This document shows, piece by piece, positions 1 through 64,000 of a DNA stretch of 64,000 nucleotides. Source of the DNA: Clostridia bacterium. Its GTDB lineage: Bacteria > Bacillota > Clostridia > Christensenellales > Borkfalkiaceae. The notes under the pieces were generated by a model that had not been told where the DNA came from, did no database searches, and saw only the letters and a list, made by a program, of their open reading frames with translations. The stretch's first letter is position 1, and each line of letters starts with the position of its first letter. Made by a program: the position numbers and the translations under genes. Location of the stretch: assembly GCA_017558825.1 (NCBI GenBank), contig JAFYTO010000009.1:5617-69616 (forward strand), in the 5' to 3' direction.

Positions 1-1269
1 TTAAACGTTAAACCCTTTATTTTTACTTCAATAATAACGTTTCTTAAATTTTCCGCCCAAAGCCCAAGTTTAGAGGCTATAAAATTACTGTTTATAAAAA
101 AGTAATCTACGCTAGTGTCGTAATTATAAAACCAAGCGTTTAAAATTAAAACAAAAACGTAATAAATAAAAAAACCAACTAACGAATATTTAAACTCTCT
201 TAAACGCGGTCTTTCAAAAATAGATAAACCAACCACTAATATAGGCATATAAAACGCCTGATAGTGCGAGCGGAAAAATAGTAGCACGTCACTAATTAAA
301 ACTGTTCCGTTAATTCCGTTCATATTAAAGTTAGGCATCATTATTGCAAAAAACGCACCTAAAACGTTTATAAAATAAGTAAAATAAAACACTTTTTTAG
401 CCCTTAACATTAAACATAACGGCGTTACGTAAAGAGCAGTGTTACATAGGTGAAACGGCAAGTTACTAACGCTTAAAAAATCTTTAAACTGATGCGTTAA
501 CGTGTATAAAATTAGCCCTGATAACGAGTAGTATAAAAGCGCAAACAGCCTAGTTTGTTTAGGTTTATTGCGCAAAATTAAATATAAAATAATAGGCACA
601 ATAAAAATAGGATATATATAAATTCTATGCCAAAAATTAAGTTTGTCCACTTTAAACGCATAGTTATACGGGTCAAAAAATATTTGCAAGGTGTAATTAG
701 GCATAGTGGCTAAAACCATGCCTAAAAAAGCAATGCCAGCGTAAAAATATTGAGTTTTAAGTATTCTATTTTTCTTTTTAAAGAAAGTAAATAAATAGAA
801 TAAACTAAGTGCAAGTTCCACTCCCACTTCTAAGCACAAAAAAACGCCTTGAAGTAAAGTGCCTAAAAAAACGCCACTTCCAAAATTAGAGTATAGTAAT
901 TGTTTTAAGAATATAGCGTTGCAAAAAAATATAATAGGGCATATTGCATAGCTTAAAACGTTAAGCACAATAACGGAATTAAAAAACGGACGCATTGTAA
1001 TTATTAAAAACCCAGTAACGCTAAGCCAATGTAAAATAAAGGCAAAAACAAACCCTAGCTTGTTTTCACTTTTTATAAAATTTTCATAGTTAAAACTTTC
1101 TAAAAATAAGTTGTTTAAACAATATCTAAAAATAAAAAACACGCTTAAAACAAGCGCTATAACCTTAAGAATAGCACCTAAATTTTTATTAAAGAATATA
1201 TAAAATAAAGTAATTAACAAAAGGCTTAAAGCAAGCGCTATAAAAAACCAAACGTAATAAAAAACCATA
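1..1269 (-). CDS. Polytopic membrane protein, YwaF/TMEM164-like, paralog of the N-terminal domain of 7738..9969. The 3' end lies beyond the left window edge and the start is apparently frameshifted.
   Basis: By hand translation, the minus-strand frame whose plus-strand triplets begin at positions divisible by 3 has no stop from 1277 down to position 3. It is absent from the ORF track because no stop is reached inside the window. It reads WFFYYVWFFIALALSLLLITLFY...HRIYIYPIFIVPIILYLILRNK...NLPFHLCNTALYV...FYFTYFINVLGAFFAIMMPN...VDYFFINSNF, colinear with the first ~440 residues of the 743-aa protein. The SD (AGGAG, 5 nt) and ATG at 1269 are one base out of this frame. Confidence 0.6.
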
Positions 1270-1380
1270 AAAACTCCTAAGTAAAAAGCAAAAAATAAGG
1301 CGTATAAACTATGTTTATAATGCCTTAAAAAATTTGTTAAAATTTATAACGTTTTGTAATATATTTAGAATTTTTGTAGA

Positions 1381-1410
1381 AAATAAAATTTCCCGCTCAA
1401 ACGAGCGGGA
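1381..1410 (-). terminator. Rho-independent terminator after the large lipoprotein gene
   Basis: Stem TCCCGCTC / GAGCGGGA (1391-1398 / 1403-1410) with loop AAAC. It is followed on the minus strand by a T-rich run (plus-strand AAATAAAATT, 1381-1390). Confidence 0.7.
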
Positions 1411-1429
1411 AAAGTTTTTTATTAAGTTG

Positions 1430-4400
1430 TTACATTATAGGGAAAATAGGCATTAACGTGCCAATCTTTACACCTGAATTTTCAGTTAATAGTTGTACCC
1501 AGAAAGAAGTTGGATTTTCTGAAAGTAAATCTATTTTACCAACGCTAGGGTCAAGCATTGTGCCTAAAGACGTAAAGTCAACGGGGGCATTATTATCATC
1601 AAGAGTTTTAACTATAACATAAGGAATTTTTAATAAGGTTTCTTCCCACTCTGTTGCTTTGCCTGTTTGTTGATAGAATATAGCAAAGTTGAATGCCTCG
1701 CTTTTACCTTCTTTTTTAATACAAGTAAAGTTTTGAGCTAGCAAACCTGTATTAAGAGAGGTTTTTATTCTTGGAGCAACAATACTCATACCATAAGCAG
1801 TAAACCATGATTCCTCACCTGTTACCCAGTTAGAAATTTGAGTGTTTTCAAGAACAAGTGTAGAGTTTTGTACTGTAGCATCAGGGTATGGTGCGCAGTC
1901 AAAGTGAATTGCAGCACCGCCACTACTCTTAATTGTAGAGTTCTTAACAGTTAAGTGGTTAAGGTAGAACGTACAAATGCTGTTAGCCCAGTTGTTGTCA
2001 ATATAGCAATCGTCTAAAACTGATTTTGTTGCATAACCATTTGCGCCAGCAGTTGTAGCATCGCTATCGCCTGAAATAAAGAAACCGATAAGTGAGTTTC
2101 TAATAGCAACGTTAGTAGCGTTTAAGTTACCGCCCATAATGCGTAGTGTATTATATGAAGCACTCATTGTATAGTAGCTTTCGCCGCCTTTACCATACGT
2201 AGTTGTTACGTCTGAAAGTTCAGTATTGTTACCAAATATAGCTAAGTTTTCAATATTAAACGTGTTGTTATTGTTTACCGCAGTGTTCATGTCGTTTGGA
2301 GCGTGCGACATATAAGAGAAGATAAACGCGTGGTGGTTTACAACTCTTTCCGTACCAGGCTCCATACCAGCAAACGTTACCCACGTATTAGCAAGACCGC
2401 CGTTTACGCGTGGAAGGTTAGTTGCGTCAAGTTTAAATGAGTTACCATTGATAGAAATGCTATCGTTAGCGCCTACTGTGCTACGAGAATATACCCAACC
2501 GTTCTTCATAACGTCAGTATTAATGCTACCGTCATTATTATAAGAATTTTCACTTATAAATCCATCATTGTATTGATATTTTTCAGTAGTAATATTATAT
2601 AAGGTGTGGTAAGGGTTGTGTACGTTGCCGTCAACGTATTGGTTGCTAGTAAGTTCAGCCTTAATATCTCTTAAAACGTTAATTTCGCTTATCTCAAGGT
2701 TAGCAAACGCAGCGCGTAATTCATCGTTAGTGTAAACGTTAACGCCGTTGTTAATAGTAACTTTGACATCTTTTGCAGAAACTTCATTACCGCCAGTATA
2801 GTATTTAGGAGTGAACGTAAACGTGTAAGTTGCACCGTCAGTTAAGTCTGCTAAATTGAAGCCTGTAGCAGAGTTGTATTCTGAAGTGTCAATAACAATA
2901 GTGTCATTAGAACCTGCTTGTTTAGCAGTAATAATAACGTTACCTTCGCTAAAGCCCATAACGCCGTTTCTACCTTCAATAGTAATGTCTGGTTTATAAC
3001 CGTTTGCTTTACCAACGCTCATAGCGTCAACTAATTTTTTAGAGTTAAAGTTTTCTGCGTTTCTAGTATCGTTTAGAACAAAGCTTGCAATACGTTCAAC
3101 AACTTTAGCGTTTCTTACGTAAGTTACGTTAGTATCATCAACCACTTTAGTAATAGTCAACTCAAATTCACCAGTTTTGCTTGGAGTAAATGCATTGTTT
3201 TGAACGTCAACTAAAGTATTAGCAGAAACAGTCATATCAGCGCTTGTAAAGTTATAGTTTACGCCAGTAAAGAATACGTAAGTATATTCACTAGCTTCAT
3301 TATAATGTGCTTTTTCTTTAAAGTATTCCGTGCCGTTAGGGTGGAATAAGTTGTATTGAGCATCAGTTGAATTTTCACCAACTTCAACTTCAAGTTTTTC
3401 CCAAATAACTTCAATTAAAACGTTAGTTGCTTTTACATATTCAGCGTTAGGGTTGAAAGTAGTAGAAGTGCCATATTCAACAAATTTAATGAATTTGTAA
3501 CCGTTTTTAGTTAAAGTTGAAATAACAGGAACTTCGCCAAATAATACGTCAACAGTAATTCTAGATGGTTGACCGTCTGCACCGTTAGTTACAATTTCAA
3601 TAGTAAACGCTTTTTTAGCAAATTTAGCATAGAGTGAAATGTTGTCTGTTACTTTGTAAGTAGCTAAATCAACAGCTTGAGTGCAAGCTTTGTCAAAGTA
3701 AACTGTGCCACCAACAAGTTCGTAACCTTCTTGAGCTTCAGGTAATTGAGCTAAAGAAATTAAGCTGTTGTATTCTAATTTAAGAGTGTTGCCAAGTTGA
3801 CCGTCATTTTCACTGCTTAAGAATACTACGTCATAAACGTTAATAGTCCAAGTAGCAAAAAGGGTAATATTGTCAAGTTTAGAGAAAGCAGCGTTTGTGT
3901 CAAATGGTACGCCGTTCCACGTATAGCCTGCAAAAGTATAACCTGTTAAAGTAGGAGTGCCAAGTGTGTAAGTTGTGCCGTATGCTACTTGAATAGGAGC
4001 AACTGCAGAACCACCGTTAGCGTTTACAGAAATAGTAAATACTTCGGCAGTAAATTTAGCGTAAAGAGTAATGTCGCCAGCAACAACGGTATCAGTAAAT
4101 GCAGTTTGAAGATTTGCATCAACGAACCAGCCGTCAAACTTATAACCAGTTTTTGTAAGAACAGGTAAAGTGTTGGCTTTTACGCTATCGCCAAGTTCAA
4201 CGTCTCTTTCATAATCAGTAAGTTCATTTTCGCCGTCTTTGAAAATTACTTTTCTATCATTGAAACCTTCTTCAGCTTCCCAAGTAGCATCAATAGTAAT
4301 GTCACTTGTAAAGTTATAAGTGCCAGTTAATGCGAATGCTTGACCGTTGTAAACGTAGCCGTTAAAATTGTAACCTGTTCTAGTAGGGTTAGCAATTAAA

Positions 4401-5623
4401 GTGTAAGTGCCTTTATATAATACTGTTACGTTTTGAATATCGTCACCACCGTTTTTGTTAATTTTGATAGTGAATTGTTTTGCTGTAACTTTAACGTAAA
4501 GGTCAGCGTTTTGAGTTACTTTATAAGTAGCTAAATCAACTTCTTGTGTGCAAGCTGCATCACTATACACTTTACCGTTTGCAATTTCATAACCTGCTTC
4601 TACTTGAGGAAGTGCAACTGTAGAATTGTGTGTTAAAGTTAAAGTGTTGCCAAGTTGAGCATTAGAGTTGTTTGCATCAAGGAATTTAACAGCGTAAGTA
4701 GCAACTTCGTAAGTGGCAAATAAAGTAATGTTAGAAGTATTTTCAAACGTGCCGTTTAAAGCAAACGGAGCACCGTTAAACGTATAACCTGTAAATACGT
4801 AACCAACTTTTGTAGGGGCAGGGAGAGTGTATTGAGCGTTGTAAGCAATTTGCATAGCGTCAATAGCATTACCGCCGTTAGTATTGAAAGTTACAGTGTA
4901 TTTTTTTGCTGCAACTTTAACGTAAAGGTCAGCGTTTTGAGTTACTTTATAAGTAGATAAATCAACTTCTTGTGTGCAAGCTGCATCACTATACACTTTA
5001 CCGTTTTCAATTTCGTAACCAGTAGGAACTGACGGAATAGAAGTTACTTTAGAGTTGTATTCTAAAGTTAAAGTGTCGCCAAGTTGAGCGTTATTGTCGT
5101 TTGCGTTTAAGAACTTAACGTTATAGGAGTTTATAGTCCAGGTAGCAAAAAGTTTAATGCTGTTAGTTTCTGTGTAAGTTCCTGTAGTAGGAAATTCTTC
5201 ACCGTTCCACATGTAACCAGCAAAAGTGTAGCCTTCTCTAGTAGGAATAGGAATGCTGTAGCTAGAGTTGAACTCAACTGTTTGAGGTTCAACGCTACTT
5301 CCGCCGTTACTGTTAACTTGAACAACTAAGCTTCGTTTTTCATACTTTAAATATAAAGCAAGGTCGGCATTGAGTTTACCAAATGATTGAGAATCAAATT
5401 CATCTGTCAACTCTTTGTCATAGTACGCGCCTACGTATTTATAACCTGGTTTAGTGATGTCTTCAAGGTCACTATTTAAAGGTAAAGAATCGTAGGTCTT
5501 TACTACTTCGGTGCCATCGTAAATTGAAACCGTGAACGTCTGTTGTTTACATGCAACAAAAGTTAAGGTTACAATAGATAAGATGAGCGCCATTAAAATT
5601 GTTTTTAATGCTTTTCTATACAT
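1430..5623 (-). CDS. Giant surface lipoprotein with Listeria-Bacteroides (Flg_new-type) repeats and a C-terminal parallel beta-helix-like domain
   Basis: 1397-aa ORF with SD AAAGGAGG upstream. The N-terminus MYRKALKTILMALILSIVTLTFVAC is a signal peptide plus lipobox Cys. There are about ten G-Y-x-F-x-G-Y/W repeat cores (e.g. KTGYKFDGWFVDANLQTAF, REGYTFAGYMWNG). The C-terminal third has beta-helix-like rungs (NIENLAIFGNN, VAIRNSLIGFFISGD, LTVKNSTIKSSGGAAIHFD). Confidence 0.85.
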   Translation of the reverse strand: MYRKALKTILMALILSIVTLTFVACKQQTFTVSIYDGTEVVKTYDSLPLNSDLEDITKPGYKYVGAYYDKELTDEFDSQSFGKLNADLALYLKYEKRSLVVQVNSNGGSSVEPQTVEFNSSYSIPIPTREGYTFAGYMWNGEEFPTTGTYTETNSIKLFATWTINSYNVKFLNANDNNAQLGDTLTLEYNSKVTSIPSVPTGYEIENGKVYSDAACTQEVDLSTYKVTQNADLYVKVAAKKYTVTFNTNGGNAIDAMQIAYNAQYTLPAPTKVGYVFTGYTFNGAPFALNGTFENTSNITLFATYEVATYAVKFLDANNSNAQLGNTLTLTHNSTVALPQVEAGYEIANGKVYSDAACTQEVDLATYKVTQNADLYVKVTAKQFTIKINKNGGDDIQNVTVLYKGTYTLIANPTRTGYNFNGYVYNGQAFALTGTYNFTSDITIDATWEAEEGFNDRKVIFKDGENELTDYERDVELGDSVKANTLPVLTKTGYKFDGWFVDANLQTAFTDTVVAGDITLYAKFTAEVFTISVNANGGSAVAPIQVAYGTTYTLGTPTLTGYTFAGYTWNGVPFDTNAAFSKLDNITLFATWTINVYDVVFLSSENDGQLGNTLKLEYNSLISLAQLPEAQEGYELVGGTVYFDKACTQAVDLATYKVTDNISLYAKFAKKAFTIEIVTNGADGQPSRITVDVLFGEVPVISTLTKNGYKFIKFVEYGTSTTFNPNAEYVKATNVLIEVIWEKLEVEVGENSTDAQYNLFHPNGTEYFKEKAHYNEASEYTYVFFTGVNYNFTSADMTVSANTLVDVQNNAFTPSKTGEFELTITKVVDDTNVTYVRNAKVVERIASFVLNDTRNAENFNSKKLVDAMSVGKANGYKPDITIEGRNGVMGFSEGNVIITAKQAGSNDTIVIDTSEYNSATGFNLADLTDGATYTFTFTPKYYTGGNEVSAKDVKVTINNGVNVYTNDELRAAFANLEISEINVLRDIKAELTSNQYVDGNVHNPYHTLYNITTEKYQYNDGFISENSYNNDGSINTDVMKNGWVYSRSTVGANDSISINGNSFKLDATNLPRVNGGLANTWVTFAGMEPGTERVVNHHAFIFSYMSHAPNDMNTAVNNNNTFNIENLAIFGNNTELSDVTTTYGKGGESYYTMSASYNTLRIMGGNLNATNVAIRNSLIGFFISGDSDATTAGANGYATKSVLDDCYIDNNWANSICTFYLNHLTVKNSTIKSSGGAAIHFDCAPYPDATVQNSTLVLENTQISNWVTGEESWFTAYGMSIVAPRIKTSLNTGLLAQNFTCIKKEGKSEAFNFAIFYQQTGKATEWEETLLKIPYVIVKTLDDNNAPVDFTSLGTMLDPSVGKIDLLSENPTSFWVQLLTENSGVKIGTLMPIFPIM
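4481..4594. repeat. Intragenic near-identical repeat, copy 1 (unit offset 426 bp)
   Basis: The 114 nt at 4481..4594 align without gaps to 4907..5020 with 4 mismatches by my alignment. They encode GKVYSDAACTQEVDL(A/S)TYKVTQNADLYVKV. Confidence 0.9.
4907..5020. repeat. Intragenic near-identical repeat, copy 2
   Basis: Same as the 4481..4594 entry. A more diverged third copy lies around 3640..3760. Confidence 0.9.
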
Positions 5624-5680
5624 AAAAAACCTCCTTTGTATTATTTATATAAACGCAAAAACTGCATTTTGCGAGTATTT

Positions 5681-6076
5681 TTAAATTGCTGAAAGTCTAA
5701 TGGTTGCTTGTTTACCGCTACCATCGGTAGTGTGAATTGTAATTGCTACGTCAACGTATTCTTTTAAGAATGTAACATTGCCGTATTTGTCAATTATAAC
5801 GTATTCGTTAGGTGTTGCGGAAAATTCCACTTTCTTTTCGCTTGCTGCTTTCGGTTCAATAACGTAAAGTAATTGATAATTAGTTTTAGTGTCACTAATA
5901 TCAACTTCTATCATAGCGTTATTTTCAAGCCTATTGCCTTGCTCGTCAACAAAATAAATGTCGGAGCAAAGAGTTTTTTCATACAAACTCTCAATAGCCT
6001 TTCCAAAAAAACTTATAAGTAAAATTGCAAGCACGCATTCTACTATTATTACTAAAACAAGTGATTTTTTGTTCAT
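5681..6076 (-). CDS. Small membrane-anchored protein with a bacterial Ig-like (Big_2-like) domain
   Basis: 131-aa ORF with an N-terminal TM helix (LVLVIIVECVLAILLISFF). A beta-rich domain follows, ending VIIDKYGNVTFLKEYVDVAITIHTTDGSGKQATIRLS, which is a Big_2-style pattern. It is tightly packed in the operon. Confidence 0.6.
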   Translation of the reverse strand: MNKKSLVLVIIVECVLAILLISFFGKAIESLYEKTLCSDIYFVDEQGNRLENNAMIEVDISDTKTNYQLLYVIEPKAASEKKVEFSATPNEYVIIDKYGNVTFLKEYVDVAITIHTTDGSGKQATIRLSAI

Positions 6077-6086
6077 ATTGTCCTTT

Positions 6087-7727
6087 TTATATTTGCATAT
6101 CGTTAAAGTATGCTTTTAAGTAACTGTTTAATAAATAAATTCTTATAACCAAAAATGCTACGGCAAGTAAAATTACTCTAATCCAGCCTGAAATATATCC
6201 GTCAAATAAAAGTAAGAGTGATATAACGCCTGCAAATATTGAAATTATAAAACCTGTAAATACAGATTTTGAAACGTTAGGATTGTCCGTATAAGAGTCG
6301 CCTTTTACTATGTATTCTTTAACTTTTGGATTAAATACGTCAAACGTAAAGTTCCACATTAAAGTTCCCAAGCTAACGCATAAAATTGTAGCTACCATAA
6401 GAACTAAATCTATAGTGGTAAGGTTGCTTATATACACTAGCACAAGAGTGCTTGTTATAACGGCTAATACGTTAACGATAGCAATAACCGTCATTTTAGC
6501 GTAGCAAACCGGAATTGTGTTAGACGGTGCCATTTTTAAAAGGGCAAAGCCTTCGCCTTCTTGTGAAAGAGCAGTTGAAGCGTTAGAGTTATATACGCTA
6601 AGCAAGCTAGTTATAATCATAACGTTAAACGAAACTGCCATAAACGAGCCAAGTTGGCTTGTGTTTATTGCTGAAAGTATAAAGTTTAAAACGTATATTA
6701 AAATAGGATATACTAGTATAACTGATATTGCGCTATTTAAATTGTCAGACGAGCGGAATAAAAGCTTAAACTCTTTATCAAGGAACGTTGCAAACAAGCC
6801 TTTAGATTTTCCAGTTTTTGAAACCTTGCGCTTCTTTGATGAACTGCTTTCTGCACTAGAGCTTGCCGTTTTAAAGAAGAAAGGCATTATTGCCATAAAA
6901 CATATTGCCATAACTGCAACTAACGCTCCAAGCAAAATAAGTGAGTTAAGTAAAATACTTTCGCCAAACATAAGGTTGCCTAAGCATCTATAGTAAAGCG
7001 AGTAGGTATATGCAGTAGCAAACACGTGTTCAACTGTTTCCATAAATTTGCCGTAAATGGCAATAATTCTAATTGGTCTTGGAATAAGTGATAAAACGTA
7101 GTCAACAAAGAAGAAAACAGCCGTTAAAACTACTATTAAAAGCGCTGCACGAATAATAAGATGACGCTTTAAAAACTTTGACGTGTTAGTTATAATTACT
7201 GAAAACGAAGTTCCAATAAATACAGGGAATAGGCAAAGCAAGAACCAGCAAGGAATTAAGAAAATAAAGTATACTGCCGTAGCCTTTATAACTATGCCGT
7301 AAGCGAGTAAAAGCGGAAGTAAAAAGAACGCGCTTTTTGTTATTTCATTATATATAAATATTAATATTTTGCTTATAAAAACTTCGCTATGCTTACAAGG
7401 GTAAACAAGAAGCATAGAGTTTTCTTTTTTACCGAATAAAACGTTTGAAGAACTTGTTGCAACCGAGAACGCGTCAAAAACTTGTATAAGTAAAATAATG
7501 CTTGTAAAGGTTGCGGAATTAAGCTTGAAATAAAATAGCGAAGACATTATGTATAAAACGCCGAATATTACCGCCGTTACCGCAATAAACGCTAAAAGTT
7601 TTAAAAAGAAAGTAAATATGCGCTTTTTAAAACTTCCTGATGGGCGTAATTTTTCGCCAATTTGCAAAAGAAGCAAATATTTTAAACGCAAAAGCGAATT
7701 TTTAAAATTTGTTAAAAAGTTTGACAT
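6087..7727 (-). CDS. Polytopic membrane protein, probable permease partner of the adjacent ABC ATPase (resembles the putative ABC-exporter permease family)
   Basis: 546-aa ORF with more than 10 hydrophobic segments and SD AAGGTG upstream of the ATG at 7727. Its start lies 10 nt after the stop of the upstream ABC gene. The family assignment is from memory of the architecture only. Confidence 0.6.
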   Translation of the reverse strand: MSNFLTNFKNSLLRLKYLLLLQIGEKLRPSGSFKKRIFTFFLKLLAFIAVTAVIFGVLYIMSSLFYFKLNSATFTSIILLIQVFDAFSVATSSSNVLFGKKENSMLLVYPCKHSEVFISKILIFIYNEITKSAFFLLPLLLAYGIVIKATAVYFIFLIPCWFLLCLFPVFIGTSFSVIITNTSKFLKRHLIIRAALLIVVLTAVFFFVDYVLSLIPRPIRIIAIYGKFMETVEHVFATAYTYSLYYRCLGNLMFGESILLNSLILLGALVAVMAICFMAIMPFFFKTASSSAESSSSKKRKVSKTGKSKGLFATFLDKEFKLLFRSSDNLNSAISVILVYPILIYVLNFILSAINTSQLGSFMAVSFNVMIITSLLSVYNSNASTALSQEGEGFALLKMAPSNTIPVCYAKMTVIAIVNVLAVITSTLVLVYISNLTTIDLVLMVATILCVSLGTLMWNFTFDVFNPKVKEYIVKGDSYTDNPNVSKSVFTGFIISIFAGVISLLLLFDGYISGWIRVILLAVAFLVIRIYLLNSYLKAYFNDMQI

Positions 7728-7737
7728 AAATTACACC

Positions 7738-9969
7738 TTATTTACTACTGTTTTCGTTTACAGCTTTAGCATTTGCATAGTTTGAGAATTTTAAATATAA
7801 TTCTTCTACTGAAAGGTTTTTGTTTTTAATATTTTCAACCGTATCGGTAAGGCAAAGTTCGCCTGCGCAAATTATGGCTACGCGGTCACACATTTTTTCA
7901 ACCACTTCTATAACGTGAGAAGAGAAGAATACAATGTTGCCTTTTTTAGCGTGTTCACGCATACATTCTTTAATTTGGTATGTGCTTGTAGGGTCAAGAC
8001 CAGTAAACGGCTCGTCAAGCACCCAAACTTTAGGGTTGTGAATAAGAGAACTTATAACGCTAATTTTTTGCTTCATACCGTGTGAGTAAGATTTAATTTC
8101 ACAGTCTAAGAAGTTTGTTAAACCAAACATATCTGAATAATATAATAAGGTTTTTTCTTTATCTTCTTTTTTAACTTTATAAAGGTCGGCAATATATTCA
8201 ACGTATTCACGGCCTGTAAGTTGTTCGTAAACTGCGTGGTTATCTGAAACGAAGCCGATATTTAACTTAGCCTCTAATGGTTGGCGAGAAATATCGTAAC
8301 CTTCAATTTCAATAGAGCCTTCCGTTATGGTTTGAACGCCAACAAGGCTTTTTATTGTAGTAGATTTGCCGGCACCGTTATGACCTATAAAGCCAAAAAC
8401 TTCGCCTCCGTGAATTTCAAGGTTTAAATTTTTAACGGCGTATCTATCAGAGCCATCGTATCTTTTTGAAAAGTTCTTAATTTTAATCATATCTACTCCT
8501 TCAGGATGTAATGGCTCGCTAAGAGGTCTGCCATTAAGTTCAACAATAAGTTTGTGCATTTCATCGTTTACAATCGTTTTCTTTTTAAACAACGCTTTGT
8601 GTCCGTCTGCTAAATTAAAGAATATTTGGTATATGCCCCAAGTTATAAACATAAAGCCTATAAACACTATAAATACTAGAAGAACGTATAGCCAGAAAAT
8701 CTTGACGGTTACTTCGCCTAGAGGGAAACTTAAAATGAAATCTCTTTTAAGTGGATATGCCCAAGGCAACATGTTAATTAAGAAGTTGTCATATAAGAAG
8801 AAATAGTCAACTGCCGGGTCTTTACTATTAACGTATTGAGGCAAGTTGTTTATGTAACCGTTTAAAAGCGCCGCTAATATAACGTATACGCCAAAGGCAG
8901 GTATAGCCTTTTTAATCATATTAAACGAAGGTCTTTTAAAGAGTTTGAGTGCTACACCGAGTAACGGCAAGAAGAACGCGTACCAGTGGTTGTACCAATA
9001 AAGTAAACTGTTAAAGGTTGTAAACGGTGCATCGCCGTTAGGCATTATAATAGCAAAGAATGCGCCGGGCACGTTTACAAAGTAGGTAAAGTAGAATGCA
9101 CTTTCCGCCTTAAACACGTAAACGAAAAACATAATAATAATGGCCGTGTTACAAAGGTGGAGTGGCATAGACGTTATTGTTGGCGTGCGGTTAAAGAAGA
9201 ATTGCATAAAACCGCTTAATGAAAGCATTATTAGTAAATGGCGCCTATCACTCATCGATTTATTCCTAAACAAAAAGTATAGGATAAATGGAATTATAAA
9301 TGAAAGGTAAATATATATACGGTGAATTACGGTAAAGTTTTTAGCCCCTTGACCGTAAGAGCCAAACAATATTTGTAAACTGTTAATTGGCATAAACGCC
9401 ATTAAATAAAATAGCCCGTACGCTAAGCCGTGAAGCACTTTTTTATGTATTTTGCTATAGTCTTTTTCAAATATAAAGTCAAATACTTTATTAAACACTA
9501 TTACGCTGTTAATTACCATAACTATAGCGTAAATAATAATTTGTTTAGAAAGTTCAGTTGAGCCTGTAATAGTAAGGCTAAGTTTGTCAAAGAAAATCCA
9601 ATTTAAAACTATAAAGATAGGTGCAAAAAATACACTGTAATAAACAGGGCCTTTTTTATTAAAGAACGGCATAACGATAAGTATTGCGTTAGTTAAGTAT
9701 AAAAGCCATCTTAATACTACTAAGAATATCGTGGTATTTTTGTCAAACATTCCAACTTCTAAGCCAAGTTGATTTGTTATAACTTCGTAGTTAAAAAGAT
9801 GCGGTATATATATAAAGAATAATGCTACCGAAATAATTTGAAGTATTGAATTTTTTACGTTAAAAGTTTTGTTTTTTATTGTTAACGACTTTTCTTTTAC
9901 TGCATTGAGCGCAAAAGTCAAAATTAAAGCTAAAATTATAGACGAAAACAGCATTATATATTGAAACAT
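7738..9969 (-). CDS. Fusion protein: ~480-aa YwaF/TMEM164-like multi-pass membrane domain plus a C-terminal ABC-2-type ATPase domain
   Basis: 743-aa ORF with SD AGGTGG. The N-terminal part is hydrophobic and carries the MPLHLCNTAIII motif. The C-terminal part has Walker A GHNGAGKST, signature YSHGMKQKISV, Walker B VWVLDEPFTGLD and the H-loop region FFSSHVIE. Confidence 0.85.
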   Translation of the reverse strand: MFQYIMLFSSIILALILTFALNAVKEKSLTIKNKTFNVKNSILQIISVALFFIYIPHLFNYEVITNQLGLEVGMFDKNTTIFLVVLRWLLYLTNAILIVMPFFNKKGPVYYSVFFAPIFIVLNWIFFDKLSLTITGSTELSKQIIIYAIVMVINSVIVFNKVFDFIFEKDYSKIHKKVLHGLAYGLFYLMAFMPINSLQILFGSYGQGAKNFTVIHRIYIYLSFIIPFILYFLFRNKSMSDRRHLLIMLSLSGFMQFFFNRTPTITSMPLHLCNTAIIIMFFVYVFKAESAFYFTYFVNVPGAFFAIIMPNGDAPFTTFNSLLYWYNHWYAFFLPLLGVALKLFKRPSFNMIKKAIPAFGVYVILAALLNGYINNLPQYVNSKDPAVDYFFLYDNFLINMLPWAYPLKRDFILSFPLGEVTVKIFWLYVLLVFIVFIGFMFITWGIYQIFFNLADGHKALFKKKTIVNDEMHKLIVELNGRPLSEPLHPEGVDMIKIKNFSKRYDGSDRYAVKNLNLEIHGGEVFGFIGHNGAGKSTTIKSLVGVQTITEGSIEIEGYDISRQPLEAKLNIGFVSDNHAVYEQLTGREYVEYIADLYKVKKEDKEKTLLYYSDMFGLTNFLDCEIKSYSHGMKQKISVISSLIHNPKVWVLDEPFTGLDPTSTYQIKECMREHAKKGNIVFFSSHVIEVVEKMCDRVAIICAGELCLTDTVENIKNKNLSVEELYLKFSNYANAKAVNENSSK

Positions 9970-10133
9970 TTAAACCACCTAAATATGTATTTTTTTGCAA
10001 ATAAAAAAGTTGATACTATACGCGTAATAACACGTCAAAATATCAACGTATAAAAAACCCCTATAAAAGCACGCAAAAGTCATAAGCAAAAAAGCCTATA
10101 AACTAAAAAGGTTTTATAGGGTGAGTATTAAAT

Positions 10134-10592
10134 TTAATTTAAAAATTGAACTTTGTGAGTGTAAAAAGAAATTGCAGACACGTTAGAAATAGTAACGGGG
10201 TTACTTTGAGTAGCAAATTCTTTTTTGTTAAGATAAAAACAAACGCTAAATATTGCAAGCGCAACTACCATAACGGCAGTTAAAAATAAAACGCTAATTT
10301 CAATAGTAAATTTTACCATGAATTGTGAAATCATAATAAATAATAGCGTTTCTTGTTGAAGTGAAGTTAAAGATAACGTTTCGCCAAGCAATACGTTATC
10401 AAAAGTAGGCAAGCAAAGGTATTTAGGTAAAACTAATTTTGGCAAAACAAATTTAATAATGAAAAAGAGCACTAAAAAAATAGCATTAAGGTGTTTTAAA
10501 ACGTTCCTTAATAAGATTTTAGTGCCGTTTATGAAATTGTTTACAATTTTGCTATTTTTTAAATTGGCAAAAAACATTTCAAAATTTTTCAT
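10134..10592 (-). CDS. Hypothetical small membrane protein
   Basis: 152-aa ORF with 2-3 hydrophobic segments and a weak SD (AGGT). A hairpin terminator follows at about 10092..10120. No recognisable family. Confidence 0.4.
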   Translation of the reverse strand: MKNFEMFFANLKNSKIVNNFINGTKILLRNVLKHLNAIFLVLFFIIKFVLPKLVLPKYLCLPTFDNVLLGETLSLTSLQQETLLFIMISQFMVKFTIEISVLFLTAVMVVALAIFSVCFYLNKKEFATQSNPVTISNVSAISFYTHKVQFLN

Positions 10593-10651
10593 AAGTGTAC
10601 CTAATAATTATTTATATTTTAATACTATAAGTATTATAAGTCAAGTTTTTT

Positions 10652-10696
10652 TCACAAAAAAAACACTTTTGATTTAATTTTTAACCAAAAGTGTTT
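10652..10696 (-). terminator. Rho-independent terminator of the citrate synthase-aconitase-icd operon
   Basis: Arms AAACACTTTTG (10661-10671) and CAAAAGTGTTT (10686-10696). The minus strand has a T-run after the stem (plus-strand A-run 10656-10663). Confidence 0.75.
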
Positions 10697-10712
10697 GTAT
10701 TTTTTATGTTTA

Positions 10713-11930
10713 TTAAGCGTAAAGGGCTTCTAAACGCTTTCTAATTTCCTTAAGGAAAGTTATGCTGTTAACTTGAGTAACATTAAATCCTTCTTCTACT
10801 AAGCCAGACAAGTCCTTTGTCATAACCCCATCGTTAAGCGTTTGAATTGACGCTTTTTCAAGATTATTTGCAAAGGCAACTAAAAGAGGAAGGTTGTCAA
10901 GCTCGCCACGTTTTTTAAGTGCGCCGCTCCATGCAAAGATTGTTGCCATAGGGTTTGTTGAGGTGTCTTCGCCCTTAAGATAGCGGTAGTAGTGGCGTGT
11001 AACCGTGCCGTGTGCCGCTTCGTATTCGTAAATTCCTTTAGGAGAAACTAAAACTGAAGTCATCATGGCAAGGCTACCAAAAGCAGTGGAAACCATATCA
11101 CTCATAACGTCACCATCGTAGTTTTTAAGCGCCCAAATAAAACCGCCCTCGCTACGAATAACCCTTGCAACCGCATCGTCAATTAAAGTGTAAAAATATT
11201 CAATGCCAAGTTTTTCAAATTCTTCTTTATACTCGTTTTCATAAAGTTCTTCAAAAATAAGTTTGAACGTTTGGTCGTATTGCTTAGAAATCGTATCTTT
11301 TGTAGAAAACCACAAATCTTGTTTTGTGGAAATTGCGTATTTAAAGCAAGAGTGTGCAAATGAACGGATAGAACTATCTTTATTATATTGGCTTTGAAGT
11401 ACGCCTGCGCACTCAAAGTCGTAAACCGTTTCTTTAAAAAGTTCTTTACCGTCAGCACTTGTAAAAACAAGTTCTGCCTTGCCGCTTTCAGGAACTCTAA
11501 ATTCAGTAGCCTTGTAAACGTCACCGTAAGCGTGCCTTGCAATAGTTATAGGTTTTTTCCATTTTTTAACGGCAGGCTTAATAGCGTCAATTGTTATAGG
11601 CGCTCTAAAAACAGTTCCGTCAAGCATGGCGCGTATAGTTCCGTTAGGGCTTTTCCACATAGTGGAAAGGTTGTATTCTTCAACCCTTTGCTTGTTAGGA
11701 GTAATGGTAGCGCATTTAACAGCAACGCCGTATTTTAAAGTAGCGTTTGCGCTGTCCACGGTAACTTTATCCTTTGTTTTTTCTCTATATTCTAAGCCTA
11801 AATCGTAATACTCGCTTTTAAGGTCAACGAAAGGGTAAATGAGTTCGTCCTTTATCATTTTCCATAAAATTCTTGTCATTTCATCGCCGTCCATTTCAAC
11901 GAGCGGTGTAAGCATTTTAATTTTGTCCAT
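10713..11930 (-). CDS. icd: NADP-dependent isocitrate dehydrogenase (eukaryotic-like homodimeric type)
   Basis: [29 protein letters not shown] and [12 protein letters not shown] match IDH1-type enzymes. The likely start is MDKIKM at 11930, with SD AAAGGAG. Confidence 0.92.
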
Positions 11931-11931
11931 A

Positions 11932-13857
11932 TTATTCTCCTTTAGTATATGCAAGTAAACCACCTGCTTTTAAAATGTCAATTTGTCTTGATGAGAATTT
12001 GTAAACAACCTCAAAAGTTTTATTTGTAGTTGCGTTAGTAATCGTTGCAATGCCGTTTTCAAGTGCTTTAAAAATATTGCTTATAACGAGTTCATCGCCT
12101 TGGCTAACTAATTCATAATCGTTTTCATTTTTAAATTCAAAAGGAATAATGCCAGCGTTAATAAGGTTTGCGGAGTGTATGCGCGCAAAGCTTTTTGCAA
12201 TAACCACTTTTACGCCAAGGTAAAGTGGAACGAGTGCCGCGTGCTCTCTTGAAGAGCCTTGACCGTAGTTAGTTCCGCCAACAATAATAGATTGTTTAAG
12301 TTCTTTTGCTCTTTCGCTAAAACCTTCGTCACAAACGGCAAAACAGAATTTTGAAAGGTATGGAATATTACTTCTATACGGTAAAATTTTTGCGCCTGCA
12401 GGCATAATGTGGTCGGTTGTAATATTGTCGCCAACTTTTAAGCCGATTTTAGCAGAAATGCTATTTTCAAGCGGTTTTGTTGTTGGGAAAGGTTTAATGT
12501 TAGGTCCGCGTACAATTTCAACGTTTTTAGCATCTTCTTCACTTGCGGGAAGTATTATGCCGTTATCATTGATTAAAAATTCTTTTGGCATTTCAATTTC
12601 TTCATAGTTTCCAACAGTGCGTGGGTCAGTTATAACGCCGGTTAACGCTGAAGCCGCTGCAAGTTCAGGAGAAACAAGGTAAACTTGACCGTTTTTAGTT
12701 CCGCTTCTGCCTTCAAAGTTACGGTTGAACGTTCTTAACGAAACGCCTTCGCTATTAGGCGAAAAGCCCATGCCGATACAAGGTCCGCAAGCACACTCTA
12801 AAACTCTTGCGCCAGCCGCAATAATATCGGTTAACGCGCCACAGTTTGCAAGCATAGAAAGAACTTGCTTTGAGCCTGGAGAAACGGAAAGAGAAACGCC
12901 TTCCGCAATAGTTTTGCCTTTTAAAATAGATGCAACGCGGAGCATATCTGCAAGTGATGAGTTCGTGCAAGAGCCGATGCAAACTTGGTTAACTTTTTTA
13001 CCCGCAATTTGTGAAACCTCAACTATATTGTCAGGTGAGTGAGGGCAGGCAAGCATAGGTTCTAATTCGCTTAAGTTTATGTCTATAATTTTATCGTAAA
13101 CGGCGTCAGGGTCGCTTGAAAGCGGAATATAATCTTCGCCTCTACCTTGTGCTTTTAAAAATTCGTAAGTAATTTCGTCTGATGGGAAAATAGATGTTGT
13201 TGCGCCAAGTTCAGTGCCCATATTTGTAATTGTAGCCCTTTGTGGAACGGTTAAAGTTTTTACGCCTTCGCCACCCCAGTCAATGATTGCACCAACACCG
13301 CCTTTAACCGTTAAAATTTGTAAAATTTTAAGGCTAACGTCTTTAGCTGTAACGTAAGGTTTAAGCTTACCGGTAAGGTTAACTTTATACATTTTTGGCA
13401 TTGTTATATAGTAGGCACCGCCACCCATTGCAACTGCAACGTCAAGCCCGCCCGCACCCATAGCAAGCATACCGATACCGCCACCTGTTGGAGTGTGGCT
13501 ATCTGAACCTATTAAAGTTTTGCCAGGCTTACCAAATCTTTCAAGATGTACTTGGTGGCAAATGCCGTTACCAGGCCTAGAAAATTTTAAGCCGTACTTT
13601 TTAGCAACGCTTTGAATGTATAAATGGTCGTCAGCATTTTCAAAGCCCGATTGAAGCGTGTTATGGTCAATATACGCAACGGAAAGTTCCGTTTTAACGC
13701 GTGGAATACCCATAGTTTCAAATTCTAAATATGCCATAGTGCCGGTAGCGTCTTGCGTTAAAGTTTGGTCAATTTTAAGCGCAATTTCACTTCCAACTTT
13801 CATTTCGCCTTCAACAAGGTGCGCTTTAATAATCTTTTGAGCAATAGTTAATCCCAT
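11932..13857 (-). CDS. Aconitate hydratase (about 640-aa type)
   Basis: 641-aa ORF. It carries the aconitase family Fe-S cluster region ([16 protein letters not shown]) and the swivel-domain motif [14 protein letters not shown]. Confidence 0.92.
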
Positions 13858-13858
13858 T

Positions 13859-15244
13859 TTAGTTAAGCCCCTTTACTTTGTTAGTTTTTAAATAATCTTC
13901 CACCGCACTTTCAAGTTCTTTAGTGCTCATAACAGTTTGTCTACCATCAACGTATTGCTTATCAACGAAAGCTTTTAAGTGTAAAACTATATCGTCTTGT
14001 TTTTTAATTTTATTTTCGCTATCTAAAAGGTTGTAATTTATGTTTAACCAATAAGCAATTCCAGCCAAGCCCGAAGTGTTGTTTATTGCAACTGAAGCAG
14101 GGCGGTTAAGAAGTTTTGCCGTATCAAATATATTATAAATTTCAGGGTCTTTCATCATACCGTCTGCGTGTATTCCGGCTCTAGTTGAATTAAAGCTTTC
14201 TCCAATAAACGGCGTCATAGGTGGAATTGTGTATCCAATCTCTTTTTCAAAGAACTCGGCAATTTCCGTAATAACGGTTGTGTCCATACCGTTTAAAGAG
14301 CCTTTAAGCGAAGCATATTCCATAACCATTGCTTCAAGTGGAACGTTTCCAGTTCTTTCGCCGATGCCAAGAAGTGAGCAGTTAACTGCGCCAGCGCCGT
14401 AAATCCACGCACAAGATGCGTTTGCTACGGCTTTGTAGAAGTCGTTATGACCGTGCCACTCTAACATTTCGCTAGGGATATCTGCATAGTGGTGTAAACC
14501 GTAAATAATACCAGGAACGCTACGAGGAAGGGCAGTTTCACTATATGGAACGCCGTAACCCATAGTATCGCACGCTCTAAATTTGATAGGTGTATTTGCT
14601 TCTTCGCTAAGTTCTTGAAGTTCAGTAACGAACGGAAGAACAAATCCGTAAAAGTCCGCTCTTGTAATATCTTCAAGGTGGCATCTTGGTCTAATACCCA
14701 TTTCAAGAGCGGCAATAACCGTTTGTTTATAGTAGTCAAGCGCTTGGCGCCTGCTCATACCCATTTTTTTAAAGATATGATAGTCAGAGCAACTTACCAA
14801 AATACCCGTTTCTTTAATGCCTAAATCTTTAACGAGTTTAAAGTCGTTCAAAGTTGCGCGAATCCAAGTTGTAATTTCAGGGAATTTTAAGCCAGCATCT
14901 TGGCACGCTTTAAGTGCCTTTCTATCATTTTCACTATAAACAAAGAACTCGCTTTGCCTAATTATACCATTAGGTCCGCCAAGCTTAGAAAGTAATTTAT
15001 ATAAGTGAACAATTTGCTCTACGCTGTATGGAGATTGAGATTGCATACCGTCTCTAAACGAGGTGTCCGTAATAAAAATTTCCTTAGGCATATTTATAGG
15101 AACGCGCCTGTGGTTAAAAGCAACTTTTGGAACTTCATCATAGGAATAAATTTCCCTATATAAACTTGGTTCTTTAACGTCTTGCAACTCGTATTTATAT
15201 GAGCGATGTTCAAGTAAATTTGTTTTGTCAGATAAATGTAGCAT
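13859..15244 (-). CDS. Re-face citrate synthase (HMGL-like, homocitrate/isopropylmalate synthase family)
   Basis: 461-aa ORF with the HMGL-type N-terminus FITDTSFRDGMQS and an HGHND-like motif (EWHGHNDFY). It lies immediately upstream of aconitase and icd. This is the arrangement known for Clostridium kluyveri-type Re-citrate synthases. Confidence 0.75.
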   Translation of the reverse strand: MLHLSDKTNLLEHRSYKYELQDVKEPSLYREIYSYDEVPKVAFNHRRVPINMPKEIFITDTSFRDGMQSQSPYSVEQIVHLYKLLSKLGGPNGIIRQSEFFVYSENDRKALKACQDAGLKFPEITTWIRATLNDFKLVKDLGIKETGILVSCSDYHIFKKMGMSRRQALDYYKQTVIAALEMGIRPRCHLEDITRADFYGFVLPFVTELQELSEEANTPIKFRACDTMGYGVPYSETALPRSVPGIIYGLHHYADIPSEMLEWHGHNDFYKAVANASCAWIYGAGAVNCSLLGIGERTGNVPLEAMVMEYASLKGSLNGMDTTVITEIAEFFEKEIGYTIPPMTPFIGESFNSTRAGIHADGMMKDPEIYNIFDTAKLLNRPASVAINNTSGLAGIAYWLNINYNLLDSENKIKKQDDIVLHLKAFVDKQYVDGRQTVMSTKELESAVEDYLKTNKVKGLN

Positions 15245-15297
15245 AATTTTTACCCTTTTTTGTTGAGATTTTTGTAAATATTTTTAATATTTACTTG

Positions 15298-15326
15298 ATT
15301 ATAGCACAATTTAATGATATAATCAA
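15298..15326 (-). promoter_or_regulatory. Predicted sigma-A promoter of the citrate synthase operon
   Basis: On the minus strand: -35 TTGATT (15326..15321), a 17-nt spacer, then an extended -10 TGcTATAAT (hexamer 15303..15298). Confidence 0.5.
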
Positions 15327-15346
15327 CAATAAATAATTATATAATT

Positions 15347-15367
15347 GTTATAAAAAAAATTTATAAC
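15347..15367. promoter_or_regulatory. CcpC-type dyad (ATAA-N7-TTAT inside GTTATAA-N7-TTATAAC)
   Basis: Perfect 7-bp inverted arms with a 7-nt spacer. The centre (15357) is about 66 nt upstream of the predicted operon TSS and 25 nt upstream of the LysR gene ATG. Confidence 0.5.
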
Positions 15368-15381
15368 GTTAAGGTGTTTTT

Positions 15382-16326
15382 ATGAACGAAAAAGACTATA
15401 TTTACGAAGTGTATAAAGAGCGTAGTTTTTCGCTTGCTGCAAAGAATTTATATATATCGCAACCGGCGCTTTCCGCATCGGTAAAAAAGGTTGAAAAGGA
15501 GCTTGGAATAACGCTTTTTGACCGTTCCACTTCGCCAATAGTTTTAACGGAAGAAGGCAAAGTTTACATTGAATATTTAGAAAAACTTAGAGCTATTGAA
15601 AGTGAAACTAAAAACAAGTTAATGGATATGTCAAAATTAAAAACGGGCAAAATTGTAGTTAGTGGCGAAAACTTTGTTTCTTCTTTTATTATGCCAAAAA
15701 TTATAATGGAATTTACCAAAAAATACCCCGGCATCCACGTAGAATTAGTAGAGTCCAACTCGCCAGATTTACGCCAGCTTTTAATAACTGAAGCAATTGA
15801 CCTTTTAATTGCGCACGACTTTGATAAAAAGCTGTATTCAAGCACGCCACTTTTTGAAGAAACGTTGCTTTTAGCCGTGCCAAAAGATTATAAAATAAAT
15901 CAAGAATTATCTAACTTTACTTTAACAAGAGAAGATATTTTAGAGGGCAAGCACTTACAAGACAATTGCCCTAAAGTAAGAATAAAAAAATTTGAAAATT
16001 GTCCTTTCATATTGCTTAAAAAAGGAAATGACACGCGTAGGCGCGCGAGCGAAATATTTTTGGAAGAGAATTTTGAGCCTAAAACGGTCAAAATTTACCT
16101 TGACCAACTAATAACTTCTTATAATATGGTATGCTTTGGTTTGGGCGTTGCATTCGTAAACGACATTCTTGTAAAAAGTTCAAATCAAAGCGGTTGCGTT
16201 TACTACAAACTTTATGGTAGAGCAACTCATAGAAGTATGGCAATAGGCTATAAAAAGAACAAGTATTTATCAAACGCTATAACTGCTTTTATTGACACTG
16301 CCAAACAGATATATTCATCTAAATAA
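15382..16326 (+). CDS. LysR-family transcriptional regulator (CcpC-like by context)
   Basis: 314-aa ORF with an N-terminal LysR HTH (FSLAAKNLYISQPALSASVKKVEKELGITLFDR). It is divergent from the citrate synthase operon. Confidence 0.85.
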   Translation: MNEKDYIYEVYKERSFSLAAKNLYISQPALSASVKKVEKELGITLFDRSTSPIVLTEEGKVYIEYLEKLRAIESETKNKLMDMSKLKTGKIVVSGENFVSSFIMPKIIMEFTKKYPGIHVELVESNSPDLRQLLITEAIDLLIAHDFDKKLYSSTPLFEETLLLAVPKDYKINQELSNFTLTREDILEGKHLQDNCPKVRIKKFENCPFILLKKGNDTRRRASEIFLEENFEPKTVKIYLDQLITSYNMVCFGLGVAFVNDILVKSSNQSGCVYYKLYGRATHRSMAIGYKKNKYLSNAITAFIDTAKQIYSSK

Positions 16327-16331
16327 TAAAC

Positions 16332-16358
16332 AAGGCTTTTGCAAGTTGCAAAAGCCTT
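16332..16358. terminator. Bidirectional terminator hairpin between the LysR gene and serA
   Basis: Perfect 13-bp arms AAGGCTTTTGCAA / TTGCAAAAGCCTT, flanked by A and T runs. Confidence 0.75.
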
Positions 16359-16364
16359 TAATTT

Positions 16365-17519
16365 TTATATTTTTCTAATTCTAATAACGCCGTTTACTTT
16401 GCCAAGTTTTTCTAGAGAAGCTTCATCAATTTCAGGTATGTCTATAATAGAATAAGCAAAATTGCCTTTACTTGAGTTTACAAAGTTATCAATGTTAATA
16501 TTCTTTTCGGCCAAAACAGAAGTAAACTGAGCAATCATACTTTGTTGATTTAAGTGGAGTATGCAAATTCTATTTTTAGAAGTTTTTGGAGCACTACAGT
16601 TTGGATAGTTTACACTGTTTTTAATGTTGCCGTTTTCAATATAGTCTTTAAGTTCGTTAGCCGCCATAACAGCACAGTTATCTTCTGCTTCTAAAGTAGA
16701 TGCACCAAGGTGAGGTATGCAAATTGCGTTTTCTACGCCAATAAGTTCACTGCTAGGGAAGTCCGTAATATATCTACTTAACTTGCCGCTGTTAAGGGCT
16801 TCAACAACCGCACTATTATCAACAAGTTCGCCACGGGCAAGGTTAACTAAAACCGCTCCGTTCTTCATCTTTTTAATTTTGCTTGCGTTTACCATATTCG
16901 CATTATCTTTAGTAAATGGAACGTGAATAGTAACGTAGTCACATTCTTTAAAAATATCGTTTAAGTCGCTAGTAACTTCAACGTGCCTTGAAAGGTGGAG
17001 CGCGTTAATAACTGATAAATAAGGGTCGTAACCTAAAACTTCCATACCTAAGCTAATTGCAGTGTTAGCAACTCTTGCGCCAATTGCGCCAAGACCTATA
17101 ACGCCAAGTTTTTTGCCGTATAATTCTGCACCGGCAAAGTCCTTTTTGCCTTTTTCAACGGTTTTAGAAAGGCTAGTATCGTCTTTTAACGTAGAAACCC
17201 AATTTATTGCAGGTACAATTTTGCGTGAGCCAAGTAAAAGTGCGGTTACTACAAGTTCGCTAACTGCGTTAGCGTTTGCGCCCGGAGTGTTAAAAACAAC
17301 AACGCCGTTTTCCGCATATTTATCGCACGGAATATTGTTTACGCCCGCGCCCGCTCTTGCAACTGCAAGAACGCTGCTTGGCAAGTCGTAGTCGTGCATG
17401 TCAAAACTTCTAACTAAAACGCCAATAGGGTTTTTTGCACTTTCTACAACTGTGTAATTTTTTGCTAAAATATCGTCAACTTTTTTACTGATAGAGTTAA
17501 GTTTAATAATTTCGTTCAT
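16365..17519 (-). CDS. serA: D-3-phosphoglycerate dehydrogenase with C-terminal ACT domain
   Basis: Has the 2-hydroxyacid dehydrogenase NAD motif GVIGLGAIGARVA and a catalytic HLGAST region. The likely start is ATG 17519 (MNEIIK); the ORF-track start at 17543 is TTG. Confidence 0.88.
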   Translation of the reverse strand: MNEIIKLNSISKKVDDILAKNYTVVESAKNPIGVLVRSFDMHDYDLPSSVLAVARAGAGVNNIPCDKYAENGVVVFNTPGANANAVSELVVTALLLGSRKIVPAINWVSTLKDDTSLSKTVEKGKKDFAGAELYGKKLGVIGLGAIGARVANTAISLGMEVLGYDPYLSVINALHLSRHVEVTSDLNDIFKECDYVTIHVPFTKDNANMVNASKIKKMKNGAVLVNLARGELVDNSAVVEALNSGKLSRYITDFPSSELIGVENAICIPHLGASTLEAEDNCAVMAANELKDYIENGNIKNSVNYPNCSAPKTSKNRICILHLNQQSMIAQFTSVLAEKNINIDNFVNSSKGNFAYSIIDIPEIDEASLEKLGKVNGVIRIRKI

Positions 17520-17523
17520 AATC

Positions 17524-18597
17524 TTATTTGTGTTCCATTTCAAATTTTTTCATAAATTCAATAAGCGCTTTAACGCCTTCAACAGGCATTGCATTGTAAA
17601 TACTTGCACGCATACCGCCAACTAAACGGTGGCCTTTAAGTGAAACTAAGCCGTTTTTAGTTGCCTCTTTTACAAATTCAGCATCAAGTTCTTCACTGCC
17701 AGTTACAAAAGGCACGTTCATTATAGAACGGTCATTTTTGTTAACGCTGTTTGTGTAAAGAGAAGAGTTGTCAATAAAGTCGTATAAAAGCCCGGCTTTA
17801 TATTCGTTAATTTTTTGAATTTCTTTAATACCGCCCAATTTTTTAAGCCATCTAAATACGAGCATTGATATGTACATAGGGAAGCATGGCGGAGTGTTAT
17901 ACAAACTGTCGTTTTTATCTTGAATAGCGTAGTTAAGCATAGTAGGGCAAATGTCTAATTGTTTGCCTAAAAGTTCACGCTTTGCAATAACTATTGTAAC
18001 GCCTGCAGGAGCAATATTTTTTTGTGCACCAGCGTAAATTAAGCCAAAGTCGTTAACGTTTATTTCTTCACTTAAAATGTTTGAAGACATATCTGCAACA
18101 AGTGGAGCGCTAGTTTTAGGGAATTTTGTGTAGCGCGTACCAAAAATAGTGTTGTTTGACGTTATGTGAACGTAAGAAGCGTCTTTTGAAAATTCTACGC
18201 CGTCTAAATTAGGTATGTAAGTATAGTTTTTGTCTTTTGAAGATGCAACTATATTAGCAACGCCGTATTTTGCGCCCTCTTCTTGTGCTTTTTTAGCAAA
18301 GTTGCCAGTAACAATGTAGTCGGCAACGCCAGTAGTCATAAGGTTTAACGGAACGGATGCAAATTGTTGTGACGCACCGCCTTGAACAAATAAAACGGCA
18401 TAATCATCGCCAATATTTAAAAGTTCTCTAAGTAAAGCGTTTGCCTCATCGTTAACAGCCATAAACGTTTTTGACCTATGGCTCATTTCGGCAATGCTCA
18501 TACCGCTACCGTTATAGTCTAATAAATCTTTTTGTGCTTCTTGTAAAACTTCAAGTGGTAAAATTGAAGGACCTGCTGCAAAGTTAAAAACTCTCAT
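17524..18597 (-). CDS. serC: Phosphoserine aminotransferase
   Basis: 357-aa ORF. MRVFNFAAGPSILPLEVLQEAQ and AGAQKNIAPAGVTIVI (PLP lysine region) are typical of SerC. SD AGGAAA. Confidence 0.92.
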   Translation of the reverse strand: MRVFNFAAGPSILPLEVLQEAQKDLLDYNGSGMSIAEMSHRSKTFMAVNDEANALLRELLNIGDDYAVLFVQGGASQQFASVPLNLMTTGVADYIVTGNFAKKAQEEGAKYGVANIVASSKDKNYTYIPNLDGVEFSKDASYVHITSNNTIFGTRYTKFPKTSAPLVADMSSNILSEEINVNDFGLIYAGAQKNIAPAGVTIVIAKRELLGKQLDICPTMLNYAIQDKNDSLYNTPPCFPMYISMLVFRWLKKLGGIKEIQKINEYKAGLLYDFIDNSSLYTNSVNKNDRSIMNVPFVTGSEELDAEFVKEATKNGLVSLKGHRLVGGMRASIYNAMPVEGVKALIEFMKKFEMEHK

Positions 18598-18710
18598 AAT
18601 TTTTCCTACTTTTAAAAAATTGTTTTAATCATTATACTACTTTGAATTGCAAAATACAAACTTTTTACCGCCGTTTTTTGAAATATATTCATTTTTTTAT
18701 AAATTTTATA

Positions 18711-18742
18711 AAAAAAATTGCACCACTTTTAAGGTGGTGCAA
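18711..18742 (-). terminator. Terminator of the glutamine synthetase gene
   Basis: Stem TTGCACCAC / GTGGTGCAA (18718-18726 / 18734-18742). The minus strand has a T-run (plus-strand A7 at 18711-18717). Confidence 0.75.
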
Positions 18743-18762
18743 CTAAATTTTTAGATTTTTAA

Positions 18763-20841
18763 TTATTTAACGCTAAAAAGCAACTTGCCGTAAGAAGGGT
18801 ATGGCCAGCACGCTTCTGCAGTGTTAATTTCGGCAAGGTCTGCACATTTTCTAAGTTCACGCATGCACTTTAACACTTTTTTGTTCATAAAGAACGCAAG
18901 GTCACGCTTGTCTAAGATTGTTGAAGATTTTCCTACAAGAGAGCATAATTCTTCTGCGTTATTATATACGCAAGCGCCAAGAGAAGAAAGTGTTTTTATT
19001 AAGTCTTCATCTTTAGAATAATCTGCGCCAACTTCTTTTTTAATCTTAACTGCTTTTGCAAGTTTAGTAATGTACTCGTTTATTGCAGGGTAGATTTGTT
19101 TTTTAGCCATTTCTACCATTGTAAGAGCTTCAATGTTAATTATGCGTGAATATTTATCAAACATAATTTGTTGCCTTGCAGTAAGTTCGCTAAGTGATAA
19201 AACACGGTGCTTAGTAAACAATTCAACGTTTTTATCACTGAGTAACGTGTCAACGGCTTCAGGAGTAGTTGAAAGGTTTAATAGGCCGCGACTTTTTGCT
19301 TCCTTAACCCATTCTTTAGAGTAGTTGTTGCCGTTAAATATGATGCGTTTGTGAGTTTTAATAGTGTCCACTACAATGTCGTGTATTGCTTGAGGCAAAT
19401 CTTTTGCATCTTTTAAAATTTCAACAAAAGTAGCAAGGCTTTCAGCAACGGCTGTGTTTAACGTTGTATTGCAGTCGGCAATACTATCGTTAGAGCCAAC
19501 CATTCTAAACTCAAACTTGTTACCTGTAAATGCAAGTGGAGAAGTTCTATTTCTATCAGTTGCATCTTTAGGAAGAGTAGGTAATATTTTAGAACCAAAC
19601 TTCATAAACTTTTTGTCAATTTTGTATGAAGCGTTGTTTTCAATAGCGTCAAGTGCTTGAGATAAATCATCGCCAAGATACATAGAAATAATGGCAGGTG
19701 GAGCTTCGCTTGAGCCTAAACGATGGTCGTTGCCAGCTGAAGCAACAGAAGCGCGTAAAATATCTTGATAATTATCAACCGCTTTAATTACAGCAGACAA
19801 GAAAATTAAGAACTGCAAGTTTTCAACAGGGGTTTCGCCTGGGTCTAATAAATTTACGCCAGTATCTGTTGAAAGTGACCAGTTGTTATGTTTACCGCTA
19901 CCGTTAACGCCTTCAAAAGGTTTTTCAGCAAGTAAACACACCAAGTTATGCTTGTCTGCAATTTTTTTCATAAGTTCCATCGTAATTTGGTTATTGTCTG
20001 TTGCGATGTTAACTTTTCTATAAACTGAAGCAAGTTCGTGTTGGCTTGGAGCAGTTTCGTTGTGTTCGGTTTTAGCAGGAATACCTAACTTCCAAAGTTC
20101 AACGTCAAGGTCTTCCATAAACGCTTTAACGCGAGGCTTAATTGCGCCAAAATAATGGTCGTCAAGTTCTTGACCTTTTGGAGGTTTAGCACCAAAAAGA
20201 GTTCTTCCGCTGTAAACAAGGTCAGGGCGCTTGCCAGCCATTTCTTTGTCTATTAAAAAGTATTCTTGTTCAGCGCCAACTGTAACCATAACGTTCTTAA
20301 CGTCATCATTACCTAAAATTTTTAAAATTTTAAGCGCTTGTTTATTAAGTGCTTCCGAAGAGCGTAAAAGCGGAGTTTTTTCATCTAAAGCCTCACCGCT
20401 ATAAGAGCAGAACGCCGTTGGAATGCAAAGCGTATTATCCTTAATAAAAGCGTAAGAAGTAGGGTCCCAAGCCGTGTAACCGCGCGCTTCAAAAGTTGCG
20501 CGAATACCGCCGTTTGGAAAAGATGAAGCGTCAGGCTCGCCCTTAATAAGTTCCTTACCGCTAAATTCCATAATGGCTTTTCCGCCTTTTGGCGAAATGA
20601 AACTGTCGTGCTTTTCTGCCGTTACGCCCGTCATTGGCTGAAACCAGTGCGTAAAGTGTGTTGCGCCTTTTTCAATGGCCCAATTCTTCATAGCATCTGC
20701 AACGGCTTGTGCAACCGTAATGTCAAGTTGTTCACCGTTTTCAAGCGTCTTTTCAAGCGAAGCATAAATGTCACTTGGAAGTAACTTTTTCATAACTTCT
20801 TCATTAAAAAGGTTTTCGGCATAAAATTCAGGAATATACAT
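18763..20841 (-). CDS. glnN: Glutamine synthetase, type III
   Basis: 692-aa ORF. The length and the N-terminal [12 protein letters not shown] region are typical of GSIII. SD GGGAGA. Confidence 0.88.
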
Positions 20842-20923
20842 ATTAAATCTCCCTTTCAGTTTAGTAAAACGCCAAGTTGCGTAAAAAATAATATTTTATA
20901 TTATAAGAAAAACGGCGAAATTT

Positions 20924-20940
20924 TGTCAACTGTTTTGACC
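20924..20940. promoter_or_regulatory. GlnR/TnrA-like box overlapping the -35 of the glnN promoter
   Basis: TGTCA-N7-TGACC versus the consensus TGTNA-N7-TNACA (1 mismatch). On the minus strand its TTGACA half is the -35, followed 18 nt later by TATAAT. Confidence 0.45.
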
Positions 20941-21091
20941 TAATTTAATAATATTTAAACTATAATCTTTAAAAATAAGAACTTTTTAGGGTACTTTTTA
21001 ACATTTTTAAGCAAAAAAACAACTATTTTTGAAGCGTTAAAATTTGCAATTTTTTATCATTTTGTAGGGCTTAAAAACATATACTTTTTGT

Positions 21092-21781
21092 ATGAATTTA
21101 ACGTTAAAAAAACAGGCTATAATTTTTACAATAATATCAATTTTTTTATCACTTATTACGCTTGCCGTTCCAGCAGTTTACGCTCATAAAAACGTCAGTT
21201 ATAAAATTGTAATTGACGCGGGTCACGGCGGTATAGACAAGGGTGCAGTCGGCTCTACAACAGGCGTTTATGAAAGCGAGTTAAACTTAGATATAGCAAA
21301 AAAACTTCAAACTTTGTTTGAAGAAATTGGATTTTTCGTTGTTATGACGCGTGACGGCGACTACGGTTTATACGGCGACACAAGCAAAGGGTTTAAAAAG
21401 CGTGACCTTGAAAAACGCGTTGAAATTATAAACAAAAACGACCCCTCTGTTTTTGTTTCAATTCACTTAAACAAATACTCCTCTCCATCACGGCGTGGAG
21501 CCCAAGTTTTTTTTAAAGATGATAGCTACGACAGCGACAGGCTTGCACTATGCGTTCAAAACGAGTTTAACAATTCTCCAGACTGCGTTAAAAAAAGTAA
21601 TGCGCTTAAAGGCGATTATTATCTTTTGAATATGGCTAAATGTACGTCTATTATTGTAGAGTGCGGTTTTTTGTCTAGCCCACAAGATGAAAAACTATTG
21701 CTAAATGAAGAATATAGGCAAAAAGTGGCAAAAAACGTGTTTGAAGGCACGTTAAAATACCTTAAGCGTGACAACTTATAA
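21092..21781 (+). CDS. cwlD: N-acetylmuramoyl-L-alanine amidase, CwlD-like (germination-specific)
   Basis: 229-aa ORF with an N-terminal TM/signal segment and Amidase_3 motifs IDAGHGGIDKGAVG and ELNLDIAKKL. Confidence 0.8.
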   Translation: MNLTLKKQAIIFTIISIFLSLITLAVPAVYAHKNVSYKIVIDAGHGGIDKGAVGSTTGVYESELNLDIAKKLQTLFEEIGFFVVMTRDGDYGLYGDTSKGFKKRDLEKRVEIINKNDPSVFVSIHLNKYSSPSRRGAQVFFKDDSYDSDRLALCVQNEFNNSPDCVKKSNALKGDYYLLNMAKCTSIIVECGFLSSPQDEKLLLNEEYRQKVAKNVFEGTLKYLKRDNL

Positions 21782-21821
21782 AAAATAGCCAAAAAAATAC
21801 GCCTAAACCCTTTTATTGTTC

Positions 21822-21850
21822 TTGAAATATTAGTTTAAGTATGTTATAAT
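21822..21850 (+). promoter_or_regulatory. Predicted sigma-A promoter for the mrnC-rlmB-sigH block
   Basis: TTGAAA (21822-21827), a 17-nt spacer, then an extended -10 TGtTATAAT (hexamer 21845-21850). Confidence 0.55.
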
Positions 21851-21880
21851 AAACAAAACATATAGCGGTTTTGGGTAAAA

Positions 21881-22285
21881 ATGATAGATTTAGAAAACGT
21901 TTTAAGTAAAAATTCAGCATTGCAATTAAGTTCAGTAACGCTTGCTTTTATAGGCGATGCCGTGCATTCGCTTTACGTTCGCAAAAACTTGGTTTTTGAA
22001 AAGGATGAAAAGGGCGCTGTACTTAACAAAAAGGCAAGTGATATTGTTAGGGCTTCGGCTCAGGCTGATTTTATAGACAAAATTTTGCCAATTTTAAACG
22101 AGGAAGAGGTTGAGGTTTATAAGCGTGCTCGCAACACAAAAAAAGGCACTCGAGCAAAGAACGCAACCGTAGGCGAATATAACAAGGCAACGGGTTTTGA
22201 AGCTCTAGTTGGCTTTTTATATTTAACTGGGCAAAAAGAAAGATTAAACTACTTATTAAGTTACGGAGAAAATGATGAAAATTGA
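21881..22285 (+). CDS. mrnC: Mini-ribonuclease 3
   Basis: 134-aa ORF with LAFIGDAVHSLYVR and GFEALVGFLYL motifs. It shows the conserved Bacillus-type synteny mrnC-rlmB-sigH. Confidence 0.85.
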   Translation: MIDLENVLSKNSALQLSSVTLAFIGDAVHSLYVRKNLVFEKDEKGAVLNKKASDIVRASAQADFIDKILPILNEEEVEVYKRARNTKKGTRAKNATVGEYNKATGFEALVGFLYLTGQKERLNYLLSYGENDEN

Positions 22286-23000
22286 AGGTAAGAACGCCGT
22301 TTTAGAACTTTTAAAAACGGACAAGACTATAGATAAAATTTTAGTGCAAAACGGCATGCGTGACGAGGGTTCACGCACACTTGTTAAAGAGGCTATTAAG
22401 GTTGGTGCAAAAGTTCAATACGTTGAAAAGCCGATACTTGATAAAGAGTCTCCATCTCGCCGTCATCAAGGCTTTATAGCATTTGTTTCAGACTATGAAT
22501 ATGCTGATTTTGACGACTTATTAAGCGTTTTAAAGGACAAGCCAAAGGCTACTGTTTTAGTGTTAGACGGTATTGAAGATCCGCACAATTTAGGTAGTAT
22601 TATAAGGGTTGGCGAATGTTCTGGTGCAGACGCAATCATTATAGGCAAAAGGCGCAGTGCGCAAGTTAGTGAAACGGTTATGAGAATTTCTGCAGGCAGT
22701 GCAAATCATATTGCAGTTAGCCGTGTAACGAACATAAACGTGGCAATAGATAAATTAAAAGATGCAGGCTTATGGGTTTACGGTTTAGAAGTGGGCGGAA
22801 GTGACCTTTATAAGACCGATTTAACAGGTAAAATTGCAATTGTTGTTGGCGGTGAAGATACTGGCGTTAACAGGCTTACCAAGGAGAAGTGTGACGCTAT
22901 AATTAGTATTCCTATGTTTGGCAAAGTAAACTCGCTTAACGCTTCGGTTGCTTGTTCGGTTGCAGTTTTTGAAAGCGTGCGCCAAAACTTAAACAAATAG
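22272..23000 (+). CDS. rlmB: 23S rRNA 2'-O-methyltransferase, TrmH/RlmB family
   Basis: 242-aa ORF with SpoU-type motifs LDGIEDPHNLGSIIR and SLNASVACSV. Confidence 0.85.
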   Translation: MMKIEGKNAVLELLKTDKTIDKILVQNGMRDEGSRTLVKEAIKVGAKVQYVEKPILDKESPSRRHQGFIAFVSDYEYADFDDLLSVLKDKPKATVLVLDGIEDPHNLGSIIRVGECSGADAIIIGKRRSAQVSETVMRISAGSANHIAVSRVTNINVAIDKLKDAGLWVYGLEVGGSDLYKTDLTGKIAIVVGGEDTGVNRLTKEKCDAIISIPMFGKVNSLNASVACSVAVFESVRQNLNK

Positions 23001-23009
23001 GAAATTACA

Positions 23010-23570
23010 ATGAAAAATTTAACTGATGAAGAGTTGGTTGCTAGTTATAAAAACGGCAATGCTCTTGCGTTTGATGAAATTTACAATAGATATAAAAGCG
23101 TTGTAAAATATTATTGCAGAAACCTATTTTTAATAGGTGCGGAAAGTGAAGATATTATGCAAGAGGGAATGCTTGGGTTGTTTAGTGCCGTAAGTTCATA
23201 TACCGAAGGGCAAAGTTCATTTTCAACCTATGCTACCGTTTGCATAAGAAACAAATTGATTTCTGCAGTTAAAAAATATTCAAGCAGTAAAAACAGCGTT
23301 TTAAACAACACTATTTCAACAGATTTGCTTGACGGGCTTGAAATTAAGGGCAACACTCCTGAAGATTTTGTATTGTTTAAGGAAAGAGGAAAAGAGTTAA
23401 AAAGTAAACTTGCGGAAAAGTTATCTAAAACGGAAATACAAGTTTTAAAACTTTTTTTACAAGGTCTTTCCTACGTTGAAATTGCTGAAAAAGCTAATAT
23501 GAAAGAAAAAAGCGTAGATAATGCGCTAACAAGGGTAAGAAAAAAAATAATTAAATTTATTGGGGAATAA
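23010..23570 (+). CDS. sigH: RNA polymerase sigma factor SigH
   Basis: 186-aa ORF. FLIGAESEDIMQEGMLGLFSAV matches region 2 of Bacillus SigH. It has a C-terminal HTH and sits after rlmB. Confidence 0.8.
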   Translation: MKNLTDEELVASYKNGNALAFDEIYNRYKSVVKYYCRNLFLIGAESEDIMQEGMLGLFSAVSSYTEGQSSFSTYATVCIRNKLISAVKKYSSSKNSVLNNTISTDLLDGLEIKGNTPEDFVLFKERGKELKSKLAEKLSKTEIQVLKLFLQGLSYVEIAEKANMKEKSVDNALTRVRKKIIKFIGE

Positions 23571-23571
23571 T

Positions 23572-25242
23572 ATGTCTTATTTATCTCTTTACAGGCGTTT
23601 TAGACCAACTTCTTTTGATAAAGTTATTGGGCAAGACGCTATTGTAAAAACGCTCCAAAATCAAATAACTGCAAATAGAATAGGTCACGCCTATTTATTC
23701 ACGGGTGCGCGCGGCACGGGCAAAACAACCGTTGCTAAAATTTTTGCAAAGGCAGTTAACTGTCTTAATTCAGTAAACGGCTCGCCTTGTGGCGAATGTT
23801 TGGCGTGCAAGTCTTTATTAGACCCGTCTAATATTGACGTAATTGAAATGGACGCAGCTTCTAACAACAAAGTAGAAAACGTTCGTGAAATTAGGGAAAA
23901 CGTTCAATACCCACCTGTAAACGTTAAGTTTAAGGTGTATATTATTGACGAAGTTCATATGCTTACTAGCGAAGCGTTCAACGCATTATTAAAAACGCTT
24001 GAAGAGCCTCCAAAGCACGCAATTTTTATTTTGGCTACAACAGAGCCACACAAAATTCCTGCAACTATTCTTTCTAGGTGTATGCGCTTTGATTTTAGGC
24101 TTGTTTCAACAAAAACTATTGCAAGCTTAATAAAAGGCGTTTACGATGAAATTCAAAAAAAATACACTGAAGAAGCCGTTATGGCAATAGCAAAAGCTGG
24201 CGAAGGTAGCGTTAGAGATGCGCTTTCCGTTGCCGATTTATGCGTTTCAGTTGGTGGAAACAATTTGACTTATAATGACGTTATTACCGTTTTGGGAGCA
24301 ACTGATAGTGATAAAATAGACAGTTTGGTTTCCTCAATGTTAAAAGGGAACGCTAGCGAAGTTTTACGTTTAGCGGAAGAACTTTACTTTTTAGGTAAGT
24401 CTATTGCCGTTTTGTCTAAAGATATTATTAACTATTTGCGTGATTTGCTAGTTGTTAAAATGTGCGCCGGCAGTAAAGATATTTTGGCGTTACCTCAAGA
24501 AAAATTAGAGATATACAAAAATACCGCATCACTTTGTGATGAGCATAGAATTTTGCGTATATTAGAAATAATGTCGCAAATAGAAAGTCAACTTCGTTAT
24601 TCTAACCAACCGCGTGCGGTGTTTGAAACGGCGCTTATTAAGTCGGCACTTCCACAAAACGATTATAATATTGACGCGTTACTTGCAAGGGTAAAAGCGC
24701 TTGAAGAAAAACTTTCCACATTGGAAAGCGGTTCGTTAAAAATTCAGCCTATCGTAGAGCCTAAAGAAAAGGTGGAAGTTAAAGTAACTGAACCGAAAAT
24801 TACAGTAGAGGAACCAAAACCTATAATAGTAGAGCCTAAAGTAGAAATGGCAGAGCCTATTAAAGCGGAGGTTGTGGAGCCTAAGTTAGTGCAAGAAGAA
24901 GTTAAAATTGTTGTAGAAAAGGTTGAGAGCGTAAAGCCTAATTTAGATGGTAAGCGCATATTTGGAATGATAGTAAGGCGTTTAAGAACTATTCCTAACT
25001 GCACTATTTTATGGGTTGCGCTTCAAGAAATGAGCGCTTCTGTAAACGGCTCAACTCTTTATATCAATGCAAGTGAGGGTGCTGAATATTCGCTTGTATC
25101 AAAGAGTGAAAATTTAGCAATACTTTGCGAAATTGCAAAAGAGTTTGGAATTGAAGATATAAAAGTGGTTACAAACGGTGCTCAAGAAAACGGAGTAGAA
25201 GAAGTAAAGAACTTTTTTGGCTCAACTTTAATAAATAAATAA
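23572..25242 (+). CDS. dnaX: DNA polymerase III subunit gamma/tau
   Basis: Walker A GARGTGKTT, zinc module CGECLACKS and the DEVHML box. The C-terminal EPK-rich linker is low complexity. Start is ATG 23572, or 23560. Confidence 0.93.
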   Translation: MSYLSLYRRFRPTSFDKVIGQDAIVKTLQNQITANRIGHAYLFTGARGTGKTTVAKIFAKAVNCLNSVNGSPCGECLACKSLLDPSNIDVIEMDAASNNKVENVREIRENVQYPPVNVKFKVYIIDEVHMLTSEAFNALLKTLEEPPKHAIFILATTEPHKIPATILSRCMRFDFRLVSTKTIASLIKGVYDEIQKKYTEEAVMAIAKAGEGSVRDALSVADLCVSVGGNNLTYNDVITVLGATDSDKIDSLVSSMLKGNASEVLRLAEELYFLGKSIAVLSKDIINYLRDLLVVKMCAGSKDILALPQEKLEIYKNTASLCDEHRILRILEIMSQIESQLRYSNQPRAVFETALIKSALPQNDYNIDALLARVKALEEKLSTLESGSLKIQPIVEPKEKVEVKVTEPKITVEEPKPIIVEPKVEMAEPIKAEVVEPKLVQEEVKIVVEKVESVKPNLDGKRIFGMIVRRLRTIPNCTILWVALQEMSASVNGSTLYINASEGAEYSLVSKSENLAILCEIAKEFGIEDIKVVTNGAQENGVEEVKNFFGSTLINK

Positions 25243-25294
25243 TAACGGCAAATTTTTGTCGGCTTATCATAGTAGATAAAAGGAGATAATTATT

Positions 25295-25636
25295 ATGGCA
25301 GGATTTAAAGGCGGTTTCGGTGGCTTTGGTGGCGGAAACCAAATGCAACAACTTATGAAACAAGCTCAAAAAATGCAACAAGATATGCAAAAAGCTCAAG
25401 AGGAACTTGAAGAGGCGGAAGTAGAAGGCGTTTCGGCTAGCGGTCTTGTAAAAGTTACGATGAACGGAAAAAAAGTTCTTCAATCTATTAAAATAGACCC
25501 AAATGCAGTTGATGCAGACGATATTGAAATGCTTGAAGACCTTATTATTGTTGCTGTTAACGATGCGTACGGCAAGGCGGACGAATTATACAAAAAGAAA
25601 ATGGGTCCTCTTGGCGGAGCGGGAGGCTTATTCTAA
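25295..25636 (+). CDS. ybaB: Nucleoid-associated protein YbaB/EbfC
   Basis: 113-aa ORF with a QQMQKMQ-rich N-terminus and conserved dnaX-ybaB-recR synteny. Confidence 0.9.
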   Translation: MAGFKGGFGGFGGGNQMQQLMKQAQKMQQDMQKAQEELEEAEVEGVSASGLVKVTMNGKKVLQSIKIDPNAVDADDIEMLEDLIIVAVNDAYGKADELYKKKMGPLGGAGGLF

Positions 25637-25639
25637 TAT

Positions 25640-26233
25640 ATGGGTATGTTTATAGAGCCTATAGGCAAACTTATAAACGAATTTACAAAACTTCAAGGCG
25701 TTGGCGCAAAAACTGCACAACGCTTTGCGTATGAAATAATAAATATGTCTAAAGAAGAGGCGGAAGAGTTTGCAAAAAGCATTATTGATTGCAAAACTAA
25801 AATTCGCTATTGCAAAACTTGCGGAAATTATACCGACCAAGACGAGTGTGATATTTGCAAAAATCGCTCGCACGAGGTTATTTGCGTTGTAAAAGAGCCT
25901 AAAGACGTATTGGCAATGGAAAAAATACACGAGTTTAGCGGAGTGTATCACGTTTTGCACGGAACTTTACGCCCAAGCGAAAACGTTGGACCTAAAGATA
26001 TTGATATTCAAGGTTTAGTTGAGCGCATAAAAAAAGACGGTGTTAAAGAAGTTATTATGGCAACCAACCCAGACTATGACGGTGAAATTACCGCAATGTA
26101 CGTTTCAAGCGTAGTTAAGCCGTTAAACGTAAAGGTTACAAGGCTTGCGCACGGTATTCCTATTGGTAGCGATATTGAGTATACTGATGAGGTTACCTTA
26201 ACGCGCGCTTTTGTAGATAGAAAGGAAATGTAA
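25640..26233 (+). CDS. recR: Recombination protein RecR
   Basis: 197-aa ORF with the helix-hairpin-helix LQGVGAKTAQRFAY, zinc finger CKTCGNYTDQDECDIC and a Toprim region. Confidence 0.93.
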   Translation: MGMFIEPIGKLINEFTKLQGVGAKTAQRFAYEIINMSKEEAEEFAKSIIDCKTKIRYCKTCGNYTDQDECDICKNRSHEVICVVKEPKDVLAMEKIHEFSGVYHVLHGTLRPSENVGPKDIDIQGLVERIKKDGVKEVIMATNPDYDGEITAMYVSSVVKPLNVKVTRLAHGIPIGSDIEYTDEVTLTRAFVDRKEM

Positions 26234-26934
26234 TGGAAAGACTTGATAAACTCTTTTCTTCCTCAGCAATTTTTACTAGAAAAGAATGTTTAATTGCCGT
26301 AAAAAAAGGTAGAATAACGGTAAACGGCTTAGTTTGCAAAAGTCCAAGCATTAAAGTAGACCATTTAAAAGACGTTATTTTACTTGATGGGAAAGCGCTT
26401 GAATTTAAAAAATTCGTCTATATTATGCTTAATAAGCCAAACGGTGTTGTCAGTGCTACGGAAGACGGTAATCAACCAACGGTTATAGACGTTTTGCCAA
26501 GCGATTTTAAGCGCGATGGATTGTTTCCTTGCGGTAGGCTTGATAAAGACACGGTCGGTCTTGTTATAATTACAAACGACGGTGTTTCCGCACATAAAAA
26601 ACTTGCTCCAAAATCTAAGACGGAAAAGGTTTATTATTTTGAAATTGCTGATGAAATTTTAGATGGACAAGCGGAGGAAATTGAGCGTGGCGTAACGCTT
26701 AAAGACGGGTACACCGTTAGCCCTTGCAAGTTAAAAATGCTTTCAAAAACAAGCGGATACATAACGCTTACGGAAGGAAAATATCACGAAATTAAGCGTA
26801 TTTTTGGCAGTTTAGGTAACAAAGTTACCTACTTAAAGCGCATATCTTTTGGCGGAATTGAACTTGACCCAAATTTAGAGGAAGGCAAAGCAAGGTATTT
26901 AACTAAGCAAGAAGAAGAACTTTTTACAAAATGA
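26233..26934 (+). CDS. rRNA pseudouridine synthase, RsuA/RluB family, with S4 domain
   Basis: 233-aa ORF with the catalytic GRLDKDTVGLVIITNDG motif and an N-terminal S4-like domain. Confidence 0.85.
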   Translation: MERLDKLFSSSAIFTRKECLIAVKKGRITVNGLVCKSPSIKVDHLKDVILLDGKALEFKKFVYIMLNKPNGVVSATEDGNQPTVIDVLPSDFKRDGLFPCGRLDKDTVGLVIITNDGVSAHKKLAPKSKTEKVYYFEIADEILDGQAEEIERGVTLKDGYTVSPCKLKMLSKTSGYITLTEGKYHEIKRIFGSLGNKVTYLKRISFGGIELDPNLEEGKARYLTKQEEELFTK

Positions 26935-28046
26935 ACACGGAAATTACAAGTGCAATAAACAGTTTAATAAACGATTTAAAAATACCGTCGCTAGGCGTAG
27001 AAATTACTAAAAACGGAAATAGCGTTTTTAGTGGTTACTATGGATATTATGACGATAAAAAAACGCAGCCGCTAGACGATAGTGCGCTGTATTTTTTGTA
27101 TTCCCTTTCTAAAGTTATAACCGTTGGTGCAGCTTATCAATTAGTTGAAAAGGGGCTACTTAGCCTTGAAGATAAAGTTAGTAAGTATATTCCTGCGTTT
27201 AAAGACTGTTTTTATTTAAAAGACGGGCAAAAGGTTAGCGTAACTAATGAAATAACTATAAAGCATTTGTTTACAATGACAGCAGGTTTTGGCTACACTA
27301 ACGCACAAGATAATTACTTTAAGCAAGTTATTAAAAATAAGGAGTTAACCACTTTTGAAGTGGTGTCTGCACTCGCAAAAACGCCCTTATTTTTTGAACC
27401 GGGCTATACTTACCGCTACGGTTTAAACCACGATATTTTAGCCTGCGTTATTGAAGTTGTTAGCGGTTTAGATTTTAACACTTATTTAACAAAAAACATA
27501 TTTGAGCCACTTGAAATGTTTGAAACTTGCGTTGTTAAAAACGGCGCTTTTGACGAAAATAAGATGGCAGAAAATTACGTTTTAAATAACGGCAACTACG
27601 TTAAAACTAAAAAAGTTCACGTTTTAACTTATACCAACAACTACCAAAGCGGAGGTGCGGGCATACTTTCTACTTGTAAAGATTTTTCAAAATTTGCGGC
27701 TGCACTTTCTCTTGGCGGAATAGGTAAAAACGGCAAAAGAATTTTAAGTGAAAACGGCGTAAAAGCGCTTTATACGCCTGCTTTAACGGAGTTTCAACAT
27801 AAAACCTTTACCTGCGCACAAGGCGACGGTTACACCTACGGTTTAGGCGTTAGAACGAGAATTGAGCCTACGCTTTATACACCGATAGGCGAATTCGGTT
27901 GGGACGGGGCAGGCGGTTGCTACACTTTTATAGACGCAAACAATAAACTTTCTTTAACAGTTACAACAAGCGTTTTAAATTGGCACCCAACTTATTGCAA
28001 GCTGTATGAAACTTTAAGAGAGTTAACTTATAAAATTTACAAATAA
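26931..28046 (+). CDS. Serine hydrolase, beta-lactamase/esterase family
   Basis: 371-aa ORF with the S-x-x-K motif (YSLSKV) in a class C beta-lactamase-like context. It overlaps the previous gene by ATGA. Confidence 0.7.
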   Translation: MNTEITSAINSLINDLKIPSLGVEITKNGNSVFSGYYGYYDDKKTQPLDDSALYFLYSLSKVITVGAAYQLVEKGLLSLEDKVSKYIPAFKDCFYLKDGQKVSVTNEITIKHLFTMTAGFGYTNAQDNYFKQVIKNKELTTFEVVSALAKTPLFFEPGYTYRYGLNHDILACVIEVVSGLDFNTYLTKNIFEPLEMFETCVVKNGAFDENKMAENYVLNNGNYVKTKKVHVLTYTNNYQSGGAGILSTCKDFSKFAAALSLGGIGKNGKRILSENGVKALYTPALTEFQHKTFTCAQGDGYTYGLGVRTRIEPTLYTPIGEFGWDGAGGCYTFIDANNKLSLTVTTSVLNWHPTYCKLYETLRELTYKIYK

Positions 28047-28051
28047 AAAAA

Positions 28052-28070
28052 GGCGGAGATAAAGTCCGCC
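28052..28070 (-). terminator. Hairpin with a T-run on the minus strand (trpB terminator)
   Basis: Stem GGCGGA / TCCGCC. The plus-strand A7 upstream becomes the minus-strand T-run. Confidence 0.6.
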
Positions 28071-28089
28071 ACCATAAAGAAAATTAAAA

Positions 28090-28116
28090 GGAGCGATTTT
28101 ATCGCTCCTTTTTTTA
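28090..28116 (+). terminator. Rho-independent terminator of the serine hydrolase gene
   Basis: Stem GGAGCGAT / ATCGCTCC with loop TTT, followed by T9. Confidence 0.75.
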
Positions 28117-29358
28117 TTATTTATTGTATTTTTCTAAGAATTGTTTGCCGTTGCCGTACTTTTCATAAACGTAGTCAATATCCTTGTCGCCTCTACCGGA
28201 AAGAGTAACTAAAATTGAGCCCGTGTTATGTTCTTTTGCATACTTAATTGCATAAGCAAGTGCGTGTGAACTTTCAATAGCAGGAATAATGCCCTCGTAT
28301 CTTGAAAGTAAGAAGAACGCTTCCATAGCTTCTTCATCAGTAGCCGTAACGTAGTTAATTCTGCCTTTATCTCTTAAATATGCGTGTTCAGGGCCAACGC
28401 CAGGGTAGTCAAGCCCGCTTGCAATAGAGTAAACAGGTAACGGCTCGCCGTTTTCGTCTTGTAAAAGGTAACTGTCAAAGCCGTGAAGCCTACCTTTAGT
28501 GCCAAACTTCATTGTTGCGGCGTGGTCGCCAACGTTTTCGCCTTTACCAAGTGGTTCAACACCGTAAATTTCAACAGGGTCTGCAAGGAAAGGAACAAAA
28601 GTACCAAGTGAGTTAGAACCGCCGCCTACGCAAGCGCAAACCGCGTCTGGCATAATGCCAGTCATTTCTAAAAATTGTTCTCTTGCTTCAATGCCTATAA
28701 CAGATTGGAAATCTCTTACCATTTTTGGGAAAGGATGTGGGCCAAGGGTTGAGCCAATGCAGTAAATAGCGTGGTCGTACTCTTTAATATAAGCGTCAAA
28801 AGCCGCGTCAACCGCTTCTTTAAGCGTTTTTAAACCGTGGGTTACAGGAATAACGTTTGCACCAAGCATTTCCATACGAATTACGTTAGGGTGTTGTTTA
28901 GCAATATCAACTTCGCCCATATAAATATCGCACTCTAAGCCAAAGTAAGCGGCAGCAGTTGCAAGTGCAACGCCGTGTTGACCTGCGCCCGTTTCAGCAA
29001 TAAGCTTCTTTTTGCCCATATATTTAGCAAGTAAGCCTTCGCCCATACAGTGGTTAAGTTTGTGTGCGCCCGTGTGGTTTAAATCTTCACGCTTTAAATA
29101 AATTTGGCAGTTGCCAAATAATTTAGAAAGCCTTTCGCAGTGGTAAACGGGAGTTGGTCTACCTTGAAATTCTTTTCTAATTCTTCTAAGTTCGTTAATA
29201 AATTGTGCGCTGTGGCAAATTGCTTCATAAGCATTGTCTGCCTCAATAAATGCTGGCACTAATTCTTCTTGAATATACGCGCCGCCGTATTCGCCAAAGT
29301 ATCCGTCTTTTGAAGGGAATTCCTTTAAATAATTGTCAAAATCTTTATATTTATTCAT
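28117..29358 (-). CDS. trpB: Tryptophan synthase beta chain (stand-alone, no trpA in the window)
   Basis: 413-aa [20 protein letters not shown] (PLP lysine) and [14 protein letters not shown] align with TrpB1-type enzymes. Confidence 0.9.
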
Positions 29359-29553
29359 AATAATACCTCAAAACTAAAATAATAGTCGGTTTTAATAAAC
29401 CGCAAAACTCTTTAATATTTAATATTTAGTTTTGCCATCGTTTAGTTAATATAATCATAACGTACCTATAAATTGAAATAAGAGTTAAAAAGCAATGCCA
29501 CAAAATAAGTTTGATGCTAGAAAAAATAAATGGATTTTGGGCAGGGCTTTAAT

Positions 29554-29815
29554 AAAAAAAGCCCGTGAACTAATTGTTCACGGGACGAATGTATCGCGGT
29601 GCCACCCGAATTGACGCTTAATGCGCCCACTTTTAACGTTTGTAAAACGCTGCATTTTTACAAGTGCAACCTTGTCGGCTACTACTAACTTACGCTTTCG
29701 CTCCGCCCTCAACAGCCCATTCATTAAGCTTCTTGGTTTTGTTACACCAACCCAAAACTCTCTAAACAAGAAAAACTAAATTACTACTCTGCATCACAGG
29801 TTTATTATATAAATT
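29554..29815 (-). promoter_or_regulatory. T-box riboswitch leader, tryptophan specifier (UGG)
   Basis: Read on the minus strand: an AGAGAG box, a distal GGTTGGTGTAAC loop, the specifier context AATGAA-TGG-G, and an AGTA-like box. The T-box sequence is CAATTCGGGTGGCACCGCG. The terminator GCCCGTGAAC..GTTCACGGGC plus T7 lies at 29554..29585. Confidence 0.85.
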
Positions 29816-29822
29816 TGAATAA

Positions 29823-29851
29823 ATTATATCACTCTAAATATCGTTTGTCAA
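29823..29851 (-). promoter_or_regulatory. Sigma-A promoter driving the T-box leader
   Basis: On the minus strand: TTGACA (29851..29846), exactly 17 nt, then TATAAT (29828..29823). Confidence 0.7.
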
Positions 29852-30751
29852 CTATTTTTTAGAGCAAGTTAACGTTAATACCGCCTTGCCAACGTGCAAT
29901 AAATTTTCCGTTTGCTTCGTTACAAGCGAGTTGTTACTTTCAAATATTTTTTCACTTGCCATAGAAGTGTCAACAGGAAGTGAAGATAAAATAACGTAAT
30001 CTTTTTTGTTTTGCATTAAATCTTCTTCTAAAATCGTTATATTTTCATCTTTATTCAAGAAATAAACAACGTCTGCATTATTTAACGCTAAACTTTTATC
30101 TGCAGTTGTTGAAACGTAAGAAAATTGAGATAAATATTCTTTAGTTTCCTTGCTTATAGCCTCGTTTTTAGAGGTTAAAAACGTTACGTTTGCGCCAAGT
30201 TTTACAAGACCTATTGCAAGCGAGTTATCACCCTCTAACGAAGAGCCTACAATCGTTACGTTTAAATTTTTAAAATCTTTAAAATTTTCGCTAATCGTCA
30301 TGAGAGCAGAAAGTGCTTCGCAAGGGCTTTTAACAGCGGTTGCGTTAATAACGGGAACTGATACGGTGTTAATAAAAATGTCGCTATCGCTAGTTTTACT
30401 AGTGCAAACTAAAACAGCGGAAAGTCCAAATGAGGTTAACGCCTTAACGTAATGCTTGTCATTAAGCAAGTTCTCAAGTTCTTCGCCGTGCATACTGGTT
30501 ACAACTGGGCTTCCAGAAAGTTCTTTTATTGCAAGTTGAAAGGTGATGCTTGACCTTGGAAGATTTGGTTTTGTAACAAGTAAAACGTATTTATCTTTAA
30601 GCAAAAATGAATTTTCTTGAACGGCGCGCATTTCTTTAAGCTCCGTTGCAGTGTTTATAACTTCAATAATATCTTCGGTTGAAACGCCTTGAAGCGTTGT
30701 TAAATTATAAAAGTCAACCTTTCCTTTTTTTGCGCAATTTAAAATATTCAT
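29852..30751 (-). CDS. Aspartate/ornithine carbamoyltransferase-fold protein lacking the catalytic motifs (likely non-canonical or pseudoenzyme)
   Basis: 299-aa ORF, colinear with OTCase/ATCase. S-T-R-T-R is replaced by NLPRSSITF, H-P-x-Q by SPCEAL, and H-C-L-P by SSLP. Confidence 0.55.
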   Translation of the reverse strand: MNILNCAKKGKVDFYNLTTLQGVSTEDIIEVINTATELKEMRAVQENSFLLKDKYVLLVTKPNLPRSSITFQLAIKELSGSPVVTSMHGEELENLLNDKHYVKALTSFGLSAVLVCTSKTSDSDIFINTVSVPVINATAVKSPCEALSALMTISENFKDFKNLNVTIVGSSLEGDNSLAIGLVKLGANVTFLTSKNEAISKETKEYLSQFSYVSTTADKSLALNNADVVYFLNKDENITILEEDLMQNKKDYVILSSLPVDTSMASEKIFESNNSLVTKQTENLLHVGKAVLTLTCSKK

Positions 30752-30892
30752 AACGCCCTCGTTTAAAATTTTACCTATAAATTATATAGCATTTTCACTT
30801 TTTTGTAAACATTTTATAAAAAATAGCAAAAAATACACTGCCTTTTTAGTGAAATTATACAAATAATAGTAATTTTAAGGTTAAAATTTGTG

Positions 30893-30906
30893 CAATGTGC
30901 ACATTG
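30893..30906. promoter_or_regulatory. Perfect 14-bp palindrome overlapping the -35 of the msmX-like gene promoter
   Basis: CAATGTGCACATTG is its own reverse complement. It overlaps the predicted -35 TTGTAA (30904-30909), which is followed by a 17-nt spacer and TGtTAATAT. Confidence 0.4.
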
Positions 30907-30965
30907 TAAAAGTTACGCGCGTGTGTTAATATATATGAGTAAAATTTTGCAAAAGGAGAATTTAA

Positions 30966-32366
30966 ATGGCAAATTTAAAGTTAGAACACATTTATAAAGT
31001 ATATTCATCAGGTGTTCAAGCAGTTACTGACTTTACTATGGACATTGAAGATAAGGAATTTATCGTATTCGTTGGTCCATCTGGTTGCGGTAAGTCAACA
31101 ACACTTCGTATGATAGCAGGTCTTGAAGAAATTTCTGACGGTAACCTTTATATTGACGGTATCCGCGTAAATGATATTCAACCAAAAGATAGAGATATAG
31201 CAATGGTTTTCCAAAACTACGCTCTTTACCCACACATGACTGTTTATGATAACATGGCTTTCGGTCTTAAGCTTCGTAAAATGCCTCGTGCTGAAATTGA
31301 TGCAAGAGTTAAAGAAGCTGCTAGAATTTTAGGTCTTGAAACTTACCTTCAAAGAAAACCAAAGGCGTTATCAGGCGGTCAACGTCAAAGAGTTGCGCTC
31401 GGTAGAGCAATCGTTCGTGAACCAAAAGTATTCCTTTTAGACGAACCACTTTCTAACCTTGACGCTAAGCTCCGTGCACAAATGCGTGTTGAGATTACTA
31501 AACTTCACCATCGTCTTGCAACTACGTTCATTTACGTTACGCACGACCAAATCGAAGCTATGACAATGGGTACAAGAATCGTTGTATTAAAAGACGGTCT
31601 TATTCAACAAGTTGATGCTCCACAAAAACTTTACGATTATCCTGCAAACATGTTCGTAGCAGGCTTTATCGGCACTCCAAGAATGAACTTCTTTGATGCT
31701 GTTTTAACTGGAACTAAGGCTAAGGTATACGTTGAATTTGAAGGCAATAAAATTCTTTTACCTAAAACTAAGAGTGCAAGCATTATTAATATTGATGAAT
31801 ACCTTAACACTGGTAAGCCTGTTGTATTAGGCGTTCGTCCTGAAGACTTCCACGATGAAGAATTATTCATTTCTAATTCTAAAGATACTTGCATTGAAGT
31901 TAGAGTTGACGCTGTTGAAAAGTTGGGTGCTGAAACTTTACTTTACTGCGTATTTGACGATGGTTCAGAAGAAGTTTTAGAAGAAGGTCAAATTAAATCA
32001 CTTGTTGAAACTAAAACTCCAATGATTGCTAAGGTTGACTCTCGTTCAACTACTGAAGCTGACCAAAAGGTTGTTTTAGGTGTAGATATTTTACATGCTC
32101 ACCTCTTTGATAAAGAAACTGAACTTTCTATCTTAGAAGGCGAAGGCACTAAAGCTTACGTTCCTACAGTTGAGCTTGAAAGAATTGCCAACGGCCAACA
32201 AGAAGATTTAATCAACAAGAACAGAACGTTCTTTGAAAGATTAAAATACAACAAGCAAAAGAAGGCTAAAGCAAAAGCTGAAGCAGAAGCTGCTGTTGAC
32301 CAAGCAAAAGTTGAAGACGTTGCTGAAGGCGAAAACGTTGTAGAAGAACCAACTATTGAAGAATAA
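30966..32366 (+). CDS. Sugar-type ABC transporter ATP-binding protein (MalK/MsmX/UgpC family), orphan, with an extended C-terminal tail
   Basis: 466-aa ORF with Walker [10 protein letters not shown], signature LSGGQRQR and Walker [13 protein letters not shown]. The tail is K/A/E-rich ([27 protein letters not shown]). There is no permease or binding-protein gene adjacent. Confidence 0.9.
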
Positions 32367-32380
32367 TTTTTAAAATATTA

Positions 32381-32410
32381 AGCGAACGCAAAATTGCGTT
32401 CGCTTTTTTT
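32381..32410 (+). terminator. Rho-independent terminator
   Basis: Stem AGCGAACGCAA / TTGCGTTCGCT, followed by T7. Confidence 0.8.
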
Positions 32411-32535
32411 CTATTTAGAACGGCTTTTTATTGACAAATTTACGTTTAAATGATACTATTAACTAAATATTTATTATTTTATAATAAAAATAAAATTACG
32501 CGCATATATTTTAACGGCGCAAACAATTTAAACGT

Positions 32536-33252
32536 ATGATATATAAAAATAAAATTAAAAACGTACTTATTGATTTAGACGGAACTTTGCTTCCTATGGA
32601 TTTTGACGTTTTTTTAAAAGGTTATATGCAGTCGGTTTCTAATACGGCTGGGGACGTTTGCCTTACAAAAGAAGCGTTTACAAAAGGCTTGTGGGCTGGC
32701 ATTGTAAAAATGATGCAAAACGACGGTTCTTCTACTAACGAAGATGCTTTTTGGGCTGCTTTTAGCTTTGTTACAGGAGTTTCAAAACAAATTGCCGACC
32801 CTATTTTAAACGAGTATTATAATAGTAAATTTGGCGAAGTTAAAGAGTATTGCGGTTTTGATAAAAATGCAAAAATTTTAGTTGAAAAGTTAAAGAACTG
32901 CGGATACAGCTTAATACTTGCAACCAATCCGGTTTTTCCAAAAATAGGCACGTTTAATAGGCTTAAGTGGGCGGGAGTAGATTTTGATAGTTTTACTTAC
33001 GTTTCCACTTATGAAAATTCTTCATATTGCAAGCCCAACTTAAAGTATTATGAAGAAATTTTAGCAAAATTTAACTTAAATGCAAGCGAGTGTTTAATGA
33101 TTGGTAATGACGTTTTAGATGATATGGTTGCGTTAAATTTAGGTATGCAAACGTTCTTATTAACTGATTGTTTAATAAATAAAAATAACGAAGATTTAAG
33201 CAAGTATGAAAAGGGTAGTTTTGAAGATTTATTCAAAGCTCTAGATATATAG
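32536..33252 (+). CDS. HAD-superfamily hydrolase
   Basis: 238-aa ORF with motif I LIDLDGTLL and a later GNDVLDD motif. Confidence 0.75.
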   Translation: MIYKNKIKNVLIDLDGTLLPMDFDVFLKGYMQSVSNTAGDVCLTKEAFTKGLWAGIVKMMQNDGSSTNEDAFWAAFSFVTGVSKQIADPILNEYYNSKFGEVKEYCGFDKNAKILVEKLKNCGYSLILATNPVFPKIGTFNRLKWAGVDFDSFTYVSTYENSSYCKPNLKYYEEILAKFNLNASECLMIGNDVLDDMVALNLGMQTFLLTDCLINKNNEDLSKYEKGSFEDLFKALDI

Positions 33253-33260
33253 GAGATATT

Positions 33261-34262
33261 ATGTGGCAAGTTCTTTTAATAATTTTAATGCTTATAGTCG
33301 GCTTAATTTTAATAATTAAGGGTGGTGACTATTTTGTTGACGGCGCAAGTTGGCTTGCGGAAGTTAGTGGTATTCCTAAGTTTATAGTAGGTGCCACAAT
33401 AGTTAGTATTGCAACAACCTTACCAGAAATAGTAGTATCTTTAATTTCTGCAAAATCCGAACCTGATATGGCTATTGGCAACGCTGTTGGTTCAGTAGTG
33501 TTTAATACTGGCGTAATTATGGCTATTGCGCTTATTGCAAGTCCATTTATTATTAAACGTAAAGACTATGCTTTTAAAGGTTTGTTATTAACTGCCGTTA
33601 TGGCGCTTCTTACAGCATTTTGTTTTATAGGAATAAACTCTACGCCAATAACTTTTGAAACTACTGCTACTTTTGGCTACGTTGGCGCGGTTGTTCTTTT
33701 AATTTTGTTTGTAGTATTTATAGTAGAAAACGTTATAAGTGCAAAAAAGAATAGTGGGTGTGGCGATGAGGGCTGTCCTATAGTTCCTACTAAGCATACT
33801 TTAATTTTAAATATTGTTAAACTTATAGTTGGTGCAGCAGGCATTGCCGGCGGTGCAATTTTACTTAAAGATAACGCTGTTAAACTTGCAACTTTGGCAG
33901 GTATTTCTCAAGCGGTTATAGGCGTTACTATTTTGGCAATAGGCACGTCACTTCCTGAACTTGTAACTATGATTATTGCGGTTAAAAAAGGCGAGTCTAG
34001 TTTATCTATAGGTAACATCATTGGAGCAAATACTATTGACCTTGCAATTATTTTACCTTTAAGCGCATTTATTGCTGGTGGAAGCGGATTGTTTGTTTCT
34101 AATTTACATTTATTAGTAACAATGCCTGTAACGCTTTTAATAATACTAATAGGTATTATACCTACGTTAATATTTAAAAAGTTTGCAAGGTGGCAAGGTC
34201 TTTTAATGTTTGCTATTTACTTAGTTTACTTTGTGTTTAACATTCTTTACGTTGTGTTATAA
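33261..34262 (+). CDS. Sodium/calcium exchanger family (CaCA, YrbG-like) membrane protein
   Basis: 333-aa ORF with two alpha-repeat regions (GATIVSIATTLPEIVVS and ILAIGTSLPELVTMI). Confidence 0.85.
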   Translation: MWQVLLIILMLIVGLILIIKGGDYFVDGASWLAEVSGIPKFIVGATIVSIATTLPEIVVSLISAKSEPDMAIGNAVGSVVFNTGVIMAIALIASPFIIKRKDYAFKGLLLTAVMALLTAFCFIGINSTPITFETTATFGYVGAVVLLILFVVFIVENVISAKKNSGCGDEGCPIVPTKHTLILNIVKLIVGAAGIAGGAILLKDNAVKLATLAGISQAVIGVTILAIGTSLPELVTMIIAVKKGESSLSIGNIIGANTIDLAIILPLSAFIAGGSGLFVSNLHLLVTMPVTLLIILIGIIPTLIFKKFARWQGLLMFAIYLVYFVFNILYVVL

Positions 34263-34360
34263 CAAATTCCTTTCAAATTAAATATACTAAAATATATCTA
34301 TAATTTTTTTATAGGTATATTTTTTTTGCTCAAAAATAGTATAGTTTGGGGAGATTTATT

Positions 34361-35488
34361 GTGGCTAAAAGTTATAAAAGGGCATGTGCGTTAATTGATT
34401 TAAACAATGCTAAAAGCAATTTTTTAGACGTTAGAAGTAGGCTTAAGCCAAATGTAAAAATTTGTTGCGTTGTAAAAGCTAACGCCTATGGTCACGGTGC
34501 AGTTAAGCTTTCTAAACTTTTTCAAAGTTTAGGAGCGGATTTTTTTGCTACCGCCACCTTTCACGAAGCTATTAAATTAAGAGAAAACGGCATAAGTAAA
34601 CCTATTTTAATTTTAGGTTACACCCCGCCTTTTTATGCTAATAAACTTGAAGCGTATAATTTGAGCCAAACGGTCTATTCAAAAGAATACGCTAAGCAAC
34701 TGTTTAAATTTTGCAAAAGGCAAAACGCCAAAATAAAAATTCATTTAAAAATAGATACAGGTTTTAATAGAATAGGTTTTGTTTGCAATAATAAGCAAAC
34801 GAACGCTTTAAACGATGCGTTAAAATCGGTTAAAAATAGCGCGTTTATTTTAGAGGGTATATACACTCATTTTGCTTGTAGTGATGATGTTAAAAAAGGC
34901 AAGCGTTTTACCTATAAACAATATTCCAACTTCATTTTTGCAATCAACTATTTAACTAAAAACGGTTTAGAATTTAAAATTAAGCATTGTGGCAATAGTG
35001 CGGTAGTTTTTAACTACCCAAATTTCACAATGGATATGGTTAGGGTTGGCTTAGCGTTATACGGCGTTGCTCCTTGCAAAAGTGCAACAACTTTAAAAAG
35101 GGTTATGACGTTAAAAACTATAGTAGAAAGTGTTAAAGTTGTTAAAAAAGGCGAAAATATTGGCTATGGCTTAGAGTGTAGGGCAAAAAAAGATGTGCTA
35201 CTTGCAACACTGCCTATAGGGTATGCTGACGGCATTTTGCGTTCGACCTATAAAACGGATTATTGTGTTTTAATAAATGGAAAGCCGTGTAAATTTATTG
35301 GACGTGTTTGTATGGATAAATGCACGGTAGATGCAACGAATGTAAATTTAAAAGTTTTTGATGAGGTTGTAATTTTTGGAAATTTCAAGACGTGCAACGT
35401 TGAAAATTTTGCCTCAAAAAACGGAACAATTGCTTATGAAGTTCTTTCGCAAATTTCAAATAGGGTGCAAAGAACATATAAAGGTTAA
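34361..35488 (+). CDS. alr: Alanine racemase
   Basis: PLP-lysine motif VVKANAYGHG. The probable start is GTG 34361, 7 nt after GGGGAG; the ORF-track start at 34346 is TTG. Confidence 0.9.
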   Translation: MAKSYKRACALIDLNNAKSNFLDVRSRLKPNVKICCVVKANAYGHGAVKLSKLFQSLGADFFATATFHEAIKLRENGISKPILILGYTPPFYANKLEAYNLSQTVYSKEYAKQLFKFCKRQNAKIKIHLKIDTGFNRIGFVCNNKQTNALNDALKSVKNSAFILEGIYTHFACSDDVKKGKRFTYKQYSNFIFAINYLTKNGLEFKIKHCGNSAVVFNYPNFTMDMVRVGLALYGVAPCKSATTLKRVMTLKTIVESVKVVKKGENIGYGLECRAKKDVLLATLPIGYADGILRSTYKTDYCVLINGKPCKFIGRVCMDKCTVDATNVNLKVFDEVVIFGNFKTCNVENFASKNGTIAYEVLSQISNRVQRTYKG

Positions 35489-35562
35489 ACCGTTTTTTAT
35501 AAAAAGTAGCACTTTTTTTAAACCGTGCATATATTAAAGTGAACGGTTTAAAGGAGGTTAAA

Positions 35563-36210
35563 ATGTCATTTTTCTCTAATTGTACTTTAGATAAAATTCC
35601 AGGCCGAATTACTGGAAATCCAATGAACGGCATGTGTGAAAAAGTTTGTGTGCAGGCAAAAAAAGTGTTTGATGCTTGTATGAAGCAGTCGCAAGAAGAC
35701 GGCTACGTTATAACTGTTACAAATTTAACACCGGCTAATCCTACATATCCGCTAACTTTTGTTAGTGCAAGAAGCGTTAGCACTCAGGCTACTGTTACTT
35801 CTTTACAAGTAGACCCTATACCAGATAGGCCTAATTTAAGTAGGGTTCAAATTTCGTATAGCGTACCTATGGAAGTGTTGTATACTGATGCAAACGGAAT
35901 TGCGGGCAAGGCAAACGGTACGGTTGCGCTTTCTCAAGACGTAATATTGTTCGTTCCCGAACCATCTATTATGCCTTTTGACGTAGAAGCGGTTGTTTCT
36001 ATTGTAGCGCCTGAGGGCGTGTACACTAACAACAACACGTTTACGGTATCGTGCTGTGCAACGTCAATTTTAAAGATTGTTATGCCGGTAGAAATTCTTG
36101 TGCCTAGTTACGGATATGCAACTATGCCAACGTGTCAAGAATACACGCAAGAAGTTTGCTCTGGATTTTTTGAATTGCCACTTTACCCTGGCGAAAACGT
36201 AAATCAGTAA
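35563..36210 (+). CDS. Hypothetical Cys-containing beta-rich protein
   Basis: The ATG at 35563 is preceded by AAAGGAGG. The N-terminal motif is CEKVCVQAKKVFDACMK. There is no signal peptide or TM segment, and no family was recognised. Confidence 0.6.
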   Translation: MSFFSNCTLDKIPGRITGNPMNGMCEKVCVQAKKVFDACMKQSQEDGYVITVTNLTPANPTYPLTFVSARSVSTQATVTSLQVDPIPDRPNLSRVQISYSVPMEVLYTDANGIAGKANGTVALSQDVILFVPEPSIMPFDVEAVVSIVAPEGVYTNNNTFTVSCCATSILKIVMPVEILVPSYGYATMPTCQEYTQEVCSGFFELPLYPGENVNQ

Positions 36211-36318
36211 ACTTTTTGGCGTTTTTTAATAAAATAGCGAAGGTGACTTCGCTATTTTTTGTTGCAATAAAAATTTCAAAGTGATATAATTAAAAAAATA
36301 AATTTTTTTAGGTGTGTT

Positions 36319-37023
36319 TTGAAAGTATTTGCAATTAGTGATTTACATCTTTCTTTAAACGGCGAAAAACCTATGGACATTTTTGGTTTTAATTGGAAAG
36401 ATTATCTTACAAAAATTAAAGAAGATTGGCAATTAAAAGTATCAAATGACGATGTTGTTTTAATTAGCGGTGATATAAGTTGGGCTATGCAACTTGAAGA
36501 CGCACTTAAAGATATTGACTTTTTTGCTTCTCTTAACGGAATTAAAATTTTAATAAGAGGAAATCACGACTATTGGTGGCAAGGCATAACTAAAATTCGC
36601 CAAAAATTGCCAAACGGTGTTATTGCTCTTCAAAACGATGCTGTAAAAATAGGAGATTGTGTATTTTGTGGTTCTCGTGGCTGGGCTGTTGAAGGTTCGG
36701 TTGACTATAAAGAGCATGATAAAAAAATTTATTTAAGAGAAGTTGAGCGTTTTAAACTTGCTTTAAAAGAGGCTGCTAAACTTAAAGGTGAAGGGGACAA
36801 GTTGATTTGCTTAATACATTTTCCACCGTTTAACGTGAGGTGTGAAAATTCGCTTTTTACCAATATTTTTGAAGAGTTTAAGGTAGATAAAGTTGTTTAC
36901 GGCCATCTTCACGGCAAAGATAGTAAAGCGTATTTTAAACTTAATAAAAATGGCGTTGAGTATATTTTAGCGTCTTGTGATTTAATAGAAAATAAATTGG
37001 TAGAGGTATATTCAAATGAGTAA
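36319..37023 (+). CDS. Metallophosphoesterase
   Basis: 234-aa ORF with calcineurin-like motifs ISDLHL, SGDISW, GNHDYW and GHLHG. Confidence 0.8.
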   Translation: MKVFAISDLHLSLNGEKPMDIFGFNWKDYLTKIKEDWQLKVSNDDVVLISGDISWAMQLEDALKDIDFFASLNGIKILIRGNHDYWWQGITKIRQKLPNGVIALQNDAVKIGDCVFCGSRGWAVEGSVDYKEHDKKIYLREVERFKLALKEAAKLKGEGDKLICLIHFPPFNVRCENSLFTNIFEEFKVDKVVYGHLHGKDSKAYFKLNKNGVEYILASCDLIENKLVEVYSNE

Positions 37024-38143
37024 CGAGGCACAAAAGAAAGAGTTTTTTATTAAAAAAGTAAAAGAAATTTGTAGTAGATGGTTTATTACGGCATTTTCTG
37101 GAATGGCGCAAGGTCTTTTTTGCACTTTAATTGCGGGAACCATTTTAGCTCAAATAGCAAGCTGGATAGGCTTGTCTAACTACTTTGGAAAAACGCTTAA
37201 CACTATTGCAAGTATTGCAAAATCTTTAATGGGTGCTGGCATTGGCGTTGGTATTGCGTTTTCACTTAAAAAGAGTAAGCTTTTAATCTTTTCTGCAGCA
37301 GTTGCAGGCTTTGTTGGTGCTTTTAGCGATAAACTTATTTTTGGCGGTACAGGCTTAACGGTTTTAAATTTAGGTGCGCCAGGAAATCCTATTGGTGCTT
37401 ACGTTGCTACAATGCTTGTTGTAGAAATTGTTGAGCTTTACGCTGGCAAAACTAAGCTTGATATTATTTTAATTCCTATTGGAACGTTATTACTTTCGTT
37501 TGCAGGCGTTTACGTGGCGTGGCCGTTTGTAAAACTCATTGACTTATTTGCTTCGCTTTTAGTAATTTTAATTAACGCTGGCTCTGCAATAAAAGTTATT
37601 ACCGGTATAGTTATTGCAATAGTTATGGGCATTCTTTTAACAATGCCAACCTCATCTGCGGCAATTTGGCTTGCAATAGCAGGTTCTAATACTGCGCTTA
37701 GCAATCCGGAAGTGTTTGCAATAGCAGGCGGAGCTGCGGTTGCGGGCTGTGCGGCGCACATGGTTGGCTTTGCAGTTGCTTCTTTTAAAGAAAACGGCGT
37801 TAGTGGTTTGATTTCACAAGGTATTGGCACAAGTATGCTTCAAATTCCTAATATTATGAAGAAGCCTATTATTATGCTTCCTCAAATTATCTCAAGTGCA
37901 GTTTGCGGTTTAGTTGCAGTGCTTTTAGATATGCGCTGTAATGCTGCAGGCGGTGGTATGGGCACTAGTGGTTTAGTGGGTGTGTTCGGCGTTATTGATG
38001 CGTCAGCCACTATTCCTCCACTCCAAATGATACTTGCTATTGCGCTTACAATGTTTATTTTACCTACGGTAATTTCTTATTTTACAACGCTTTTTATGCG
38101 CAAAAAAGGCTGGATAAAAGACGGCGATATGAAACTTGATTAA
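37016..38143 (+). CDS. PTS EIIC-2-type membrane protein (orphan EIIC-like)
   Basis: 375-aa polytopic, Gly/Ala-rich ORF. The N-terminus RWFITAFSGMAQGLFCTLIAGTI resembles the PTS_EIIC_2 family. It overlaps the phosphoesterase gene by 8 nt. Confidence 0.6.
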   Translation: MSNEAQKKEFFIKKVKEICSRWFITAFSGMAQGLFCTLIAGTILAQIASWIGLSNYFGKTLNTIASIAKSLMGAGIGVGIAFSLKKSKLLIFSAAVAGFVGAFSDKLIFGGTGLTVLNLGAPGNPIGAYVATMLVVEIVELYAGKTKLDIILIPIGTLLLSFAGVYVAWPFVKLIDLFASLLVILINAGSAIKVITGIVIAIVMGILLTMPTSSAAIWLAIAGSNTALSNPEVFAIAGGAAVAGCAAHMVGFAVASFKENGVSGLISQGIGTSMLQIPNIMKKPIIMLPQIISSAVCGLVAVLLDMRCNAAGGGMGTSGLVGVFGVIDASATIPPLQMILAIALTMFILPTVISYFTTLFMRKKGWIKDGDMKLD

Positions 38144-38192
38144 AATTCATATAAACAAAAATCCCTTCATAAAATAATGAGGGGATTTTTTT

Positions 38193-38450
38193 ATGGAAAT
38201 AATTAATCATACTTTAACTTTAGAAAATAGAAAGCGCATTTGCTTAACGGCAGTTTTAGAGGTTTTGGCATTTTCAGATAAAGAAATTAGATTAAAGCTT
38301 AAAAACAATGAAGTGTTAATATTGAACGGGGAAAATTTAAAAATAGTATGCTTTGACTCGTCTAACGCTAATTTTACCGCAAGCGGAAACATTGTGAGTA
38401 TAAGATATAGAACGTCTAGTGCTCCTTTAGTAAAAAAGGTGTTTAAATAA
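38193..38450 (+). CDS. yabP: Sporulation protein YabP
   Basis: 85-aa ORF. The LTLENRKRICLTAV start is typical of YabP, and the yabP-yabQ-divIC synteny is conserved. Confidence 0.8.
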   Translation: MEIINHTLTLENRKRICLTAVLEVLAFSDKEIRLKLKNNEVLILNGENLKIVCFDSSNANFTASGNIVSIRYRTSSAPLVKKVFK

Positions 38451-38935
38451 TGTTTGCAACTATTGATGAACCGCGTATTATGCTTTGCTGTTTTGCCTTT
38501 GGGGGAATAATTGGTTTTTTATACGAGCCGTTCTATTTTTTGAATTTAATTATTAAGTCTAAAGTGGTTAACCACTTGTTAAACAGTGTGTGGTGGCTAA
38601 TAGTTTCCATTCTTTTTATATTTTTTAGTTATTATTTTAATCTTGGCAATTTTAGGGTGTATAAATTAGAGGTAATTTTAGTGGGATTACTATTTTATTT
38701 TAATAGTTTTCATAAAATTATTGCAATTTTTTTAAATAGAGTATATAATAAGTACGATAAGTTTTTAAAAAAGAGAAAGTTAAAAAGGTTAAAAAATGAC
38801 GCTACAAAAAAAGAAAAGAGCGCTTTCGGCACTTATTTCAGGCGCGATAATGTTGTTTACAATATTGGTGGCAATACTCGTGTACCAAGTAATAAGCATA
38901 GTGCAAAAATACAACGAAATAAAAAGATTAGATGA
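38450..38935 (+). CDS. yabQ: Spore cortex biosynthesis protein YabQ
   Basis: 161-aa ORF with 3-4 TM segments, directly after yabP (ATAATG overlap). Its basic C-terminal tail overlaps divIC. Confidence 0.65.
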   Translation: MFATIDEPRIMLCCFAFGGIIGFLYEPFYFLNLIIKSKVVNHLLNSVWWLIVSILFIFFSYYFNLGNFRVYKLEVILVGLLFYFNSFHKIIAIFLNRVYNKYDKFLKKRKLKRLKNDATKKEKSAFGTYFRRDNVVYNIGGNTRVPSNKHSAKIQRNKKIR

Positions 38936-39059
38936 AGAAATTTATCAAATTCAAGCGGAAATAGACTCTACGCGTTCCGAAATTGAAAGTTGGGGCTATG
39001 CCTGGAAAATTGAAGAAAGGGCGCGTGAATTAGGTTTATATTTTGGTAACAATGAATAA
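38796..39059 (+). CDS. divIC: Septum formation initiator (DivIC/FtsB family)
   Basis: 87-aa ORF with a single TM (ALISGAIMLFTILVAILVY) followed by a coiled coil (EIKRLDEEIYQIQAEID). Confidence 0.75.
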   Translation: MTLQKKKRALSALISGAIMLFTILVAILVYQVISIVQKYNEIKRLDEEIYQIQAEIDSTRSEIESWGYAWKIEERARELGLYFGNNE

Positions 39060-39933
39060 TTCAACTTCTTCCATTGCGATTTTAGATATTGGTAGTAACT
39101 CCGTGCGTCTTCTTATAACGAACGGAGTTTTTTTTAACAAAAAACTTATCACAACAAGACTTGCGGAAAATAAAACCGAAGCTGGCGAACTTGATTTAAC
39201 GTCTGCTTATAGAACGGTTAACGCTATAGCGGATTTAAAAAAAGAGGCGGAAGATTTGGGAGTTAACCAAATTTATGCCTTTGCAACTGAAGCTGTAAGG
39301 TCGGCAAAAAACAAAACTCAATTTTTAGAACTCGTTAAAAAAGTGGCAAACGTTAACGTTGACGTTTTGAGTGGCGATTTGGAAGCTGAAACAGGTCTTT
39401 TGGGCGCAAATTTTGGTCAAGACGGTTCTATTATTGATATAGGCGGTGCTAGCACTGAAATTGCCGTTCAAAGGAGCGGACAAGTAATTTACAAAAAAAG
39501 CGTTGCTTTAGGTGCGGTGGCGTTAAAGCAAATGTCGTTTAAAAGTAATAGCGAACTAAAATCATACGTTGACAGTGCTGTTTTAGCTTTTAAAGACGCG
39601 CCCGTGTTTAACGTTAAGGCTATAGGCGGAACTTCAACGGCGCTTGCTAGTGTAGATTTAAAATTAAAGGTTTATGACAGTAACTATACTGACGGTCATT
39701 ATATACCCCGTAAAAACCTTGAAGAAATAACGAGCGAGGCGTTTAACGTTGAGCCTAGCGTTTTATGCGAACGCTATGCAATAACTAAAAGCCGCGCGGA
39801 GGTTTTAAGTGCTGGTGCATACGTTTTGTTAAGCATACTAAAAACGCTTGGCTTAGACGGTGTTCAAGTTAGTGAGAAAGATAATTTAGAAGGATATTTT
39901 TATAAAGTAGTAAAAGGATATGAAGAACAGTAA
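39052..39933 (+). CDS. Ppx/GppA-family phosphatase
   Basis: Motifs IAILDIGSNSVRLL and IIDIGGASTE (ASKHA fold). ATG 39052 is preferred over the TTG at 39043. Confidence 0.8.
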   Translation: MNNSTSSIAILDIGSNSVRLLITNGVFFNKKLITTRLAENKTEAGELDLTSAYRTVNAIADLKKEAEDLGVNQIYAFATEAVRSAKNKTQFLELVKKVANVNVDVLSGDLEAETGLLGANFGQDGSIIDIGGASTEIAVQRSGQVIYKKSVALGAVALKQMSFKSNSELKSYVDSAVLAFKDAPVFNVKAIGGTSTALASVDLKLKVYDSNYTDGHYIPRKNLEEITSEAFNVEPSVLCERYAITKSRAEVLSAGAYVLLSILKTLGLDGVQVSEKDNLEGYFYKVVKGYEEQ

Positions 39934-41002
39934 CGTAATTTTAAAAACGGTTTTAAACGTGCTTATTGCTCTAATTGCACTTGGGCTATACGTTCTTGCA
40001 ATAGTGAATGCTTACGGGCTTTATAACGGAAATTTGCTTGTTTACGCTGTGCTTTTAGTGGCTGGCGCAATACTTTCAACGTTTATATATTCACTAGTTC
40101 ACGAATTGGGGCATTTAATTGCAGGGCTTATAGCAGGTCTTAAATTTTCTAAAATTTGCGTTTTAATATTTTTATTAGAACTTGAAAATGAAAAACTTAA
40201 ATTTAAATTGGTAAAACCTACTGAATTCGGCTATACTGAAATGCTTCCTAAACATCAAAAAGACTACGGCGAAAAACTTGCTGTTTCTGCTACGGGAGGG
40301 CTGGTATTTTCAGTTTTAATAGCACTTGCTTCAATGGCGGTTTGTATAAACAATTTAGAAAACGTTTATATGTTTACGTTGTTTGGCGCAAGCTACCCAC
40401 TTGCTCTTTACATCTTTTTTGTAAACGCTTTACCATTTTTTAATTCTAGTGACGGCGCGTTAATATTTTCAATCTTGGCAGAAGATAAAAACTCTGCATT
40501 AAAAAATTATTACAGTGTTATGGCAAGCGTTTTAACAGGTGTTGAGCCTGGCGAAATCAAGCAAGGTCAGCTTGAAATTTTTAACGATAAACCGTATTCG
40601 CAAAACTTAAAATATATTAAATATTTGCACTATTTAAACACTGATTTTGATAAGGCTTACGAGTATATTTTAAATCTTTCAAAATCGCAAATTATTGATG
40701 ATGATTTGTATTTTATTGTTAAAAAAGAAATCTTTTTCTGTAAGGCAGTTTTAGGAGATGAGGGCTTTATAGAAGAGAATGCCTTTAATATTGTTGGAGA
40801 TATTGACGTTAGTGATGATTTATGTAACTATAGAGTTCACGCAACGTATCGCATATTTATAAAAGACTATAAAGTTGCAGGGTTAATACTTAAAAACGGT
40901 GTTGACGTTTTAAGTAAAAAAGCGCAAAACGGCTTTGTTAAAAGCGAGCTTAAATACTTAAAAGATTTGCAAAATCAATTAAATAATTTAGAAAGCCTTT
41001 AG
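39920..41002 (+). CDS. M50-family (site-2 protease-like) intramembrane metalloprotease with a C-terminal soluble domain
   Basis: 360-aa ORF with HELGH inside a TM segment (SLVHELGHLIAG) and a second motif NALPFFNSSDG (N-x-x-P-x-x-x-x-D-G). Confidence 0.65.
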   Translation: MKNSNVILKTVLNVLIALIALGLYVLAIVNAYGLYNGNLLVYAVLLVAGAILSTFIYSLVHELGHLIAGLIAGLKFSKICVLIFLLELENEKLKFKLVKPTEFGYTEMLPKHQKDYGEKLAVSATGGLVFSVLIALASMAVCINNLENVYMFTLFGASYPLALYIFFVNALPFFNSSDGALIFSILAEDKNSALKNYYSVMASVLTGVEPGEIKQGQLEIFNDKPYSQNLKYIKYLHYLNTDFDKAYEYILNLSKSQIIDDDLYFIVKKEIFFCKAVLGDEGFIEENAFNIVGDIDVSDDLCNYRVHATYRIFIKDYKVAGLILKNGVDVLSKKAQNGFVKSELKYLKDLQNQLNNLESL

Positions 41003-41115
41003 GAAATTTAAAGGCTTTTTTTATTAAATTTTTTGCAAAATTTATAAGAAAGTGGAAAAAAGTGGCAAAAACCGCTTTTATTTTTTAATAAAAAATAAAA
41101 AATTTATAAAAACAC

Positions 41116-41143
41116 TTGCAAAAATTTTGCTATATGTTATAAT
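41116..41143 (+). promoter_or_regulatory. Predicted sigma-A promoter of gyrBA
   Basis: TTGCAA (41116-41121), a 16-nt spacer, then an extended -10 TGtTATAAT (hexamer 41138-41143). Confidence 0.5.
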
Positions 41144-41203
41144 ATACTTAATATATTATATACTATATACAATATTTTGTTATTTGTTTTATAGGAGGGG
41201 TTT

Positions 41204-43114
41204 ATGGATACCGAAAATAAAGTTGTAAATGAATACGGCGCCGACCAGATTAGGGAGTGTAAAGGCTTAGAGCATATAAGGCTTAGGCCAGGTATGTACA
41301 TTCGTAACACTGATGCGTACGGTCTTCACCACCTTGTTAAAGAAACGGTGGATAACTCTATTGACGAAGCCTTAGCAGGTTACTGTGATACTATTACGGT
41401 TACCATTTTGGCAGATGGTTCTTGCTCTATTCGCGATAACGGTCGTGGCATACCAACAGGTATGAGAGAAGAAGGTATTTCTACCGTAGAACTTGTTATG
41501 ACGCACCCAAATGCAGGCGGTAAGTTTGGTGGTGGCGGTTATGAAATTTCTTCGGGCTTACACGGCGTTGGTTTAAAGGCGGTAAACGCGCTTTCTGAAA
41601 CTGCCAGCGTTGACGTTTATCAAAACGGCAAGCATTACAGGCAAGAATATAAAATCGGCGTTCCACAAACCGAACTCTTAGTTTTAGAAGATAGTAACGA
41701 AACGGGAACTCGCGTAACGTTTAAGCCAGACCCTACAATCTTCTCTACCGTTGATTTTAGTTACGAAACTATAAAAGGTATGCTTCGTGACTTTGCCTTT
41801 TTAAATACGGGCGTAAGGCTTGTTTTAACTGATGAGCGTGGCGGCAACGTTAGGACTGAAGAAATGTACAGCGAAGGCGGTATTAAGGAATACGTTGAAG
41901 TCCTTAATAGAAACAAAGAAGTTTTAACTAGCGAACCCGTTTACTTTAAAAAGAAATACGGAAAAGAGACAATTGAAATCGCATTCCAATATAACGACGG
42001 TTATAACGAACAAATTTTAGCCTTTGCAAATAACGTAAACAACGTTGAAGGCGGTACTCATCTTGACGGTTTTAAGGCGTCTTTAACAAAAATTATTAAC
42101 GATGCTGGCAAAAGGCTTAACCTTTTAAAAAATGACGATGATAAGCTTTCTGGCGAAGACGTTAGGGAAGGTATTACAGCTGTAATTTCAGTAAAGCTCG
42201 TTAACCCTCAATTTGAAGGTCAAACAAAAACTAAACTTGGTAATGCTGATATAAGAACTTTAGTTACTAAAGCTATGAACGAAGAGTTTGCTTCAAGCCT
42301 TGAGGAAAATCCAAGTTTTGCAAAAGAGTTAATATATAAGTGTTTAACGGCTAAAAAGGCGCGTGAAGCGGCAAGAAAGGCGCGTGAGGCTACTAGAAAG
42401 AGCGTGTTTGAATCAACGGCTCTACCAGGCAAATTGGCTGACTGTTCAAGTAAAGACCCTGAACTTTGCGAAATCTATATTGTAGAAGGTGATTCCGCAG
42501 GCGGAACTGCTAAGCAAGGTAGAGATAGGCGCTTCCAAGCAATTCTTCCACTTCGCGGCAAAATTCTTAACGTTGAAAAAACTCGTATCAATAGAGTTTT
42601 AGAAAATGAAGAAATTAAGGCTATGATTACTGCTTTTGGCGGTGGTATGCTTGATGATTTTGATATTACTAAAATTAGATACGATAGAGTTATTTGTATG
42701 ACGGACGCGGACGTTGACGGTTCGCATATTAGAATACTTTTATTAACGTTCTTCTACCGTTATATGCGTCCACTCATTGAAGAAGGTCACGTTTATATTG
42801 CTCAACCTCCACTTTACAAAATAAGCAAAGGTAAGCAAGAGCATTATTTCTATACTGAAGAAGATAAAGAAGCGTTCTTACAAGAGAACGAAAAATGGGA
42901 TATTCAACGCTATAAAGGTCTTGGTGAAATGGACAAAGATCAACTTTGGGAAACTACAATGAACCCAGAAACAAGAACTTTAAGGCGCGTAACTATAAAA
43001 GACGCGGTTGAAGCGGACGCTCAATTTACAATTTTAATGGGCGAACAACCGGAATTAAGGCGTAAGTTTATTGAAGAAAACGCAAAATACGCTAACGCTG
43101 AACTTGACGTATAA
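41204..43114 (+). CDS. gyrB: DNA gyrase subunit B
   Basis: 636-aa ORF with GLHHLVKETVDNSIDE, Toprim EGDSAGG and PLRGKILNVE. Confidence 0.95.
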   Translation: MDTENKVVNEYGADQIRECKGLEHIRLRPGMYIRNTDAYGLHHLVKETVDNSIDEALAGYCDTITVTILADGSCSIRDNGRGIPTGMREEGISTVELVMTHPNAGGKFGGGGYEISSGLHGVGLKAVNALSETASVDVYQNGKHYRQEYKIGVPQTELLVLEDSNETGTRVTFKPDPTIFSTVDFSYETIKGMLRDFAFLNTGVRLVLTDERGGNVRTEEMYSEGGIKEYVEVLNRNKEVLTSEPVYFKKKYGKETIEIAFQYNDGYNEQILAFANNVNNVEGGTHLDGFKASLTKIINDAGKRLNLLKNDDDKLSGEDVREGITAVISVKLVNPQFEGQTKTKLGNADIRTLVTKAMNEEFASSLEENPSFAKELIYKCLTAKKAREAARKAREATRKSVFESTALPGKLADCSSKDPELCEIYIVEGDSAGGTAKQGRDRRFQAILPLRGKILNVEKTRINRVLENEEIKAMITAFGGGMLDDFDITKIRYDRVICMTDADVDGSHIRILLLTFFYRYMRPLIEEGHVYIAQPPLYKISKGKQEHYFYTEEDKEAFLQENEKWDIQRYKGLGEMDKDQLWETTMNPETRTLRRVTIKDAVEADAQFTILMGEQPELRRKFIEENAKYANAELDV

Positions 43115-43129
43115 TAGGAGGGAATAAGA

Positions 43130-45688
43130 ATGGCTAAACAAATTATTAGTGAAGAATTATCTGCCGAATTTAAACGAACGCTTGGCATGACTAAACTTGT
43201 TGACATTGAAGTTAATGCCGAACTTAAACAAAGTTTCATTGACTACGCTATGGCCGTTAATAGGTCACGCGCTATTCCTGACGTTAGGGACGGTTTAAAA
43301 CCTGTTCACAGAAGAATACTTTACTCAATGAACGAAATGGGCTTAACGCCTGATAAACCTTATAAAAAGTGTGCTGCCATTGTCGGTGACGTGCTTGGTA
43401 AATACCACCCACACGGTGACAGTTCAGTTTACGATGCTCTTGTAAGACTTGCTCAAGATTTCTCAATAAATCTTCCGCTTGTTGACGGGCACGGTAACTT
43501 TGGTTCAGTTGACGGCGACCCTGCCGCAGCTTATAGATATACCGAAGCTCGTATGAGCAAACTTTCGCTTGAAATGCTTGCAGACATTGATAAAAATACA
43601 GTTGACTGCAAAGCAAACTTTGACGATACTCGTAAAGAACCTGTAGTTCTTCCTGCAAGATATCCTAACCTTTTAGTAAACGGTTCTGACGGTATTGCCG
43701 TTGGTATGGCAACAAATATTCCGCCACACAATTTAGGCGAGGTTATAGACGGTGCTATTGCGCTTATAGACAACCCTGAAATTACAGTTGATGAACTTAT
43801 GGAACACATTCCAGCGCCAGACTTTCCTACGGGCGGTATTTTAATGGGTAGAAGCGGAATTAGAAACGCTTACAGAACAGGCAGGGGCGGTTACGTATTG
43901 CGCTCTAAATGCGAAATTGAAGAGTATAACAACGGAACGCGCTCACGCATTATCGTTACTGAAATTCCATACCAAGTAAATAAGCAAAAACTTATTGAAA
44001 CTATTGCCGATTACGTTAAAGACAAGAAAATTGAAGGCATTGCTAATATTAACGATGAGTCTGACCGTCACGGTATGCGCATAGTTATTGATATTAAAAA
44101 AGATGCTAATCCGCAAGTTGTTTTAAATACTTTATATAAACAAACAAGGCTTCAAATTTCAGACGGTATTATTTTACTTGCTCTTGTTGGCACTGACCCT
44201 AAAGTATTAAATATTAAAGATATTTTATATTACTATTTACTTCATCAAAGAGACGTTATTAGAAGAAGAACTAAATACGACCTTGATAAAGCTGAAGAAA
44301 GATGCTTAATAGTTAAGGGCTTAATAAAAGCGCTTACAGATATTGATAAAGTTGTTGAAATTATTAAAACTTCACAAGATAGGCAAGAAGCTGCAAAACG
44401 CCTTACTGAAGAACTTGAGTTAGATGCTGAATTTAAACAAGCAAACGCAATACTTGATATGCGTTTACAAACCCTTACTCATTTGGCTGTAAGCAAACTT
44501 GAAAACGAATACGATGAATTAGTTGCCTTGATTGCAGACTATAAAGATATTTTAACTAACCCTCAAAGAGTTGATGCTATTATTAAGGAAGACTTAACGG
44601 TAATTAAATCTAAATATTCTGTTGAAAGAAAAACTGAAATGTCAGTTATGGAAGGCGATATTGAAGATGCTGCCCTTATTCCAGTGGAAGACGTTGTAAT
44701 TTCTATGACTAACTTAGGTTACGTTAAACGTATTCCTATTAGCGAATATCGTGCTCAAAGGCGCGGTGGAAAAGGCATTACAGGTCATAAACCTAAGGAA
44801 GAAGATTTCGTTAATAAAATGTTCGTATCTTCAACGCACGATGACATTATGTTCTTTACAAGCAAAGGTAGAGTGTTCCGCATAAAAGGCTACGAAATAC
44901 CTGAAGCACAAAGAACGGCACGTGGCAGGGCTATTGTTAACTTACTTCAACTTACAGACGGTGAAAAGGTAAATGCTATTATACCGGTAAAAGAAGGCGT
45001 TACAGGCTATATTGCAATGGCAACAAAGAAAGGTTTGATTAAAAAGACAGACCTTAAGGAATTTGACAGTATTAGAAAGACTGGTAAAATTGCAATTAGC
45101 TTAAATGAAGGCGATGAACTTGTTTCTATTCAATTTACCTCTGGTGAAGACGAACTCTTAATTGGCACTAAGAACGGTAAGTGTATAAGGTTCTACGAAG
45201 GTCAAGACGAAAAGGGTGTTTACGGCTTAAAGCCTATTGGACGTGATACTCAAGGCGTTAAAGCTATGGACCTTGACGATGATGACGAACTTGTTGGAAT
45301 GAGCGTTGTTAATAAAGATTTAGAGGTGTTAACAATTACTTCTAACGGTTACGGCAAGAAGAGCAGTCCTGAAGATTATAGAGTTCAAAAGAGAGCTGGT
45401 AAGGGCGTTAAAGCAGGTCAACTTAACGATAAAACAGGTAAACTTGTTTGTCTTACGTTCGTTGCCCCTGATGAAGACGTTATGCTCATTACCGATAACG
45501 GCATAATTATAAGAGTTAAATCAAGTGAAATTTCAACACTTTCACGCGATACGCAAGGCGTTATAGTAATGAGATTAAACGAAGGTCAAGTAGCAACGGT
45601 TGCAGTTGTTCCACACGAAGACGAAGAAGAAATTGTTGACGGAGTTGACGGTGGAGAAGAAATAGCTAGCGAAGAAACCGCAGAATAA
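43130..45688 (+). CDS. gyrA: DNA gyrase subunit A
   Basis: 852-aa ORF with the [17 protein letters not shown] (QRDR) region and the active-site [10 protein letters not shown]. The C-terminal tail is acidic. Confidence 0.95.
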
Positions 45689-45700
45689 TAAAAAATAAAA

Positions 45701-45728
45701 AAAAGCAAGGCAAACGCCTTGCTTTTTT
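45701..45728. repeat. Terminator hairpin, direct-repeat copy A1 (left boundary of cassette 1)
   Basis: AAAAGCAAGGCAAACGCCTTGCTTTTTT (stem GCAAGGC/GCCTTGC, loop AAAC). It is identical over 28 bp to 46368..46395. Confidence 0.9.
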
Positions 45729-45734
45729 TTAATA

Positions 45735-46049
45735 TTAATAATAGTAGTTTAATAAAGATGATAAAGAAATTCCGTAAATAATACCAAAAACAACAGATAT
45801 ACAAATACTAATTACAAAAGCCGTAACCCAACCACTCATAAAAGTTTTTCTTTCCTCAGTTTCAGGTTGGTATATACAAAGACCAATAATTAAGCCAATT
45901 AAGCCTAAAAAGAAACCTAATAAAAGCCCCATACCCTTTTTACTTTCACCAGTGCTTACAGGTGTATTTTTTTTGTTTGTTGCACACCCACAATTTGGGC
46001 AAATAATAGCATCATCATTTATCTCTTTGCCACAAGTTCTACAAAACAT
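45735..46049 (-). CDS. Zinc-ribbon membrane protein
   Basis: MFCRTCGKEINDDAIICPNCG (C-x2-C...C-x2-C) followed by two hydrophobic helices. The ATG at 46049 is preceded by AAAGGAGG. Confidence 0.7.
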   Translation of the reverse strand: MFCRTCGKEINDDAIICPNCGCATNKKNTPVSTGESKKGMGLLLGFFLGLIGLIIGLCIYQPETEERKTFMSGWVTAFVISICISVVFGIIYGISLSSLLNYYY

Positions 46050-46105
46050 AATAAATTCCTCCTTTGAATAAAACTGCATTATTTAATTGCACTGAATTTA
46101 TTATA

Positions 46106-46122
46106 TTCTCAAATATTGAGAA
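46106..46122. promoter_or_regulatory. Inverted repeat TTCTCAA-N3-TTGAGAA in the divergent promoter region of cassette 1
   Basis: Perfect 7-bp arms. A further TTCTCAA half-site lies at 46134..46140, just upstream of the XRE gene. Confidence 0.5.
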
Positions 46123-46160
46123 AGTCAAGTAATTTTCTCAAATTTTGATACAATTATAGT

Positions 46161-46364
46161 ATGAGTAATAAATTTTCTTACAATTTAAAAAAATTAAGAG
46201 TTGAAAGGGGATTGTCGCAAAAACAATTGGCGGAAGTTTTGCAAACTACGCTTAAAACAATTTCGCATTGGGAAACGGGCTATACGGAGCCGTCTATTGA
46301 TTTAATTTTAAGAATATCTACTTATTTTGATATTTCAACCGATGAACTTTTAGGAAAAGAGTAA
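46161..46364 (+). CDS. XRE-family helix-turn-helix transcriptional regulator
   Basis: 67-aa ORF with LKKLRVERGLSQKQLAEVLQTTLKTISHWETG, a canonical HTH_3. Confidence 0.85.
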   Translation: MSNKFSYNLKKLRVERGLSQKQLAEVLQTTLKTISHWETGYTEPSIDLILRISTYFDISTDELLGKE

Positions 46365-46367
46365 AAT

Positions 46368-46395
46368 AAAAGCAAGGCAAACGCCTTGCTTTTTT
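46368..46395. repeat. Terminator hairpin, direct-repeat copy A2 (right boundary of cassette 1)
   Basis: The same 28-bp sequence as 45701..45728. The flanking A/T runs differ only in homopolymer length. Confidence 0.9.
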
Positions 46396-46406
46396 AATGA
46401 TTTTAA

Positions 46407-47261
46407 TTATTCAATTTCGTCAAATACGCGCACGTAGTCGCATACAAAAGTGTCGTTTAATTCTTCTTCAGTCCAAGTAGTTTTTGGCTCGCCTTTACGG
46501 TAGCCTTGAATTTCCGTAGTAAGAAGAATAAATTGCTCAACTTGTGAAACTGGCTCATTTGTGCGTGAAACTTCCTTACCATCATAGTAAAAAACGTAAC
46601 CGTCTTTATTCCATTCTAAACCAACTCTATGAAACTCTCCGTCTTCCACGTAAGGGAATTTAACTCTACCTGCAGTTTTGCTATTTTCACTATAGCCGTC
46701 ATAAATGTTACCGCAAGTAAGGTTGCCGTTTACAAAGTTTTCAATAATATCGCTTTCAACGCCAACGTATTCAGGGTTTCCGCCTGCGCCTATGCTTGGA
46801 GATTGTATCCAAAACGCACTCCACCAAAATGGAAGCTTTTGGAATTTAATTCTTGCTTCATAGTAGCCAAATCTATGTGCAAACTTTGGCTTGTTATGTT
46901 TTTTAAGAGGCCAAATATAGTATTGTGGGTTAGTTGAACTTTCAGTTTTTAAAGTTTCAAGCCTATTTTTAACGTTGCCAAAAAGGTCTAAATCATCAAA
47001 ACTGTTGCCACCTGTTTGAAGTTGCGAAGAGCAGAGCATACCGTCAACTATAACAGGCTTAAATACTGCGTTACTGTTTCCGTCAAGCGTAACGCCCTTG
47101 TCGGTATACGCTAAAAATCTATCGCCCCAAAAGTTAAGGCGGTAATTCCAAACGTTTTCGTTTAAAACTGTACCGTCAAACTCGTCACTAAACACTAATT
47201 CCCACTTTTTACCGTCAGGCAAAATGCTGTATTCGTGGTCTTTAACTTCAAATTTTTGCAT
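46407..47261 (-). CDS. Glycoside hydrolase family 16-like protein without a signal peptide
   Basis: 284-aa ORF with the E-x-D-x-x-E catalytic pattern in VESDIIENF and an N-terminal WELVFSDEFDG motif. The N-terminus is not hydrophobic. Confidence 0.7.
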   Translation of the reverse strand: MQKFEVKDHEYSILPDGKKWELVFSDEFDGTVLNENVWNYRLNFWGDRFLAYTDKGVTLDGNSNAVFKPVIVDGMLCSSQLQTGGNSFDDLDLFGNVKNRLETLKTESSTNPQYYIWPLKKHNKPKFAHRFGYYEARIKFQKLPFWWSAFWIQSPSIGAGGNPEYVGVESDIIENFVNGNLTCGNIYDGYSENSKTAGRVKFPYVEDGEFHRVGLEWNKDGYVFYYDGKEVSRTNEPVSQVEQFILLTTEIQGYRKGEPKTTWTEEELNDTFVCDYVRVFDEIE

Positions 47262-47275
47262 AAAATGCCCTCAAA

Positions 47276-47569
47276 TTAGTCAATTTCGTAGTCAACTGCA
47301 ACGGAACTTACAATGCGCTCGTGCATATATTTTTTAACCACTTCAACGTGATATTTATCGTTTTGATATTCGTTTAACTTATCTAAACTTTCAACAACTA
47401 CTTGCAAAATAAGGTCGTAGTTTCTATCGCTTTTAACTTCGTTTTGTCCAACTTCTATTCCCCAAATTGTAGGAACTTTTGTAACCATACTCATTAAAAC
47501 GTTAGTTGCTTTTTCAAGTTCGTCAACCGAATTATCTTTAAGTTTAAAACATACAACGTGCTTAATCAT
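47276..47569 (-). CDS. Dabb (stress-responsive A/B barrel) domain protein
   Basis: 97-aa ORF. It starts MIKHVVCFKLKD and has a YDLILQVVVES region typical of Dabb. Confidence 0.75.
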   Translation of the reverse strand: MIKHVVCFKLKDNSVDELEKATNVLMSMVTKVPTIWGIEVGQNEVKSDRNYDLILQVVVESLDKLNEYQNDKYHVEVVKKYMHERIVSSVAVDYEID

Positions 47570-47570
47570 T

Positions 47571-47735
47571 TTACCAATCCTGCCTATCGCTTATTTTAAT
47601 ATCGTCATAATACTCAAAGTATTTTGACTTAAATTTTGCCGTTTCCGCCTTAGCTTTAGCTTTTTTAATTTGTTCTATAGTAGGTTTTTCTTCCTTTTTA
47701 GGCGGTTGTAAATTCTTTTTATTCTCGTTTTCCAT
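47571..47735 (-). CDS. Candidate small protein (54 aa, Lys/Glu-rich), below the ORF-track cutoff
   Basis: By hand translation: [54 protein letters not shown]. It fills the whole mnmG-Dabb gap. Its start overlaps the mnmG stop, and its stop lies 1 nt before the Dabb ATG. There is no clear SD. Confidence 0.35.
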   Translation of the reverse strand: MENENKKNLQPPKKEEKPTIEQIKKAKAKAETAKFKSKYFEYYDDIKISDRQDW

Positions 47736-49596
47736 CGTTTGATTTTAGCCATACCATAAGCACCGCAATATCTGCAGGGTTTACGCCGGAAATTCTTGAT
47801 GCTTGGTCAAGGTTAAGTGGCTTTACCTCGTTTAATTTTTCTCTTGCTTCAACACGCAAGCCGTTAATGTTTAAATAATTGATATCATCGCCAAGCAACT
47901 TATTTTTTAATTTTTCTGCTTTTTTAATGCTATCAAGTTCTTTTTTAATGTAGCCGGCGTATCTAACGTCTGTTTCAACGGTTTCTAAAATATCAAAAGG
48001 AATACCTTCAAAAGCGTTAAATTGCTCTTTAATGAGTTTTATAGATATTCCTCGCTTAATCATATCTTCGTAAGTTATTGCGCCGTAAATTTCGCCTGTA
48101 GAATTCTTTGTAACAAAGTCGTAGGCTTGCTTATATGGTACGGAAGTTTTAAGTTCTTCATTAGCGCGTTTAGTAATTTCACACCTATCTAAATAAACTT
48201 GCCACCTTTCATCATCAACAAGCCCAAAATTTCTACCTATTTCAGTCAAGCGAACGTCAGTATTATCTTGCCTTAAAATAAGGCGATATTCCGCGCGTGA
48301 AGTCATTATTCTATACGGTTCGTTAGTGCCTTTTGTAACTAAGTCGTCAATCAAAACGCCAGCGTAGGCTTCGTTTCTACCTAAAACGAGCTGTGGTTTA
48401 TTTTTCATAAGCATACTTGCGTTTAAGCCAGCAATTAAGCCTTGCACGGCGGCTTCTTCATATCCGCTTGTTCCGTTAATTTGACCAGCAGTAAATAAAC
48501 CGCTAACGTTTTTATATTCAAGGGTAGGCTTAAGGTCTAAACTATCAATACAGTCGTATTCTATAGCGTAGGCGTAACGCATAAAGTGCGCGTTTTCAAA
48601 ACCTTCAACAGAGCGATACATTTGCTCTTGTACGTCAACTGGCATTGAAGAAGACATACCTTGTACGTAAACTTCATTAGTGTCAACGCCTTCGGGCTCT
48701 AAAAAGATTTGATGGCGCTCTTTATCTGAAAATCTTACCACCTTAGTTTCAATAGAAGGGCAGTAACGTGGGCCTGTAGTAGTAATAACGCCGTTATATA
48801 GTGGAGACCTTTCTAAATTGCTTAAAATAATTTGTTTTGTTTGTTCGTTGGTATAACCTAAATAGCAAGGCGTTTGTTCCTTTTTTAGCTCTTTTGTCAT
48901 GTAAGAGAAAGGGTAAACGTCTGTTTCGCCGTCTTGCACGGTAAATTTAGAATAGTCAATAGTTCTGCCGTCAAGGCGGGCAGGAGTGCCCGTTTTAAAA
49001 CGGCGAATTTTAAAACCCAAACGAATAAGAGCATCAGTTAAATAAGTTGCGTTTTGAAAGCCGTTAGGCCCGCTAAATTTTTTATATTCACCAATAACAA
49101 TATCGCTATTCAAATACACGCCGGTTGCAACTACTACAGTTTTGCAGTTGAGCAACGTATTAAAGTTAGTAACAACGCCTGTAACAGTGCCGTTTTCCGT
49201 TAAAATATCAGTTGCTTCGCATTGAATAATAGATAAATTAGGCGTATTTTCAAGCGTTTTTTTCATTTCTCTATGGTAAGCGTTTTTATCCGCTTGCGCT
49301 CTAAGAGATTGAACAGCAACGCCTTTACCACGGTTAAGCATTTTAATTTGGAGCATAGTTTTATCTATATTCTTGCCCATTTCGCCACCTAAAGCGTCAA
49401 GTTCACGAACTAAATGCCCCTTTGCCGTGCCGCCTATAGAAGGGTTGCACGCCATAAATGCAATAGCGTCTAAGTTTATTGTTAGAAGCGCGGTTTTATT
49501 ACCCGTGCGGGCAAGTGCCAAGGCAGCCTCGCAACCAGCGTGGCCTGCACCTATAACAACCGCGTCATAATTGTCAATTTTAATATAGTTATTCAT
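47719..49596 (-). CDS. mnmG: tRNA uridine 5-carboxymethylaminomethyl modification enzyme MnmG (GidA)
   Basis: 625-aa ORF with the FAD motif VIGAGHAGCEAA, plus GPRYCPSIE and TSRAEYRL. Confidence 0.95.
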   Translation of the reverse strand: MNNYIKIDNYDAVVIGAGHAGCEAALALARTGNKTALLTINLDAIAFMACNPSIGGTAKGHLVRELDALGGEMGKNIDKTMLQIKMLNRGKGVAVQSLRAQADKNAYHREMKKTLENTPNLSIIQCEATDILTENGTVTGVVTNFNTLLNCKTVVVATGVYLNSDIVIGEYKKFSGPNGFQNATYLTDALIRLGFKIRRFKTGTPARLDGRTIDYSKFTVQDGETDVYPFSYMTKELKKEQTPCYLGYTNEQTKQIILSNLERSPLYNGVITTTGPRYCPSIETKVVRFSDKERHQIFLEPEGVDTNEVYVQGMSSSMPVDVQEQMYRSVEGFENAHFMRYAYAIEYDCIDSLDLKPTLEYKNVSGLFTAGQINGTSGYEEAAVQGLIAGLNASMLMKNKPQLVLGRNEAYAGVLIDDLVTKGTNEPYRIMTSRAEYRLILRQDNTDVRLTEIGRNFGLVDDERWQVYLDRCEITKRANEELKTSVPYKQAYDFVTKNSTGEIYGAITYEDMIKRGISIKLIKEQFNAFEGIPFDILETVETDVRYAGYIKKELDSIKKAEKLKNKLLGDDINYLNINGLRVEAREKLNEVKPLNLDQASRISGVNPADIAVLMVWLKSNDGKRE

Positions 49597-49597
49597 A

Positions 49598-50946
49598 TTA
49601 TTTTTTCAAAATCAAGTTTTTAATGTCGCTAACCGAGGTTGCAATTTTATCGCTAAACTTAATAAGTTCCGCAATTTTATCGCGAGAGTGAATAATGGTA
49701 GTGTAATTTTTACCACCAAGTTCTTCGCCAATAGTAACAAGTGGAATAGACATAAGTTCCGTCATTAAATATGCGCAAATTTGGCGTGGAATAACAAGTT
49801 CTTTGTTACGCTTTTTAGAAGTTAAGTCAGCCTTAGAAATTTTATAGTAAGTGCAAACTGTATTTATGACTTTTGAAGCAGAAATACTTTCTTTAATTTC
49901 GCTTGTAACGCTATCCTTAAGCGCCTCCATTGCAAGAGGTAAACTGATAGGCTCTTCGTGAAGGGTAGAGAAGAATATAACTCTATTAAGCATACCTTCT
50001 AAACTTCTAACGTTGTCTTCGCTATTTTCAGCCATAAACATAGCAACGTCAAGCGGTAAAATGAATTTTTTATATTCGGCTTTCTTTTGTAAAATTGCAA
50101 CTTTTGTTTCAACGTCTGGCGCTAAAACCTGAGCTTTTAAACCGCCTTCAAAACGAGTTCTTAATCTTTCGTCTAAAAGTTCAATTTTGCTTGGCTCACA
50201 GTCTGCAGATAAAACAATTTGCTTGTTTTCACCATAAAGAGCGTTAAAAGTATTAAAAAATTCTTCTTGAGTCGTTTCTTTGCGTGCTAAGAATTGCACG
50301 TCATCAATAATTAAAACGTCAACGTTGCGATATTTATTTCTAAAATTTTCGCCTTCTTGAGAGTAAGCTTTGCCCGTTTTAATGTTTGTAATAAGTTCTG
50401 TTGTAAACTTTTCGCAAGTAGAGTAAAGAACTTTCTTTTTAGGCATTGTTTTGTGTATATGGTTTGCAATTGCTTGCATTATGTGCGTTTTACCAAGACC
50501 AGAAGCACCGTAAATAAAGAGTGGGTTATAAGAATCTCCTGGGGCTTCGGCTACAGCTTTTGCCGCAGCGTATAAATAACGGTTAGAACCGCCTACAACA
50601 AAAGAATCGAACGTATATTTAGGGTCAATAGGCGAAGATTCAATATGAATTTTATCTTCTCCAAACAAATCATCTTTACTTTCTAAGTATTCTTTTTTGC
50701 TAGAGCCTTGGAAAATAACTATATCAGTAACGCCGGTATTAAGTTCTTTAAGTTTATCTACAATTTTCGTTTTAAGGTTAGTTCTTATCGTTTTTGCAAA
50801 AACCTCTGCTTTTGTAAGCAACACTAAAGTTGAGCCAACCAAATCGATAGGCTCAAGAACCTTTATAAAAGTAGTGTAATTTGCCGTAGAAATTGAATTT
50901 TCTAATTCGGGCAAGGCTTTTTTCCAAATAATTTCGTAACTTTCCA
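49598..50946 (-). CDS. dnaA: Chromosomal replication initiator DnaA
   Basis: AAA+ Walker A GASGLGKTH, box VII, and a C-terminal DNA-binding domain (GGKNYTTIIHSRDKI). The ATG at 50946 is preceded by GGAG; the ORF-track start at 50959 is a non-ATG codon. Confidence 0.95.
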
Positions 50947-51098
50947 TAAAAAACTCCAATAAAAGCGGTTAAACTTTTGTTTATTTTTGCAAAATGTGAT
51001 AAAATATACTTAAGAATACATTAAAAATGCGCAATTTTATACTTGTAAAGTATATTATATAATAAATTAGCGCAAAAATCAATTATTAAAGTATCAAA

Positions 51099-52226
51099 AT
51101 GTTTATAAAAAATTTAATTTTAAAAAACTATCGCAATTACGAATATCAAGAATTTAACTTTTGTAACGGCGTAAATATTTTAACTGGTGACAATGCTCAA
51201 GGTAAAACCAACTGTGCCGAGGCTATTTTTTATCTTTGCACGGGCTATTCGCCAAGGGCAACGCGTGATAAGCAAGTTATTAAGTACGGGCAAGACAGTG
51301 CAAAAATTATTGGCACCGCAACTTCTAGCTACGGCAACGTTGAAGTTGAATTGAGTTTTTATAACAACGCTAACAAAGGCATTAAAATAAACGGCGTTCC
51401 TATTAAAAAAATAGGCGAACTTATGGGCAATATAAATTCAGTTTTCTTTAACCCGGGCGAACTTAAGCTTATTCAAGAAAGCCCAGAAGATAGGCGCAGG
51501 TTTATGGATATTTCACTTTCGCAAATGAGCAAGCGTTACTTTTACGCGCTTCAAAAATATCGCAAAGTGTTAGAACAACGTAACGACCTTTTAAAGTCAA
51601 ACGACAAGCAAACTATTTACGATACGCTCTCTTTTTGGGACGAGCAGCTTGCCGTTTATGCCGAAACAATTATCAAAGAAAGGCTTTTGTTTATTGAAAA
51701 ATTAGTTCCACTTGCAAAAAAAGCGCACTCGTATATTACTGGTAACAGTGAAGAAATTTCAATTTCTTTAGAAGCTCAATATTTAGATGAAGAAGACGAG
51801 TTTTTGCAAAGCCCAACAAGCCATTTAGAAAAAGACGTTAAAAAGTGCTTGTTATTAGCATTAACAAAACGTATTGAAAAAGACATTGCGCTTGGATATA
51901 CCAGCGTAGGCCCACACCGCGACGATATTAAAATTAAAATAAATAATGAAGACGTAAGGCTTTACGGCTCTCAAGGTCAACAAAGAACAAGCGCACTTTC
52001 GCTTAAACTTGCCGAACTTGAAGTGTTTAAAAATAGGTTTAACGAATACCCGGTTTTAATTTTAGACGATGCTTTTAGCGAGCTTGACAAGTCTAGGCGT
52101 TCACGCTTACTTAGCTACGTTGACGGCGTTCAAACAATTATAACCTGTACTGACGTAACAGAAGATATGTTAACAAGCAGTAATATTAAAGTATTTAATA
52201 TTAAAAACGGAAAAATTGAAGAATAA
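51099..52226 (+). CDS. recF: DNA replication and repair protein RecF
   Basis: 375-aa ORF with NYRNY, Walker A GDNAQGKTN, signature GSQGQQRT and Walker B LILDDAFSELD. Confidence 0.93.
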   Translation: MFIKNLILKNYRNYEYQEFNFCNGVNILTGDNAQGKTNCAEAIFYLCTGYSPRATRDKQVIKYGQDSAKIIGTATSSYGNVEVELSFYNNANKGIKINGVPIKKIGELMGNINSVFFNPGELKLIQESPEDRRRFMDISLSQMSKRYFYALQKYRKVLEQRNDLLKSNDKQTIYDTLSFWDEQLAVYAETIIKERLLFIEKLVPLAKKAHSYITGNSEEISISLEAQYLDEEDEFLQSPTSHLEKDVKKCLLLALTKRIEKDIALGYTSVGPHRDDIKIKINNEDVRLYGSQGQQRTSALSLKLAELEVFKNRFNEYPVLILDDAFSELDKSRRSRLLSYVDGVQTIITCTDVTEDMLTSSNIKVFNIKNGKIEE

Positions 52227-52231
52227 TATGC

Positions 52232-52259
52232 AAAAAACCACGGTAAAAACCGTGGTTTT
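52232..52259. repeat. Terminator hairpin, direct-repeat copy B1 (left boundary of cassette 2)
   Basis: AAAAAACCACGGTAAAAACCGTGGTTTT (9-bp stem AACCACGGT/ACCGTGGTT). It is identical over 28 bp to 53151..53178. Confidence 0.9.
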
Positions 52260-52768
52260 TATGTTAAATTTTCATATAAATTTATGATTTGCTTTTTATT
52301 TTTAATGGCGTAATCATAAGCAATTTTAGTTCCGCTATTACGCCTTGCAGGCGCAAAAATATCGCGCTTGCTTTGTTTTTTTCTTGTAGGTAAATAATTT
52401 TTATTATAGTAAAAAACACAATAAGTTGAAAGGTTAATCATTTCATAATTTCGCTCAACATACGAATATTTGCCTGCGTTTTCTATTTTTTTAGGAAAGT
52501 AAGTTTCTTCGTATGATTGTAACAACATTTCAGTATAAGATGTGTTTATATACTGAAAAGCCGCCCTTACATAAACACGCTTAATAAATGGATATTCGTT
52601 TTTGAGTTGCGTTACTATTTCCCAAGACAAATCGTCAAATTCGCTATTGCTACCAAACAAAAAAGTTGTAGCGCCTTTTTTTATTAGTAAAATCACGGTT
52701 TCTTTTAATAAAATTTTTAGTTTTTCACTTATTTCAATATTTTTATGACCTATAAAGCAAACTTGCAT
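52259..52768 (-). CDS. SLOG-superfamily protein, DUF1273 / YpsA-YoqJ-like
   Basis: 169-aa ORF. It is colinear with Bacillus YpsA-type proteins: VCFIGHKNI (vs AITGYKP), TTFLFGSNSEFDDLSWEIV (vs ILISGQLGVELWAAEAA), and EYPFIKRVYV (vs EYPDLKVAVI). SD AAGGTG. Confidence 0.6.
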   Translation of the reverse strand: MQVCFIGHKNIEISEKLKILLKETVILLIKKGATTFLFGSNSEFDDLSWEIVTQLKNEYPFIKRVYVRAAFQYINTSYTEMLLQSYEETYFPKKIENAGKYSYVERNYEMINLSTYCVFYYNKNYLPTRKKQSKRDIFAPARRNSGTKIAYDYAIKNKKQIINLYENLT

Positions 52769-52780
52769 AGCGCACCTTTA

Positions 52781-52910
52781 TTCGTGGAATTCCACAAATA
52801 ATTATACAAAATTTACAACATAAAGTCAATATCGTGGAACTCCACGAGATAAAATTTTGTAGAATTCATATAATAATTTCGTGGAAAAACATAAAGGAAC
52901 TCCACGAAAG
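52781..52910. promoter_or_regulatory. Array of palindromic operators (consensus TCGTGGAAyTCCACGA) in the divergent promoter region of cassette 2
   Basis: Site 1 is TTCGTGGAATTCCACA (52781-52796), containing a 12-bp perfect palindrome. Site 2 is TCGTGGAACTCCACGA (52832-52847). Site 3 is split: the left half TTCGTGGAA (52878-52886) and the right half GGAACTCCACGAA (52896-52908) abut the SD of the HTH gene. Confidence 0.65.
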
Positions 52911-52917
52911 GTGAAAT

Positions 52918-53151
52918 ATGAATATAAATGATGCAATAATTAAAAGAATTGAAGAAATTTGCAATGAAAAGAATATTAACATTTGCGGAGCAGCATTAAA
53001 TGGTGGAAAATCGCCATCCGCAATATATGATTTAATTAAAGGTAGAACAAAATGCTCAAAAGTTTCTACAATAAAAGCCTTTTGTCAAGGCGCAGGAATA
53101 ACTTTATCTCAATTTTTTGATAAAGATTATTTTAATGATTTTGAAGATTAA
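52918..53151 (+). CDS. Small helix-turn-helix (XRE/Cro-like) regulator
   Basis: 77-aa ORF with SD AAAGGTG. It has a short HTH-like core (SPSAIYDLIKGRTKCSKVSTIKAFCQGAGITLSQFF). It is divergent from the SLOG gene. Confidence 0.6.
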   Translation: MNINDAIIKRIEEICNEKNINICGAALNGGKSPSAIYDLIKGRTKCSKVSTIKAFCQGAGITLSQFFDKDYFNDFED

Positions 53152-53178
53152 AAAAACCACGGTAAAAACCGTGGTTTT
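53151..53178. repeat. Terminator hairpin, direct-repeat copy B2 (right boundary of cassette 2)
   Basis: The same 28-bp sequence as 52232..52259. Confidence 0.9.
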
Positions 53179-53189
53179 ATTTTTTTATT

Positions 53190-53393
53190 TTATCCCATTA
53201 AAACTTCGCTAATAACTTCTAAAACTTTTTGGTAGCAGCCGCCGCAACCTGTTGAGCAATGAGTAACGTTTTGCACGTCTTCAAAAACTCTAATAGCGTC
53301 TTCCATTTTAGTGTGGTTATGTAATGCTTTAGCAATGTCTGCATAGCTTACTTGTTTACAGTTGCAAATCATATAGTTTTCTTTATTTTCCAT
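53190..53393 (-). CDS. BFD-like [2Fe-2S]-binding domain protein
   Basis: 67-aa ORF with a C-x-C...C-x2-C cysteine pattern (ICNCKQV ... CSTGCGGCYQKV). SD AGAGGTG. Confidence 0.7.
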   Translation of the reverse strand: MENKENYMICNCKQVSYADIAKALHNHTKMEDAIRVFEDVQNVTHCSTGCGGCYQKVLEVISEVLMG

Positions 53394-53411
53394 AGTAACA
53401 CCTCTTATTAG

Positions 53412-54869
53412 TTAGCGTTGTTTTTTATTTTTTCTTTTTTCTTTTAATGCTAATTTTTGCGCTTTTAAATATGCGCGTTTTTCAGCACTAGTCATAACAA
53501 TAGGGCTTTTTGTAGGCTCATCTACTGCTGATTTAATAGAGTAATAAACGTATTTATTAGCGACTTTTACAGGTTTATTTACAAATTTTAAGTAATTTTC
53601 ACTAATATTTTCAGTTAAATCAATAGTAATTTTGCCAACTGCAAATGCAGGAAGTTCGTAAATTTTAGAAGTCATACATTCGCTATAACTAGCGTATGGA
53701 TTTATGTAGTTTTTCTTCCTTAACATTTTTGCTATTTTACGCCTTACTTTATTTTCACGTTTAACGCGTTTAAAGTTAAAGTAGTTGAATAGGTATGTAA
53801 TGAATAAAACTCTATTTTTAAATTTGGCAAGTAATTTTAATTTGCGTTTTAAAAGCCTTAATTGAAGTCTATAATTTTTATCGCCAATTTCGCAAGTTAT
53901 TAAATCGCAAATAATAATTGAGTTTTTGCCTAATTTAGTAACGTATGGTAAAAGTTTTTTAAATGATTTTTTATTAATTTCTGCTGATAAATTATAATAG
54001 TCAACCTTTAATTTTGTAGCCGTTTCAAACGCAATAGAAAGCGATGGTTTATCAATTTCGCTTGCAGCCAAACCGTTACTGCCTAAAAATACAATATTTT
54101 TAGAAGGCATTTCGTACACTTGTGGAATTTCAGTTAAACCCTCAACTCCAACAAATAATACGTTGCGTGTAGGAAGTAATATACGAACTACGTTGTTTGC
54201 AAAACCTTTATTAGCCTTTTTAGCGTCTTTTTTAGAAACTTTTTTAGGAACGGCTGGAATAAGGGATTTTTCAAAAACGTATTCTAAAACCTCATCATCC
54301 TTTATAATAAGCGAATAATCTTTGCCAGCAAAGTAATTTCCAAAGTAAACTTCTACTTGTGCAGGGGATTGACCGTTTAAAAGTTTAAGTTTAATGCTAA
54401 CCGTATCTGAAACGAGTTTAAATCTTAACTCTGTGCCGAGTGAAAGGTCGTTGAAAGTTTTATACGGTTCAAGAACGCTTTCTTTAAGAGTATCTTCTTC
54501 AGTTTGCTCTACTTCTTCAGCCTCGTTTTCTTCTTGAATTTCTTCACTCTCTGTTTCATCTTGAACTTCTTCAGTTTCGCTGTCTTGAATTTCTTCTATT
54601 GCTTCAGGTTCAGCGTTTTCAGCAGGTTCTAAAACGTCAGCTTGTTCGGCATCGTTTACTTCTAAAGCTTCATTTATGTTATTGGCATTTTCTTCAAAGT
54701 TAGGAATAGTTTCTTTGTTAGAAACAGTTACTTTGTTTTTATTTTTGCCTGAAGACTTTTGAAATAAAACGTCATCATCAAAACGGCTAAGTAAATAATT
54801 GCCGTCTTCATCTTTTTTCATTAAATTTACGTTGTGAAAATAAATGTTATTGTAATACATAAAATACAC
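53412..54869 (-). CDS. Hypothetical protein with a roughly 65-aa poly-acidic insert and a basic C-terminus
   Basis: 485-aa ORF. The acidic tract is EQADVLEPAENAEPEAIEEIQDSETEEVQDETESEEIQEENEAEEVEQTEED. The C-terminus is KRAYLKAQKLALKEKRKNKKQR. No family was recognised. Confidence 0.55.
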   Translation of the reverse strand: MYFMYYNNIYFHNVNLMKKDEDGNYLLSRFDDDVLFQKSSGKNKNKVTVSNKETIPNFEENANNINEALEVNDAEQADVLEPAENAEPEAIEEIQDSETEEVQDETESEEIQEENEAEEVEQTEEDTLKESVLEPYKTFNDLSLGTELRFKLVSDTVSIKLKLLNGQSPAQVEVYFGNYFAGKDYSLIIKDDEVLEYVFEKSLIPAVPKKVSKKDAKKANKGFANNVVRILLPTRNVLFVGVEGLTEIPQVYEMPSKNIVFLGSNGLAASEIDKPSLSIAFETATKLKVDYYNLSAEINKKSFKKLLPYVTKLGKNSIIICDLITCEIGDKNYRLQLRLLKRKLKLLAKFKNRVLFITYLFNYFNFKRVKRENKVRRKIAKMLRKKNYINPYASYSECMTSKIYELPAFAVGKITIDLTENISENYLKFVNKPVKVANKYVYYSIKSAVDEPTKSPIVMTSAEKRAYLKAQKLALKEKRKNKKQR

Positions 54870-54986
54870 CTTTTAATTATAATATCACAAAAAATACTAT
54901 TTGTAAATAGTGTTAAAGTCGCTTTTTGTAGTTTTTTAATATAAATATTAAAATGGTGTAGCCTTTTGTAAGGCCACACCAATTTT

Positions 54987-55961
54987 TTAACGCTCTTCTC
55001 TAAAGTAGTTTACGCCAAGTGATGCAGGCGGTTGTGCCTTTTTAGAGCCCGTTATGCTTATGCCAAGTAATACTAAAATTGTTACTACGTAAGGTATAAG
55101 TTCAATTGCCTTTTTAATAGCCGTTTGAGCAGTAATTGCCGCAACGATATTAGTGTTAGGTAAGATGTATAACGCGCCGAATAAAATTGAGCCGAATATT
55201 GCAAGGTTTGGTTTCCAAAGTGTAAAGATAACGAGAGCAATAGAAAGCCAACCAAGTGATTCCATTATATAATAACTGTCGTAGCCACCTTGAATATAGT
55301 CTAATATAAAGAAGCAACCTGCAAGGCCTGCAATGCCAGAGCCAAGTAAAATTGCCGTATATTTGTATTGGTCAACTTTAATACCAACTGCGTCTGCCGC
55401 GGCAGGGTTTTCACCAACTGCGCGTAAGCGAAGACCTACTTTTGTATTCTTTAAAATAACCGCCGTTACAATGGCAATAGCAATAGCAAGGTAAACGAGT
55501 ATTCCGTGTGATAAGAATATTTCACCAAACCAACCAAGGCTACTTGCAAAAGGAAGGCTGTATTTAAAAAGTGTTGAAGCCGTTGAAATTAAACCGATTT
55601 CAACAAAGTTTTTCATAATAAATTGGGTTAAGCCCGTGCTAAACGTTGTTAAGGCAAGACCTGTAATGTTTTGGTTACATTTAAGTGAAACCGTTAAAAA
55701 CGCGTAAATTGCGCCCATTAAACTTGCAACTATAAACGCGCTAACTACTGCAATTAAAATAAGTAACACGTAGTTAGGCGTAGCGCCGTTAAGTGCTTTC
55801 ATATAAAGCGTAACGCCAAGTGAGCCACCCGCACCGCCTGCACAAATAATGCCAGGAATACCAAGGTTTAAGTGGCCGGACTTTTCAGTAATAATTTCGC
55901 CCGTGCAACCAAAAAGGAAGAAAGGCATAAATCTAATTGCACTTACTAAAACTGCTAACAT
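54987..55961 (-). CDS. ABC transporter permease (BMP/nucleoside-type, NupQ/RnsD-like)
   Basis: Polytopic ORF. The ATG at 55961 is preceded by AAGGAGGG. It is the last gene of the BMP-type ABC operon. Confidence 0.8.
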   Translation of the reverse strand: MLAVLVSAIRFMPFFLFGCTGEIITEKSGHLNLGIPGIICAGGAGGSLGVTLYMKALNGATPNYVLLILIAVVSAFIVASLMGAIYAFLTVSLKCNQNITGLALTTFSTGLTQFIMKNFVEIGLISTASTLFKYSLPFASSLGWFGEIFLSHGILVYLAIAIAIVTAVILKNTKVGLRLRAVGENPAAADAVGIKVDQYKYTAILLGSGIAGLAGCFFILDYIQGGYDSYYIMESLGWLSIALVIFTLWKPNLAIFGSILFGALYILPNTNIVAAITAQTAIKKAIELIPYVVTILVLLGISITGSKKAQPPASLGVNYFREER

Positions 55962-55962
55962 T

Positions 55963-57135
55963 TTACTCACCCTCCTTTTCATTTTCGTTCAATGGTTTTT
56001 TCTTTTTAAAGATATTTGCAAAAAACGCTTTAATTTTGTTAAGTTTTGCGGTTACTTGTGGGTTAAACACTATTTTATATTGAATAAAGAAAGCGCACGC
56101 AATAATAAAGAAGTAAACAATACCAATTACCAAGTTAGAAATTGTATCGTCAAGCATACCAAAGTTTGGTCTAACTTTTTGCATGCCTTTTGTAACGAAT
56201 ACAACTAAACCGCAAGTTGCTATTGCAAAAAGTGGGTTACAGTTAGCAAGCCAAGTTGTCATAATAGCGGTAAAACCACGGTTTGCAGCCGTATCTGCGC
56301 TAATACTGTTAGATGTGCCACTCGTTAAAAGTAAGCCTACTAAACCGCAAATTGCGCCAGATAAAATTAAAGTTCTAATAATTACTTTTTTAACGTTAAT
56401 GCCAATGTATTTTGCCGTATTTTGACTGTCGCCAACAACGGAAAGTTCATAGCCGTGTTTTGAGTATTTTAAGTAAATTGTAATAATTGTTGTAATAAGT
56501 ATGCCAAATAAAATAATTAACAAATACTTATTTCCAAGTTCAGGAAGTTTACCGTTTGCAAGCGGATTTAAAATACCCGAGCCACCTTTTACCCAAATTG
56601 CTATAAACAAGTTTACTAAACCTGCCGCAATATAGTTAAGCATTAAAGTAAAGAGTGATTCGTTTGTATTCCAAAGCGCTTTACAAATTGCCGGAATAAC
56701 CGCCCAAATTGCACCTGCTAAAATACTTGCAAAAACTTCAATAACTATTAAAAGCGTATCGTCAACTTTGCCGCCTAAATAGTATGAACAAGCAATGGCG
56801 GCTAAACCGCCCATTAAAATTTGACCGTTACCACCCAAGTTCCAAAACTTCATTTTAAATGAAACTATAAGTGCCATAGAAACTGCTAATAAAATAGCAA
56901 ATTCTTGTAAGAAAAGCCAAAATAAACGGGTAGTGCCAAAGCAACCTTCAAAAAGTGAAGAGAAGAATTTGATTACGTCGCCACGCGTTGAAACGAGCGA
57001 ACAAATAATTGCACCAAGTAAAAGGGACGCTACAATTGCTATTGCGTAAATAGCAATTTTTTTGCCAAGAGTTATATTATCTCTCTTTACAATGTGTAAA
57101 AGGGGTTCGCGTACTGTTTTTGTATTATTAGTCAT
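55963..57135 (-). CDS. ABC transporter permease (BMP/nucleoside-type, NupP/RnsC-like)
   Basis: Polytopic ORF. The ATG at 57135 (MTNNTKTV) is preceded by GGGGGA and overlaps the ATPase stop. Confidence 0.8.
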   Translation of the reverse strand: MTNNTKTVREPLLHIVKRDNITLGKKIAIYAIAIVASLLLGAIICSLVSTRGDVIKFFSSLFEGCFGTTRLFWLFLQEFAILLAVSMALIVSFKMKFWNLGGNGQILMGGLAAIACSYYLGGKVDDTLLIVIEVFASILAGAIWAVIPAICKALWNTNESLFTLMLNYIAAGLVNLFIAIWVKGGSGILNPLANGKLPELGNKYLLIILFGILITTIITIYLKYSKHGYELSVVGDSQNTAKYIGINVKKVIIRTLILSGAICGLVGLLLTSGTSNSISADTAANRGFTAIMTTWLANCNPLFAIATCGLVVFVTKGMQKVRPNFGMLDDTISNLVIGIVYFFIIACAFFIQYKIVFNPQVTAKLNKIKAFFANIFKKKKPLNENEKEGE

Positions 57136-58741
57136 TGTCGTTATCCCCCATATTTTCATTTTTTAAGTGTTCTTGTTGCCACTCTTCTTCAGTTAAGTTA
57201 CTGTCTTTTGCTTTGCCGTATTCTTTATTCTTAATTTCACTTAAGTCAAGTGAGCCCGTCATCATAAGGCCAAGTTCTTCTTTATTAGTCTTTTTAGCGT
57301 GAACTATACCCATATTCTTGCCGTGGCAAAGAACCATAATCTTGTCGCAAAGGGCAAGCATAACGTCTAAGTCTTCACCTATAAATAAAATGCCAGTGCC
57401 GTTTGCCTTTTGGTCGTTTAATATATTGTATATAGCGTAGGATGAGTTAATATCAAGTCCGCGTACAGGGTAGGCGGTTACAATTACGTTTGGCGAAGAT
57501 TCAATTTCTCTACCAACTAAAACCTTTTGTACGTTACCGCCTGATAAACGCCTTACAGGCGTTTCAGTTGACGGAGTTACAATTTCAAGTTTTTTAATTA
57601 ACTCTTCCGCATTTTTTCTTGCAGTTTTTCTATCAACGAATATGCCTTTATTATTGTTATAGGTTTTAAGCATCATATTGTCAGTTATTGAAAAGTTTGG
57701 TGCTAAACCCATACCAAGTCTATCTTCAGGAATAAAACTCATTGATATGCCTTTTTCAATAATTTGTTTAGCAGGTAAGCCAACAATGCTTTCGCCCTTA
57801 TGGCAAATTGCACCGCTTTCAATTTTCCTTAAACCTGCAATTGCTTCACAAAGTTCTTTTTGACCGCAACCTGCAATACCTGCAACACCTAAAATTTCGC
57901 CGCCACGGATATAAAAACTTACGTCTTCAATCTTTTTAGACCCGTCGTCGCCTTTAATATTTAAGTTTCTTAATTCAAGTAAAGGTTTGTCAAAGTCCGT
58001 TTCAGTCCTTTCAATTTTAAGGTCTATTTTTTTACCAACCATCATTTCCGTAAGTTGCTTTTCGTTAGTGTTTGACGTTTCAACCGTGTCAACGTATTCG
58101 CCTTTTCTTAAAATGGCAACTCTGTCGGAAATTTCCATAACTTCGTTAAGTTTATGAGTGATTATAATAATTGATTTACCGTCTTCACGCATTTTTCTTA
58201 AAACGTCAAAGAGTTTTTTAGTTTCTTGCGGAGTTAAAACGGCGGTAGGTTCGTCAAGTATTAAAATGTCAGCTCCTCTATACAAAACTTTAATAATTTC
58301 AACCGTTTGCTTTTCGGAAACAGCCATATTGTAGATATATTTTTTTGCATCTATTTCAAAACCGTATTTTGAAGCAATTTCTTCAACACGGGAATTTACT
58401 TTTTTAAGATTAAATTTTTCATTTATGCCCAAAACAATATTTTCGGCAGCGGTAAACACGTCAACAAGTTTAAAGTGTTGGTGTATCATACCTATTTTAT
58501 ATTTGAACGCATCTTCAGGAGAAGAAATTACAACTTCTTTTCCATCAATAAAAATTTGACCTTCGTCCGGATAATAAATACCAGAAATCATATTCATAAG
58601 CGTGGTTTTACCAGAGCCGTTTTCGCCAAGAATAGATAAAATCTCGCCTTTTTTAAGCGTCAAATTCACGTTATTGTTGGCAACTACTTTGCCAAACGTT
58701 TTTGTAATATTTTTAAGTTCAAGGGCAACGCTATTATTCAC
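57128..58741 (-). CDS. ABC transporter ATP-binding protein with duplicated ATPase domains (nucleoside/sugar type)
   Basis: Two nucleotide-binding domains (Walker A GENGSGKTT in the first; LSGGNVQK signature in the second). The probable start is GTG 58741, 7 nt after GGGAGA. Confidence 0.85.
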   Translation of the reverse strand: MNNSVALELKNITKTFGKVVANNNVNLTLKKGEILSILGENGSGKTTLMNMISGIYYPDEGQIFIDGKEVVISSPEDAFKYKIGMIHQHFKLVDVFTAAENIVLGINEKFNLKKVNSRVEEIASKYGFEIDAKKYIYNMAVSEKQTVEIIKVLYRGADILILDEPTAVLTPQETKKLFDVLRKMREDGKSIIIITHKLNEVMEISDRVAILRKGEYVDTVETSNTNEKQLTEMMVGKKIDLKIERTETDFDKPLLELRNLNIKGDDGSKKIEDVSFYIRGGEILGVAGIAGCGQKELCEAIAGLRKIESGAICHKGESIVGLPAKQIIEKGISMSFIPEDRLGMGLAPNFSITDNMMLKTYNNNKGIFVDRKTARKNAEELIKKLEIVTPSTETPVRRLSGGNVQKVLVGREIESSPNVIVTAYPVRGLDINSSYAIYNILNDQKANGTGILFIGEDLDVMLALCDKIMVLCHGKNMGIVHAKKTNKEELGLMMTGSLDLSEIKNKEYGKAKDSNLTEEEWQQEHLKNENMGDNDND

Positions 58742-58803
58742 GATAGTTTCTCCCAAAATGTTTTTTGTTTGTAAATTTATTTTTTGTTTTAGTATTAAAA
58801 TAA

Positions 58804-58830
58804 TTGGGCGGAGCAATTAACTCCGCCCAA
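58804..58830 (-). terminator. Intra-operon hairpin (partial terminator/attenuator) after the binding-protein gene
   Basis: Stem TTGGGCGGAG / CTCCGCCCAA (58804-58813 / 58821-58830), followed on the minus strand by an A/T-rich stretch. Confidence 0.5.
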
Positions 58831-58846
58831 AGTTTTAGCTTAATAA

Positions 58847-60142
58847 TTAAGCAGCAGGTGAAACAACGTCAGCACCTACAGTGATACCATCAATGATAAG
58901 GTCAAAGTAAGGAGCAGAACGGAAGAATGATTCAGCAAAGAAAGTTTTGCCGCCTTCAGTCTTAACAACGTTAGTTTCGCCAAGGTAGTCACCAACGTCA
59001 ATAACGTCTGCATTGTAAGCGGTAAGGTGACCGTTTTGGTCAACGGTTGCGTTAGTATTAATACCGTCAAAAGCTTCAGTATTAGGATTGTCAGGAGTGA
59101 TAGTTACAGTGAATGTAGAGCAGTCAAATACTTTAATTTCGCCAGAAATAAGTTTTGCTTTAACTTCATCAAGTTTTGCTTGAGTACCAGGAGCAGCAGC
59201 ATCGCCAAGAGCAGTAATTTGAACAGAGCCGTTAGCTAAAGTACCGCAGTAGTCAGCTTGGATAGTAGCGCCTTCAGTTAAAACGCCATCAAGCATGTGT
59301 TCAAAGTATGGTTGCCAGTTGATTTTAGAAGCGATAACGAAAGTATCTTCTTCAGTTGTACCGTTGTAGAATACGTTAGGAATGTTAGAATTTTTACAAG
59401 CAGTAGGAACACCGTAAGAGTCAGCGTGGCCAGAAATAAGTTTAGCACCGCCTTGAATTAAAGCTTCAGCAGCTTGTTGTTCAGCAACAGGGTCATACCA
59501 GCTGTTAGTGAATCTAACTTCCATAGTAACGTTAGCTACGATAGATTTAACGCCAAGGTAGAAAGAAGTAAGACCAGACTTAACTTCTGCAAATGGCCAA
59601 GCACCAACGTAACCGATTTTTGCTTCATCGTTAGTAATGTCGTCACCGTATAAATCAATAAGTTTTAAACCGGCAGCAACACCTGCTAAATATCTACCTT
59701 CGTAGATAGAAGCGAATGCATTGTGGAAGTTTGCTGGAGCATCGTCAGTAGTGTCTTCAGTATTAGCAAAACCACCAGCAGTACCAGTAGCGTGGCAGAA
59801 TTGAGTGTTAGGGAATTCTCTTGCAGCTTGAATCATGTATTTTTCATGACCAAAAGAGTCAGCAAAGATTGCCTTGTAACCAGCATCAGCGAATTCTGCA
59901 GCTTTGTCATAGCATTCTTGACCTTCTGGAATATCAACCACTACAGTGTATTGGTCTTCAGTAAGGCCTTTTGCTTCACATGCAGCCTTAAATGCGTCAA
60001 TGAAGTTCTTGTCATAAGAAGAACCTTCACCGTGTAAGCAGATAAGAGCGGCAACTGGGTCAGTTTTCTTACATGCAGTAAAAAGGCTCATAGAACCAAA
60101 AGCCATAGTTACAGTGAGTAAGAAAGTTATAAATTTCTTCAT
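58847..60142 (-). CDS. BMP-family ABC transporter substrate-binding lipoprotein
   Basis: 431-aa ORF with signal peptide plus lipobox MKKFITFLLTVTMAFGSMSLFTAC and the BMP-type motif GYVGAWPFAEV. Confidence 0.8.
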   Translation of the reverse strand: MKKFITFLLTVTMAFGSMSLFTACKKTDPVAALICLHGEGSSYDKNFIDAFKAACEAKGLTEDQYTVVVDIPEGQECYDKAAEFADAGYKAIFADSFGHEKYMIQAAREFPNTQFCHATGTAGGFANTEDTTDDAPANFHNAFASIYEGRYLAGVAAGLKLIDLYGDDITNDEAKIGYVGAWPFAEVKSGLTSFYLGVKSIVANVTMEVRFTNSWYDPVAEQQAAEALIQGGAKLISGHADSYGVPTACKNSNIPNVFYNGTTEEDTFVIASKINWQPYFEHMLDGVLTEGATIQADYCGTLANGSVQITALGDAAAPGTQAKLDEVKAKLISGEIKVFDCSTFTVTITPDNPNTEAFDGINTNATVDQNGHLTAYNADVIDVGDYLGETNVVKTEGGKTFFAESFFRSAPYFDLIIDGITVGADVVSPAA

Positions 60143-60196
60143 AAAATTACCTCCTATACCTTTTCGGTATTTTTTGTTATTTAACGCAAAATGCGT

Positions 60197-60769
60197 TTAT
60201 TCCATAAATTCAATTTGGCCGTTTTCCATTTTTTTAATGCGGGCAAGGGAATACACGTCAATTCCAAGGTTCACAAGTTTTTGGTAACCGCCTTGATAAG
60301 TTTTTTCAACAGCACAGCTTATTCCTTTAACTTCGCCACCGGCTTGTTTAACAATATCAATTAAGCCAAGGCACGCGTTACCGTTAGCTAAAAAGTCATC
60401 TACAATTAACACTTTGTCATCTTTGCCTAAATATTCTTTAGAAACGATAATGGTATTTTCAGTTTTATGAGTGTAGGAATAGACTTTTGCAGAGTACACG
60501 TCAGGCGAAACGTTTAACGACTTATGTTTTTTGCCTACTAAAACCTTACAATCAAAAAATTGCGCTGTTAAACAAGCCAAACCTATGCCAGAAGCTTCAA
60601 CGGTTAAAATCTTGTTTATATCAGCGCTCTTAAAATGTTCGTAAATTTCTTTGCCAAGTCTATTTAAAAAGGCAACGTCCATTTGGTGGTTTAAAAAACA
60701 ATCCACCTTTAAAACGTCACCACTTAAAATTTTGCCTTCTTTTAAAATTTTTTCCTCAAGTAATCTCAT
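60197..60769 (-). CDS. xpt: Xanthine phosphoribosyltransferase
   Basis: 190-aa ORF. VLKVDCFLNHQMD and the PRPP motif VLIVDDFLANGNA align with Bacillus Xpt. Confidence 0.92.
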   Translation of the reverse strand: MRLLEEKILKEGKILSGDVLKVDCFLNHQMDVAFLNRLGKEIYEHFKSADINKILTVEASGIGLACLTAQFFDCKVLVGKKHKSLNVSPDVYSAKVYSYTHKTENTIIVSKEYLGKDDKVLIVDDFLANGNACLGLIDIVKQAGGEVKGISCAVEKTYQGGYQKLVNLGIDVYSLARIKKMENGQIEFME

Positions 60770-60794
60770 TTTTAGACCTTCCGCAAAGTGTAAT

Positions 60795-60917
60795 AAAAAA
60801 ATAAAAAAGCAAGTTTAGAAACTTGCCTTGCCAAAACTTACCACGATACTTCTTCAATAGTCGCAAACTGGGCGTTGCGGTAGAAACTTACGGGCCTAAA
60901 ATTCCGTAGATATATTG
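60795..60917 (-). promoter_or_regulatory. Purine riboswitch (guanine/xanthine class, C at the discriminator) with terminator expression platform
   Basis: The minus-strand aptamer is CAATATATCTACGGAATTTTAGGCCCGTAAGTTTCTACCGCAACGCCCAGTTTGCGACTATTG, with conserved AAGUUUCUACC and GACUAU. The terminator GCAAGTTTCTAAACTTGC plus a T-run lies at 60795..60826. Confidence 0.85.
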
Positions 60918-61104
60918 ACAAGTTATTTATTTATATACTTATTTTAAAGTATAAAATTGCGTTTGTCAACAATATTTTAAAAATAATTATATTATTTAAA
61001 ATATAACCTTAAATTGCCATTCGCCGTTTTACGAATTTATTTGACAAATTTTCTTTAAATACTTTAAAAATTTAGTGGTATATTTTTCTAAAAAGGTGAT
61101 ATGT

Positions 61105-61884
61105 ATGGCAAAAAAAATTGTAATAACTTCAGGTAAAGGTGGGGTTGGAAAAACAACGATTACGGCAAATTTAGGCTTCCAACTTGCACGAAAAGGCAAG
61201 CGCGTTTTGCTTGTTGACTGCGATTTTGGGCTTAACAATTTAGACGTTGTTGTTAGCATTGAAGATAGAATAGTTTTTGATATAATTGACGTTTTAGAAA
61301 ACAAGTGCAGAATAAAACAAGCTATTGTTGAAAGTCCTCTCAATCCAAATTTATTTATAATTCCTTGCACTCACAGCAGTATAAAAAGCACGGTTAGTAG
61401 TCAATCACTTAAACTTTCTTTAGAAAGTTTAGATGACGGTTTTGATTATATATTGCTAGATTGTCCTGCTGGTATTGATGCTGGTTTTCACCGTGCGGTA
61501 TCTATAGCAAGTGAGGCCCTTATTGTTACTGCACCGCTTATGACCAGTATAAGAGATGCAGATAAAGTTACGTCTATTTTGCGCAGTTACAAGTTGCCAA
61601 CGTACGCCGTTATAAATCGTATGCGCGGAGATTTGGTTTTGAACGGACAAATGTATTCTAACGAAGATATTTCAAATATATTAAAAGTTGATATTGTGGG
61701 CGTTATTCCCGATGATGACAGCGTTTTAAACGGCGTTGTAGAACTTAGTTATACAGCGCCTTATAAAGCCTTTTCACTTTTAGCTCAAACTATAATTAAA
61801 GGCAAGGGCAAAATTTACGATTATTTATCAAAGTATACAGGATTTTTTGGAAGCATAAGAAAGGAACTTAAAAAGAGGTTATGA
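61105..61884 (+). CDS. minD: Septum site-determining ATPase MinD
   Basis: Deviant Walker A SGKGGVGKTT and DCDFGLNNLD. The ATG at 61105 is preceded by AAAGGTG; the ORF-track start at 61075 is upstream in frame. Confidence 0.9.
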   Translation: MAKKIVITSGKGGVGKTTITANLGFQLARKGKRVLLVDCDFGLNNLDVVVSIEDRIVFDIIDVLENKCRIKQAIVESPLNPNLFIIPCTHSSIKSTVSSQSLKLSLESLDDGFDYILLDCPAGIDAGFHRAVSIASEALIVTAPLMTSIRDADKVTSILRSYKLPTYAVINRMRGDLVLNGQMYSNEDISNILKVDIVGVIPDDDSVLNGVVELSYTAPYKAFSLLAQTIIKGKGKIYDYLSKYTGFFGSIRKELKKRL

Positions 61885-62105
61885 AAAATTTTAGAGCAAG
61901 GCTAAATAGCGTTATAGAAAGCGACAGGCTTATTATAAGCGGAGATATGTCAGAGTTAATTAGTTACGACTTAAAAAAGTTGCTTGACAATTATTTTAAT
62001 ACTGAAGGTCAGGTAAAAATAGAGGTGGAAGCATTAAAAGACAGTTATAAAATAACTGTAACTGCCATTGCGGAAAGTATTAAACCATTTGCTTTAATAA
62101 AGTAA
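61881..62105 (+). CDS. minE: Cell division topological specificity factor MinE (by size and position)
   Basis: 74-aa ORF overlapping the minD stop (ATGA), the typical minDE arrangement. Confidence 0.65.
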   Translation: MKNFRARLNSVIESDRLIISGDMSELISYDLKKLLDNYFNTEGQVKIEVEALKDSYKITVTAIAESIKPFALIK

Positions 62106-62212
62106 GGTGTTTTTACAAAATATATTTGTTTTGTTACTATAAAAAAGTGTCAAACAAAACACTTGATTATTTTTGCTTTTAGTATTAGAATATAAAAAAA
62201 GGAGATTTTATT

Positions 62213-62725
62213 ATGGATTTTAATAAGGTTTTAGAAAATAGATATTCAGTTCGCGATTTTAAAGACGTTATGGTTGAAGATGAGAAAATAGAAGAAATTT
62301 TAAACGCTGTAAAATACGCTCCAACGGCTAAAAATACGCAATGTCAAGAGATATATGTGTTAAAGAGTAAGGAAGCAATTGAAAAGATAAGGTCGGTTAC
62401 AAACAACGCGTTTAACGCTCCATTGGTGTTTATTACTTGTGCTAATTTAGAGAGGGAATGTCATTTAAAATACCCTGTAAGAAGTTTTAAAGAAACTGAC
62501 GTTTCAATAATTCAAACCTATATGATGCTTAAAGCTACTGAACTTGGGCTTGATAGTTGTTGGGTTTGTCGCTTTTTGCCAGAAGAGGTTAAAAAGGCGT
62601 TTGATATGCCGGATAACGTAGAGCCGTTAAACCTTTTATTGGTTGGTTATAGGGCTGACGGCGTAGAGCCTAATCCAAGGCATTTTGACAGGCTTAATAA
62701 AGAAGATTATGTTAAAATTATATAA
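62213..62725 (+). CDS. Nitroreductase-family protein
   Basis: 170-aa ORF with RYSVRDFKD and APTAKNTQ motifs. SD AAGGAG. Confidence 0.8.
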   Translation: MDFNKVLENRYSVRDFKDVMVEDEKIEEILNAVKYAPTAKNTQCQEIYVLKSKEAIEKIRSVTNNAFNAPLVFITCANLERECHLKYPVRSFKETDVSIIQTYMMLKATELGLDSCWVCRFLPEEVKKAFDMPDNVEPLNLLLVGYRADGVEPNPRHFDRLNKEDYVKII

Positions 62726-62742
62726 TATAAATATTATATAAC

Positions 62743-62780
62743 AAAAAAGGCAACGAACTAAATTCGTTGCCTTTTAATTT
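62743..62780. terminator. Bidirectional terminator between the nitroreductase gene and fba
   Basis: Stem AGGCAACGAA / TTCGTTGCCT (62748-62757 / 62763-62772), flanked by A6 and a T-rich run. Confidence 0.8.
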
Positions 62781-62797
62781 TAGATTATTTTACAATT

Positions 62798-63772
62798 TTA
62801 TAAGCACTTATCGCCATTGCCTGCACAACCTAAAACGTTGATAAGTTTGTGTTTAACAATGTCCTTAATAGTTGCTCTTGCAGGTTTTAAATATTCACGA
62901 GGGTCAAATTTATCTGGGTGTTCAACCATAAACTTTCTAACAGTTGCAGTCATAGCAAGCCTAATGTCAGAGTCAATGTTAATTTTGCAAACTGCAAGTT
63001 TAGCAGCTTCTCTTAATTGCTCTTCTGGAACGCCGATAGCGTTTGGCATTTGGCCGCCGAATTCGTTAACCATTTTAACGTATTCTTGTGGAACTGAAGA
63101 AGAGCCGTGTAAAACGATAGGGAAGTTAGGTAAACGTTTAGAAACTTCTTCTAAAATGTCAAAACGGAGTGGAGGTGGAACTAAAATGCCGTTTTCGTTA
63201 ACAGTGCATTGTTCAGGTTTAAATTTGTATGCGCCGTGTGAAGTGCCAATTGCAATAGCAAGAGAGTCAACACCCGTTTTAGTAACGAATTCTTCAACTT
63301 CTTCAGGTCTAGTATAAGAACCTTCTGCATGTGAAACTTCATCTTCAATACCAGCAAGCGTACCAAGTTCACCTTCAACGGTAACACCGCGGTCGTGCGC
63401 GTATTCAACAACTTTTTTTGTAAGTTCAATATTGTCTTTAAAACTGTGTGCAGAACCGTCAATCATAACGGAAGTGAAGCCACCGTCAATGCAAGATTTG
63501 CAAGTTTCAAAGTCTGGGCCGTGGTCAAGGTGAAGAGCGATAGGAACGTTTGGACATTCCAAAGCTGCAGCTTCAACAAGCTTAACTAAATAAGTGTGGT
63601 TAGCGTAAGCGCGTGCGCCTTTTGATACTTGTAAAATTACAGGTGCGTTTGCTTCTTTGCACGCTTCCGTAATACCTTGAACAATTTCCATATTGTTTAC
63701 GTTAAAAGCGCCTACAGCATAGCCGTTTTTATATGCGTGTTCAAACATTTTTTTAGTGTTAACTAATGGCAT
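62798..63772 (-). CDS. fba: Fructose-1,6-bisphosphate aldolase, class II
   Basis: 324-aa ORF with GYAVGAFNVNNME, LHLDHG and VLHGSSSVPQ motifs. Confidence 0.93.
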   Translation of the reverse strand: MPLVNTKKMFEHAYKNGYAVGAFNVNNMEIVQGITEACKEANAPVILQVSKGARAYANHTYLVKLVEAAALECPNVPIALHLDHGPDFETCKSCIDGGFTSVMIDGSAHSFKDNIELTKKVVEYAHDRGVTVEGELGTLAGIEDEVSHAEGSYTRPEEVEEFVTKTGVDSLAIAIGTSHGAYKFKPEQCTVNENGILVPPPLRFDILEEVSKRLPNFPIVLHGSSSVPQEYVKMVNEFGGQMPNAIGVPEEQLREAAKLAVCKINIDSDIRLAMTATVRKFMVEHPDKFDPREYLKPARATIKDIVKHKLINVLGCAGNGDKCL

Positions 63773-64000
63773 AATAAATCCCCCTAATCATTTTGTAAAA
63801 TTTTATTTTTCTAATTTAGTATTATACACCAAAAATTTTTAAAGAGCAATTAAAAAAGCCAACTTTATTAAATTTAACTTAAAATTTTATGTTTTTTTAT
63901 TTTTGTATAATTTTTTTGCTATTAGTCAACAATTTAAGCGTGACCAAAGCGCCCGTTTCTACATATAATATAGCGGGGCTTAGAATATAGGTGATTTATG

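Follow-up and report, generated by a model that had tools for sequence, protein, structure and literature searches.

The coupling of a transporter to an enzyme that processes its cargo is known from the PCAT peptidase-ABC exporters and from LplT-Aas. In the maturation of nitrous-oxide reductase, the NosDFY(L) system combines the permease NosY with the right-handed beta-helix protein NosD and the lipoprotein NosL. Lipoprotein anchors are located in the outer leaflet, where phospholipids are available as acyl donors, and Lnt uses such a phospholipid donor through an acyl-Cys intermediate. Lineage-specific "post-edits" of the Lgt-Lsp pathway are still being discovered (PMC11573676). In CcmABCD-CcmE, the ABC-2 transporter CcmA/CcmB works with an attached, outward-facing catalytic subunit of six transmembrane (TM) helices (CcmC) and the single-TM CcmD, and an anchored, covalently modified acceptor is freed by ATP (PMC9616876). 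Human TMEM164 (PF14808; cryo-EM structure 9LW1) is an acyl-Cys123/His181 phospholipid transacylase in which C123 is the acyl thioester site and H181 is essential (bioRxiv 10.1101/2022.07.06.498872; PMC12830759), the acyl donor being a phospholipid (bioRxiv 10.1101/2022.07.06.498872). Within the AIG1/TMEM164/GPC1/YwaF/YpjA superfamily, the characterised members act on small lipids and none is known to acylate a protein (bioRxiv 10.1101/2022.07.06.498872); for YwaF itself, the literature search returned no demonstrated function.

Here, we describe a locus in a 64,000-nucleotide stretch of DNA (the whole stretch analysed, hereafter the window) that joins a domain of this superfamily to an ABC transporter. 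The region comprises one complete, self-contained four-gene envelope cassette and the first part of another copy in tandem, with the following features.

7738..9969, minus strand: fusion gene, 743 aa (open reading frame; Pfam TMEM164 and ABC_tran; AF2 model)
9331..9969, minus strand: N-terminal extension of the fusion, aa 1-213, predicted TM1-TM6 (AF2 helices; alignments)
8695..9330, minus strand: TMEM164/YwaF-like core, aa 214-425, predicted TM7-TM12 and outer loop (Pfam 218-416; TIGR02206 212-373)
9157-9159, 9151-9153 and 8986-8988, minus strand: codons of His271, Cys273 and His328, candidate active-site residues together with His216, Asn299 and Gly302 (invariance; codons verified)
7738..8499, minus strand: ABC ATPase domain, aa 491-743 plus stop (Pfam ABC_tran; intact motifs)
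6087..7727, minus strand: permease, 546 aa, all-helical, about 12 helices (open reading frame; PF16949; Foldseek; position after the fusion)
5681..6076, minus strand: small single-pass protein, 131 aa (open reading frame; aligned homologues; recurrence across loci)
1430..5623, minus strand: lipoprotein, 1397 aa (open reading frame; lipobox; Flg_new; conserved C-terminal module)
1389..1412, minus strand: intrinsic terminator ending the first cassette (10-bp stem with 6 G-C pairs, 4-nt loop, T-run)
1..1268, minus strand: second fusion gene, first 422 codons (ATG at 1268, preceded by AGGAG; Pfam TMEM164)

The four minus-strand open reading frames that a sequence-only reading had placed at 7738-9969, 6087-7727, 5681-6076 and 1430-5623 were confirmed, as was its proposal that the first of them fuses a YwaF/TMEM164-like domain to an ABC ATPase: Pfam TMEM164 (residues 218-416, 49.6 bits against a cut-off of 25) and ABC_tran (512-655) both match the 743-aa protein. 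A 13-helix membrane domain of YwaF/TMEM164 type (aa 1-~450) is followed by a long linker helix reaching to about aa 478 and by the ATPase (aa ~491-743), an arrangement also seen in the AF2 model (mean pLDDT 88.4, pTM 0.72), which contains 13 TM helices, the linker helix and the nucleotide-binding domain (NBD). Nearly all of the more than 120 homologous clusters share this architecture, while in split variants separate neighbouring genes encode the ATPase and the membrane domain, with the cassette order unchanged. The ATPase motifs, namely Walker A GHNGAGKST (K535), the signature YSHGMKQK, Walker B with the catalytic Glu653 and the switch His685, are invariant in the alignment. The top Foldseek matches of the fusion were EcsA, ABCA1/7/4 and LptB, with the list filled by NBD matches.

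In line with the same reading, which had called it unusual, the N-terminal part of the fusion is no ordinary ABC transmembrane domain: beyond the TMEM164 match above the gathering score, it carries an invariant His-x-Cys and a second His, and the YwaF/TP0381 family model TIGR02206 ("TMEM164-related integral membrane acyltransferase"; former PF09529) matched both window paralogues and one split variant over the 6-TM core with E = 4e-12 to 5e-15. Relatives of the fusion are named "YwaF family protein" by NCBI. However, the TIGR02206 scores of 46-55 bits lie under the 75-bit family cut-off, and the fusion is therefore a divergent branch of the YwaF family, with a domain of about 450 aa fused or adjacent to an ABC ATPase as against a model of 222 positions. 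The first 213 residues fall outside the Pfam TMEM164 match and are specific to the fusion's own family; because hhalign of this extension against the TMEM164-like core gave a probability of only 26%, an internal duplication was not shown.

Six residues of the membrane domain (H216, H271, C273, N299, G302 and H328) are invariant in 45/45 sequences of one alignment and in 78/78 fusions of a larger set, although these fusions are otherwise only ~30-40% identical across the domain. Like the human enzyme with C123/G155/H181, the fusion thus keeps a Cys, a Gly and a His, at distances of 29 (C273 to G302) and 55 residues (C273 to H328) compared with 32 and 58 in human TMEM164 (PMC12830759). The residue after the Cys is His in 5/78 fusions, as in human C123-H124, and a phospholipid acyl donor is plausible for the fusion as well. 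On the other hand, human TMEM164 is a 7-TM homodimer without an ATPase (PMC12830759), whereas the fusion has 13 helices, a six-helix N-terminal extension and a fused ABC ATPase, and the equivalent of human Glu106 is not conserved, being Gln256 in the window protein and variable in aligned homologues. The equivalence of C273/H328 with human C123/H181 rests on prediction, on spacing and on the Pfam and TIGRFAM matches, without a structural superposition, and PDB sequence searches matched no TMEM164 entry. Since the NBD is cytoplasmic, the C-terminus of the membrane domain lies inside the cell, and the loop charges are biased accordingly (11 K+R in ~36 residues of the predicted inside short loops, ~3 in ~66 of the predicted outside ones). 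On these grounds, C273 is predicted to sit where TM9 ends on the outer side and H328 within the outer third of TM11, which would place the site in the outer leaflet.

The 546-aa protein, described earlier as permease-like, is ABC-2-like. Pfam PF16949 scored 25.0 bits, slightly under its 25.7-bit cut-off, precomputed annotations assign PF09847 (12TM_1) and PF16949, and Foldseek matched ABCG5/8, PmtCD, NosY and Wzm with a probability of up to 1.0 but E = 0.1-1. The AF2 model (pLDDT 76.8) lacks a sizeable extracellular domain. It can be read as two ABC-2-like halves fused into a pseudo-dimer, with a basic linker (aa ~293-310) between them and a KEFKLLFR-type amphipathic helix at the beginning of the second half. 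The core of the cassette is an ABC-2-type (type V-like) transporter in which this single permease gives both transmembrane halves, and two ATPase subunits are needed per permease, each with its N-terminal 13-helix YwaF/TMEM164-family domain. PCAT exporters and LplT-Aas likewise couple a transporter, physically or genetically, to an enzyme, but in the former the enzyme is a soluble C39 protease and the exporter is of type IV, the latter pair an MFS protein (LplT) with a soluble or peripheral acyltransferase (Aas), and neither has an integral-membrane domain of the ATGY family on an ABC-2 ATPase.

For the two remaining gene products, the earlier description held, in part through homologues only. 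In the 131-aa protein, the TM anchor stands: an N-in anchor (MNKK...EC...FG, with the Glu-Cys conserved) precedes an extracytoplasmic Ig-like domain, but the latter is recognised only through homologues (Big_2 in 12/28, best E = 2.6e-6), the protein itself giving no direct Pfam match. The 1397-aa protein has the signal peptide (aa 1-25) and lipobox (TFVAC) of a lipoprotein and, between aa ~30 and ~760, the roughly ten Flg_new-type repeats expected, found as six Pfam stretches and as ten GYx[FILVY]-marked units spaced by ~70 aa. Its conserved C-terminal module (aa ~767-1326, nt 1646-3325) contains Ig-like parts and a right-handed beta-helix; here too the beta-helix is assigned through homologues, with Pectate_lyase_5 in 11/21 and Beta_helix in 3/21, since the C-terminal part of the lipoprotein itself has no direct Pfam match. 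The hairpin terminator noted after this gene is present and strong.

The gene combination is kept in ~70 independent loci from two classes of Bacillota, as a check of neighbourhood conservation showed. Downstream of the fusion, and in this order, the permease is present in 71/72 loci, the small protein in 70/72 and a large protein with the conserved C-terminal module in 59/63 informative loci; partner proteins range from 700 to 3300 aa, and at least 60/71 carry a lipobox. The large partner is a surface lipoprotein of Sec/Lgt type. The carriers found, all of them uncultured metagenome-assembled genomes (MAGs), are Christensenellales-like Clostridia, Acholeplasmatales, Izemoplasmatales and Erysipelotrichaceae. 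In line with the sequence-only reading, which knew of no characterised system of this kind, the literature search returned no paper describing the module or the gene combination. The cassette is conserved yet uncharacterised, in uncultured gut Clostridia and wall-less relatives, and we are highly confident of its anatomy and of the functional linkage of its four genes.

What the cassette does is far less certain. Its make-up suggests that lipids are edited at the cell surface by a machine driven by ATP. Our preferred but tentative reading, with an inferred mechanism, is an ABC-2 machine in which ATP hydrolysis is coupled to the phospholipid-dependent transfer of acyl groups, either onto the cognate lipoprotein or for it. 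The proposed steps could be the following: (i) an acyl chain from an outer-leaflet phospholipid would form a thioester on Cys273, as in human TMEM164; (ii) it would then pass to the cognate lipoprotein at its lipid-anchored N-terminus, or be exchanged for a chain there; and (iii) ATP hydrolysis, acting through the permease, would load the lipoprotein anchor into the active site and perhaps also free the modified lipoprotein or remove the lyso-lipid by-product. The small Ig-like protein may serve as a CcmD-like adaptor. The logic would parallel that by which CcmAB frees the covalently modified, membrane-anchored CcmE from CcmC/CcmD, and the Ccm component list maps one-to-one on the fusion, permease, small protein and lipoprotein. 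However, this is an analogy of logic only: the group is heme rather than acyl, there is no sequence relation beyond the ABC parts, and the catalytic subunit is docked on the permease in Ccm but fused to the ATPase in the cassette. The sequence-only reading had suggested a module dedicated to the lipoprotein, serving lipid or cell-surface modification or export; this role agrees with the evidence and remains an inference.

That the cognate lipoprotein specifically is the acceptor is a possibility we hold only loosely, and several observations count against protein acylation. The characterised superfamily members all act on small lipids; what is conserved in the partner is the beta-helix module at the C-terminus and not the lipidated N-terminus, so the system may read a folded domain rather than an anchor; and the topology is predicted only, TIGR02206 remains below cut-off and there are no experimental data. 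Lnt, Lit, LnsAB and Lnb are also membrane enzymes that act on lipoprotein anchors at the outer membrane face, but they serve all lipoproteins and not one, belong to other families (CN-hydrolase, Lit, NlpC/P60 and CPBP, none of which was found in the cassette proteins by Pfam/NCBIfam searches), and are neither ATP-dependent nor fused to a transporter.

The substrate could instead be a lipid, an explanation that we consider somewhat unlikely. The permease would flip or extrude a membrane lipid or lyso-lipid that the TMEM164-like domain re- or trans-acylates in the outer leaflet, giving an LplT-Aas-like or ABCA-like remodelling and export unit. As its extracytoplasmic partners, the Ig-like protein and the beta-helix lipoprotein would take up, use or present this lipid; in lineages that scavenge lipids, lack a wall or are reduced, they might for instance capture exogenous lipid or hand it over. 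TMEM164, GPC1 and AIG1 all act on lipids (bioRxiv 10.1101/2022.07.06.498872), the typical cargo of type V/ABC-2 exporters is a lipid or a lipid-linked molecule, the EcsA, ABCA and LptB types are nearest to the NBD, as ABCG, PmtCD and Wzm are to the permease, the predicted active site lies in the outer leaflet, and Acholeplasmatales and Izemoplasmatales are among the carriers. Yet a general lipid role leaves unexplained why each cassette, tandem paralogues included, has its own divergent lipoprotein and small protein; a pectate-lyase-like beta-helix is no known lipid-binding fold; and no lipid-synthesis genes are conserved beside the cassette, the upstream genes in the window being of amino-acid and TCA type.

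It is improbable, in our judgement, that the cassette works by mechanotransmission of the NosDFY/FtsEX kind, with ATP hydrolysis switching an extracellular beta-helix protein (an adhesin or glycan-active enzyme) through the permease and the YwaF-like domain being mainly a membrane scaffold or lipid sensor and not the key catalyst. NosY is among the top structural matches for each permease half (TM-score up to 0.61, target-normalised) and partners the beta-helix protein NosD, the conserved part of the lipoprotein is a beta-helix module, and a permease without a sizeable extracellular domain must be supplied with one by its partners. Nevertheless, it is difficult to see why a domain that is only a scaffold would keep His-x-Cys, the second His, Asn299 and Gly302 without exception (78/78), homologues of the beta-helix module match Pectate_lyase_5 and Beta_helix but not NosD, and the analysis identified no residues that correspond to the catalytic ones of a known lyase or hydrolase; moreover, the cassette lacks copper or sulfur genes, and NosF has no fused membrane enzyme. 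We give very little weight to a role in resistance or immunity, in which an ABC-2 exporter like LanFEG, PmtCD or DrrAB would expel a membrane-active compound, with the lipoprotein as accessory immunity or binding protein. Although the best NCBIfam matches of the ATPase are the DrrA, GldA and lantibiotic-protection ABC models (all under their cut-offs) and PmtCD is a top structural match of the permease, the genes conserved with the cassette include none for a bacteriocin, a lantibiotic or a regulator, PADLOC yielded generic ATPase matches only, immunity lipoproteins are small compared with the beta-helix partners found here, and the fused acyltransferase with its invariant catalytic residues would be left unexplained.

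The open reading frame at the left edge of the window, which had been taken for a free-standing copy of the membrane domain starting at 1277, starts at 1268 and is not free-standing. Its product matches Pfam TMEM164 (64.3 bits) and TIGR02206, and the two membrane domains of the window align with each other, as had been claimed; the alignment covers ~400 residues (32% identity, E = 2e-39), with the shared strings listed earlier present in the alignment. Leftward extension on longer contigs containing the window sequence (L001, L083) showed that this gene is intact, has orthologues and also ends in an ABC ATPase; it encodes a 744-aa TMEM164+ABC fusion that opens a complete second cassette with a permease (539 aa), a small protein (164 aa) and a lipoprotein (760 aa). 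Whole-cassette duplication, each copy with its own divergent lipoprotein, also occurs at two further loci (L077, L042), which argues for cassette-specific partners and counts in favour of acyl transfer involving a cognate lipoprotein.

The four genes described by the sequence-only reading are present and co-oriented on the minus strand, separated by gaps of only 7 to 57 nt, and a hairpin of terminator type lies behind them, as had been claimed. The features of this first cassette, together with the start of the copy at the left edge, are as follows.

7738-9969, minus strand, fusion ORF (743 aa)
6087-7727, minus strand, permease ORF (546 aa)
5681-6076, minus strand, small-protein ORF (131 aa)
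1430-5623, minus strand, lipoprotein ORF (1397 aa)
1389-1412, minus strand, terminator hairpin with a 10-bp GC-rich stem and a T-run
1268, minus strand, ATG of the left-edge fusion ORF, with AGGAG 5' of it; the ORF leaves the window

The proposed fusion of a YwaF/TMEM164-like membrane domain with an ABC ATPase was borne out, as Pfam TMEM164 (PF14808; aa 218-416, 49.6 bits) and ABC_tran (PF00005; aa 512-655, 89 bits) both match the single 743-aa ORF. The second membrane-domain copy, said to run out of the window, opens at 1268 and scores 64.3 bits against TMEM164. Since both N-terminal domains exceed the gathering score (25 bits), the result that would have refuted the proposal, a routine ABC transmembrane domain, did not arise; judged by score, the membrane domain of the fusion is a TMEM164 member and not such a domain. 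The scores against TIGR02206 (YwaF/TP0381) were 46.1, 55.4, and 46.9 bits (E = 4e-12 to 5e-15; E = 3e-15 for the left-edge ORF), under the curated cut-off of 75 bits, and the domain is therefore a divergent branch of the AIG1/TMEM164/GPC1/YwaF/YpjA superfamily outside the curated subfamily. In a confident AF2 model of the fusion (mean pLDDT 88.4, pTM 0.72), 13 transmembrane helices are predicted along with a small beta-hairpin region on the outer side; TM13 extends into the cytoplasm as a long helix (aa 426-478) leading to a canonical nucleotide-binding domain (NBD). The Pfam/TIGRFAM core corresponds to TM7-TM12, and TM1-TM6 form a family-specific extension, for which hhalign gave no significant support as a duplicate of the core (probability 26%). 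In the NBD, GHNGAGKST (Walker A), YSHGMKQK (signature), LDEP with Glu653, and His685 are invariant in 45 sequences, and judged by sequence the ATPase is competent.

The left-edge copy had been taken to be free-standing, and this did not hold. An identical protein was recovered on longer public contigs extending past the window's left edge, where the gene in full encodes a 744-aa TMEM164+ABC fusion, so the second paralogue does end in an ABC ATPase. Genes for a permease (539 aa), a small membrane protein (164 aa), and a lipoprotein (760 aa; lipobox ISAC) come next, and past these lie unrelated genes, a Crp-like regulator and VanW. This extension rules out a free-standing or decayed paralogue, and because the left-edge gene heads a full cassette, the region is a tandem pair of complete four-gene cassettes. 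The reported alignment of the two membrane domains was reproduced over ~400 residues (32% identity, E = 2e-39) with every quoted string included. Identity between the cassettes is 53% for the ATPase, 27% for the permease, 24% for the small protein, and 16% for the C-module, the conserved C-terminal part of the lipoprotein. The duplication is old, and all four components have diverged in step. The Walker A motif (window ~8350-8390; homologues P0112-P0120) reads GHNGAGKS in cassette 1 versus GPNGAGKS in cassette 2; the two types of fusion appear to be ancient subfamilies whose split parallels the divergence of membrane domain and partner. Further genomes likewise have tandem cassettes or a pair of paralogous large lipoproteins behind one transporter (L077:3-20468, L042:14631-19720, and, with a large protein upstream of the fusion, L061 and L072).

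When the membrane domain alone was used as the query and homologues were clustered at 90% identity, more than 120 clusters matched; among the 120 listed, nearly all were ~700-850-aa fusions with PF14808 and PF00005, the exceptions being a few shorter proteins on short contigs. Precomputed PF14808 matches were present on ~120 fusion homologues, and the few named homologues carry the title "YwaF family protein [Clostridia bacterium]". Searched exhaustively with HMMER, 1.84 billion representative proteins yielded only 180 clusters at E <= 1e-3; the fusion family is compact and specific. A scan of GTDB with one genome per species, using two conserved peptide patterns as the query, gave at least 578 confirmed matches. 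The best 80 of these fall in Christensenellaceae, "Ca. Scatosoma", and other Clostridia and Eubacteriales MAGs, and also in Acholeplasmatales, Izemoplasmatales, Erysipelotrichaceae, and other Bacilli MAGs; the closest genome among the matches listed is a Christensenellaceae MAG (84% identity), which assigns the window to an uncultured bacterium of the Christensenellales type. This abundance gives the module weight, with gut carriers of the Christensenellales type as well as wall-less Acholeplasmatales and Izemoplasmatales.

The gene neighbourhood, whose conservation the sequence-only reading had left to be checked, is retained in relatives. HMMs built from our own alignments were searched against the ORFs of the matched loci (a blastp version was also run), and among loci of sufficient length, the permease comes after the fusion in 71 of 72, the small protein in 70 of 72, and a large protein with the conserved C-module in 59 of 63. 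Most loci without a C-module match have a large Flg_new protein interrupted by a contig end or masked sequence. Some family members (~476-482 aa) lack the ATPase. Of three contexts inspected, two encode it immediately afterwards, in a gene that overlaps the stop codon; the third, around a stand-alone 480-aa homologue (P0154), is a short contig with transposase fragments that is uninformative on neighbours. Each of the split loci below encodes a 476-477-aa YwaF-like membrane protein and then a 242-295-aa ABC ATPase overlapping its stop codon.

L086:2018-8911, continuing after the ATPase with a 584-aa permease, a 140-aa small protein, and an 844-aa lipoprotein (lipobox LAGC)
L087:4301-7261
L088:1275-4235

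On split-locus contigs of sufficient length, the usual permease, small protein, and lipoprotein come next. The membrane domain and ATPase occur both fused and split while the rest of the cassette stays identical, which strongly indicates that the two act jointly, and we conclude that the four genes constitute a functional unit.

For the 546-aa permease, the expected match to ABC-exporter models was only partly obtained: precomputed PF09847 (12TM_1) and PF16949 (ABC_tran_2) matches exist on the protein and its relatives, but our own PF16949 score (25.0 bits) fell just under the 25.7-bit cut-off. Its AF2 model, of moderate confidence (pLDDT 76.8), is all-helical with two halves joined by a low-confidence basic linker. 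Foldseek matched it to type V exporters (ABCG5/8, PmtCD, NosY, Wzm, and a 12-TM mycobacterial ABC-2 pump) with probabilities of 0.9-1.0 and TM-scores of 0.5-0.6 per half, but with weak E-values (0.1-1). We treat the permease as an ABC-2-like pseudo-dimer; it would bind two ATPase subunits, each with its YwaF-like domain, a stoichiometry that is inferred. The small protein consists of a conserved N-in anchor (MNKK...EC...FG) followed by a domain of ~100 aa. Its description as Ig-like finds support in its relatives, as 12 of 28 aligned homologues match Big_2 (PF02368; best E = 2.6e-6), but the 131-aa window protein itself has no significant match. Within the transmembrane helix (window 6000-6076), a Glu-Cys pair is kept in distant homologues (MNKK..vv.EC.LA.LL.S.FG), and the buried acidic residue suggests that the helix may make a specific contact, within the membrane, with either the permease or the YwaF-like domain.

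The 1397-aa protein has a classical lipoprotein signal peptide ending in TFVAC and meets the lipobox test [LVI][ASTVI][GAS]C; its basic region, hydrophobic region, and lipobox read MYRKALKTILMALILSIVTLTFVAC. The signal of the cassette 2 partner ends in ...LICISAC, and a recognisable lipobox is present in at least 60 of 71 large partners at other loci, those without one being mostly start-codon miscalls or 5'-truncated. The large partner can thus be identified as a lipoprotein from its signal peptide, while actual lipidation has not been demonstrated. The claim of about ten Flg_new repeats also proved correct: Flg_new (PF09479) matches in six stretches (E = 1e-42; TIGR02543, E = 4e-13), and ten motif-marked units of this type stand ~70 aa apart, with repeats at the DNA level too. 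A 159-nt direct repeat occurs three times in the gene (3569-3727, 4436-4594, and 4862-5020; spacings of 426 and 867 nt), with 88% and 67% identity to the reference copy, which points to recent amplification of a super-unit of two Flg_new repeats.

The N-terminal part of the lipoprotein, with its Flg_new repeats, is variable, and the conserved part spans aa ~767-1326. The beta-helix domain assigned to this protein is supported only through homologues, of which 11 of 21 with the C-module match Pectate_lyase_5 (PF20585, "pectate lyase-like adhesive domain"; best E = 1.9e-6) and 3 of 21 match Beta_helix; the window protein itself has no match at E <= 0.01, and a PDB profile search with the C-module gave none. 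Because a C-module homologue search returned only four matches, too few for good structure prediction, the fold assignment rests on the Pfam matches in homologues. Partner sizes range from ~700 to >3200 aa across loci, and minimal partners (~700-800 aa, including the cassette 2 protein) comprise little beyond the lipobox, an Ig-like stretch, and the C-module. At the C-termini of partners (window 1430-1500; L005-L082), a hydrophobic/aromatic strand-like motif lies 5-12 residues from the end (e.g., GTLMPIFPIM, LYLPVYVK, MITEYYARTPE, and IVTEFFDAE), which could act as a beta-helix cap or as an element that docks on the Ig-like small protein.

Animal TMEM164 was identified as a transacylase in 2022 and its structure solved in 2025; it takes a phospholipid donor via an acyl-Cys intermediate, and in the human protein, Cys123 bears the acyl thioester while His181, Glu106, Tyr177, and Gly155 are functionally important (bioRxiv 10.1101/2022.07.06.498872; PMC12830759). 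Membrane-domain identity among the fusions is only ~30-40% overall, and in 78 full-length fusions, His216, Pro269, His271, Cys273, Asn299, Gly302, Ala306, His328, Pro335, Tyr362, Phe390, and Trp444 are 100% conserved. The invariant Cys273 (TM9 start) and His328 (TM11) are candidates for the nucleophile (Cys/Ser/Thr) on core TM2 and the opposing invariant His on core TM4 that mark the superfamily, without computed side-chain proximity. The Cys-to-Gly-to-His spacing is 29/55 residues in the fusion versus 32/58 in human TMEM164. The membrane domain would thus keep the catalytic-type residues of the family, and a purely structural role is unlikely because the His-x-Cys...His set is kept in 78 of 78 sequences. 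Neither profile nor single-sequence searches of PDB sequences returned a TMEM164 chain (only chance halorhodopsin matches, E ~0.5), and Foldseek with the whole fusion model gave NBD-driven matches and none to the TMEM164 fold, without a 9LW1 superposition. Therefore, the mapping of Cys273 and His328 onto human TMEM164 rests on the Pfam/TIGRFAM matches, invariance, and spacing. As the NBD must be cytoplasmic and there are 13 helices, the N-terminus would lie outside. K+R in short loops, averaged over 45 sequences, number 11 per ~36 residues for loops predicted inside and ~3 per ~66 for those outside. In this topology, Cys273 and His216 sit at the outer ends of TM9 and TM7, respectively, His271 falls in the outer loop before TM9, and His328 lies within the outer third of TM11. 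The candidate active site would thus face the outer leaflet, which is a prediction and not a measurement.

Taken together, the module would be an ABC-2-based envelope machine with a built-in membrane acyltransferase, a mechanism that is inferred. We tentatively favour, without being confident of it, a role in which the YwaF-like domain acylates or re-acylates the anchor region of its cognate lipoprotein with the assistance of the ABC-2 motor. Acyl donors available to a site facing the outer leaflet would presumably be phospholipids, and the motor could (i) load the lipoprotein anchor, (ii) release it, or (iii) clear the lyso-lipid by-product. Acylation of the cognate lipoprotein is favoured because its anchor occupies the same leaflet and because each cassette, tandem paralogues included, keeps its own partner. 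However, the conserved part of the partner is the beta-helix and not the N-terminus, and to our knowledge, no relative of the membrane domain acylates a protein. The known lipoprotein N-modifying enzymes, moreover, are general and not partner-specific, and they belong to other families (PMC11573676). The substrate might instead be a lipid, with the lipoprotein serving as an extracytoplasmic partner; we hold this to be somewhat unlikely but a serious candidate, and an ABC-2 exporter with a built-in transacylase would in that case still be a new type of lipid-remodelling transporter. A bolder reading is ATP-driven protein-lipid editing by a machine of an undescribed kind, in which an integral-membrane TMEM164/YwaF-type Cys-His transacylase wired to an ABC-2 motor would act on the anchor of a single dedicated giant surface lipoprotein, adding, swapping, or removing an acyl chain before releasing it; this we regard as doubtful for now.

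The closest working analogy to the acylation model may be CcmABCD-CcmE, which combines an ABC-2 pair, an attached outward-facing multi-TM subunit, a single-TM helper, and an anchored acceptor that is modified covalently and released by ATP hydrolysis (PMC9616876). CcmABCD and NosDFY share with the cassette no more than their logic and the ABC-2 parts. A mechanotransmission device of the NosDFY or FtsEX kind that controls the beta-helix protein seems improbable to us. The NBD is nearest to DrrA, GldA, EcsA, ABCA, and LptB types (Foldseek, E = 1e-15 to 1e-17 to the EcsA, LptB, and ABCA NBDs). A resistance-type exporter is a reading to which we give very little credence. The CN-hydrolase domain (Lnt, Glu-Lys-Cys triad) was absent from all cassette proteins in Pfam and NCBIfam searches, and since none of the domains of Lnt, Lit, LnsAB, or Lnb was present in these searches, the cassette is none of these. 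A defence-system reading was also set aside, as PADLOC gave only generic ABC/AAA ATPase matches on the NBD and none on the other three proteins.

Full-text literature searches (YwaF, TIGR02206, PF09529, PF16949, PF09847, and PF20585) turned up no functional work on the bacterial proteins or on this architecture, in keeping with the earlier statement that no characterised system with this gene combination was known. The module is thus a compact, widely distributed, and uncharacterised four-gene unit whose building blocks all come from known families. No function was found for the bacterial YwaF/TMEM164 branch, and fusion/fission and strict synteny give it a first concrete, testable functional context: like a "Rosetta stone", the linkage of the domain to an ABC ATPase, by fusion or in some lineages by adjacency, and the operon it shares with a permease, an adaptor-like protein, and one large lipoprotein make its function directly testable. 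If protein-lipid editing were true, this branch would have its first assigned function, the cassette would be the first ABC transporter to carry a fused membrane acyltransferase, and Christensenellales as well as Acholeplasma- and Izemoplasma-like bacteria would have a lineage-specific route for modifying lipoprotein N-termini. ATP hydrolysis coupled to outer-face acyl transfer would be a new control over the anchoring, editing, or shedding of very large surface proteins, and control of lipoprotein anchoring bears on adhesion and on the recognition of lipoproteins by Toll-like receptor 2.

Directly upstream of the cassette, a 152-aa ORF (10134-10592, minus strand) has hydrophobic segments and no family match; it was rejected as a fifth component, being kept only in the two or three closest relatives (53% in locus L003 and 32% in L009). 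The region farther upstream (10713-15244 and 15382-16326) encodes isocitrate dehydrogenase, aconitase, an HMGL-like enzyme of the citrate/homocitrate synthase type, and a divergent LysR regulator; this 2-oxoglutarate/glutamate-branch cluster shows no sign of a link to the cassette. Within the cassette, the 57-nt gap between the small-protein and lipoprotein genes contains a weak hairpin (5654-5673; 7-bp stem with three G-C pairs), a possible internal attenuator or site of mRNA processing through which the transporter-to-lipoprotein ratio could be set.

Follow-up and report, generated by a model that had tools for sequence, protein, structure and literature searches.

The ZnR/XRE unit and its predicted regulation

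The window, by which we mean the whole stretch of 64,000 nucleotides analysed here, comes from an uncultured gut bacterium of the Christensenellaceae and carries a compact gene unit between two convergent neighbours, gyrA (43130-45688, + strand) and a GH16-like gene (46407-47261, - strand). Its layout is the one originally predicted for a 0.7-kb cassette: a hairpin, a minus-strand gene for a 104-aa protein, a divergent promoter with a palindrome, a gene for a 67-aa XRE protein and a second hairpin. The 104-aa membrane protein, termed ZnR (45735-46049, - strand) and presumed to be the regulated cargo of the unit, has an N-terminal CxxC...CxxC zinc ribbon (Zn_Ribbon_1 at E 8.6e-6), a linker and two hydrophobic segments read as transmembrane (TM) helices. 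Its start is placed at 46049, giving 104 aa, because of an AGGAGG Shine-Dalgarno sequence (AGGAGGAA on the minus strand, 46056-46063) that is kept in four species, and public assemblies call the protein at the same length. NCBIfam and Pfam detect the zinc ribbon only, and no PADLOC or NCBIfam family matched the protein; any physiological role of ZnR is one that we infer. The opposing gene encodes a putative 67-aa HTH repressor of the XRE/Cro-C1 type (46161-46364, + strand; Pfam HTH_3 at E 1e-17), with further, generic HTH matches below family cutoffs. It belongs to a family of 63-70-aa proteins, each encoded divergently from small membrane or unknown genes.

Between the two genes lies a dense set of putative regulatory elements. 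The predicted sigma-70-type promoter of ZnR (46100-46128, - strand) combines a -35 element TTGACT, a 17-nt spacer and a -10 element TATAAT (11 of 12 matches), and is invariant in four species. Within its spacer, between -35 and -10, sits a putative operator palindrome, TTCTCAA-ATA-TTGAGAA (46106-46122). This operator/promoter core is 100% conserved in four species whose genomes differ by dS 0.4-1, and the 71%-identical XRE gene of a further locus, L249, is preceded by a related palindrome. A third half-site, TTCTCAA (46135-46141), precedes the -10 element of XRE and is probably an autoregulation site. The XRE gene itself has a conserved, predicted extended -10 element (TGaTACAAT, 46146-46154, + strand); its ATG follows 7 nt downstream and lacks a Shine-Dalgarno sequence, which makes a leaderless mRNA probable.

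Our best reading is that these elements would form a self-contained, self-regulated transcription module. The XRE protein would bind TTCTCAA-N3-TTGAGAA in the divergent promoter spacer and thereby repress ZnR, a membrane protein whose zinc ribbon would face the cytoplasm beside two TM helices, and autoregulation would act through the third half-site at the extended -10 of XRE. The bidirectional terminator at each end of the module would insulate it from the convergent gyrA and GH16 genes.

Identical terminators at both ends

The two flanking hairpins, here H1, contain an exact 28-mer, AAAAGCAAGGCAAACGCCTTGCTTTTTT, at 45701-45728 and 46368-46395, in direct orientation on the + strand, in agreement with the original prediction that both ends are identical. 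These are its only two copies in the window even when three mismatches are allowed, against a chance expectation of 0. Together with its A and T runs, H1 forms a stem of 16 bp in the left copy (45696-45731) and of 11 bp in the right (46368-46393). Stems of 11-16 bp with five GC pairs, a 4-nt loop, and A and T runs of 4-8 nt give folding energies of -16.4 to -21.1 kcal/mol on either strand (z -4.5 to -6.4), and stop codons lie 3-17 nt from the hairpins on both sides. Both copies thus have the features of bidirectional intrinsic terminators, the left one (45696-45731) predicted to be common to gyrA (+ strand) and ZnR (- strand), the right one (46368-46395) to XRE (+ strand) and the GH16-like gene (- strand).

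The repeat is coextensive with the terminator itself, that is, A-run, stem-loop and T-run. The flanking A/T-rich bases had also been described as similar, a likeness that proves no greater than that of composition-matched shuffles. A duplication reaching past the hairpin, in which the HTH genes would have captured the last codon and stop of gyrA (GAATAA), was excluded because the XRE family natively ends LLG[KR]E-stop and flank similarity does not rise above shuffles. An assembly artefact is likewise ruled out, since the ZnR/XRE-H1 arrangement recurs in independent assemblies.

Within the 64 kb of the window and 1.43 Mb of related loci, H1 is not a dispersed element of the REP kind, in keeping with the original prediction. 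It occurs at the gyrA locus only, with two copies in the window and none outside the gyrA junction in the related loci, and it lacks the GTAG/CTAC tetranucleotide of REP/BIME sequences. Scans of metagenomic and viral data with a degenerate-loop H1 pattern, which is palindromic, found the stem to be a recurrent terminator sequence in unrelated organisms; no member of the lineage was among the matches listed, and one locus, L140, was the sole useful match.

H1 arrays at the gyrA junction of related genomes

Comparison among subclades bears out the proposal that the gyrA-proximal hairpin is a resident terminator. H1 terminates gyrA only in the window's Christensenellaceae subclade, other subclades having conserved stems of their own, and the orthologous gyrA terminator is present in L051, L029 and L026. 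What follows it differs. L051 and L085 read gyrA-H1-[YpsA-like / HTH87]-H1-Dabb, with a unit termed Y; L087 and L088 read gyrA-H1-[Y]-H1-[ZnR / XRE]-H1-[hairpin-repeat array W]-H4-Dabb; L029 reads gyrA-H1-[REPs + RAYT]-H1-[ZnR / XRE]-H1-...; and L026 reads gyrA-H1'-[TM2 + ZnR / XRE]-H1''-[REPs]. Arrays therefore carry up to three H1 copies, always in direct orientation and bounding unrelated units, and in several genomes H1 stands at every unit boundary while unit order varies. Genes neighbouring the arrays are gyrB, gyrA, GH16, Dabb, mnmG, dnaA and recF. Three different units are each bounded within a few nucleotides of stop codons, units Z, Y, R and W have no sequence in common at their inner ends, and the hairpins H3 and H4 stay different though only 16 to about 500 bp from H1 copies.

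The RAYT of L029, which scores 80.6 bits with NCBIfam (cutoff 80), has flanking REPs of its own, GGGCGGATATGGAATCCGCCCCTAC and GTAGGGGAGCAT...ATGCTCCC. Action of RAYT on H1 was excluded, as the enzyme has canonical REPs of its own and H1 has A/T runs only, without GTAG. Array W gave a sub-threshold Rfam match to Gut-1, not taken as a real family member.

Relatives without the ZnR/XRE unit still have H1 at the gyrA junction, as predicted. The empty site with one hairpin that had been expected there is absent from the data: where relatives lack the unit, another one sits between two H1 copies, and more distant relatives have a different gyrA terminator. The closest view of a gain or loss comes from L089 and L087, members of one species group with flanks 97-98% identical, which differ by exactly ZnR/XRE plus one H1. 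The breakpoint falls within 33 nt of overlapping H1 sequence, and on crossing H1 identity drops from 97.6% to 90%; this junction is a recombination mosaic. Counting against H1 as the joint, the array difference between L085 and L087 has its junction in about 9 nt of microhomology outside H1.

The unit itself is old. The divergence of ZnR/XRE keeps pace with that of core genes (dS 0.4-1), and the unit has been inherited vertically across species under purifying selection (dN/dS 0.1-0.25 for ZnR and 0.04-0.28 for XRE). It is not a recent insertion, and recent horizontal arrival is excluded by this core-like divergence. Given such age, differential deletion from an ancestral array could largely explain the species differences without ongoing insertion. 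Despite dS of 0.4-1, some 10 H1 copies from three species all keep the loop AAAC, whereas over the same divergence loops changed in three of three single-copy orthologous terminators; H1 copies are therefore not evolving independently.

A second unit at recF and further hairpin families

A second unit, architecturally identical to the first (hairpin, divergent pair, hairpin), follows recF. Its left hairpin, H2 (AAAAACCACGGTAAAAACCGTGGTTTTT, 52233-52260), is the predicted terminator common to recF (+ strand) and the gene for the cargo, a 169-aa YpsA/SLOG-family protein (52259-52768, - strand; PF06908, 28.4 bits against a cutoff of 27.7). The divergent promoter region (52780-52905) contains repeated TCGTGGAA(n)TCCACGA operator-like palindromes, a motif also found upstream of HTH77 relatives elsewhere. 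HTH77, a 77-aa HTH regulator (52918-53151, + strand), comes next, and the right H2 copy (53153-53178) is the predicted terminator common to HTH77 (+ strand) and a BFD-like gene (- strand). Sub-threshold Rfam matches of H2 to BSnc120 and SpF25 are not taken as real family membership.

The 3' ends of recF and HTH77 have been exchanged. In genomes without unit 2, recF ends ATTGAAAAT-TAA-AAA; the HTH77 family ends GATTTTGAAGAA-TAA in five other contexts, followed in two of the five by a hairpin with a CCACGG stem. In the window and in L029, recF ends ...GAAGAA-TAA and then H2, and HTH77 ends ...GAAGAT-TAA-A7, a hybrid with the native recF end. To judge from these sequences, the swap arose reciprocally from a single crossover within about 11 nt of microhomology, which argues for a Campbell-type crossover and against target duplication by staggered cuts. 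Furthermore, the empty recF site carries a hairpin different from H2, and the left H2 is of the type that follows HTH77-family cargo genes in other genomes. As roughly 1% of the hairpins in the data have a CCACGG stem by chance, the claim that H2 came with the cargo depends on two outside contexts only. The original prediction, a single terminator duplicated as the insertion target, thus stands as far as the two H1 hairpins are copies of one sequence and not independent terminators; as a mechanism it is contradicted at the architecturally identical recF unit.

The orthologous unit 2 of L029 has H2 on the left and a different stem-loop, H2b, on the right, where the window has H2 on both sides. 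The right-hand hairpins differ in the stem-loop only, with the same A-run and T-run flanks, so that an extra step is needed, either hairpin-only homogenisation or hairpin turnover. More relatives were sought to polarise H2/H2 against H2/H2b, and HTH77 homologues were found only in other contexts.

Independent cases of repeated hairpins occur at L012, L019, L140 and L225, and the pairs are in direct orientation in all six of six families. At L225, an 85-nt, 81%-identical repeat made up of the 3' end of a tRNA-Gly gene and its terminator surrounds a related unit, which has the look of a classical att signature without an integrase. An identical pair at L044 is an ordinary tandem tRNA duplication and was left out. 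In our full-text literature search we met no account of cassettes flanked by identical terminator pairs.

Terminator hairpins as candidate recombination joints

The explanation we prefer, to which we would give somewhat less than an even chance, is a membrane-protein module repressed by XRE and lodged in a cassette hot spot associated with the terminator, the identical hairpins being att-like joints of short homology. On our best reading, H1 behaves as a recombination joint and not as the footprint of a recent transposon-like insertion. The gyrA terminator would be a hot spot for cassettes, and identical terminators its short, att-like direct repeats. A unit of one hairpin plus a divergent gene pair would need one bidirectional terminator when circular or permuted, an intermediate that we infer. 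One Campbell-type crossover, or a template switch, would join it to the resident terminator region and leave it flanked by hairpins. Further events of this kind, and unequal exchange between H1 copies, would build arrays, and H1 x H1 recombination would delete or reshuffle units and keep the copies homogeneous. The work may be done by host homologous or illegitimate recombination or by a trans-acting recombinase. Direct repeats do stand at both unit ends, one overlapping the 3' end and terminator of a host gene, as in att-flanked elements: H1 follows the gyrA stop codon at a distance of 8-16 nt and recurs after XRE, and H2 stands after recF and HTH77. Hybrid junctions are seen at unit 2 (recF/HTH77) and would be masked at unit 1, where gyrA, XRE and HTH87 all end GAATAA. 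Against this reading, neither a circular form of the unit nor a single-H1 empty site nor a recombinase was observed, no crossover signature is detectable at unit 1, where flank similarity beyond the hairpin is not significant, and 28-36 bp is short for RecA-dependent integration.

An alternative that we consider unlikely, though with an appreciable share of probability, is that each unit brought in or evolved terminators of its own, and that neighbouring bidirectional terminators, having A-run and T-run flanks in common, were later converted to one stem-loop by short-tract gene conversion or by template switching at stalled forks, in which case the identity of the hairpins would say nothing about insertion. 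It agrees with the concerted evolution of H1 copies, and the contrast between H2/H2 in the window and H2/H2b in L029, within the same A- and T-run flanks, indicates that replacement of a stem-loop alone did occur. It would also explain why the units are divergent HTH pairs, since only a convergent-divergent-convergent layout sets two bidirectional terminators within 2 kb. Conversion through A/T-run microhomology should, however, ignore orientation, yet six of six families are direct (p about 0.016). Moreover, it leaves unexplained why H3 and H4 stay different so near to H1, how the recF ends came to be swapped and why the L225 repeat spans 85 nt. The literature search found no precedent for it; to our knowledge, terminator homogenisation by short-tract conversion has none.

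Target-site duplication, the mechanism of the original prediction, has a smaller share. Here a trans-acting integrase or transposase (casposase-/Cas1-like, or a DDE enzyme making long staggered cuts) would cut to either side of a terminator hairpin and join in an arbitrary unit, and gap repair would duplicate the hairpin of about 30 nt. The uniformly direct orientation fits, as does a hairpin sequence specific to each locus of XRE-type units (H1, H' and others), and the copies flanking RAYT in L029, like those flanking Y in L051, have about 9 nt upstream of the stem in common, including a diagnostic non-A base. Set against these points, the recF of unit 2 lost its native 3' end and gained the end of the cargo gene with a cargo-type hairpin, the empty recF site has another hairpin, and the L029 hairpins differ on the two sides. 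In addition, the units lack conserved ends; the ZnR/XRE unit holds its two genes only, with no transposase and no conserved terminal inverted repeats; no enzyme of these kinds is encoded in the window; and similarity of the flanks past the hairpin is not significant. The L225 repeats, 81% identical and including a tRNA 3' end, are typical of attP x attB recombination and not of target-site duplication.

More doubtful again is that H1 is a dedicated lox- or attC-like site, with 11-bp inverted arms around the asymmetric spacer CAAACG, acted on by a recombinase encoded elsewhere, the gyrA-proximal array being an integron-like cassette platform. There is one H1 per unit, unit order varies and all copies are direct; arms and spacer are invariant across species despite dS 0.4-1; the L089/L087 breakpoint lies inside H1; and both H1 and H2 can be parsed as 11-6-11, or 28 bp. 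Xer/dif-type sites (IMEX, pdif modules) have 11-bp XerC and XerD arms around a 6-bp spacer; in the parse of H1 and H2 the arms consist of A-run plus GC stem, which is terminator-typical, and hairpins at L012 and L019 do not fit it. Other loci use unrelated hairpins, among them some with 5- and 8-nt spacers. In appearance H1 is an ordinary terminator, it serves gyrA as one, and it is without the bulged bases and R/L boxes of attC. As the original prediction had it, no recombinase lies in or adjoining the ZnR/XRE unit, and none is encoded near any array or among ten mid-sized ORFs of the window that were searched.

A decayed prophage or integrative element in the gyrA terminator, with the hairpins as attL/attR and XRE plus ZnR as a leftover of lysogeny/exclusion or of a toxin-antitoxin/abortive-infection (Abi) system, is very improbable: XRE does resemble phage repressors (phrog_8 at 3e-20; an RstR-family match at 2.8e-15, below cutoff), the zinc ribbon of ZnR has weak matches among phage 'moron' membrane proteins and L225 has its att-like repeat of a tRNA 3' end around a related unit, but PHROG matches are generic and confined to the HTH and zinc-ribbon regions, phage or plasmid origin found no support among 50,697 phage records and 72,556 plasmids at the DNA or protein level, PADLOC returned no match for ZnR or the YpsA proteins, three different units bounded within a few nucleotides of stop codons would be unlikely under random decay, and the genes are inherited vertically under purifying selection across species. 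The toxin/abortive-infection or prophage-remnant module first suggested for the pair thus finds no backing, the two genes being divergent and not co-transcribed as a toxin-antitoxin pair would be.

Returning to hairpins as joints, a broader proposal can be stated, which we consider speculative and unlikely as it stands: perfect bidirectional terminator hairpins may be recombination sites for undescribed integrase-less mini-cassettes of Firmicutes that bear their own promoters and regulators, the gyrA terminator of this subclade acting as a functionally integron-like chromosomal platform. Each cassette would consist of a divergent HTH regulator and cargo and would carry one hairpin; a structure-specific trans-acting recombinase or hairpin-stimulated template switching would serve it, and the conserved asymmetric loop would be the crossover or spacer region.

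If terminator hairpins are joints, they would offer a simple route of accessory-gene turnover beside essential genes, with no need for an adjacent integrase, in a major and largely uncultured gut lineage. Such joints would explain sequence-identical neighbouring terminators, link terminator evolution to mobile-cassette biology and bear on the origin of integron-type cassettes and their palindromic sites. In practice, pairs of identical, directly repeated terminators separated by less than 2 kb could be a cheap genomic signature of such units. Read conservatively, the locus still offers a clear natural example of concerted terminator evolution and a well-defined, directly testable XRE-operator-membrane-protein switch.

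Relation to known systems

Integrase-less elements flanked by att sites and grown by site-specific accretion are known, such as the CIMEs beside ICESt1/ICESt3 at the 3' end of fda and the tandem islands of the tycheposon type. The H1 arrays resemble them in that each recombinase-less unit lies between short direct repeats, placed at the 3' end of a housekeeping gene, and unrelated tandem units are split by one repeat and gained or lost with exactly one repeat. They differ in that H1 units measure 0.6-0.9 kb and end a few nucleotides from stop codons, the repeat amounts to a perfect bidirectional terminator hairpin and nothing else, and no cognate integrase-bearing element was seen at the H1 site.

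Integron cassettes, including CALINs, likewise form arrays of compact units of variable order, each with one palindromic element (attC), and a circular intermediate with one site would be common to both. By the definition used here, however, attC sites span 57-141 nt with R''/L''-L'/R' boxes and extrahelical bases, and their cassettes are promoterless. H1 is a perfectly paired palindrome of 28-36 nt without such boxes or bases; its units carry their own promoters, regulator and terminator; they occur in Firmicutes, with other loci using unrelated hairpins; and no intI, attI or Pc lies among the neighbours, nor any integrase among ten other ORFs of the window.

Like REP/BIME sequences with their RAYT, H1 is an extragenic palindrome at gene 3' ends, but it is not dispersed, has no GTAG/CTAC and occurs at the gyrA locus only. 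A genuine REPtron, RAYT plus GTAG/CTAC-flanked REPs, is present as one unit inserted beside H1 in L029 and L026.

The gene pair recalls the divergent switches of XRE/Cro-C1 proteins, as in phage-like immunity and restriction-modification C-proteins, in its small HTH protein and the palindromic operator in a divergent promoter, and, as far as the sequence can tell, in a probably leaderless repressor mRNA and candidate autoregulatory half-sites. It departs from them in that the regulated gene encodes a small zinc-ribbon membrane protein and phage, restriction-modification or toxin-antitoxin partners are absent. Finally, H1 has the A-run, GC-rich stem, 4-nt loop, T-run and strong predicted folding on both strands of a Rho-independent bidirectional terminator; ordinary terminators occur once each, with loops that drift from species to species, whereas H1 is kept in two to three copies per locus that stay identical.

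Terminator hairpins and genes of the gyrA unit

The small gene pair between gyrA and GH16 lies in a cassette hot spot whose boundaries are marked by identical hairpins, each a true copy of the gyrA terminator resident there. The window contains two exact copies of this 28-mer, H1 (AAAAGCAAGGCAAACGCCTTGCTTTTTT), both on one strand (45701-45728 and 46368-46395); no third copy is present at ≤3 mismatches, and none is expected by chance. Its stems, including A/T runs, measure 16 bp and 11 bp around a 4-nt loop. Because both copies form strong hairpins whichever strand is read (-16.4 to -21.1 kcal/mol, z -4.5 to -6.4) and the stop codons of gyrA, ZnR, XRE and GH16 are 3-17 nt away, each is predicted to be a bidirectional intrinsic terminator. 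The exact 28-mer pair, open reading frames and operator of the original prediction were all confirmed, but the A/T-rich flanks it described as alike are no more similar outside the terminator than composition-matched shuffles.

The minus-strand gene ZnR (45735-46049) is a 104-aa ORF with an AGGAGG ribosome-binding site, an N-terminal zinc ribbon and two hydrophobic helices, and the plus-strand XRE/HTH_3 gene (46161-46364; 67 aa) completes the unit between the H1 copies. The sigma-70 promoter of ZnR has 11/12 matches, and its 17-nt spacer contains the palindrome TTCTCAA-ATA-TTGAGAA (46106-46122). A third half-site, TTCTCAA (46135-46141), lies directly upstream of an extended -10, TGaTACAAT, which ends only 6 nt ahead of the XRE ATG; as this ATG lacks a Shine-Dalgarno sequence, XRE is probably translated from a leaderless mRNA. 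The promoter/operator core of ~60 nt is 100% identical across four species, strong evidence that palindrome and half-site are functional.

Relatives, age and function

By exact-protein look-ups and a scan seeded with GyrA, the window belongs to uncultured Christensenellaceae of ruminant and yak guts. Synteny is common to four genome groups (the window and the related loci L029, L026 and L051/L085-L091), in which GyrA is 95-97% identical and core genes are 83-93% identical at the nucleotide level (dS ~0.4-1.0). Between species, XRE shows 85-90% nucleotide identity, close to core genes, and ZnR 74-77%, with dN/dS of 0.04-0.28 and 0.1-0.25, respectively. The unit is thus a functional resident of long standing, inherited vertically, which accounts for the lack of a single-H1 empty site among close relatives.

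The toxin, abortive-infection or prophage-remnant module envisaged originally is speculation: PADLOC matched neither the ZnR nor the YpsA protein, XRE matched generic HTH models only, every one under family cutoffs, PHROG matches were limited to zinc ribbon and HTH, and no phage or plasmid relatives were found. Genes for relatives of the 67-aa XRE protein are regularly paired, divergently, with one for a small membrane or unknown protein, which varies by genome, and the function with most support is that of an autoregulated switch in which XRE represses a small membrane protein.

Across 26 relatives, gyrA terminators are subclade-specific, related species having the same stem with a different loop, and H1 fills this role in the window's subclade only. 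The hairpin is not a dispersed, REP-like element: neither the rest of the window nor 1.43 Mb of related loci contains a further copy away from the gyrA junction. Among the matches listed, the H1 stem recurs with other loops in many unrelated metagenomes, as expected of a short terminator sequence. The loop AAAC is constant in ~10 copies from three species, deviating only in L026 and L089, whereas loops of single-copy orthologous terminators changed in 3/3 cases between the same genomes, so the H1 copies evolve in concert or under sequence constraint.

An H1-delimited array

Read with gyrA on the plus strand, the window is arranged gyrA-H1-[ZnR / XRE]-H1-GH16-Dabb. In L051, L085 and L090 the bracketed pair is instead a YpsA-like gene (153 aa) with an 87-aa HTH gene, HTH87 (gyrA-H1-[YpsA-like / HTH87]-H1-Dabb), and L087 and L088 carry both pairs (gyrA-H1-[YpsA-like / HTH87]-H1-[ZnR / XRE]-H1-[W]-H4-Dabb, with H4 another hairpin), while L089 reads [YpsA-like / HTH87]-H1-[W]-H4-Dabb. 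More elaborate arrays are found in L029 (gyrA-H1-[REPs + REP-associated tyrosine transposase, RAYT]-H1-[ZnR / XRE]-H1-H3-ZnR paralog-ZnR paralog-GH16-Dabb) and L026 (gyrA-H1'-[TM2 protein + ZnR / XRE]-H1''-[REPs + truncated RAYT]-H4-Dabb). Every H1 copy is in direct orientation.

Flank identity is 97-98% inside the L051/L085-L091 group, where L089 differs from L087 by exactly [ZnR / XRE] plus one H1. Their alignment blocks overlap by 33 nt, corresponding to H1, across which identity steps from 97.6% to 90%; together, these features identify H1 as a recombination breakpoint. H1 does not account for all array differences, however, as L085 lacks the ZnR/XRE unit, H1, W and H4 at a junction with ~9 nt microhomology outside H1. 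W itself occupies L087 4929-5402, with Dabb on one side and the ZnR/XRE unit on the other, and is built of small, non-coding hairpin repeats, with a 97-nt period in 2.9 copies at 90% identity, additional 23-nt repeats, and three tandem, sub-threshold matches to Rfam Gut-1 RNA (33 bits vs a gathering score of 50).

REPtrons immediately follow an H1 copy in L029 (12596-13473) and L026 (13508-14106). The L029 RAYT scores 80.6 bits against an NCBIfam cutoff of 80; around the REPtron RAYT lie REPs of two types, flanked by GTAG/CTAC, one of them inserted in its ORF, and at L029 12797 a half-H1 (GCCTTGCTTTTTT) is duplicated together with the REP after it. Downstream of ZnR/XRE, L029 also carries two tandem zinc-ribbon/2-TM paralogs (14187-15050; 39-44% identical to ZnR) with their own terminator (H3) and no regulator. 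TM2-domain mini-proteins are found at this locus in L005/L006 and L026, and with these paralogs they make the gyrA-Dabb gap a hot spot for small membrane proteins. Compared with L051, L026 and L087, only the window (46407-47261) and L029 carry a GH16-like gene in the H1-Dabb interval. The likeness of its 3' end (TTATTCAATTTCGTC) to that of Dabb (TTAGTCAATTTCGTA) hints at another microhomology insertion at a gene 3' end.

A second unit at recF

A repeat search of the window returned H1 and H2 (AAAAACCACGGTAAAAACCGTGGTTTT; 52233-52260 and 53153-53178) as the only duplicated hairpins. The H2 pair bounds a second unit (52233-53178) between the convergent recF and BFD-like genes. In it, a YpsA/SLOG-family gene on the minus strand and a 77-aa HTH gene on the plus strand (HTH77) lie either side of a divergent promoter that contains TCGTGGAA(n)TCCACGA repeats. 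The HTH77 family is widespread (>600 relatives at ≥84% identity) in varied genomic contexts, with or without YpsA. Its members (P0088-P0207; L235-L248) belong to no Pfam family, keep at least 84% identity across hundreds of clusters, and occur after SpoIIE, after hydrogenase, or with YpsA between other genes. Small regulators are not usually this well conserved, which suggests either mobility or a core role.

In genomes without this unit (L051/L085, L089, L026), recF ends in ATTGAAAAT-TAA-AAA, and in five other contexts HTH77 ends in GATTTTGAAGAA-TAA, and 2/5 of these have a CCACGG(G)-stem hairpin next. The recF of the window and L029 ends in ATTGAAGAA-TAA-TATGC-A6-H2 and their HTH77 in TTTGAAGAT-TAA-A7. 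The two 3' ends are swapped, as expected after one crossover at ~11 nt microhomology involving recF and the unit [H2-YpsA<- / ->HTH77] in circular or permuted form, where a single bidirectional terminator would serve both genes. Moreover, the empty recF site in L051 has a hairpin unrelated to H2, and L029 has H2 only at the left of the unit; at its right, the A-run/T-run flanks that surround H2 in the window enclose another stem-loop, H2b. Taken together, these observations contradict simple target duplication for this unit. In one of the lineages, a stem-loop-only replacement has occurred, by homogenisation or turnover.

At the recF/BFD junction (window 53153, L029 21966, L051 18460), whole stem-loops (H2, H2b, Hc) are replaced between close relatives with A-run/T-run flanks still orthologous, as also in L226 vs L227; elsewhere, in contrast, stems are kept and only loops drift.

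Genomic surroundings

Both hairpin-bounded units lie <5 kb from dnaA (49598-50959, minus), where gene order (47719-52226) is unusual: mnmG comes directly after dnaA and shares its strand, dnaA and recF diverge across ~140 bp with no dnaN in that gap, and gyrB-gyrA lie ~4 kb away on the opposite strand. Elsewhere, a ~159-nt repeat is present as three diverged copies, along with shorter sub-repeats (3569-5119), within a minus-strand ORF (1430-5623), indicating a 1397-aa protein with tandem repeated domains.

Origin of the hairpin pairs

The evidence favours att-like, short-homology recombination at the terminator region, by Campbell-type crossover or template switching, with H1 x H1 exchange and concerted evolution of the copies as a later step; for the gyrA unit, too much time has passed to reconstruct how it first arose. 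Neither a responsible enzyme nor a circular form was observed. Post-hoc homogenisation of terminators is a live alternative, as is a dedicated trans-acting recombinase. Staggered-cut duplication of one ancestral terminator, the original prediction, is less favoured, given the exchanged gene ends and differing empty-site hairpin at recF.

Identical or near-identical direct hairpin pairs also surround divergent HTH units in L012 (adjoining glyA), L019 (Zn-ribbon multi-TM / XRE; two different hairpins in its sister L021), L140 (an unrelated low-GC organism with an exact 28-nt pair) and L225, and independent hairpin families are in direct orientation in 6/6 cases. Homologous units in L226/L227, L231 and L235 have unrelated hairpins on their two sides, so hairpin identity is not required for a unit to exist. 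In L225, an 85-nt direct repeat (1618-1701 and 3312-3396; 81% identity), comprising the tRNA-Gly(tcc) 3' end plus terminator, encloses a 1.6-kb unit (XRE78, a PH_gly_zipper protein and a 194-aa protein) with no integrase; by its sequence, this arrangement reads as a textbook att signature around an integrase-less XRE unit.

Follow-up and report, generated by a model that had tools for sequence, protein, structure and literature searches.

Two small cassettes bounded by duplicated terminators

The window (the whole stretch of DNA analyzed, 64 kb in length) contains two small gene cassettes, both beside dnaA (Table 1). Cassette 1, at site 1, consists of the gene for a 104-aa Zn-ribbon protein on the minus strand and, divergent from it, the gene for a 67-aa XRE-family HTH protein (HTH67) on the plus strand. 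Cassette 2, at site 2, associates in the same orientation the gene for a 169-aa SLOG protein of the YpsA/DUF1273 family with a gene encoding a 77-aa HTH protein (HTH77). The Zn-ribbon ORF is open up to position 46079, the start at 46049 being preferred for its AGGAGG ribosome-binding site; the gene is annotated at 104 aa in public assemblies, and its homologues elsewhere (57–80% identity) are likewise paired with an HTH gene. The SLOG protein scores above the curated cut-off of the YpsA/DUF1273 profile and has more than 2000 homologues, several of which are labelled DUF1273 or YoqJ by their sources. HTH77 yielded no above-threshold Pfam match; it is homologous (BLASTP E 4e-11) to HTH87 of a sister species, species A, which matches Pfam HTH_26 (E 6e-9), and it shares 93.5% identity with its counterpart in a distant locus, L186. 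HTH67 shows a generic match to the Xer activation factor family, with a score under the family cut-off. As for the right flanks, the GH16-like gene of site 1 itself varies among the species, and the BFD-like gene of site 2 opens a block that is far more divergent between species.

Table 1. Features of the two sites in the window
Feature	Position	Strand	Description or basis
gyrA, conserved left flank of site 1	43130..45688	+	
H1 copy a, between gyrA and the Zn-ribbon gene	45701..45728		stem GCAAGGC/GCCTTGC, loop AAAC, A- and T-runs; -21.1 kcal/mol on both strands; terminator scan
Cassette 1 putative target gene, 104 aa, N-terminal zinc ribbon and two hydrophobic segments	45735..46049	-	Pfam Zn_Ribbon_1, E 1e-5
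Cassette 1 control region	46100..46149		promoter scan, sequence reading
Cassette 1 putative repressor HTH67, 67 aa, XRE family	46161..46364	+	Pfam HTH_3, E 1e-17
H1 copy b, between the HTH gene and the GH16-like gene	46368..46395		identical to copy a; folding
GH16-like gene and Dabb gene, right flank of site 1	46407..47569	-	profile matches, relatives
recF, conserved left flank of site 2	51099..52226	+	
H2 copy a, between recF and the SLOG gene	52232..52259		stem CCACGGT/ACCGTGG, loop AAAA; folding
Cassette 2 putative target gene, 169 aa, YpsA/DUF1273 (SLOG)	52259..52768	-	Pfam YpsA PF06908, 28.4 bits (cut-off 27.7)
Cassette 2 control region	52781..52908		promoter scan, sequence reading
Cassette 2 putative repressor HTH77, 77 aa	52918..53151	+	BLASTP to HTH87
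H2 copy b, between the HTH gene and the BFD-like gene	53151..53178		identical to copy a; folding
BFD-like [2Fe-2S] gene, right flank of site 2	53190..53393	-	profile match

The control regions of both cassettes comprise a minus-strand promoter identified by the promoter scan, TTGACT-17-TATAAT (positions 46128..46100, 11/12 match, in cassette 1; 52829..52801 in cassette 2), together with palindromes. In cassette 1, the palindrome TTCTCAAATATTGAGAA lies at 46106–46122, with one half-site repeated at 46134–46149, and the control region is kept in species B and C. Cassette 2 displays three palindromes of the TCGTGGAACTCCACGA type (CGTGGA..TCCACG), at 52781–52798, 52832–52847 and 52878–52908; the one beside the -35 box has the same sequence in species C and in L186. 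In both cassettes, the HTH protein likely represses the divergent small gene. The common grammar attributed to the two cassettes in a preliminary description of this DNA is real: at both sites an HTH gene and a divergent minus-strand gene are separated by intergenic palindromes, and both sites lie, as proposed, where conserved genes converge.

Each cassette lies between two exact 28-nt direct repeats, H1 (AAAAGCAAGGCAAACGCCTTGCTTTTTT) at site 1 and H2 (AAAAAACCACGGTAAAAACCGTGGTTTT) at site 2, which rank third and fourth by length among the exact direct repeats of the window and for which window shuffles give a chance expectation of 0. Exact-repeat search and folding support the claim that the repeats hold a whole stem-loop at both sites. 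More specifically, H1 and H2 are 18-nt perfect palindromes with A/T runs (18–36 nt for the whole hairpin), and every copy folds into a 7-bp G+C stem with a 4-nt loop, flanking A/U pairs lengthening the stem; the folding energies on both strands range from -16 to -21 kcal/mol (z -4.4 to -7.4). Because the stems fold and a U-run is present on both strands of every copy, they are bidirectional intrinsic terminators. The distance from stem to stop codon is 3–12 nt for the cargo genes and 11–17 nt for the flanking core genes, and in the window's allele (W) the identity between repeats stops within homopolymer runs. Two bases of the SLOG stop codon come from the T-run of H2 copy a.

Could such repeats reflect an assembly artefact, or a chance likeness between terminators that evolved independently? 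The generic form (A-run, 7-bp stem, 4-nt loop, T-run) is common, a degenerate H1/H2 pattern matching 78 unrelated metagenome contigs. Nonetheless, this explanation is refuted for practical purposes by the 28/28 identity (0 expected), by the uniqueness of each of the remaining 13 perfect-stem terminator-like hairpins of the window, and by the recurrence of the layout in five or more independent assemblies from the window's species, which rules out the misassembly that the preliminary description had envisaged as a possible refutation. Besides, two Logan contigs from one sample stop at or just beyond the H2 copies (L082 after HTH77, L085 after BFD), that is, where an assembler would break at a repeat, which argues that the repeat is real.

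As claimed beforehand, none of the enzymes proposed to act on such hairpins is encoded in the window: no recombinase was found by Pfam among its ORFs of at least 110 aa, the 64-kb window contains neither a Y1 gene nor REP copies, and no group II intron was present among the Rfam gathering-level matches in the window and four related loci. A group IIC intron reading was rejected, the cargo ORFs being HTH, Zn-ribbon and SLOG genes and no intron ribozyme being detected by Rfam.

Arrays of units at site 1 in sister species

The window was compared with its counterparts in a set spanning four sister species (about 10 site-1 alleles and 4 site-2 alleles). The prediction that relatives would harbor further examples proved correct at site 1, where one to three units bounded by n+1 H1 copies lie between gyrA and the Dabb gene, in five states over the four species. 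The units are of three types: the Zn-ribbon/HTH pair (ZnR-HTH67), a DUF1273/HTH pair, and a REP-associated tyrosine transposase (RAYT) with its REPs. The order is gyrA, H1, ZnR-HTH67, H1, GH16 in W; gyrA, H1, DUF1273-HTH87, H1, ZnR-HTH67, H1 and so on in strains L102 and L105 of species A; gyrA, H1, DUF1273-HTH87, H1, Dabb in strains L100 and L106 of the same species; and gyrA, H1, REPs and RAYT, H1, ZnR-HTH67, H1 and so on in species C. In species B, the ZnR unit sits between two slightly diverged H1 copies. Strain L104 of species A displays the L102/L105 order minus the ZnR unit and minus one hairpin, and its flanks match the outer flanks of the L102 copies. These arrays were confirmed in two or three independent assemblies, another point against an artefact.

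The differences are precise, each unit being gained or lost with exactly one hairpin, and they separate close relatives: unit content differs among species A strains whose dnaA and mnmG are 97.6–99.9% identical, and the polymorphism extends to strains with core genes 99.1–99.9% identical, which differ in site-1 units. Species B and C differ as to the side of the ZnR unit on which the RAYT unit is placed, and the REP array of species C contains a half-H1 relic of the B type. Species A alleles are also mosaic, a partial p153 gene being 80% identical between L104 and L100, and recF 91–96% identical compared to 98% for dnaA; these values indicate frequent recombinational import at both sites. Members of the DUF1273/HTH family are found with H1 at site 1 in species A and with H2 at site 2 in W, the site-1 unit being a distant homologue of the window's cassette 2. 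Cassette 1 is ancestral in the genus and not a recent insertion, because it is bracketed by H1 in all four species and its divergence between species resembles or exceeds that of core genes. Note that the n+1 count is partly geometric, since every junction between convergent genes needs one terminator; it is the identity of the terminators alone, not their number, that calls for an explanation.

The presence of a RAYT bears on the suggestion that hairpin-recognising HUH transposition is at work. According to this view, the hairpins would be the left and right ends of non-autonomous IS200/IS605-like elements, mobilized by the RAYT of the sister species. IS200/IS605 ends bear similar hairpins in direct orientation, and a RAYT is indeed found at site 1 in two sister species, intact in the species C array (NCBIfam REP_Tyr_transpos, 80.6 bits for a cut-off of 80; Pfam Y1_Tnp, E 9e-6) and truncated in species B. 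However, H1 and H2 lack the GTAG motif and show no relation to the REP hairpins, GTAGGGGAGCATTCAATATGCTCCC and GTAGGGGCGGATTCCATATCCGCCC, and the window is devoid of both REPs and Y1 gene, as indicated above. Besides, Y1 elements have two ends of their own, so that 2n hairpins would be expected instead of n+1, and they produce no direct repeats of the target. Finally, H1 copies bracket the RAYT unit just as they do the other cargo; it is a passenger unit and not evidently the agent. We therefore regard HUH transposition as very improbable.

Site 2 and homologous modules in other genomes

Species C has an orthologous cassette 2, with 86.7% nucleotide identity for the SLOG gene, compared to 86.8% for core genes, and 97% for the HTH gene. 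H2 copy a is also found there, with a loop longer by one A. At the BFD side, the flanks align, and the hairpins of the two species share their runs and a TAAAAA loop despite different stems, GACTGGC in species C being unrelated to CCACGG in W; the duplication therefore need not date from the insertion of cassette 2. The sole empty site 2 that we found, in species A, carries a third, unrelated terminator and not a single H2. In other genomes, homologous modules are mostly flanked by two different terminators, and 79 dnaA-region loci from other Clostridia (1.36 Mb) revealed no duplication of a terminator-type hairpin around a 0.3–3 kb segment. In one unrelated genome, at locus L199, a homologous module is flanked by a 28-nt direct repeat of its own (26/28 identical), which is not a terminator and includes a palindrome. 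The extent of identity around hairpins or repeats differs by pair (28, 34 or about 40 nt). Comparison of the cassettes with phages and plasmids gave no matches. No recent movement between loci is documented, because the exact cargo proteins, including HTH67, were found in their own genomic context only.

Under one rival reading, terminators would be copied locally by a form of concerted evolution, one stem-loop being overwritten by a copy of its neighbor after the two were originally different, either through ectopic gene conversion or through template switching during replication, with start and end in the common A- and T-runs; the duplication would then be uninformative as to how the cargo arrived. 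The site-2 alleles fit this scheme, in that orthologous cassettes with aligned BFD-side flanks carry wholly different stems with a common loop and common runs in W and C, and yet another stem occupies this position in species A. The end of repeat identity inside homopolymer runs in W and the unrelated terminators of most homologous modules elsewhere go in the same direction. On the other hand, homology limited to such runs and a loop offers very little for conversion, and the direction of the change between W and C needs an outgroup. Local copying also leaves several observations unexplained: (i) the non-terminator repeat of the L199 module; (ii) the precise differences in unit plus hairpin between near-identical strains; (iii) the presence of H1 on three unrelated types of site-1 units. 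Altogether, we deem it unlikely, with an appreciable chance of being right.

The preliminary description had also put forward that insertion duplicates the target terminator. In such a scheme, an integrase encoded elsewhere would make staggered cuts about 28 nt apart around the palindrome and join a linear cassette to them, gap repair doubling the whole terminator, much as Cas1–Cas2 duplicates a CRISPR repeat or as in casposon integration, on a smaller scale. This would account for H1, H2 and the L199 repeat, three direct repeats that are independent of one another, measure about 28 nt and each include a palindrome, for different repeats around one cargo family at different sites, and, through repeated hits on a duplicated target, for n+1 arrays whose repeat is specific to the site whatever the cargo. 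What speaks against this reading is the ancestral status of cassette 1 (an ancient cassette, no fresh event being observed), the heterologous hairpin of the orthologous cassette in species C, and the third terminator of the empty site 2, no empty site with a single matching hairpin having been found. Moreover, the units run from stop codon to stop codon without terminal inverted repeats or conserved ends, the repeats extend from 28 to about 40 nt, and an integrase of this kind is absent from the window. Target-site duplication thus seems distinctly improbable. A DNA transposon generating target-site duplications was rejected on related grounds, namely the lack of a shared terminal motif and a repeat length that is not fixed (28, 34 or about 40 nt).

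A possible role of the hairpins as joints

The reading that we favor, to which we would grant slightly less than an even chance, is that the duplicated terminators are joints for the gain, loss and reordering of self-contained modules at a recombination hot spot. Each unit would be a self-contained transcription unit, made of an HTH repressor gene and a divergent small gene and closed at each end by a bidirectional terminator, both terminators of one unit being duplicates of a single DNA segment. Recombination between two hairpin copies in direct orientation would release the unit as a circle with one hairpin, and the reverse reaction could add or reorder units, as could the replacement of whole alleles via the conserved flanks. 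We infer both recombination within the hairpin and its catalyst, which might be (i) a recombinase encoded elsewhere, for which the dyad-symmetric core of the terminator would act as an att site, as in tandem accretion, or (ii) general short-homology recombination. In sister species, the site-1 hairpin separates up to three exchangeable units, so that it probably is a joint at which small gene cassettes are gained and lost. Several points count against it: the units lack non-coding arms for integrase binding, and identities varying from 28 to about 40 nt fit a fixed crossover site poorly. Counted likewise are the lack of any recombinase except the RAYT in the alleles compared, the length of 28 bp, which is short for RecA-dependent exchange, the two different hairpins of cassette 2 in species C, and the third terminator of the empty site 2.

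Comparison with known systems

The pattern may be a variant of att-bounded accretion or of integron-like arrays, an unproven kinship. Integrative elements and cis-mobilizable elements (CIMEs) that accumulate in tandem at the 3' end of conserved genes (Guedon et al. 2017, PMC5704250) likewise involve att-type direct repeats at the end of a conserved gene, around units without recombination genes, with n units for n+1 repeats and a repeat tied to the site and not to the cargo; units are lost, added and reordered, and the enzyme comes in trans. Consistent with attL/attR-type boundaries, the 28–40-nt direct repeats studied here lie directly after gyrA and recF, and the units carry no integration genes. 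In contrast to CIMEs, however, they measure 0.65–0.9 kb, have no non-coding arms or relics of integrase or transfer genes, and are bounded by a repeat that is a complete intrinsic terminator. In the approximately 10 site-1 and 4 site-2 alleles, we found no recombinase except the RAYT, and no integrase-bearing element or relic at the same att-like site.

Integron cassette arrays and CALINs (Cury et al. 2016, PMC4889954, who report no complete integrons in Firmicutes) are similar in having compact cassettes with unrelated cargo, arranged in arrays like those of site 1, genes abutting the sites, and hairpin-forming sites that are homogeneous within an array; as in CALINs, no integrase is adjacent. 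Unlike integron cassettes, the units described here have their own promoters and regulator. An attC site is characterized by R''-L''...L'-R' boxes (RYYYAAC ... GTTRRRY) and by a stem that is imperfect and contains extrahelical bases, and it measures approximately 57–141 nt (in part after PMC4889954). H1 and H2 were rejected as attC sites, their 7-bp stems being perfect and R/L boxes, GTTRRRY and extrahelical bases being absent.

The minimal mobile elements of Neisseria (for uses of the concept, see PMC3082526 and PMC1538595) are swapped through homologous recombination in their flanks. As in these elements, alternative small cassettes without mobility genes occupy the interval between the same conserved genes at our sites; minimal mobile elements have no delimiting repeats, whereas every unit boundary here is the same hairpin.

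H1 and H2 may also be compared to the sites of Xer-dependent dif modules, being 28 bp long, dyad-symmetric and writable as 11-6-11. Xer-dependent dif modules (or IMEX) are bounded by common 28-bp dyad sites with XerC and XerD arms, depend on a host-encoded recombinase and commonly carry small regulatory or toxin–antitoxin-like cargo. In contrast to these, the sites described here are in direct orientation and lie next to dnaA, not at the terminus or on a plasmid. By eye, H1 and H2 do not resemble known dif sequences, that of Bacillus among them.

Phage morons, said to have been described by Juhala and co-workers in 2000, are reportedly autonomous, each having a promoter and a factor-independent terminator of its own, and are placed precisely between two genes that adjoin each other in relatives. 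The units of sites 1 and 2 share this autonomy, with a promoter and a terminator of their own; they differ from morons in being chromosomal, two-gene regulated units with duplicated terminators.

Two divergent gene pairs lie between identical terminators

At both convergent junctions, a divergent pair made of a target gene and an HTH repressor gene is bracketed by two copies of a hairpin: H1 around ZnR–HTH67 (cassette 1) at site 1, between gyrA and Dabb, and H2 around SLOG169–HTH77 (cassette 2) at site 2, between recF and BFD. Both hairpins are repeated as exact 28-mers, for which shuffling of the window predicts no match by chance, and the H1 and H2 pairs rank third and fourth in length among the exact direct repeats of the 64 kb. 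Folded on either strand, all four copies give a G+C stem of 7 bp, extended by A/U pairs, with a loop of 4 nt and a U-run behind it (folding energy −16 to −21 kcal/mol; z −4.4 to −7.4), and are thus bidirectional intrinsic terminators; the 13 other perfect-stem, terminator-like hairpins of the window are each unique. The preliminary description of the repeats and of the cassette grammar was accurate. The assembly artefact that it envisaged is contradicted by five or more independent assemblies of the window's species that share one layout; in one Logan assembly, a contig stops after HTH77 (L082) and another after BFD (L085), at or just past the H2 copies, as expected where a true 28-nt repeat exists.

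Note that putting a divergent pair between convergent genes gives rise to two convergent junctions, each needing a bidirectional terminator, so that n units come with n + 1 hairpins. The count is thus partly geometry, and the identity of the terminator copies is the point that needs explanation.

Coordinates of the features discussed (window unless a locus is named)
Feature	Position	Strand	Remarks
1397-aa protein gene	1430-5623	-	Listeria-Bacteroides repeat domains
Its internal repeats	4487-4580 and 4913-5006		near-exact, 426 nt apart
T-box leader	29578-29806	-	upstream of PLP-dependent enzyme gene
M50 peptidase gene to gyrB	41003-41203		
MarR + DegV pair, species A	L100 15994-17314		between M50 peptidase gene and gyrB
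gyrA	43130-45688	+	left of H1
H1, first copy	45701-45728		
Zn-ribbon gene (ZnR)	45735-46049	-	two hydrophobic segments
XRE-family HTH gene (HTH67)	46161-46364	+	67 aa
H1, second copy	46368-46395		
GH16-like gene, Dabb, sm54 (54-aa gene), mnmG, dnaA	after second H1, in that order	-	
Origin region	49598-51098		
recF	51099-52226	+	left of H2
H2, first copy	52232-52259		
YpsA/DUF1273 (SLOG) gene (SLOG169)	52259-52768	-	169 aa
HTH gene (HTH77)	52918-53151	+	77 aa
H2, second copy	53151-53178		
BFD-like [2Fe-2S] gene	right of second H2	-	
485-aa acidic protein (p485), ABC transporter genes	beyond BFD		
Block right of site 2 compared	53190-57159		with L100, L001, L185
Purine riboswitch	60838-60937	-	upstream of phosphoribosyltransferase gene
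Tandem short hairpins, species A	L102 4974-5257		also in L104
Short-hairpin run, species B	L001 about 8440-8600		fills site 2
RAYT, species B	L001 about 13700-14320		truncated
RAYT, species C	L192 4350-5225		intact
Two ZnR paralogues, species C	L192 2777-3598		between GH16 and H1-bounded unit
L199 imperfect repeat	L199 2068-2095 and 3062-3089		28 nt, 26/28 identical
L076 cassette	L076 11600-12960		next to dnaA

One hairpin brackets three unrelated units at site 1

The closest genome in the species collection was a Christensenellaceae MAG (DnaA 89% identical). We compared four species of one genus, with dnaA and mnmG 85–88% identical: the window's species (W) and sister species A (L100, L102, L104, L105 and L106, mutually 97.6–99.9% identical), B (L001) and C (L185, L192). 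A look-up with sm54 retrieved strains of the window's type only. A metagenome scan with a degenerate H1/H2 pattern yielded 78 contigs, all from unrelated organisms, and no further strains; its three exact H1 or H2 matches lay in foreign contexts. Hairpins of the H1/H2 kind are thus generic terminators.

Site-1 alleles, from gyrA to Dabb
Species (loci)	Order
W	gyrA, H1, ZnR-HTH67, H1, GH16-Dabb
A (L102, L105)	gyrA, H1, p153-HTH87, H1, ZnR-HTH67, H1, 450-bp short-hairpin array, another terminator, Dabb
A (L104)	as L102, minus ZnR-HTH67 unit and one H1
A (L100, L106)	gyrA, H1, p153-HTH87, H1, Dabb
B	gyrA, H1', small TM2-like ORF + ZnR-HTH67, H1'', REPs + truncated RAYT, terminator, Dabb
C	gyrA, H1, REP array + intact RAYT, H1, ZnR-HTH67, H1, two ZnR paralogues, GH16, Dabb

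The recurrence in relatives that had been predicted was borne out by these arrays, in which H1 brackets three unrelated types of unit: ZnR–HTH67, the DUF1273/HTH pair p153–HTH87 and a REP-associated tyrosine transposase (RAYT). No base of the 18-nt H1 stem-loop differs among the eight copies of W, L102 and C, and H1' and H1'' of species B differ in the loop only; the hairpin copies are duplicated DNA. Near-identical strains differ by exactly one unit and one hairpin: the joint remaining in L104 has flanks exactly matching the outer flanks of two H1 copies of L102. Between L106 and L102, whose core genes are 99.9% identical, the site-1 alleles differ, so that these differences are recent. The partial p153 of L104 is merely 80% identical to that of L100, and recF is 91–96% identical within species A versus 98% for dnaA; such mosaic identity at both sites indicates frequent recombinational import. 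Finally, relative to the ZnR unit, the RAYT unit lies on one side in B and on the other in C, and a half-H1 relic of the B type is found inside the REP array of C, which points to reordering of units. Altogether, the hot spots recombine intensely and unit order can change. The most economical reading is that the hairpin copies are joints at which units would be deleted, added and shuffled, while whole alleles would also be swapped through the conserved flanks.

The short-hairpin array of species A, between H1 and Dabb, includes about 12 tandem copies of a 19–20-nt unit (AGTTATATTTGC-TATC-GCA), each a tiny hairpin, accompanied by TGTGGATG motifs and an AT-rich stretch; Rfam gave no RNA family at site 1, at site 2 or in the short-hairpin arrays. 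The two additional Zn-ribbon membrane protein paralogues of species C are 40–44% identical.

Cassette 1 is ancestral, and site 2 probably marks a recombination boundary

In each of the four species ZnR–HTH67 has H1 at either end, and its nucleotide identity between W and A or B is 80–82%, versus 86–89% for core genes; it is ancestral in the genus and no recent insertion, and the A strains without it most simply lost it. The preliminary interpretation is supported in part: its cassette logic stands along with the recurrence in relatives, but a terminator-copying mechanism stays putative, and one cassette is ancestral. We toned down an initial impression of exceptional H1 conservation, as the M50 peptidase-gene and permease terminators also keep their stems between W and B.

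At site 2, species C has an orthologous cassette 2, with a SLOG gene 86.7% identical, which is the core-gene level, and an HTH gene 97% identical. Its recF-side hairpin is H2 with one extra loop base; its BFD-side hairpin has an unrelated stem (GACTGGC-TAAAAA-GCCAGTC), with an A-run, loop and T-rich flank that align with those of W. Two histories would fit: an ancestral H2 duplicate, one copy of which was exchanged in C, or an originally different hairpin that was overwritten in W by a second H2. Local copying of terminators is a rival explanation that we regard as unlikely. In species A, site 2 is empty and holds a single terminator of a third sequence, GCTAACGAA-ATA-TTCGTTAGC; species B is without BFD, and a short-hairpin run similar to that of species A occupies the site. 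To the left, dnaA and recF are 89–92% identical between W and A or B, and the recF to gyrA block 89–97% between species; to the right, p485 is 51–63% identical, with 61–63% between W and A or B, and the permease is 57% identical in A and B and 96% in C. Site 2 thereby seems to mark a boundary of recombination or replacement, and with so divergent a right block the empty site of species A gives no clean pre-insertion picture.

Mobility enzymes at the two sites

Among window ORFs of at least 110 aa, none matched recombinase, transposase or reverse transcriptase families, and Rfam found no group II intron at either site; within this scope, the statement that the window encodes none of the enzymes invoked holds. 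An HUH enzyme, the RAYT of B and C, does occur at the site-1 hot spot itself (species C: NCBIfam REP_Tyr_transpos 80.6 bits, cut-off 80; Pfam Y1_Tnp E 9e-6), and in species C it is accompanied by three inverted REP doublets (GTAGGGGAGCATTCAATATGCTCCC and GTAGGGGCGGATTCCATATCCGCCC). These REPs (5'-GTAGGGG...) are unrelated to H1, and RAYT is bracketed by H1 like the other cargo, so that we regard it as a passenger. The window has no REP sequence of the sister species. HUH transposition as the source of the arrays is, in our view, most improbable. One REP falls within the transposase coding sequence.

A bolder reading is a hairpin-specific recombination system of uncultured gut Clostridia (Christensenellaceae-like), which would use bidirectional terminators at convergent junctions as att sites, build and shuffle integron-like arrays of tiny self-regulated cassettes and have its recombinase elsewhere in the genome. 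We give it little credence: units are tiny and without arms, repeat extents vary, a recombinase is seen in no allele, and an orthologous cassette of species C carries a heterologous hairpin.

Related modules elsewhere

SLOG169 and p153 are 25% identical (E 1e-6), and HTH77 and HTH87 28% (E 4e-11); p153 has a sub-threshold YpsA match and HTH87 a clear HTH_26 domain. The p153–HTH87 unit of species A is a distant homologue of cassette 2, and one cargo family is thus present at two sites with two different hairpins. The DUF1273/HTH family is widespread (>2000 and >700 homologues for two subfamilies) in unrelated contexts. More specifically, (i) L186 has a module between convergent aroQ and GH35 genes (SLOG 68%, HTH 93.5% identical to W), with homology spanning exactly stop codon to stop codon and two terminators that differ; (ii) in L077, a SLOG homologue adjoining dnaA is paired with a small divergent ribbon-helix-helix-like ORF, again with differing terminators; (iii) in L194, a ZnR/HTH module with two different hairpins is found where the MscL and MFS genes converge; (iv) in L193, a hairpin resembling H1, its 11-nt arms identical but its loop different, stands on one side of a ZnR/HTH module; (v) an unrelated Clostridia genome (L199–L208) has an HTH_26/DUF1273 module 63% identical to species A p153, flanked by an imperfect direct repeat, AAAAC[C/T]TCCAATTT[C/T]TTATGCAAATTGC, which includes the palindrome ATGCAAATTGCAT and does not form a terminator. 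Either an insertion scar or an att site may account for the L199 repeat. For H1 and H2, a 28-nt target-site duplication is a further rival, which we hold to be quite improbable.

When left and right flanks were tested against a cross-locus background, only the H1 pair, the H2 pair and L199 were significant; old diverged duplicates around L186 and L193 were dropped, flank similarity there not exceeding background. A search of 79 dnaA-region loci from other Clostridia, 1.36 Mb in all, gave no case of a terminator-type hairpin duplicated around a 0.3–3 kb segment, the other duplicated hairpins being operator-like palindromes, rRNA-region repeats or REP-like elements. No exact cargo protein was found outside its own genomic context, and there is thus no sign of recent movement. 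In L076, from a high-G+C Clostridiales, REP-like repeats some 60 nt long or longer (…CCCCCTTTTTGAAAGGGGGTGGCA.CGCGCTAGCGCTGACGGGGGATTGCC) enclose a small gene together with two HTH genes of the XRE type.

We found no description in the literature of duplicated terminators around inserted genes, and file the sites under repeat-bounded cassette arrays or hot-spot islets, as a new variant. The closest known system, in which integrative elements and CIMEs accrete in tandem (PMC5704250), likewise has its units where a conserved gene ends, with dyad-symmetric, site-specific 28–40-nt repeats, n + 1 arrays and heterogeneous cargo; next come CALINs and chromosomal integron arrays (PMC4889954). Were the hairpins true recombination joints, an intrinsic terminator would double as a cassette boundary, and small regulated genes could enter, leave or change order while neighbouring operons stay undisturbed, which would bear on the origin of integron-like cassettes and of gene-gain hot spots at convergent junctions. 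In Firmicutes, a hairpin-specific system would in addition play the part of integrons and give new cassettes a ready-made terminator from birth. Should short-homology recombination or terminator copying suffice, the sites are still a clear natural case of duplicated terminators leading to modular gene content, and a warning that flanking direct repeats need not mark an insertion event.

Cargo genes and other features of the region

Both minus-strand cargo genes are preceded by a TTGACT-17-TATAAT promoter, and palindromes in both control regions overlap this strong promoter; each unit looks like an autoregulated repressor–target pair. The label "effector plus repressor" is fair as a description, with cargo function putative. 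The SLOG target of cassette 2 is a YpsA-family protein; in Bacillus subtilis and Staphylococcus aureus, cells that overproduce YpsA are inhibited in division, and YoqJ is a prophage paralogue of YpsA (PMC6459960). No relative of the Zn-ribbon membrane protein is characterised. Both targets are uncharacterised proteins under tight repressors. A known defence system was dropped as a candidate (PADLOC families gave generic HTH matches only), as was a phage or plasmid origin (empty viral contig scan, no plasmid match, one weak match, 32%, to a faecal phage record). The HTH67 start lies right after a TACAAT/TATAGT-like −10 region with no visible ribosome-binding site, which suggests a leaderless mRNA, as in some phage repressors; its best NCBIfam matches are generic and below cut-offs (phage RstR; VC1465 Xer activation factor).

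The MarR + DegV pair of species A is absent from W and B and has no duplicated hairpin flanking it; the M50 peptidase terminator of A differs from those of W and B. Gene order in the origin region is unusual, with mnmG, not dnaN, after dnaA and recF divergent from dnaA; no DnaA-box cluster was found in the 64 kb (9 one-mismatch matches versus 13 expected). The T-box leader and the purine riboswitch both score above the Rfam gathering threshold.
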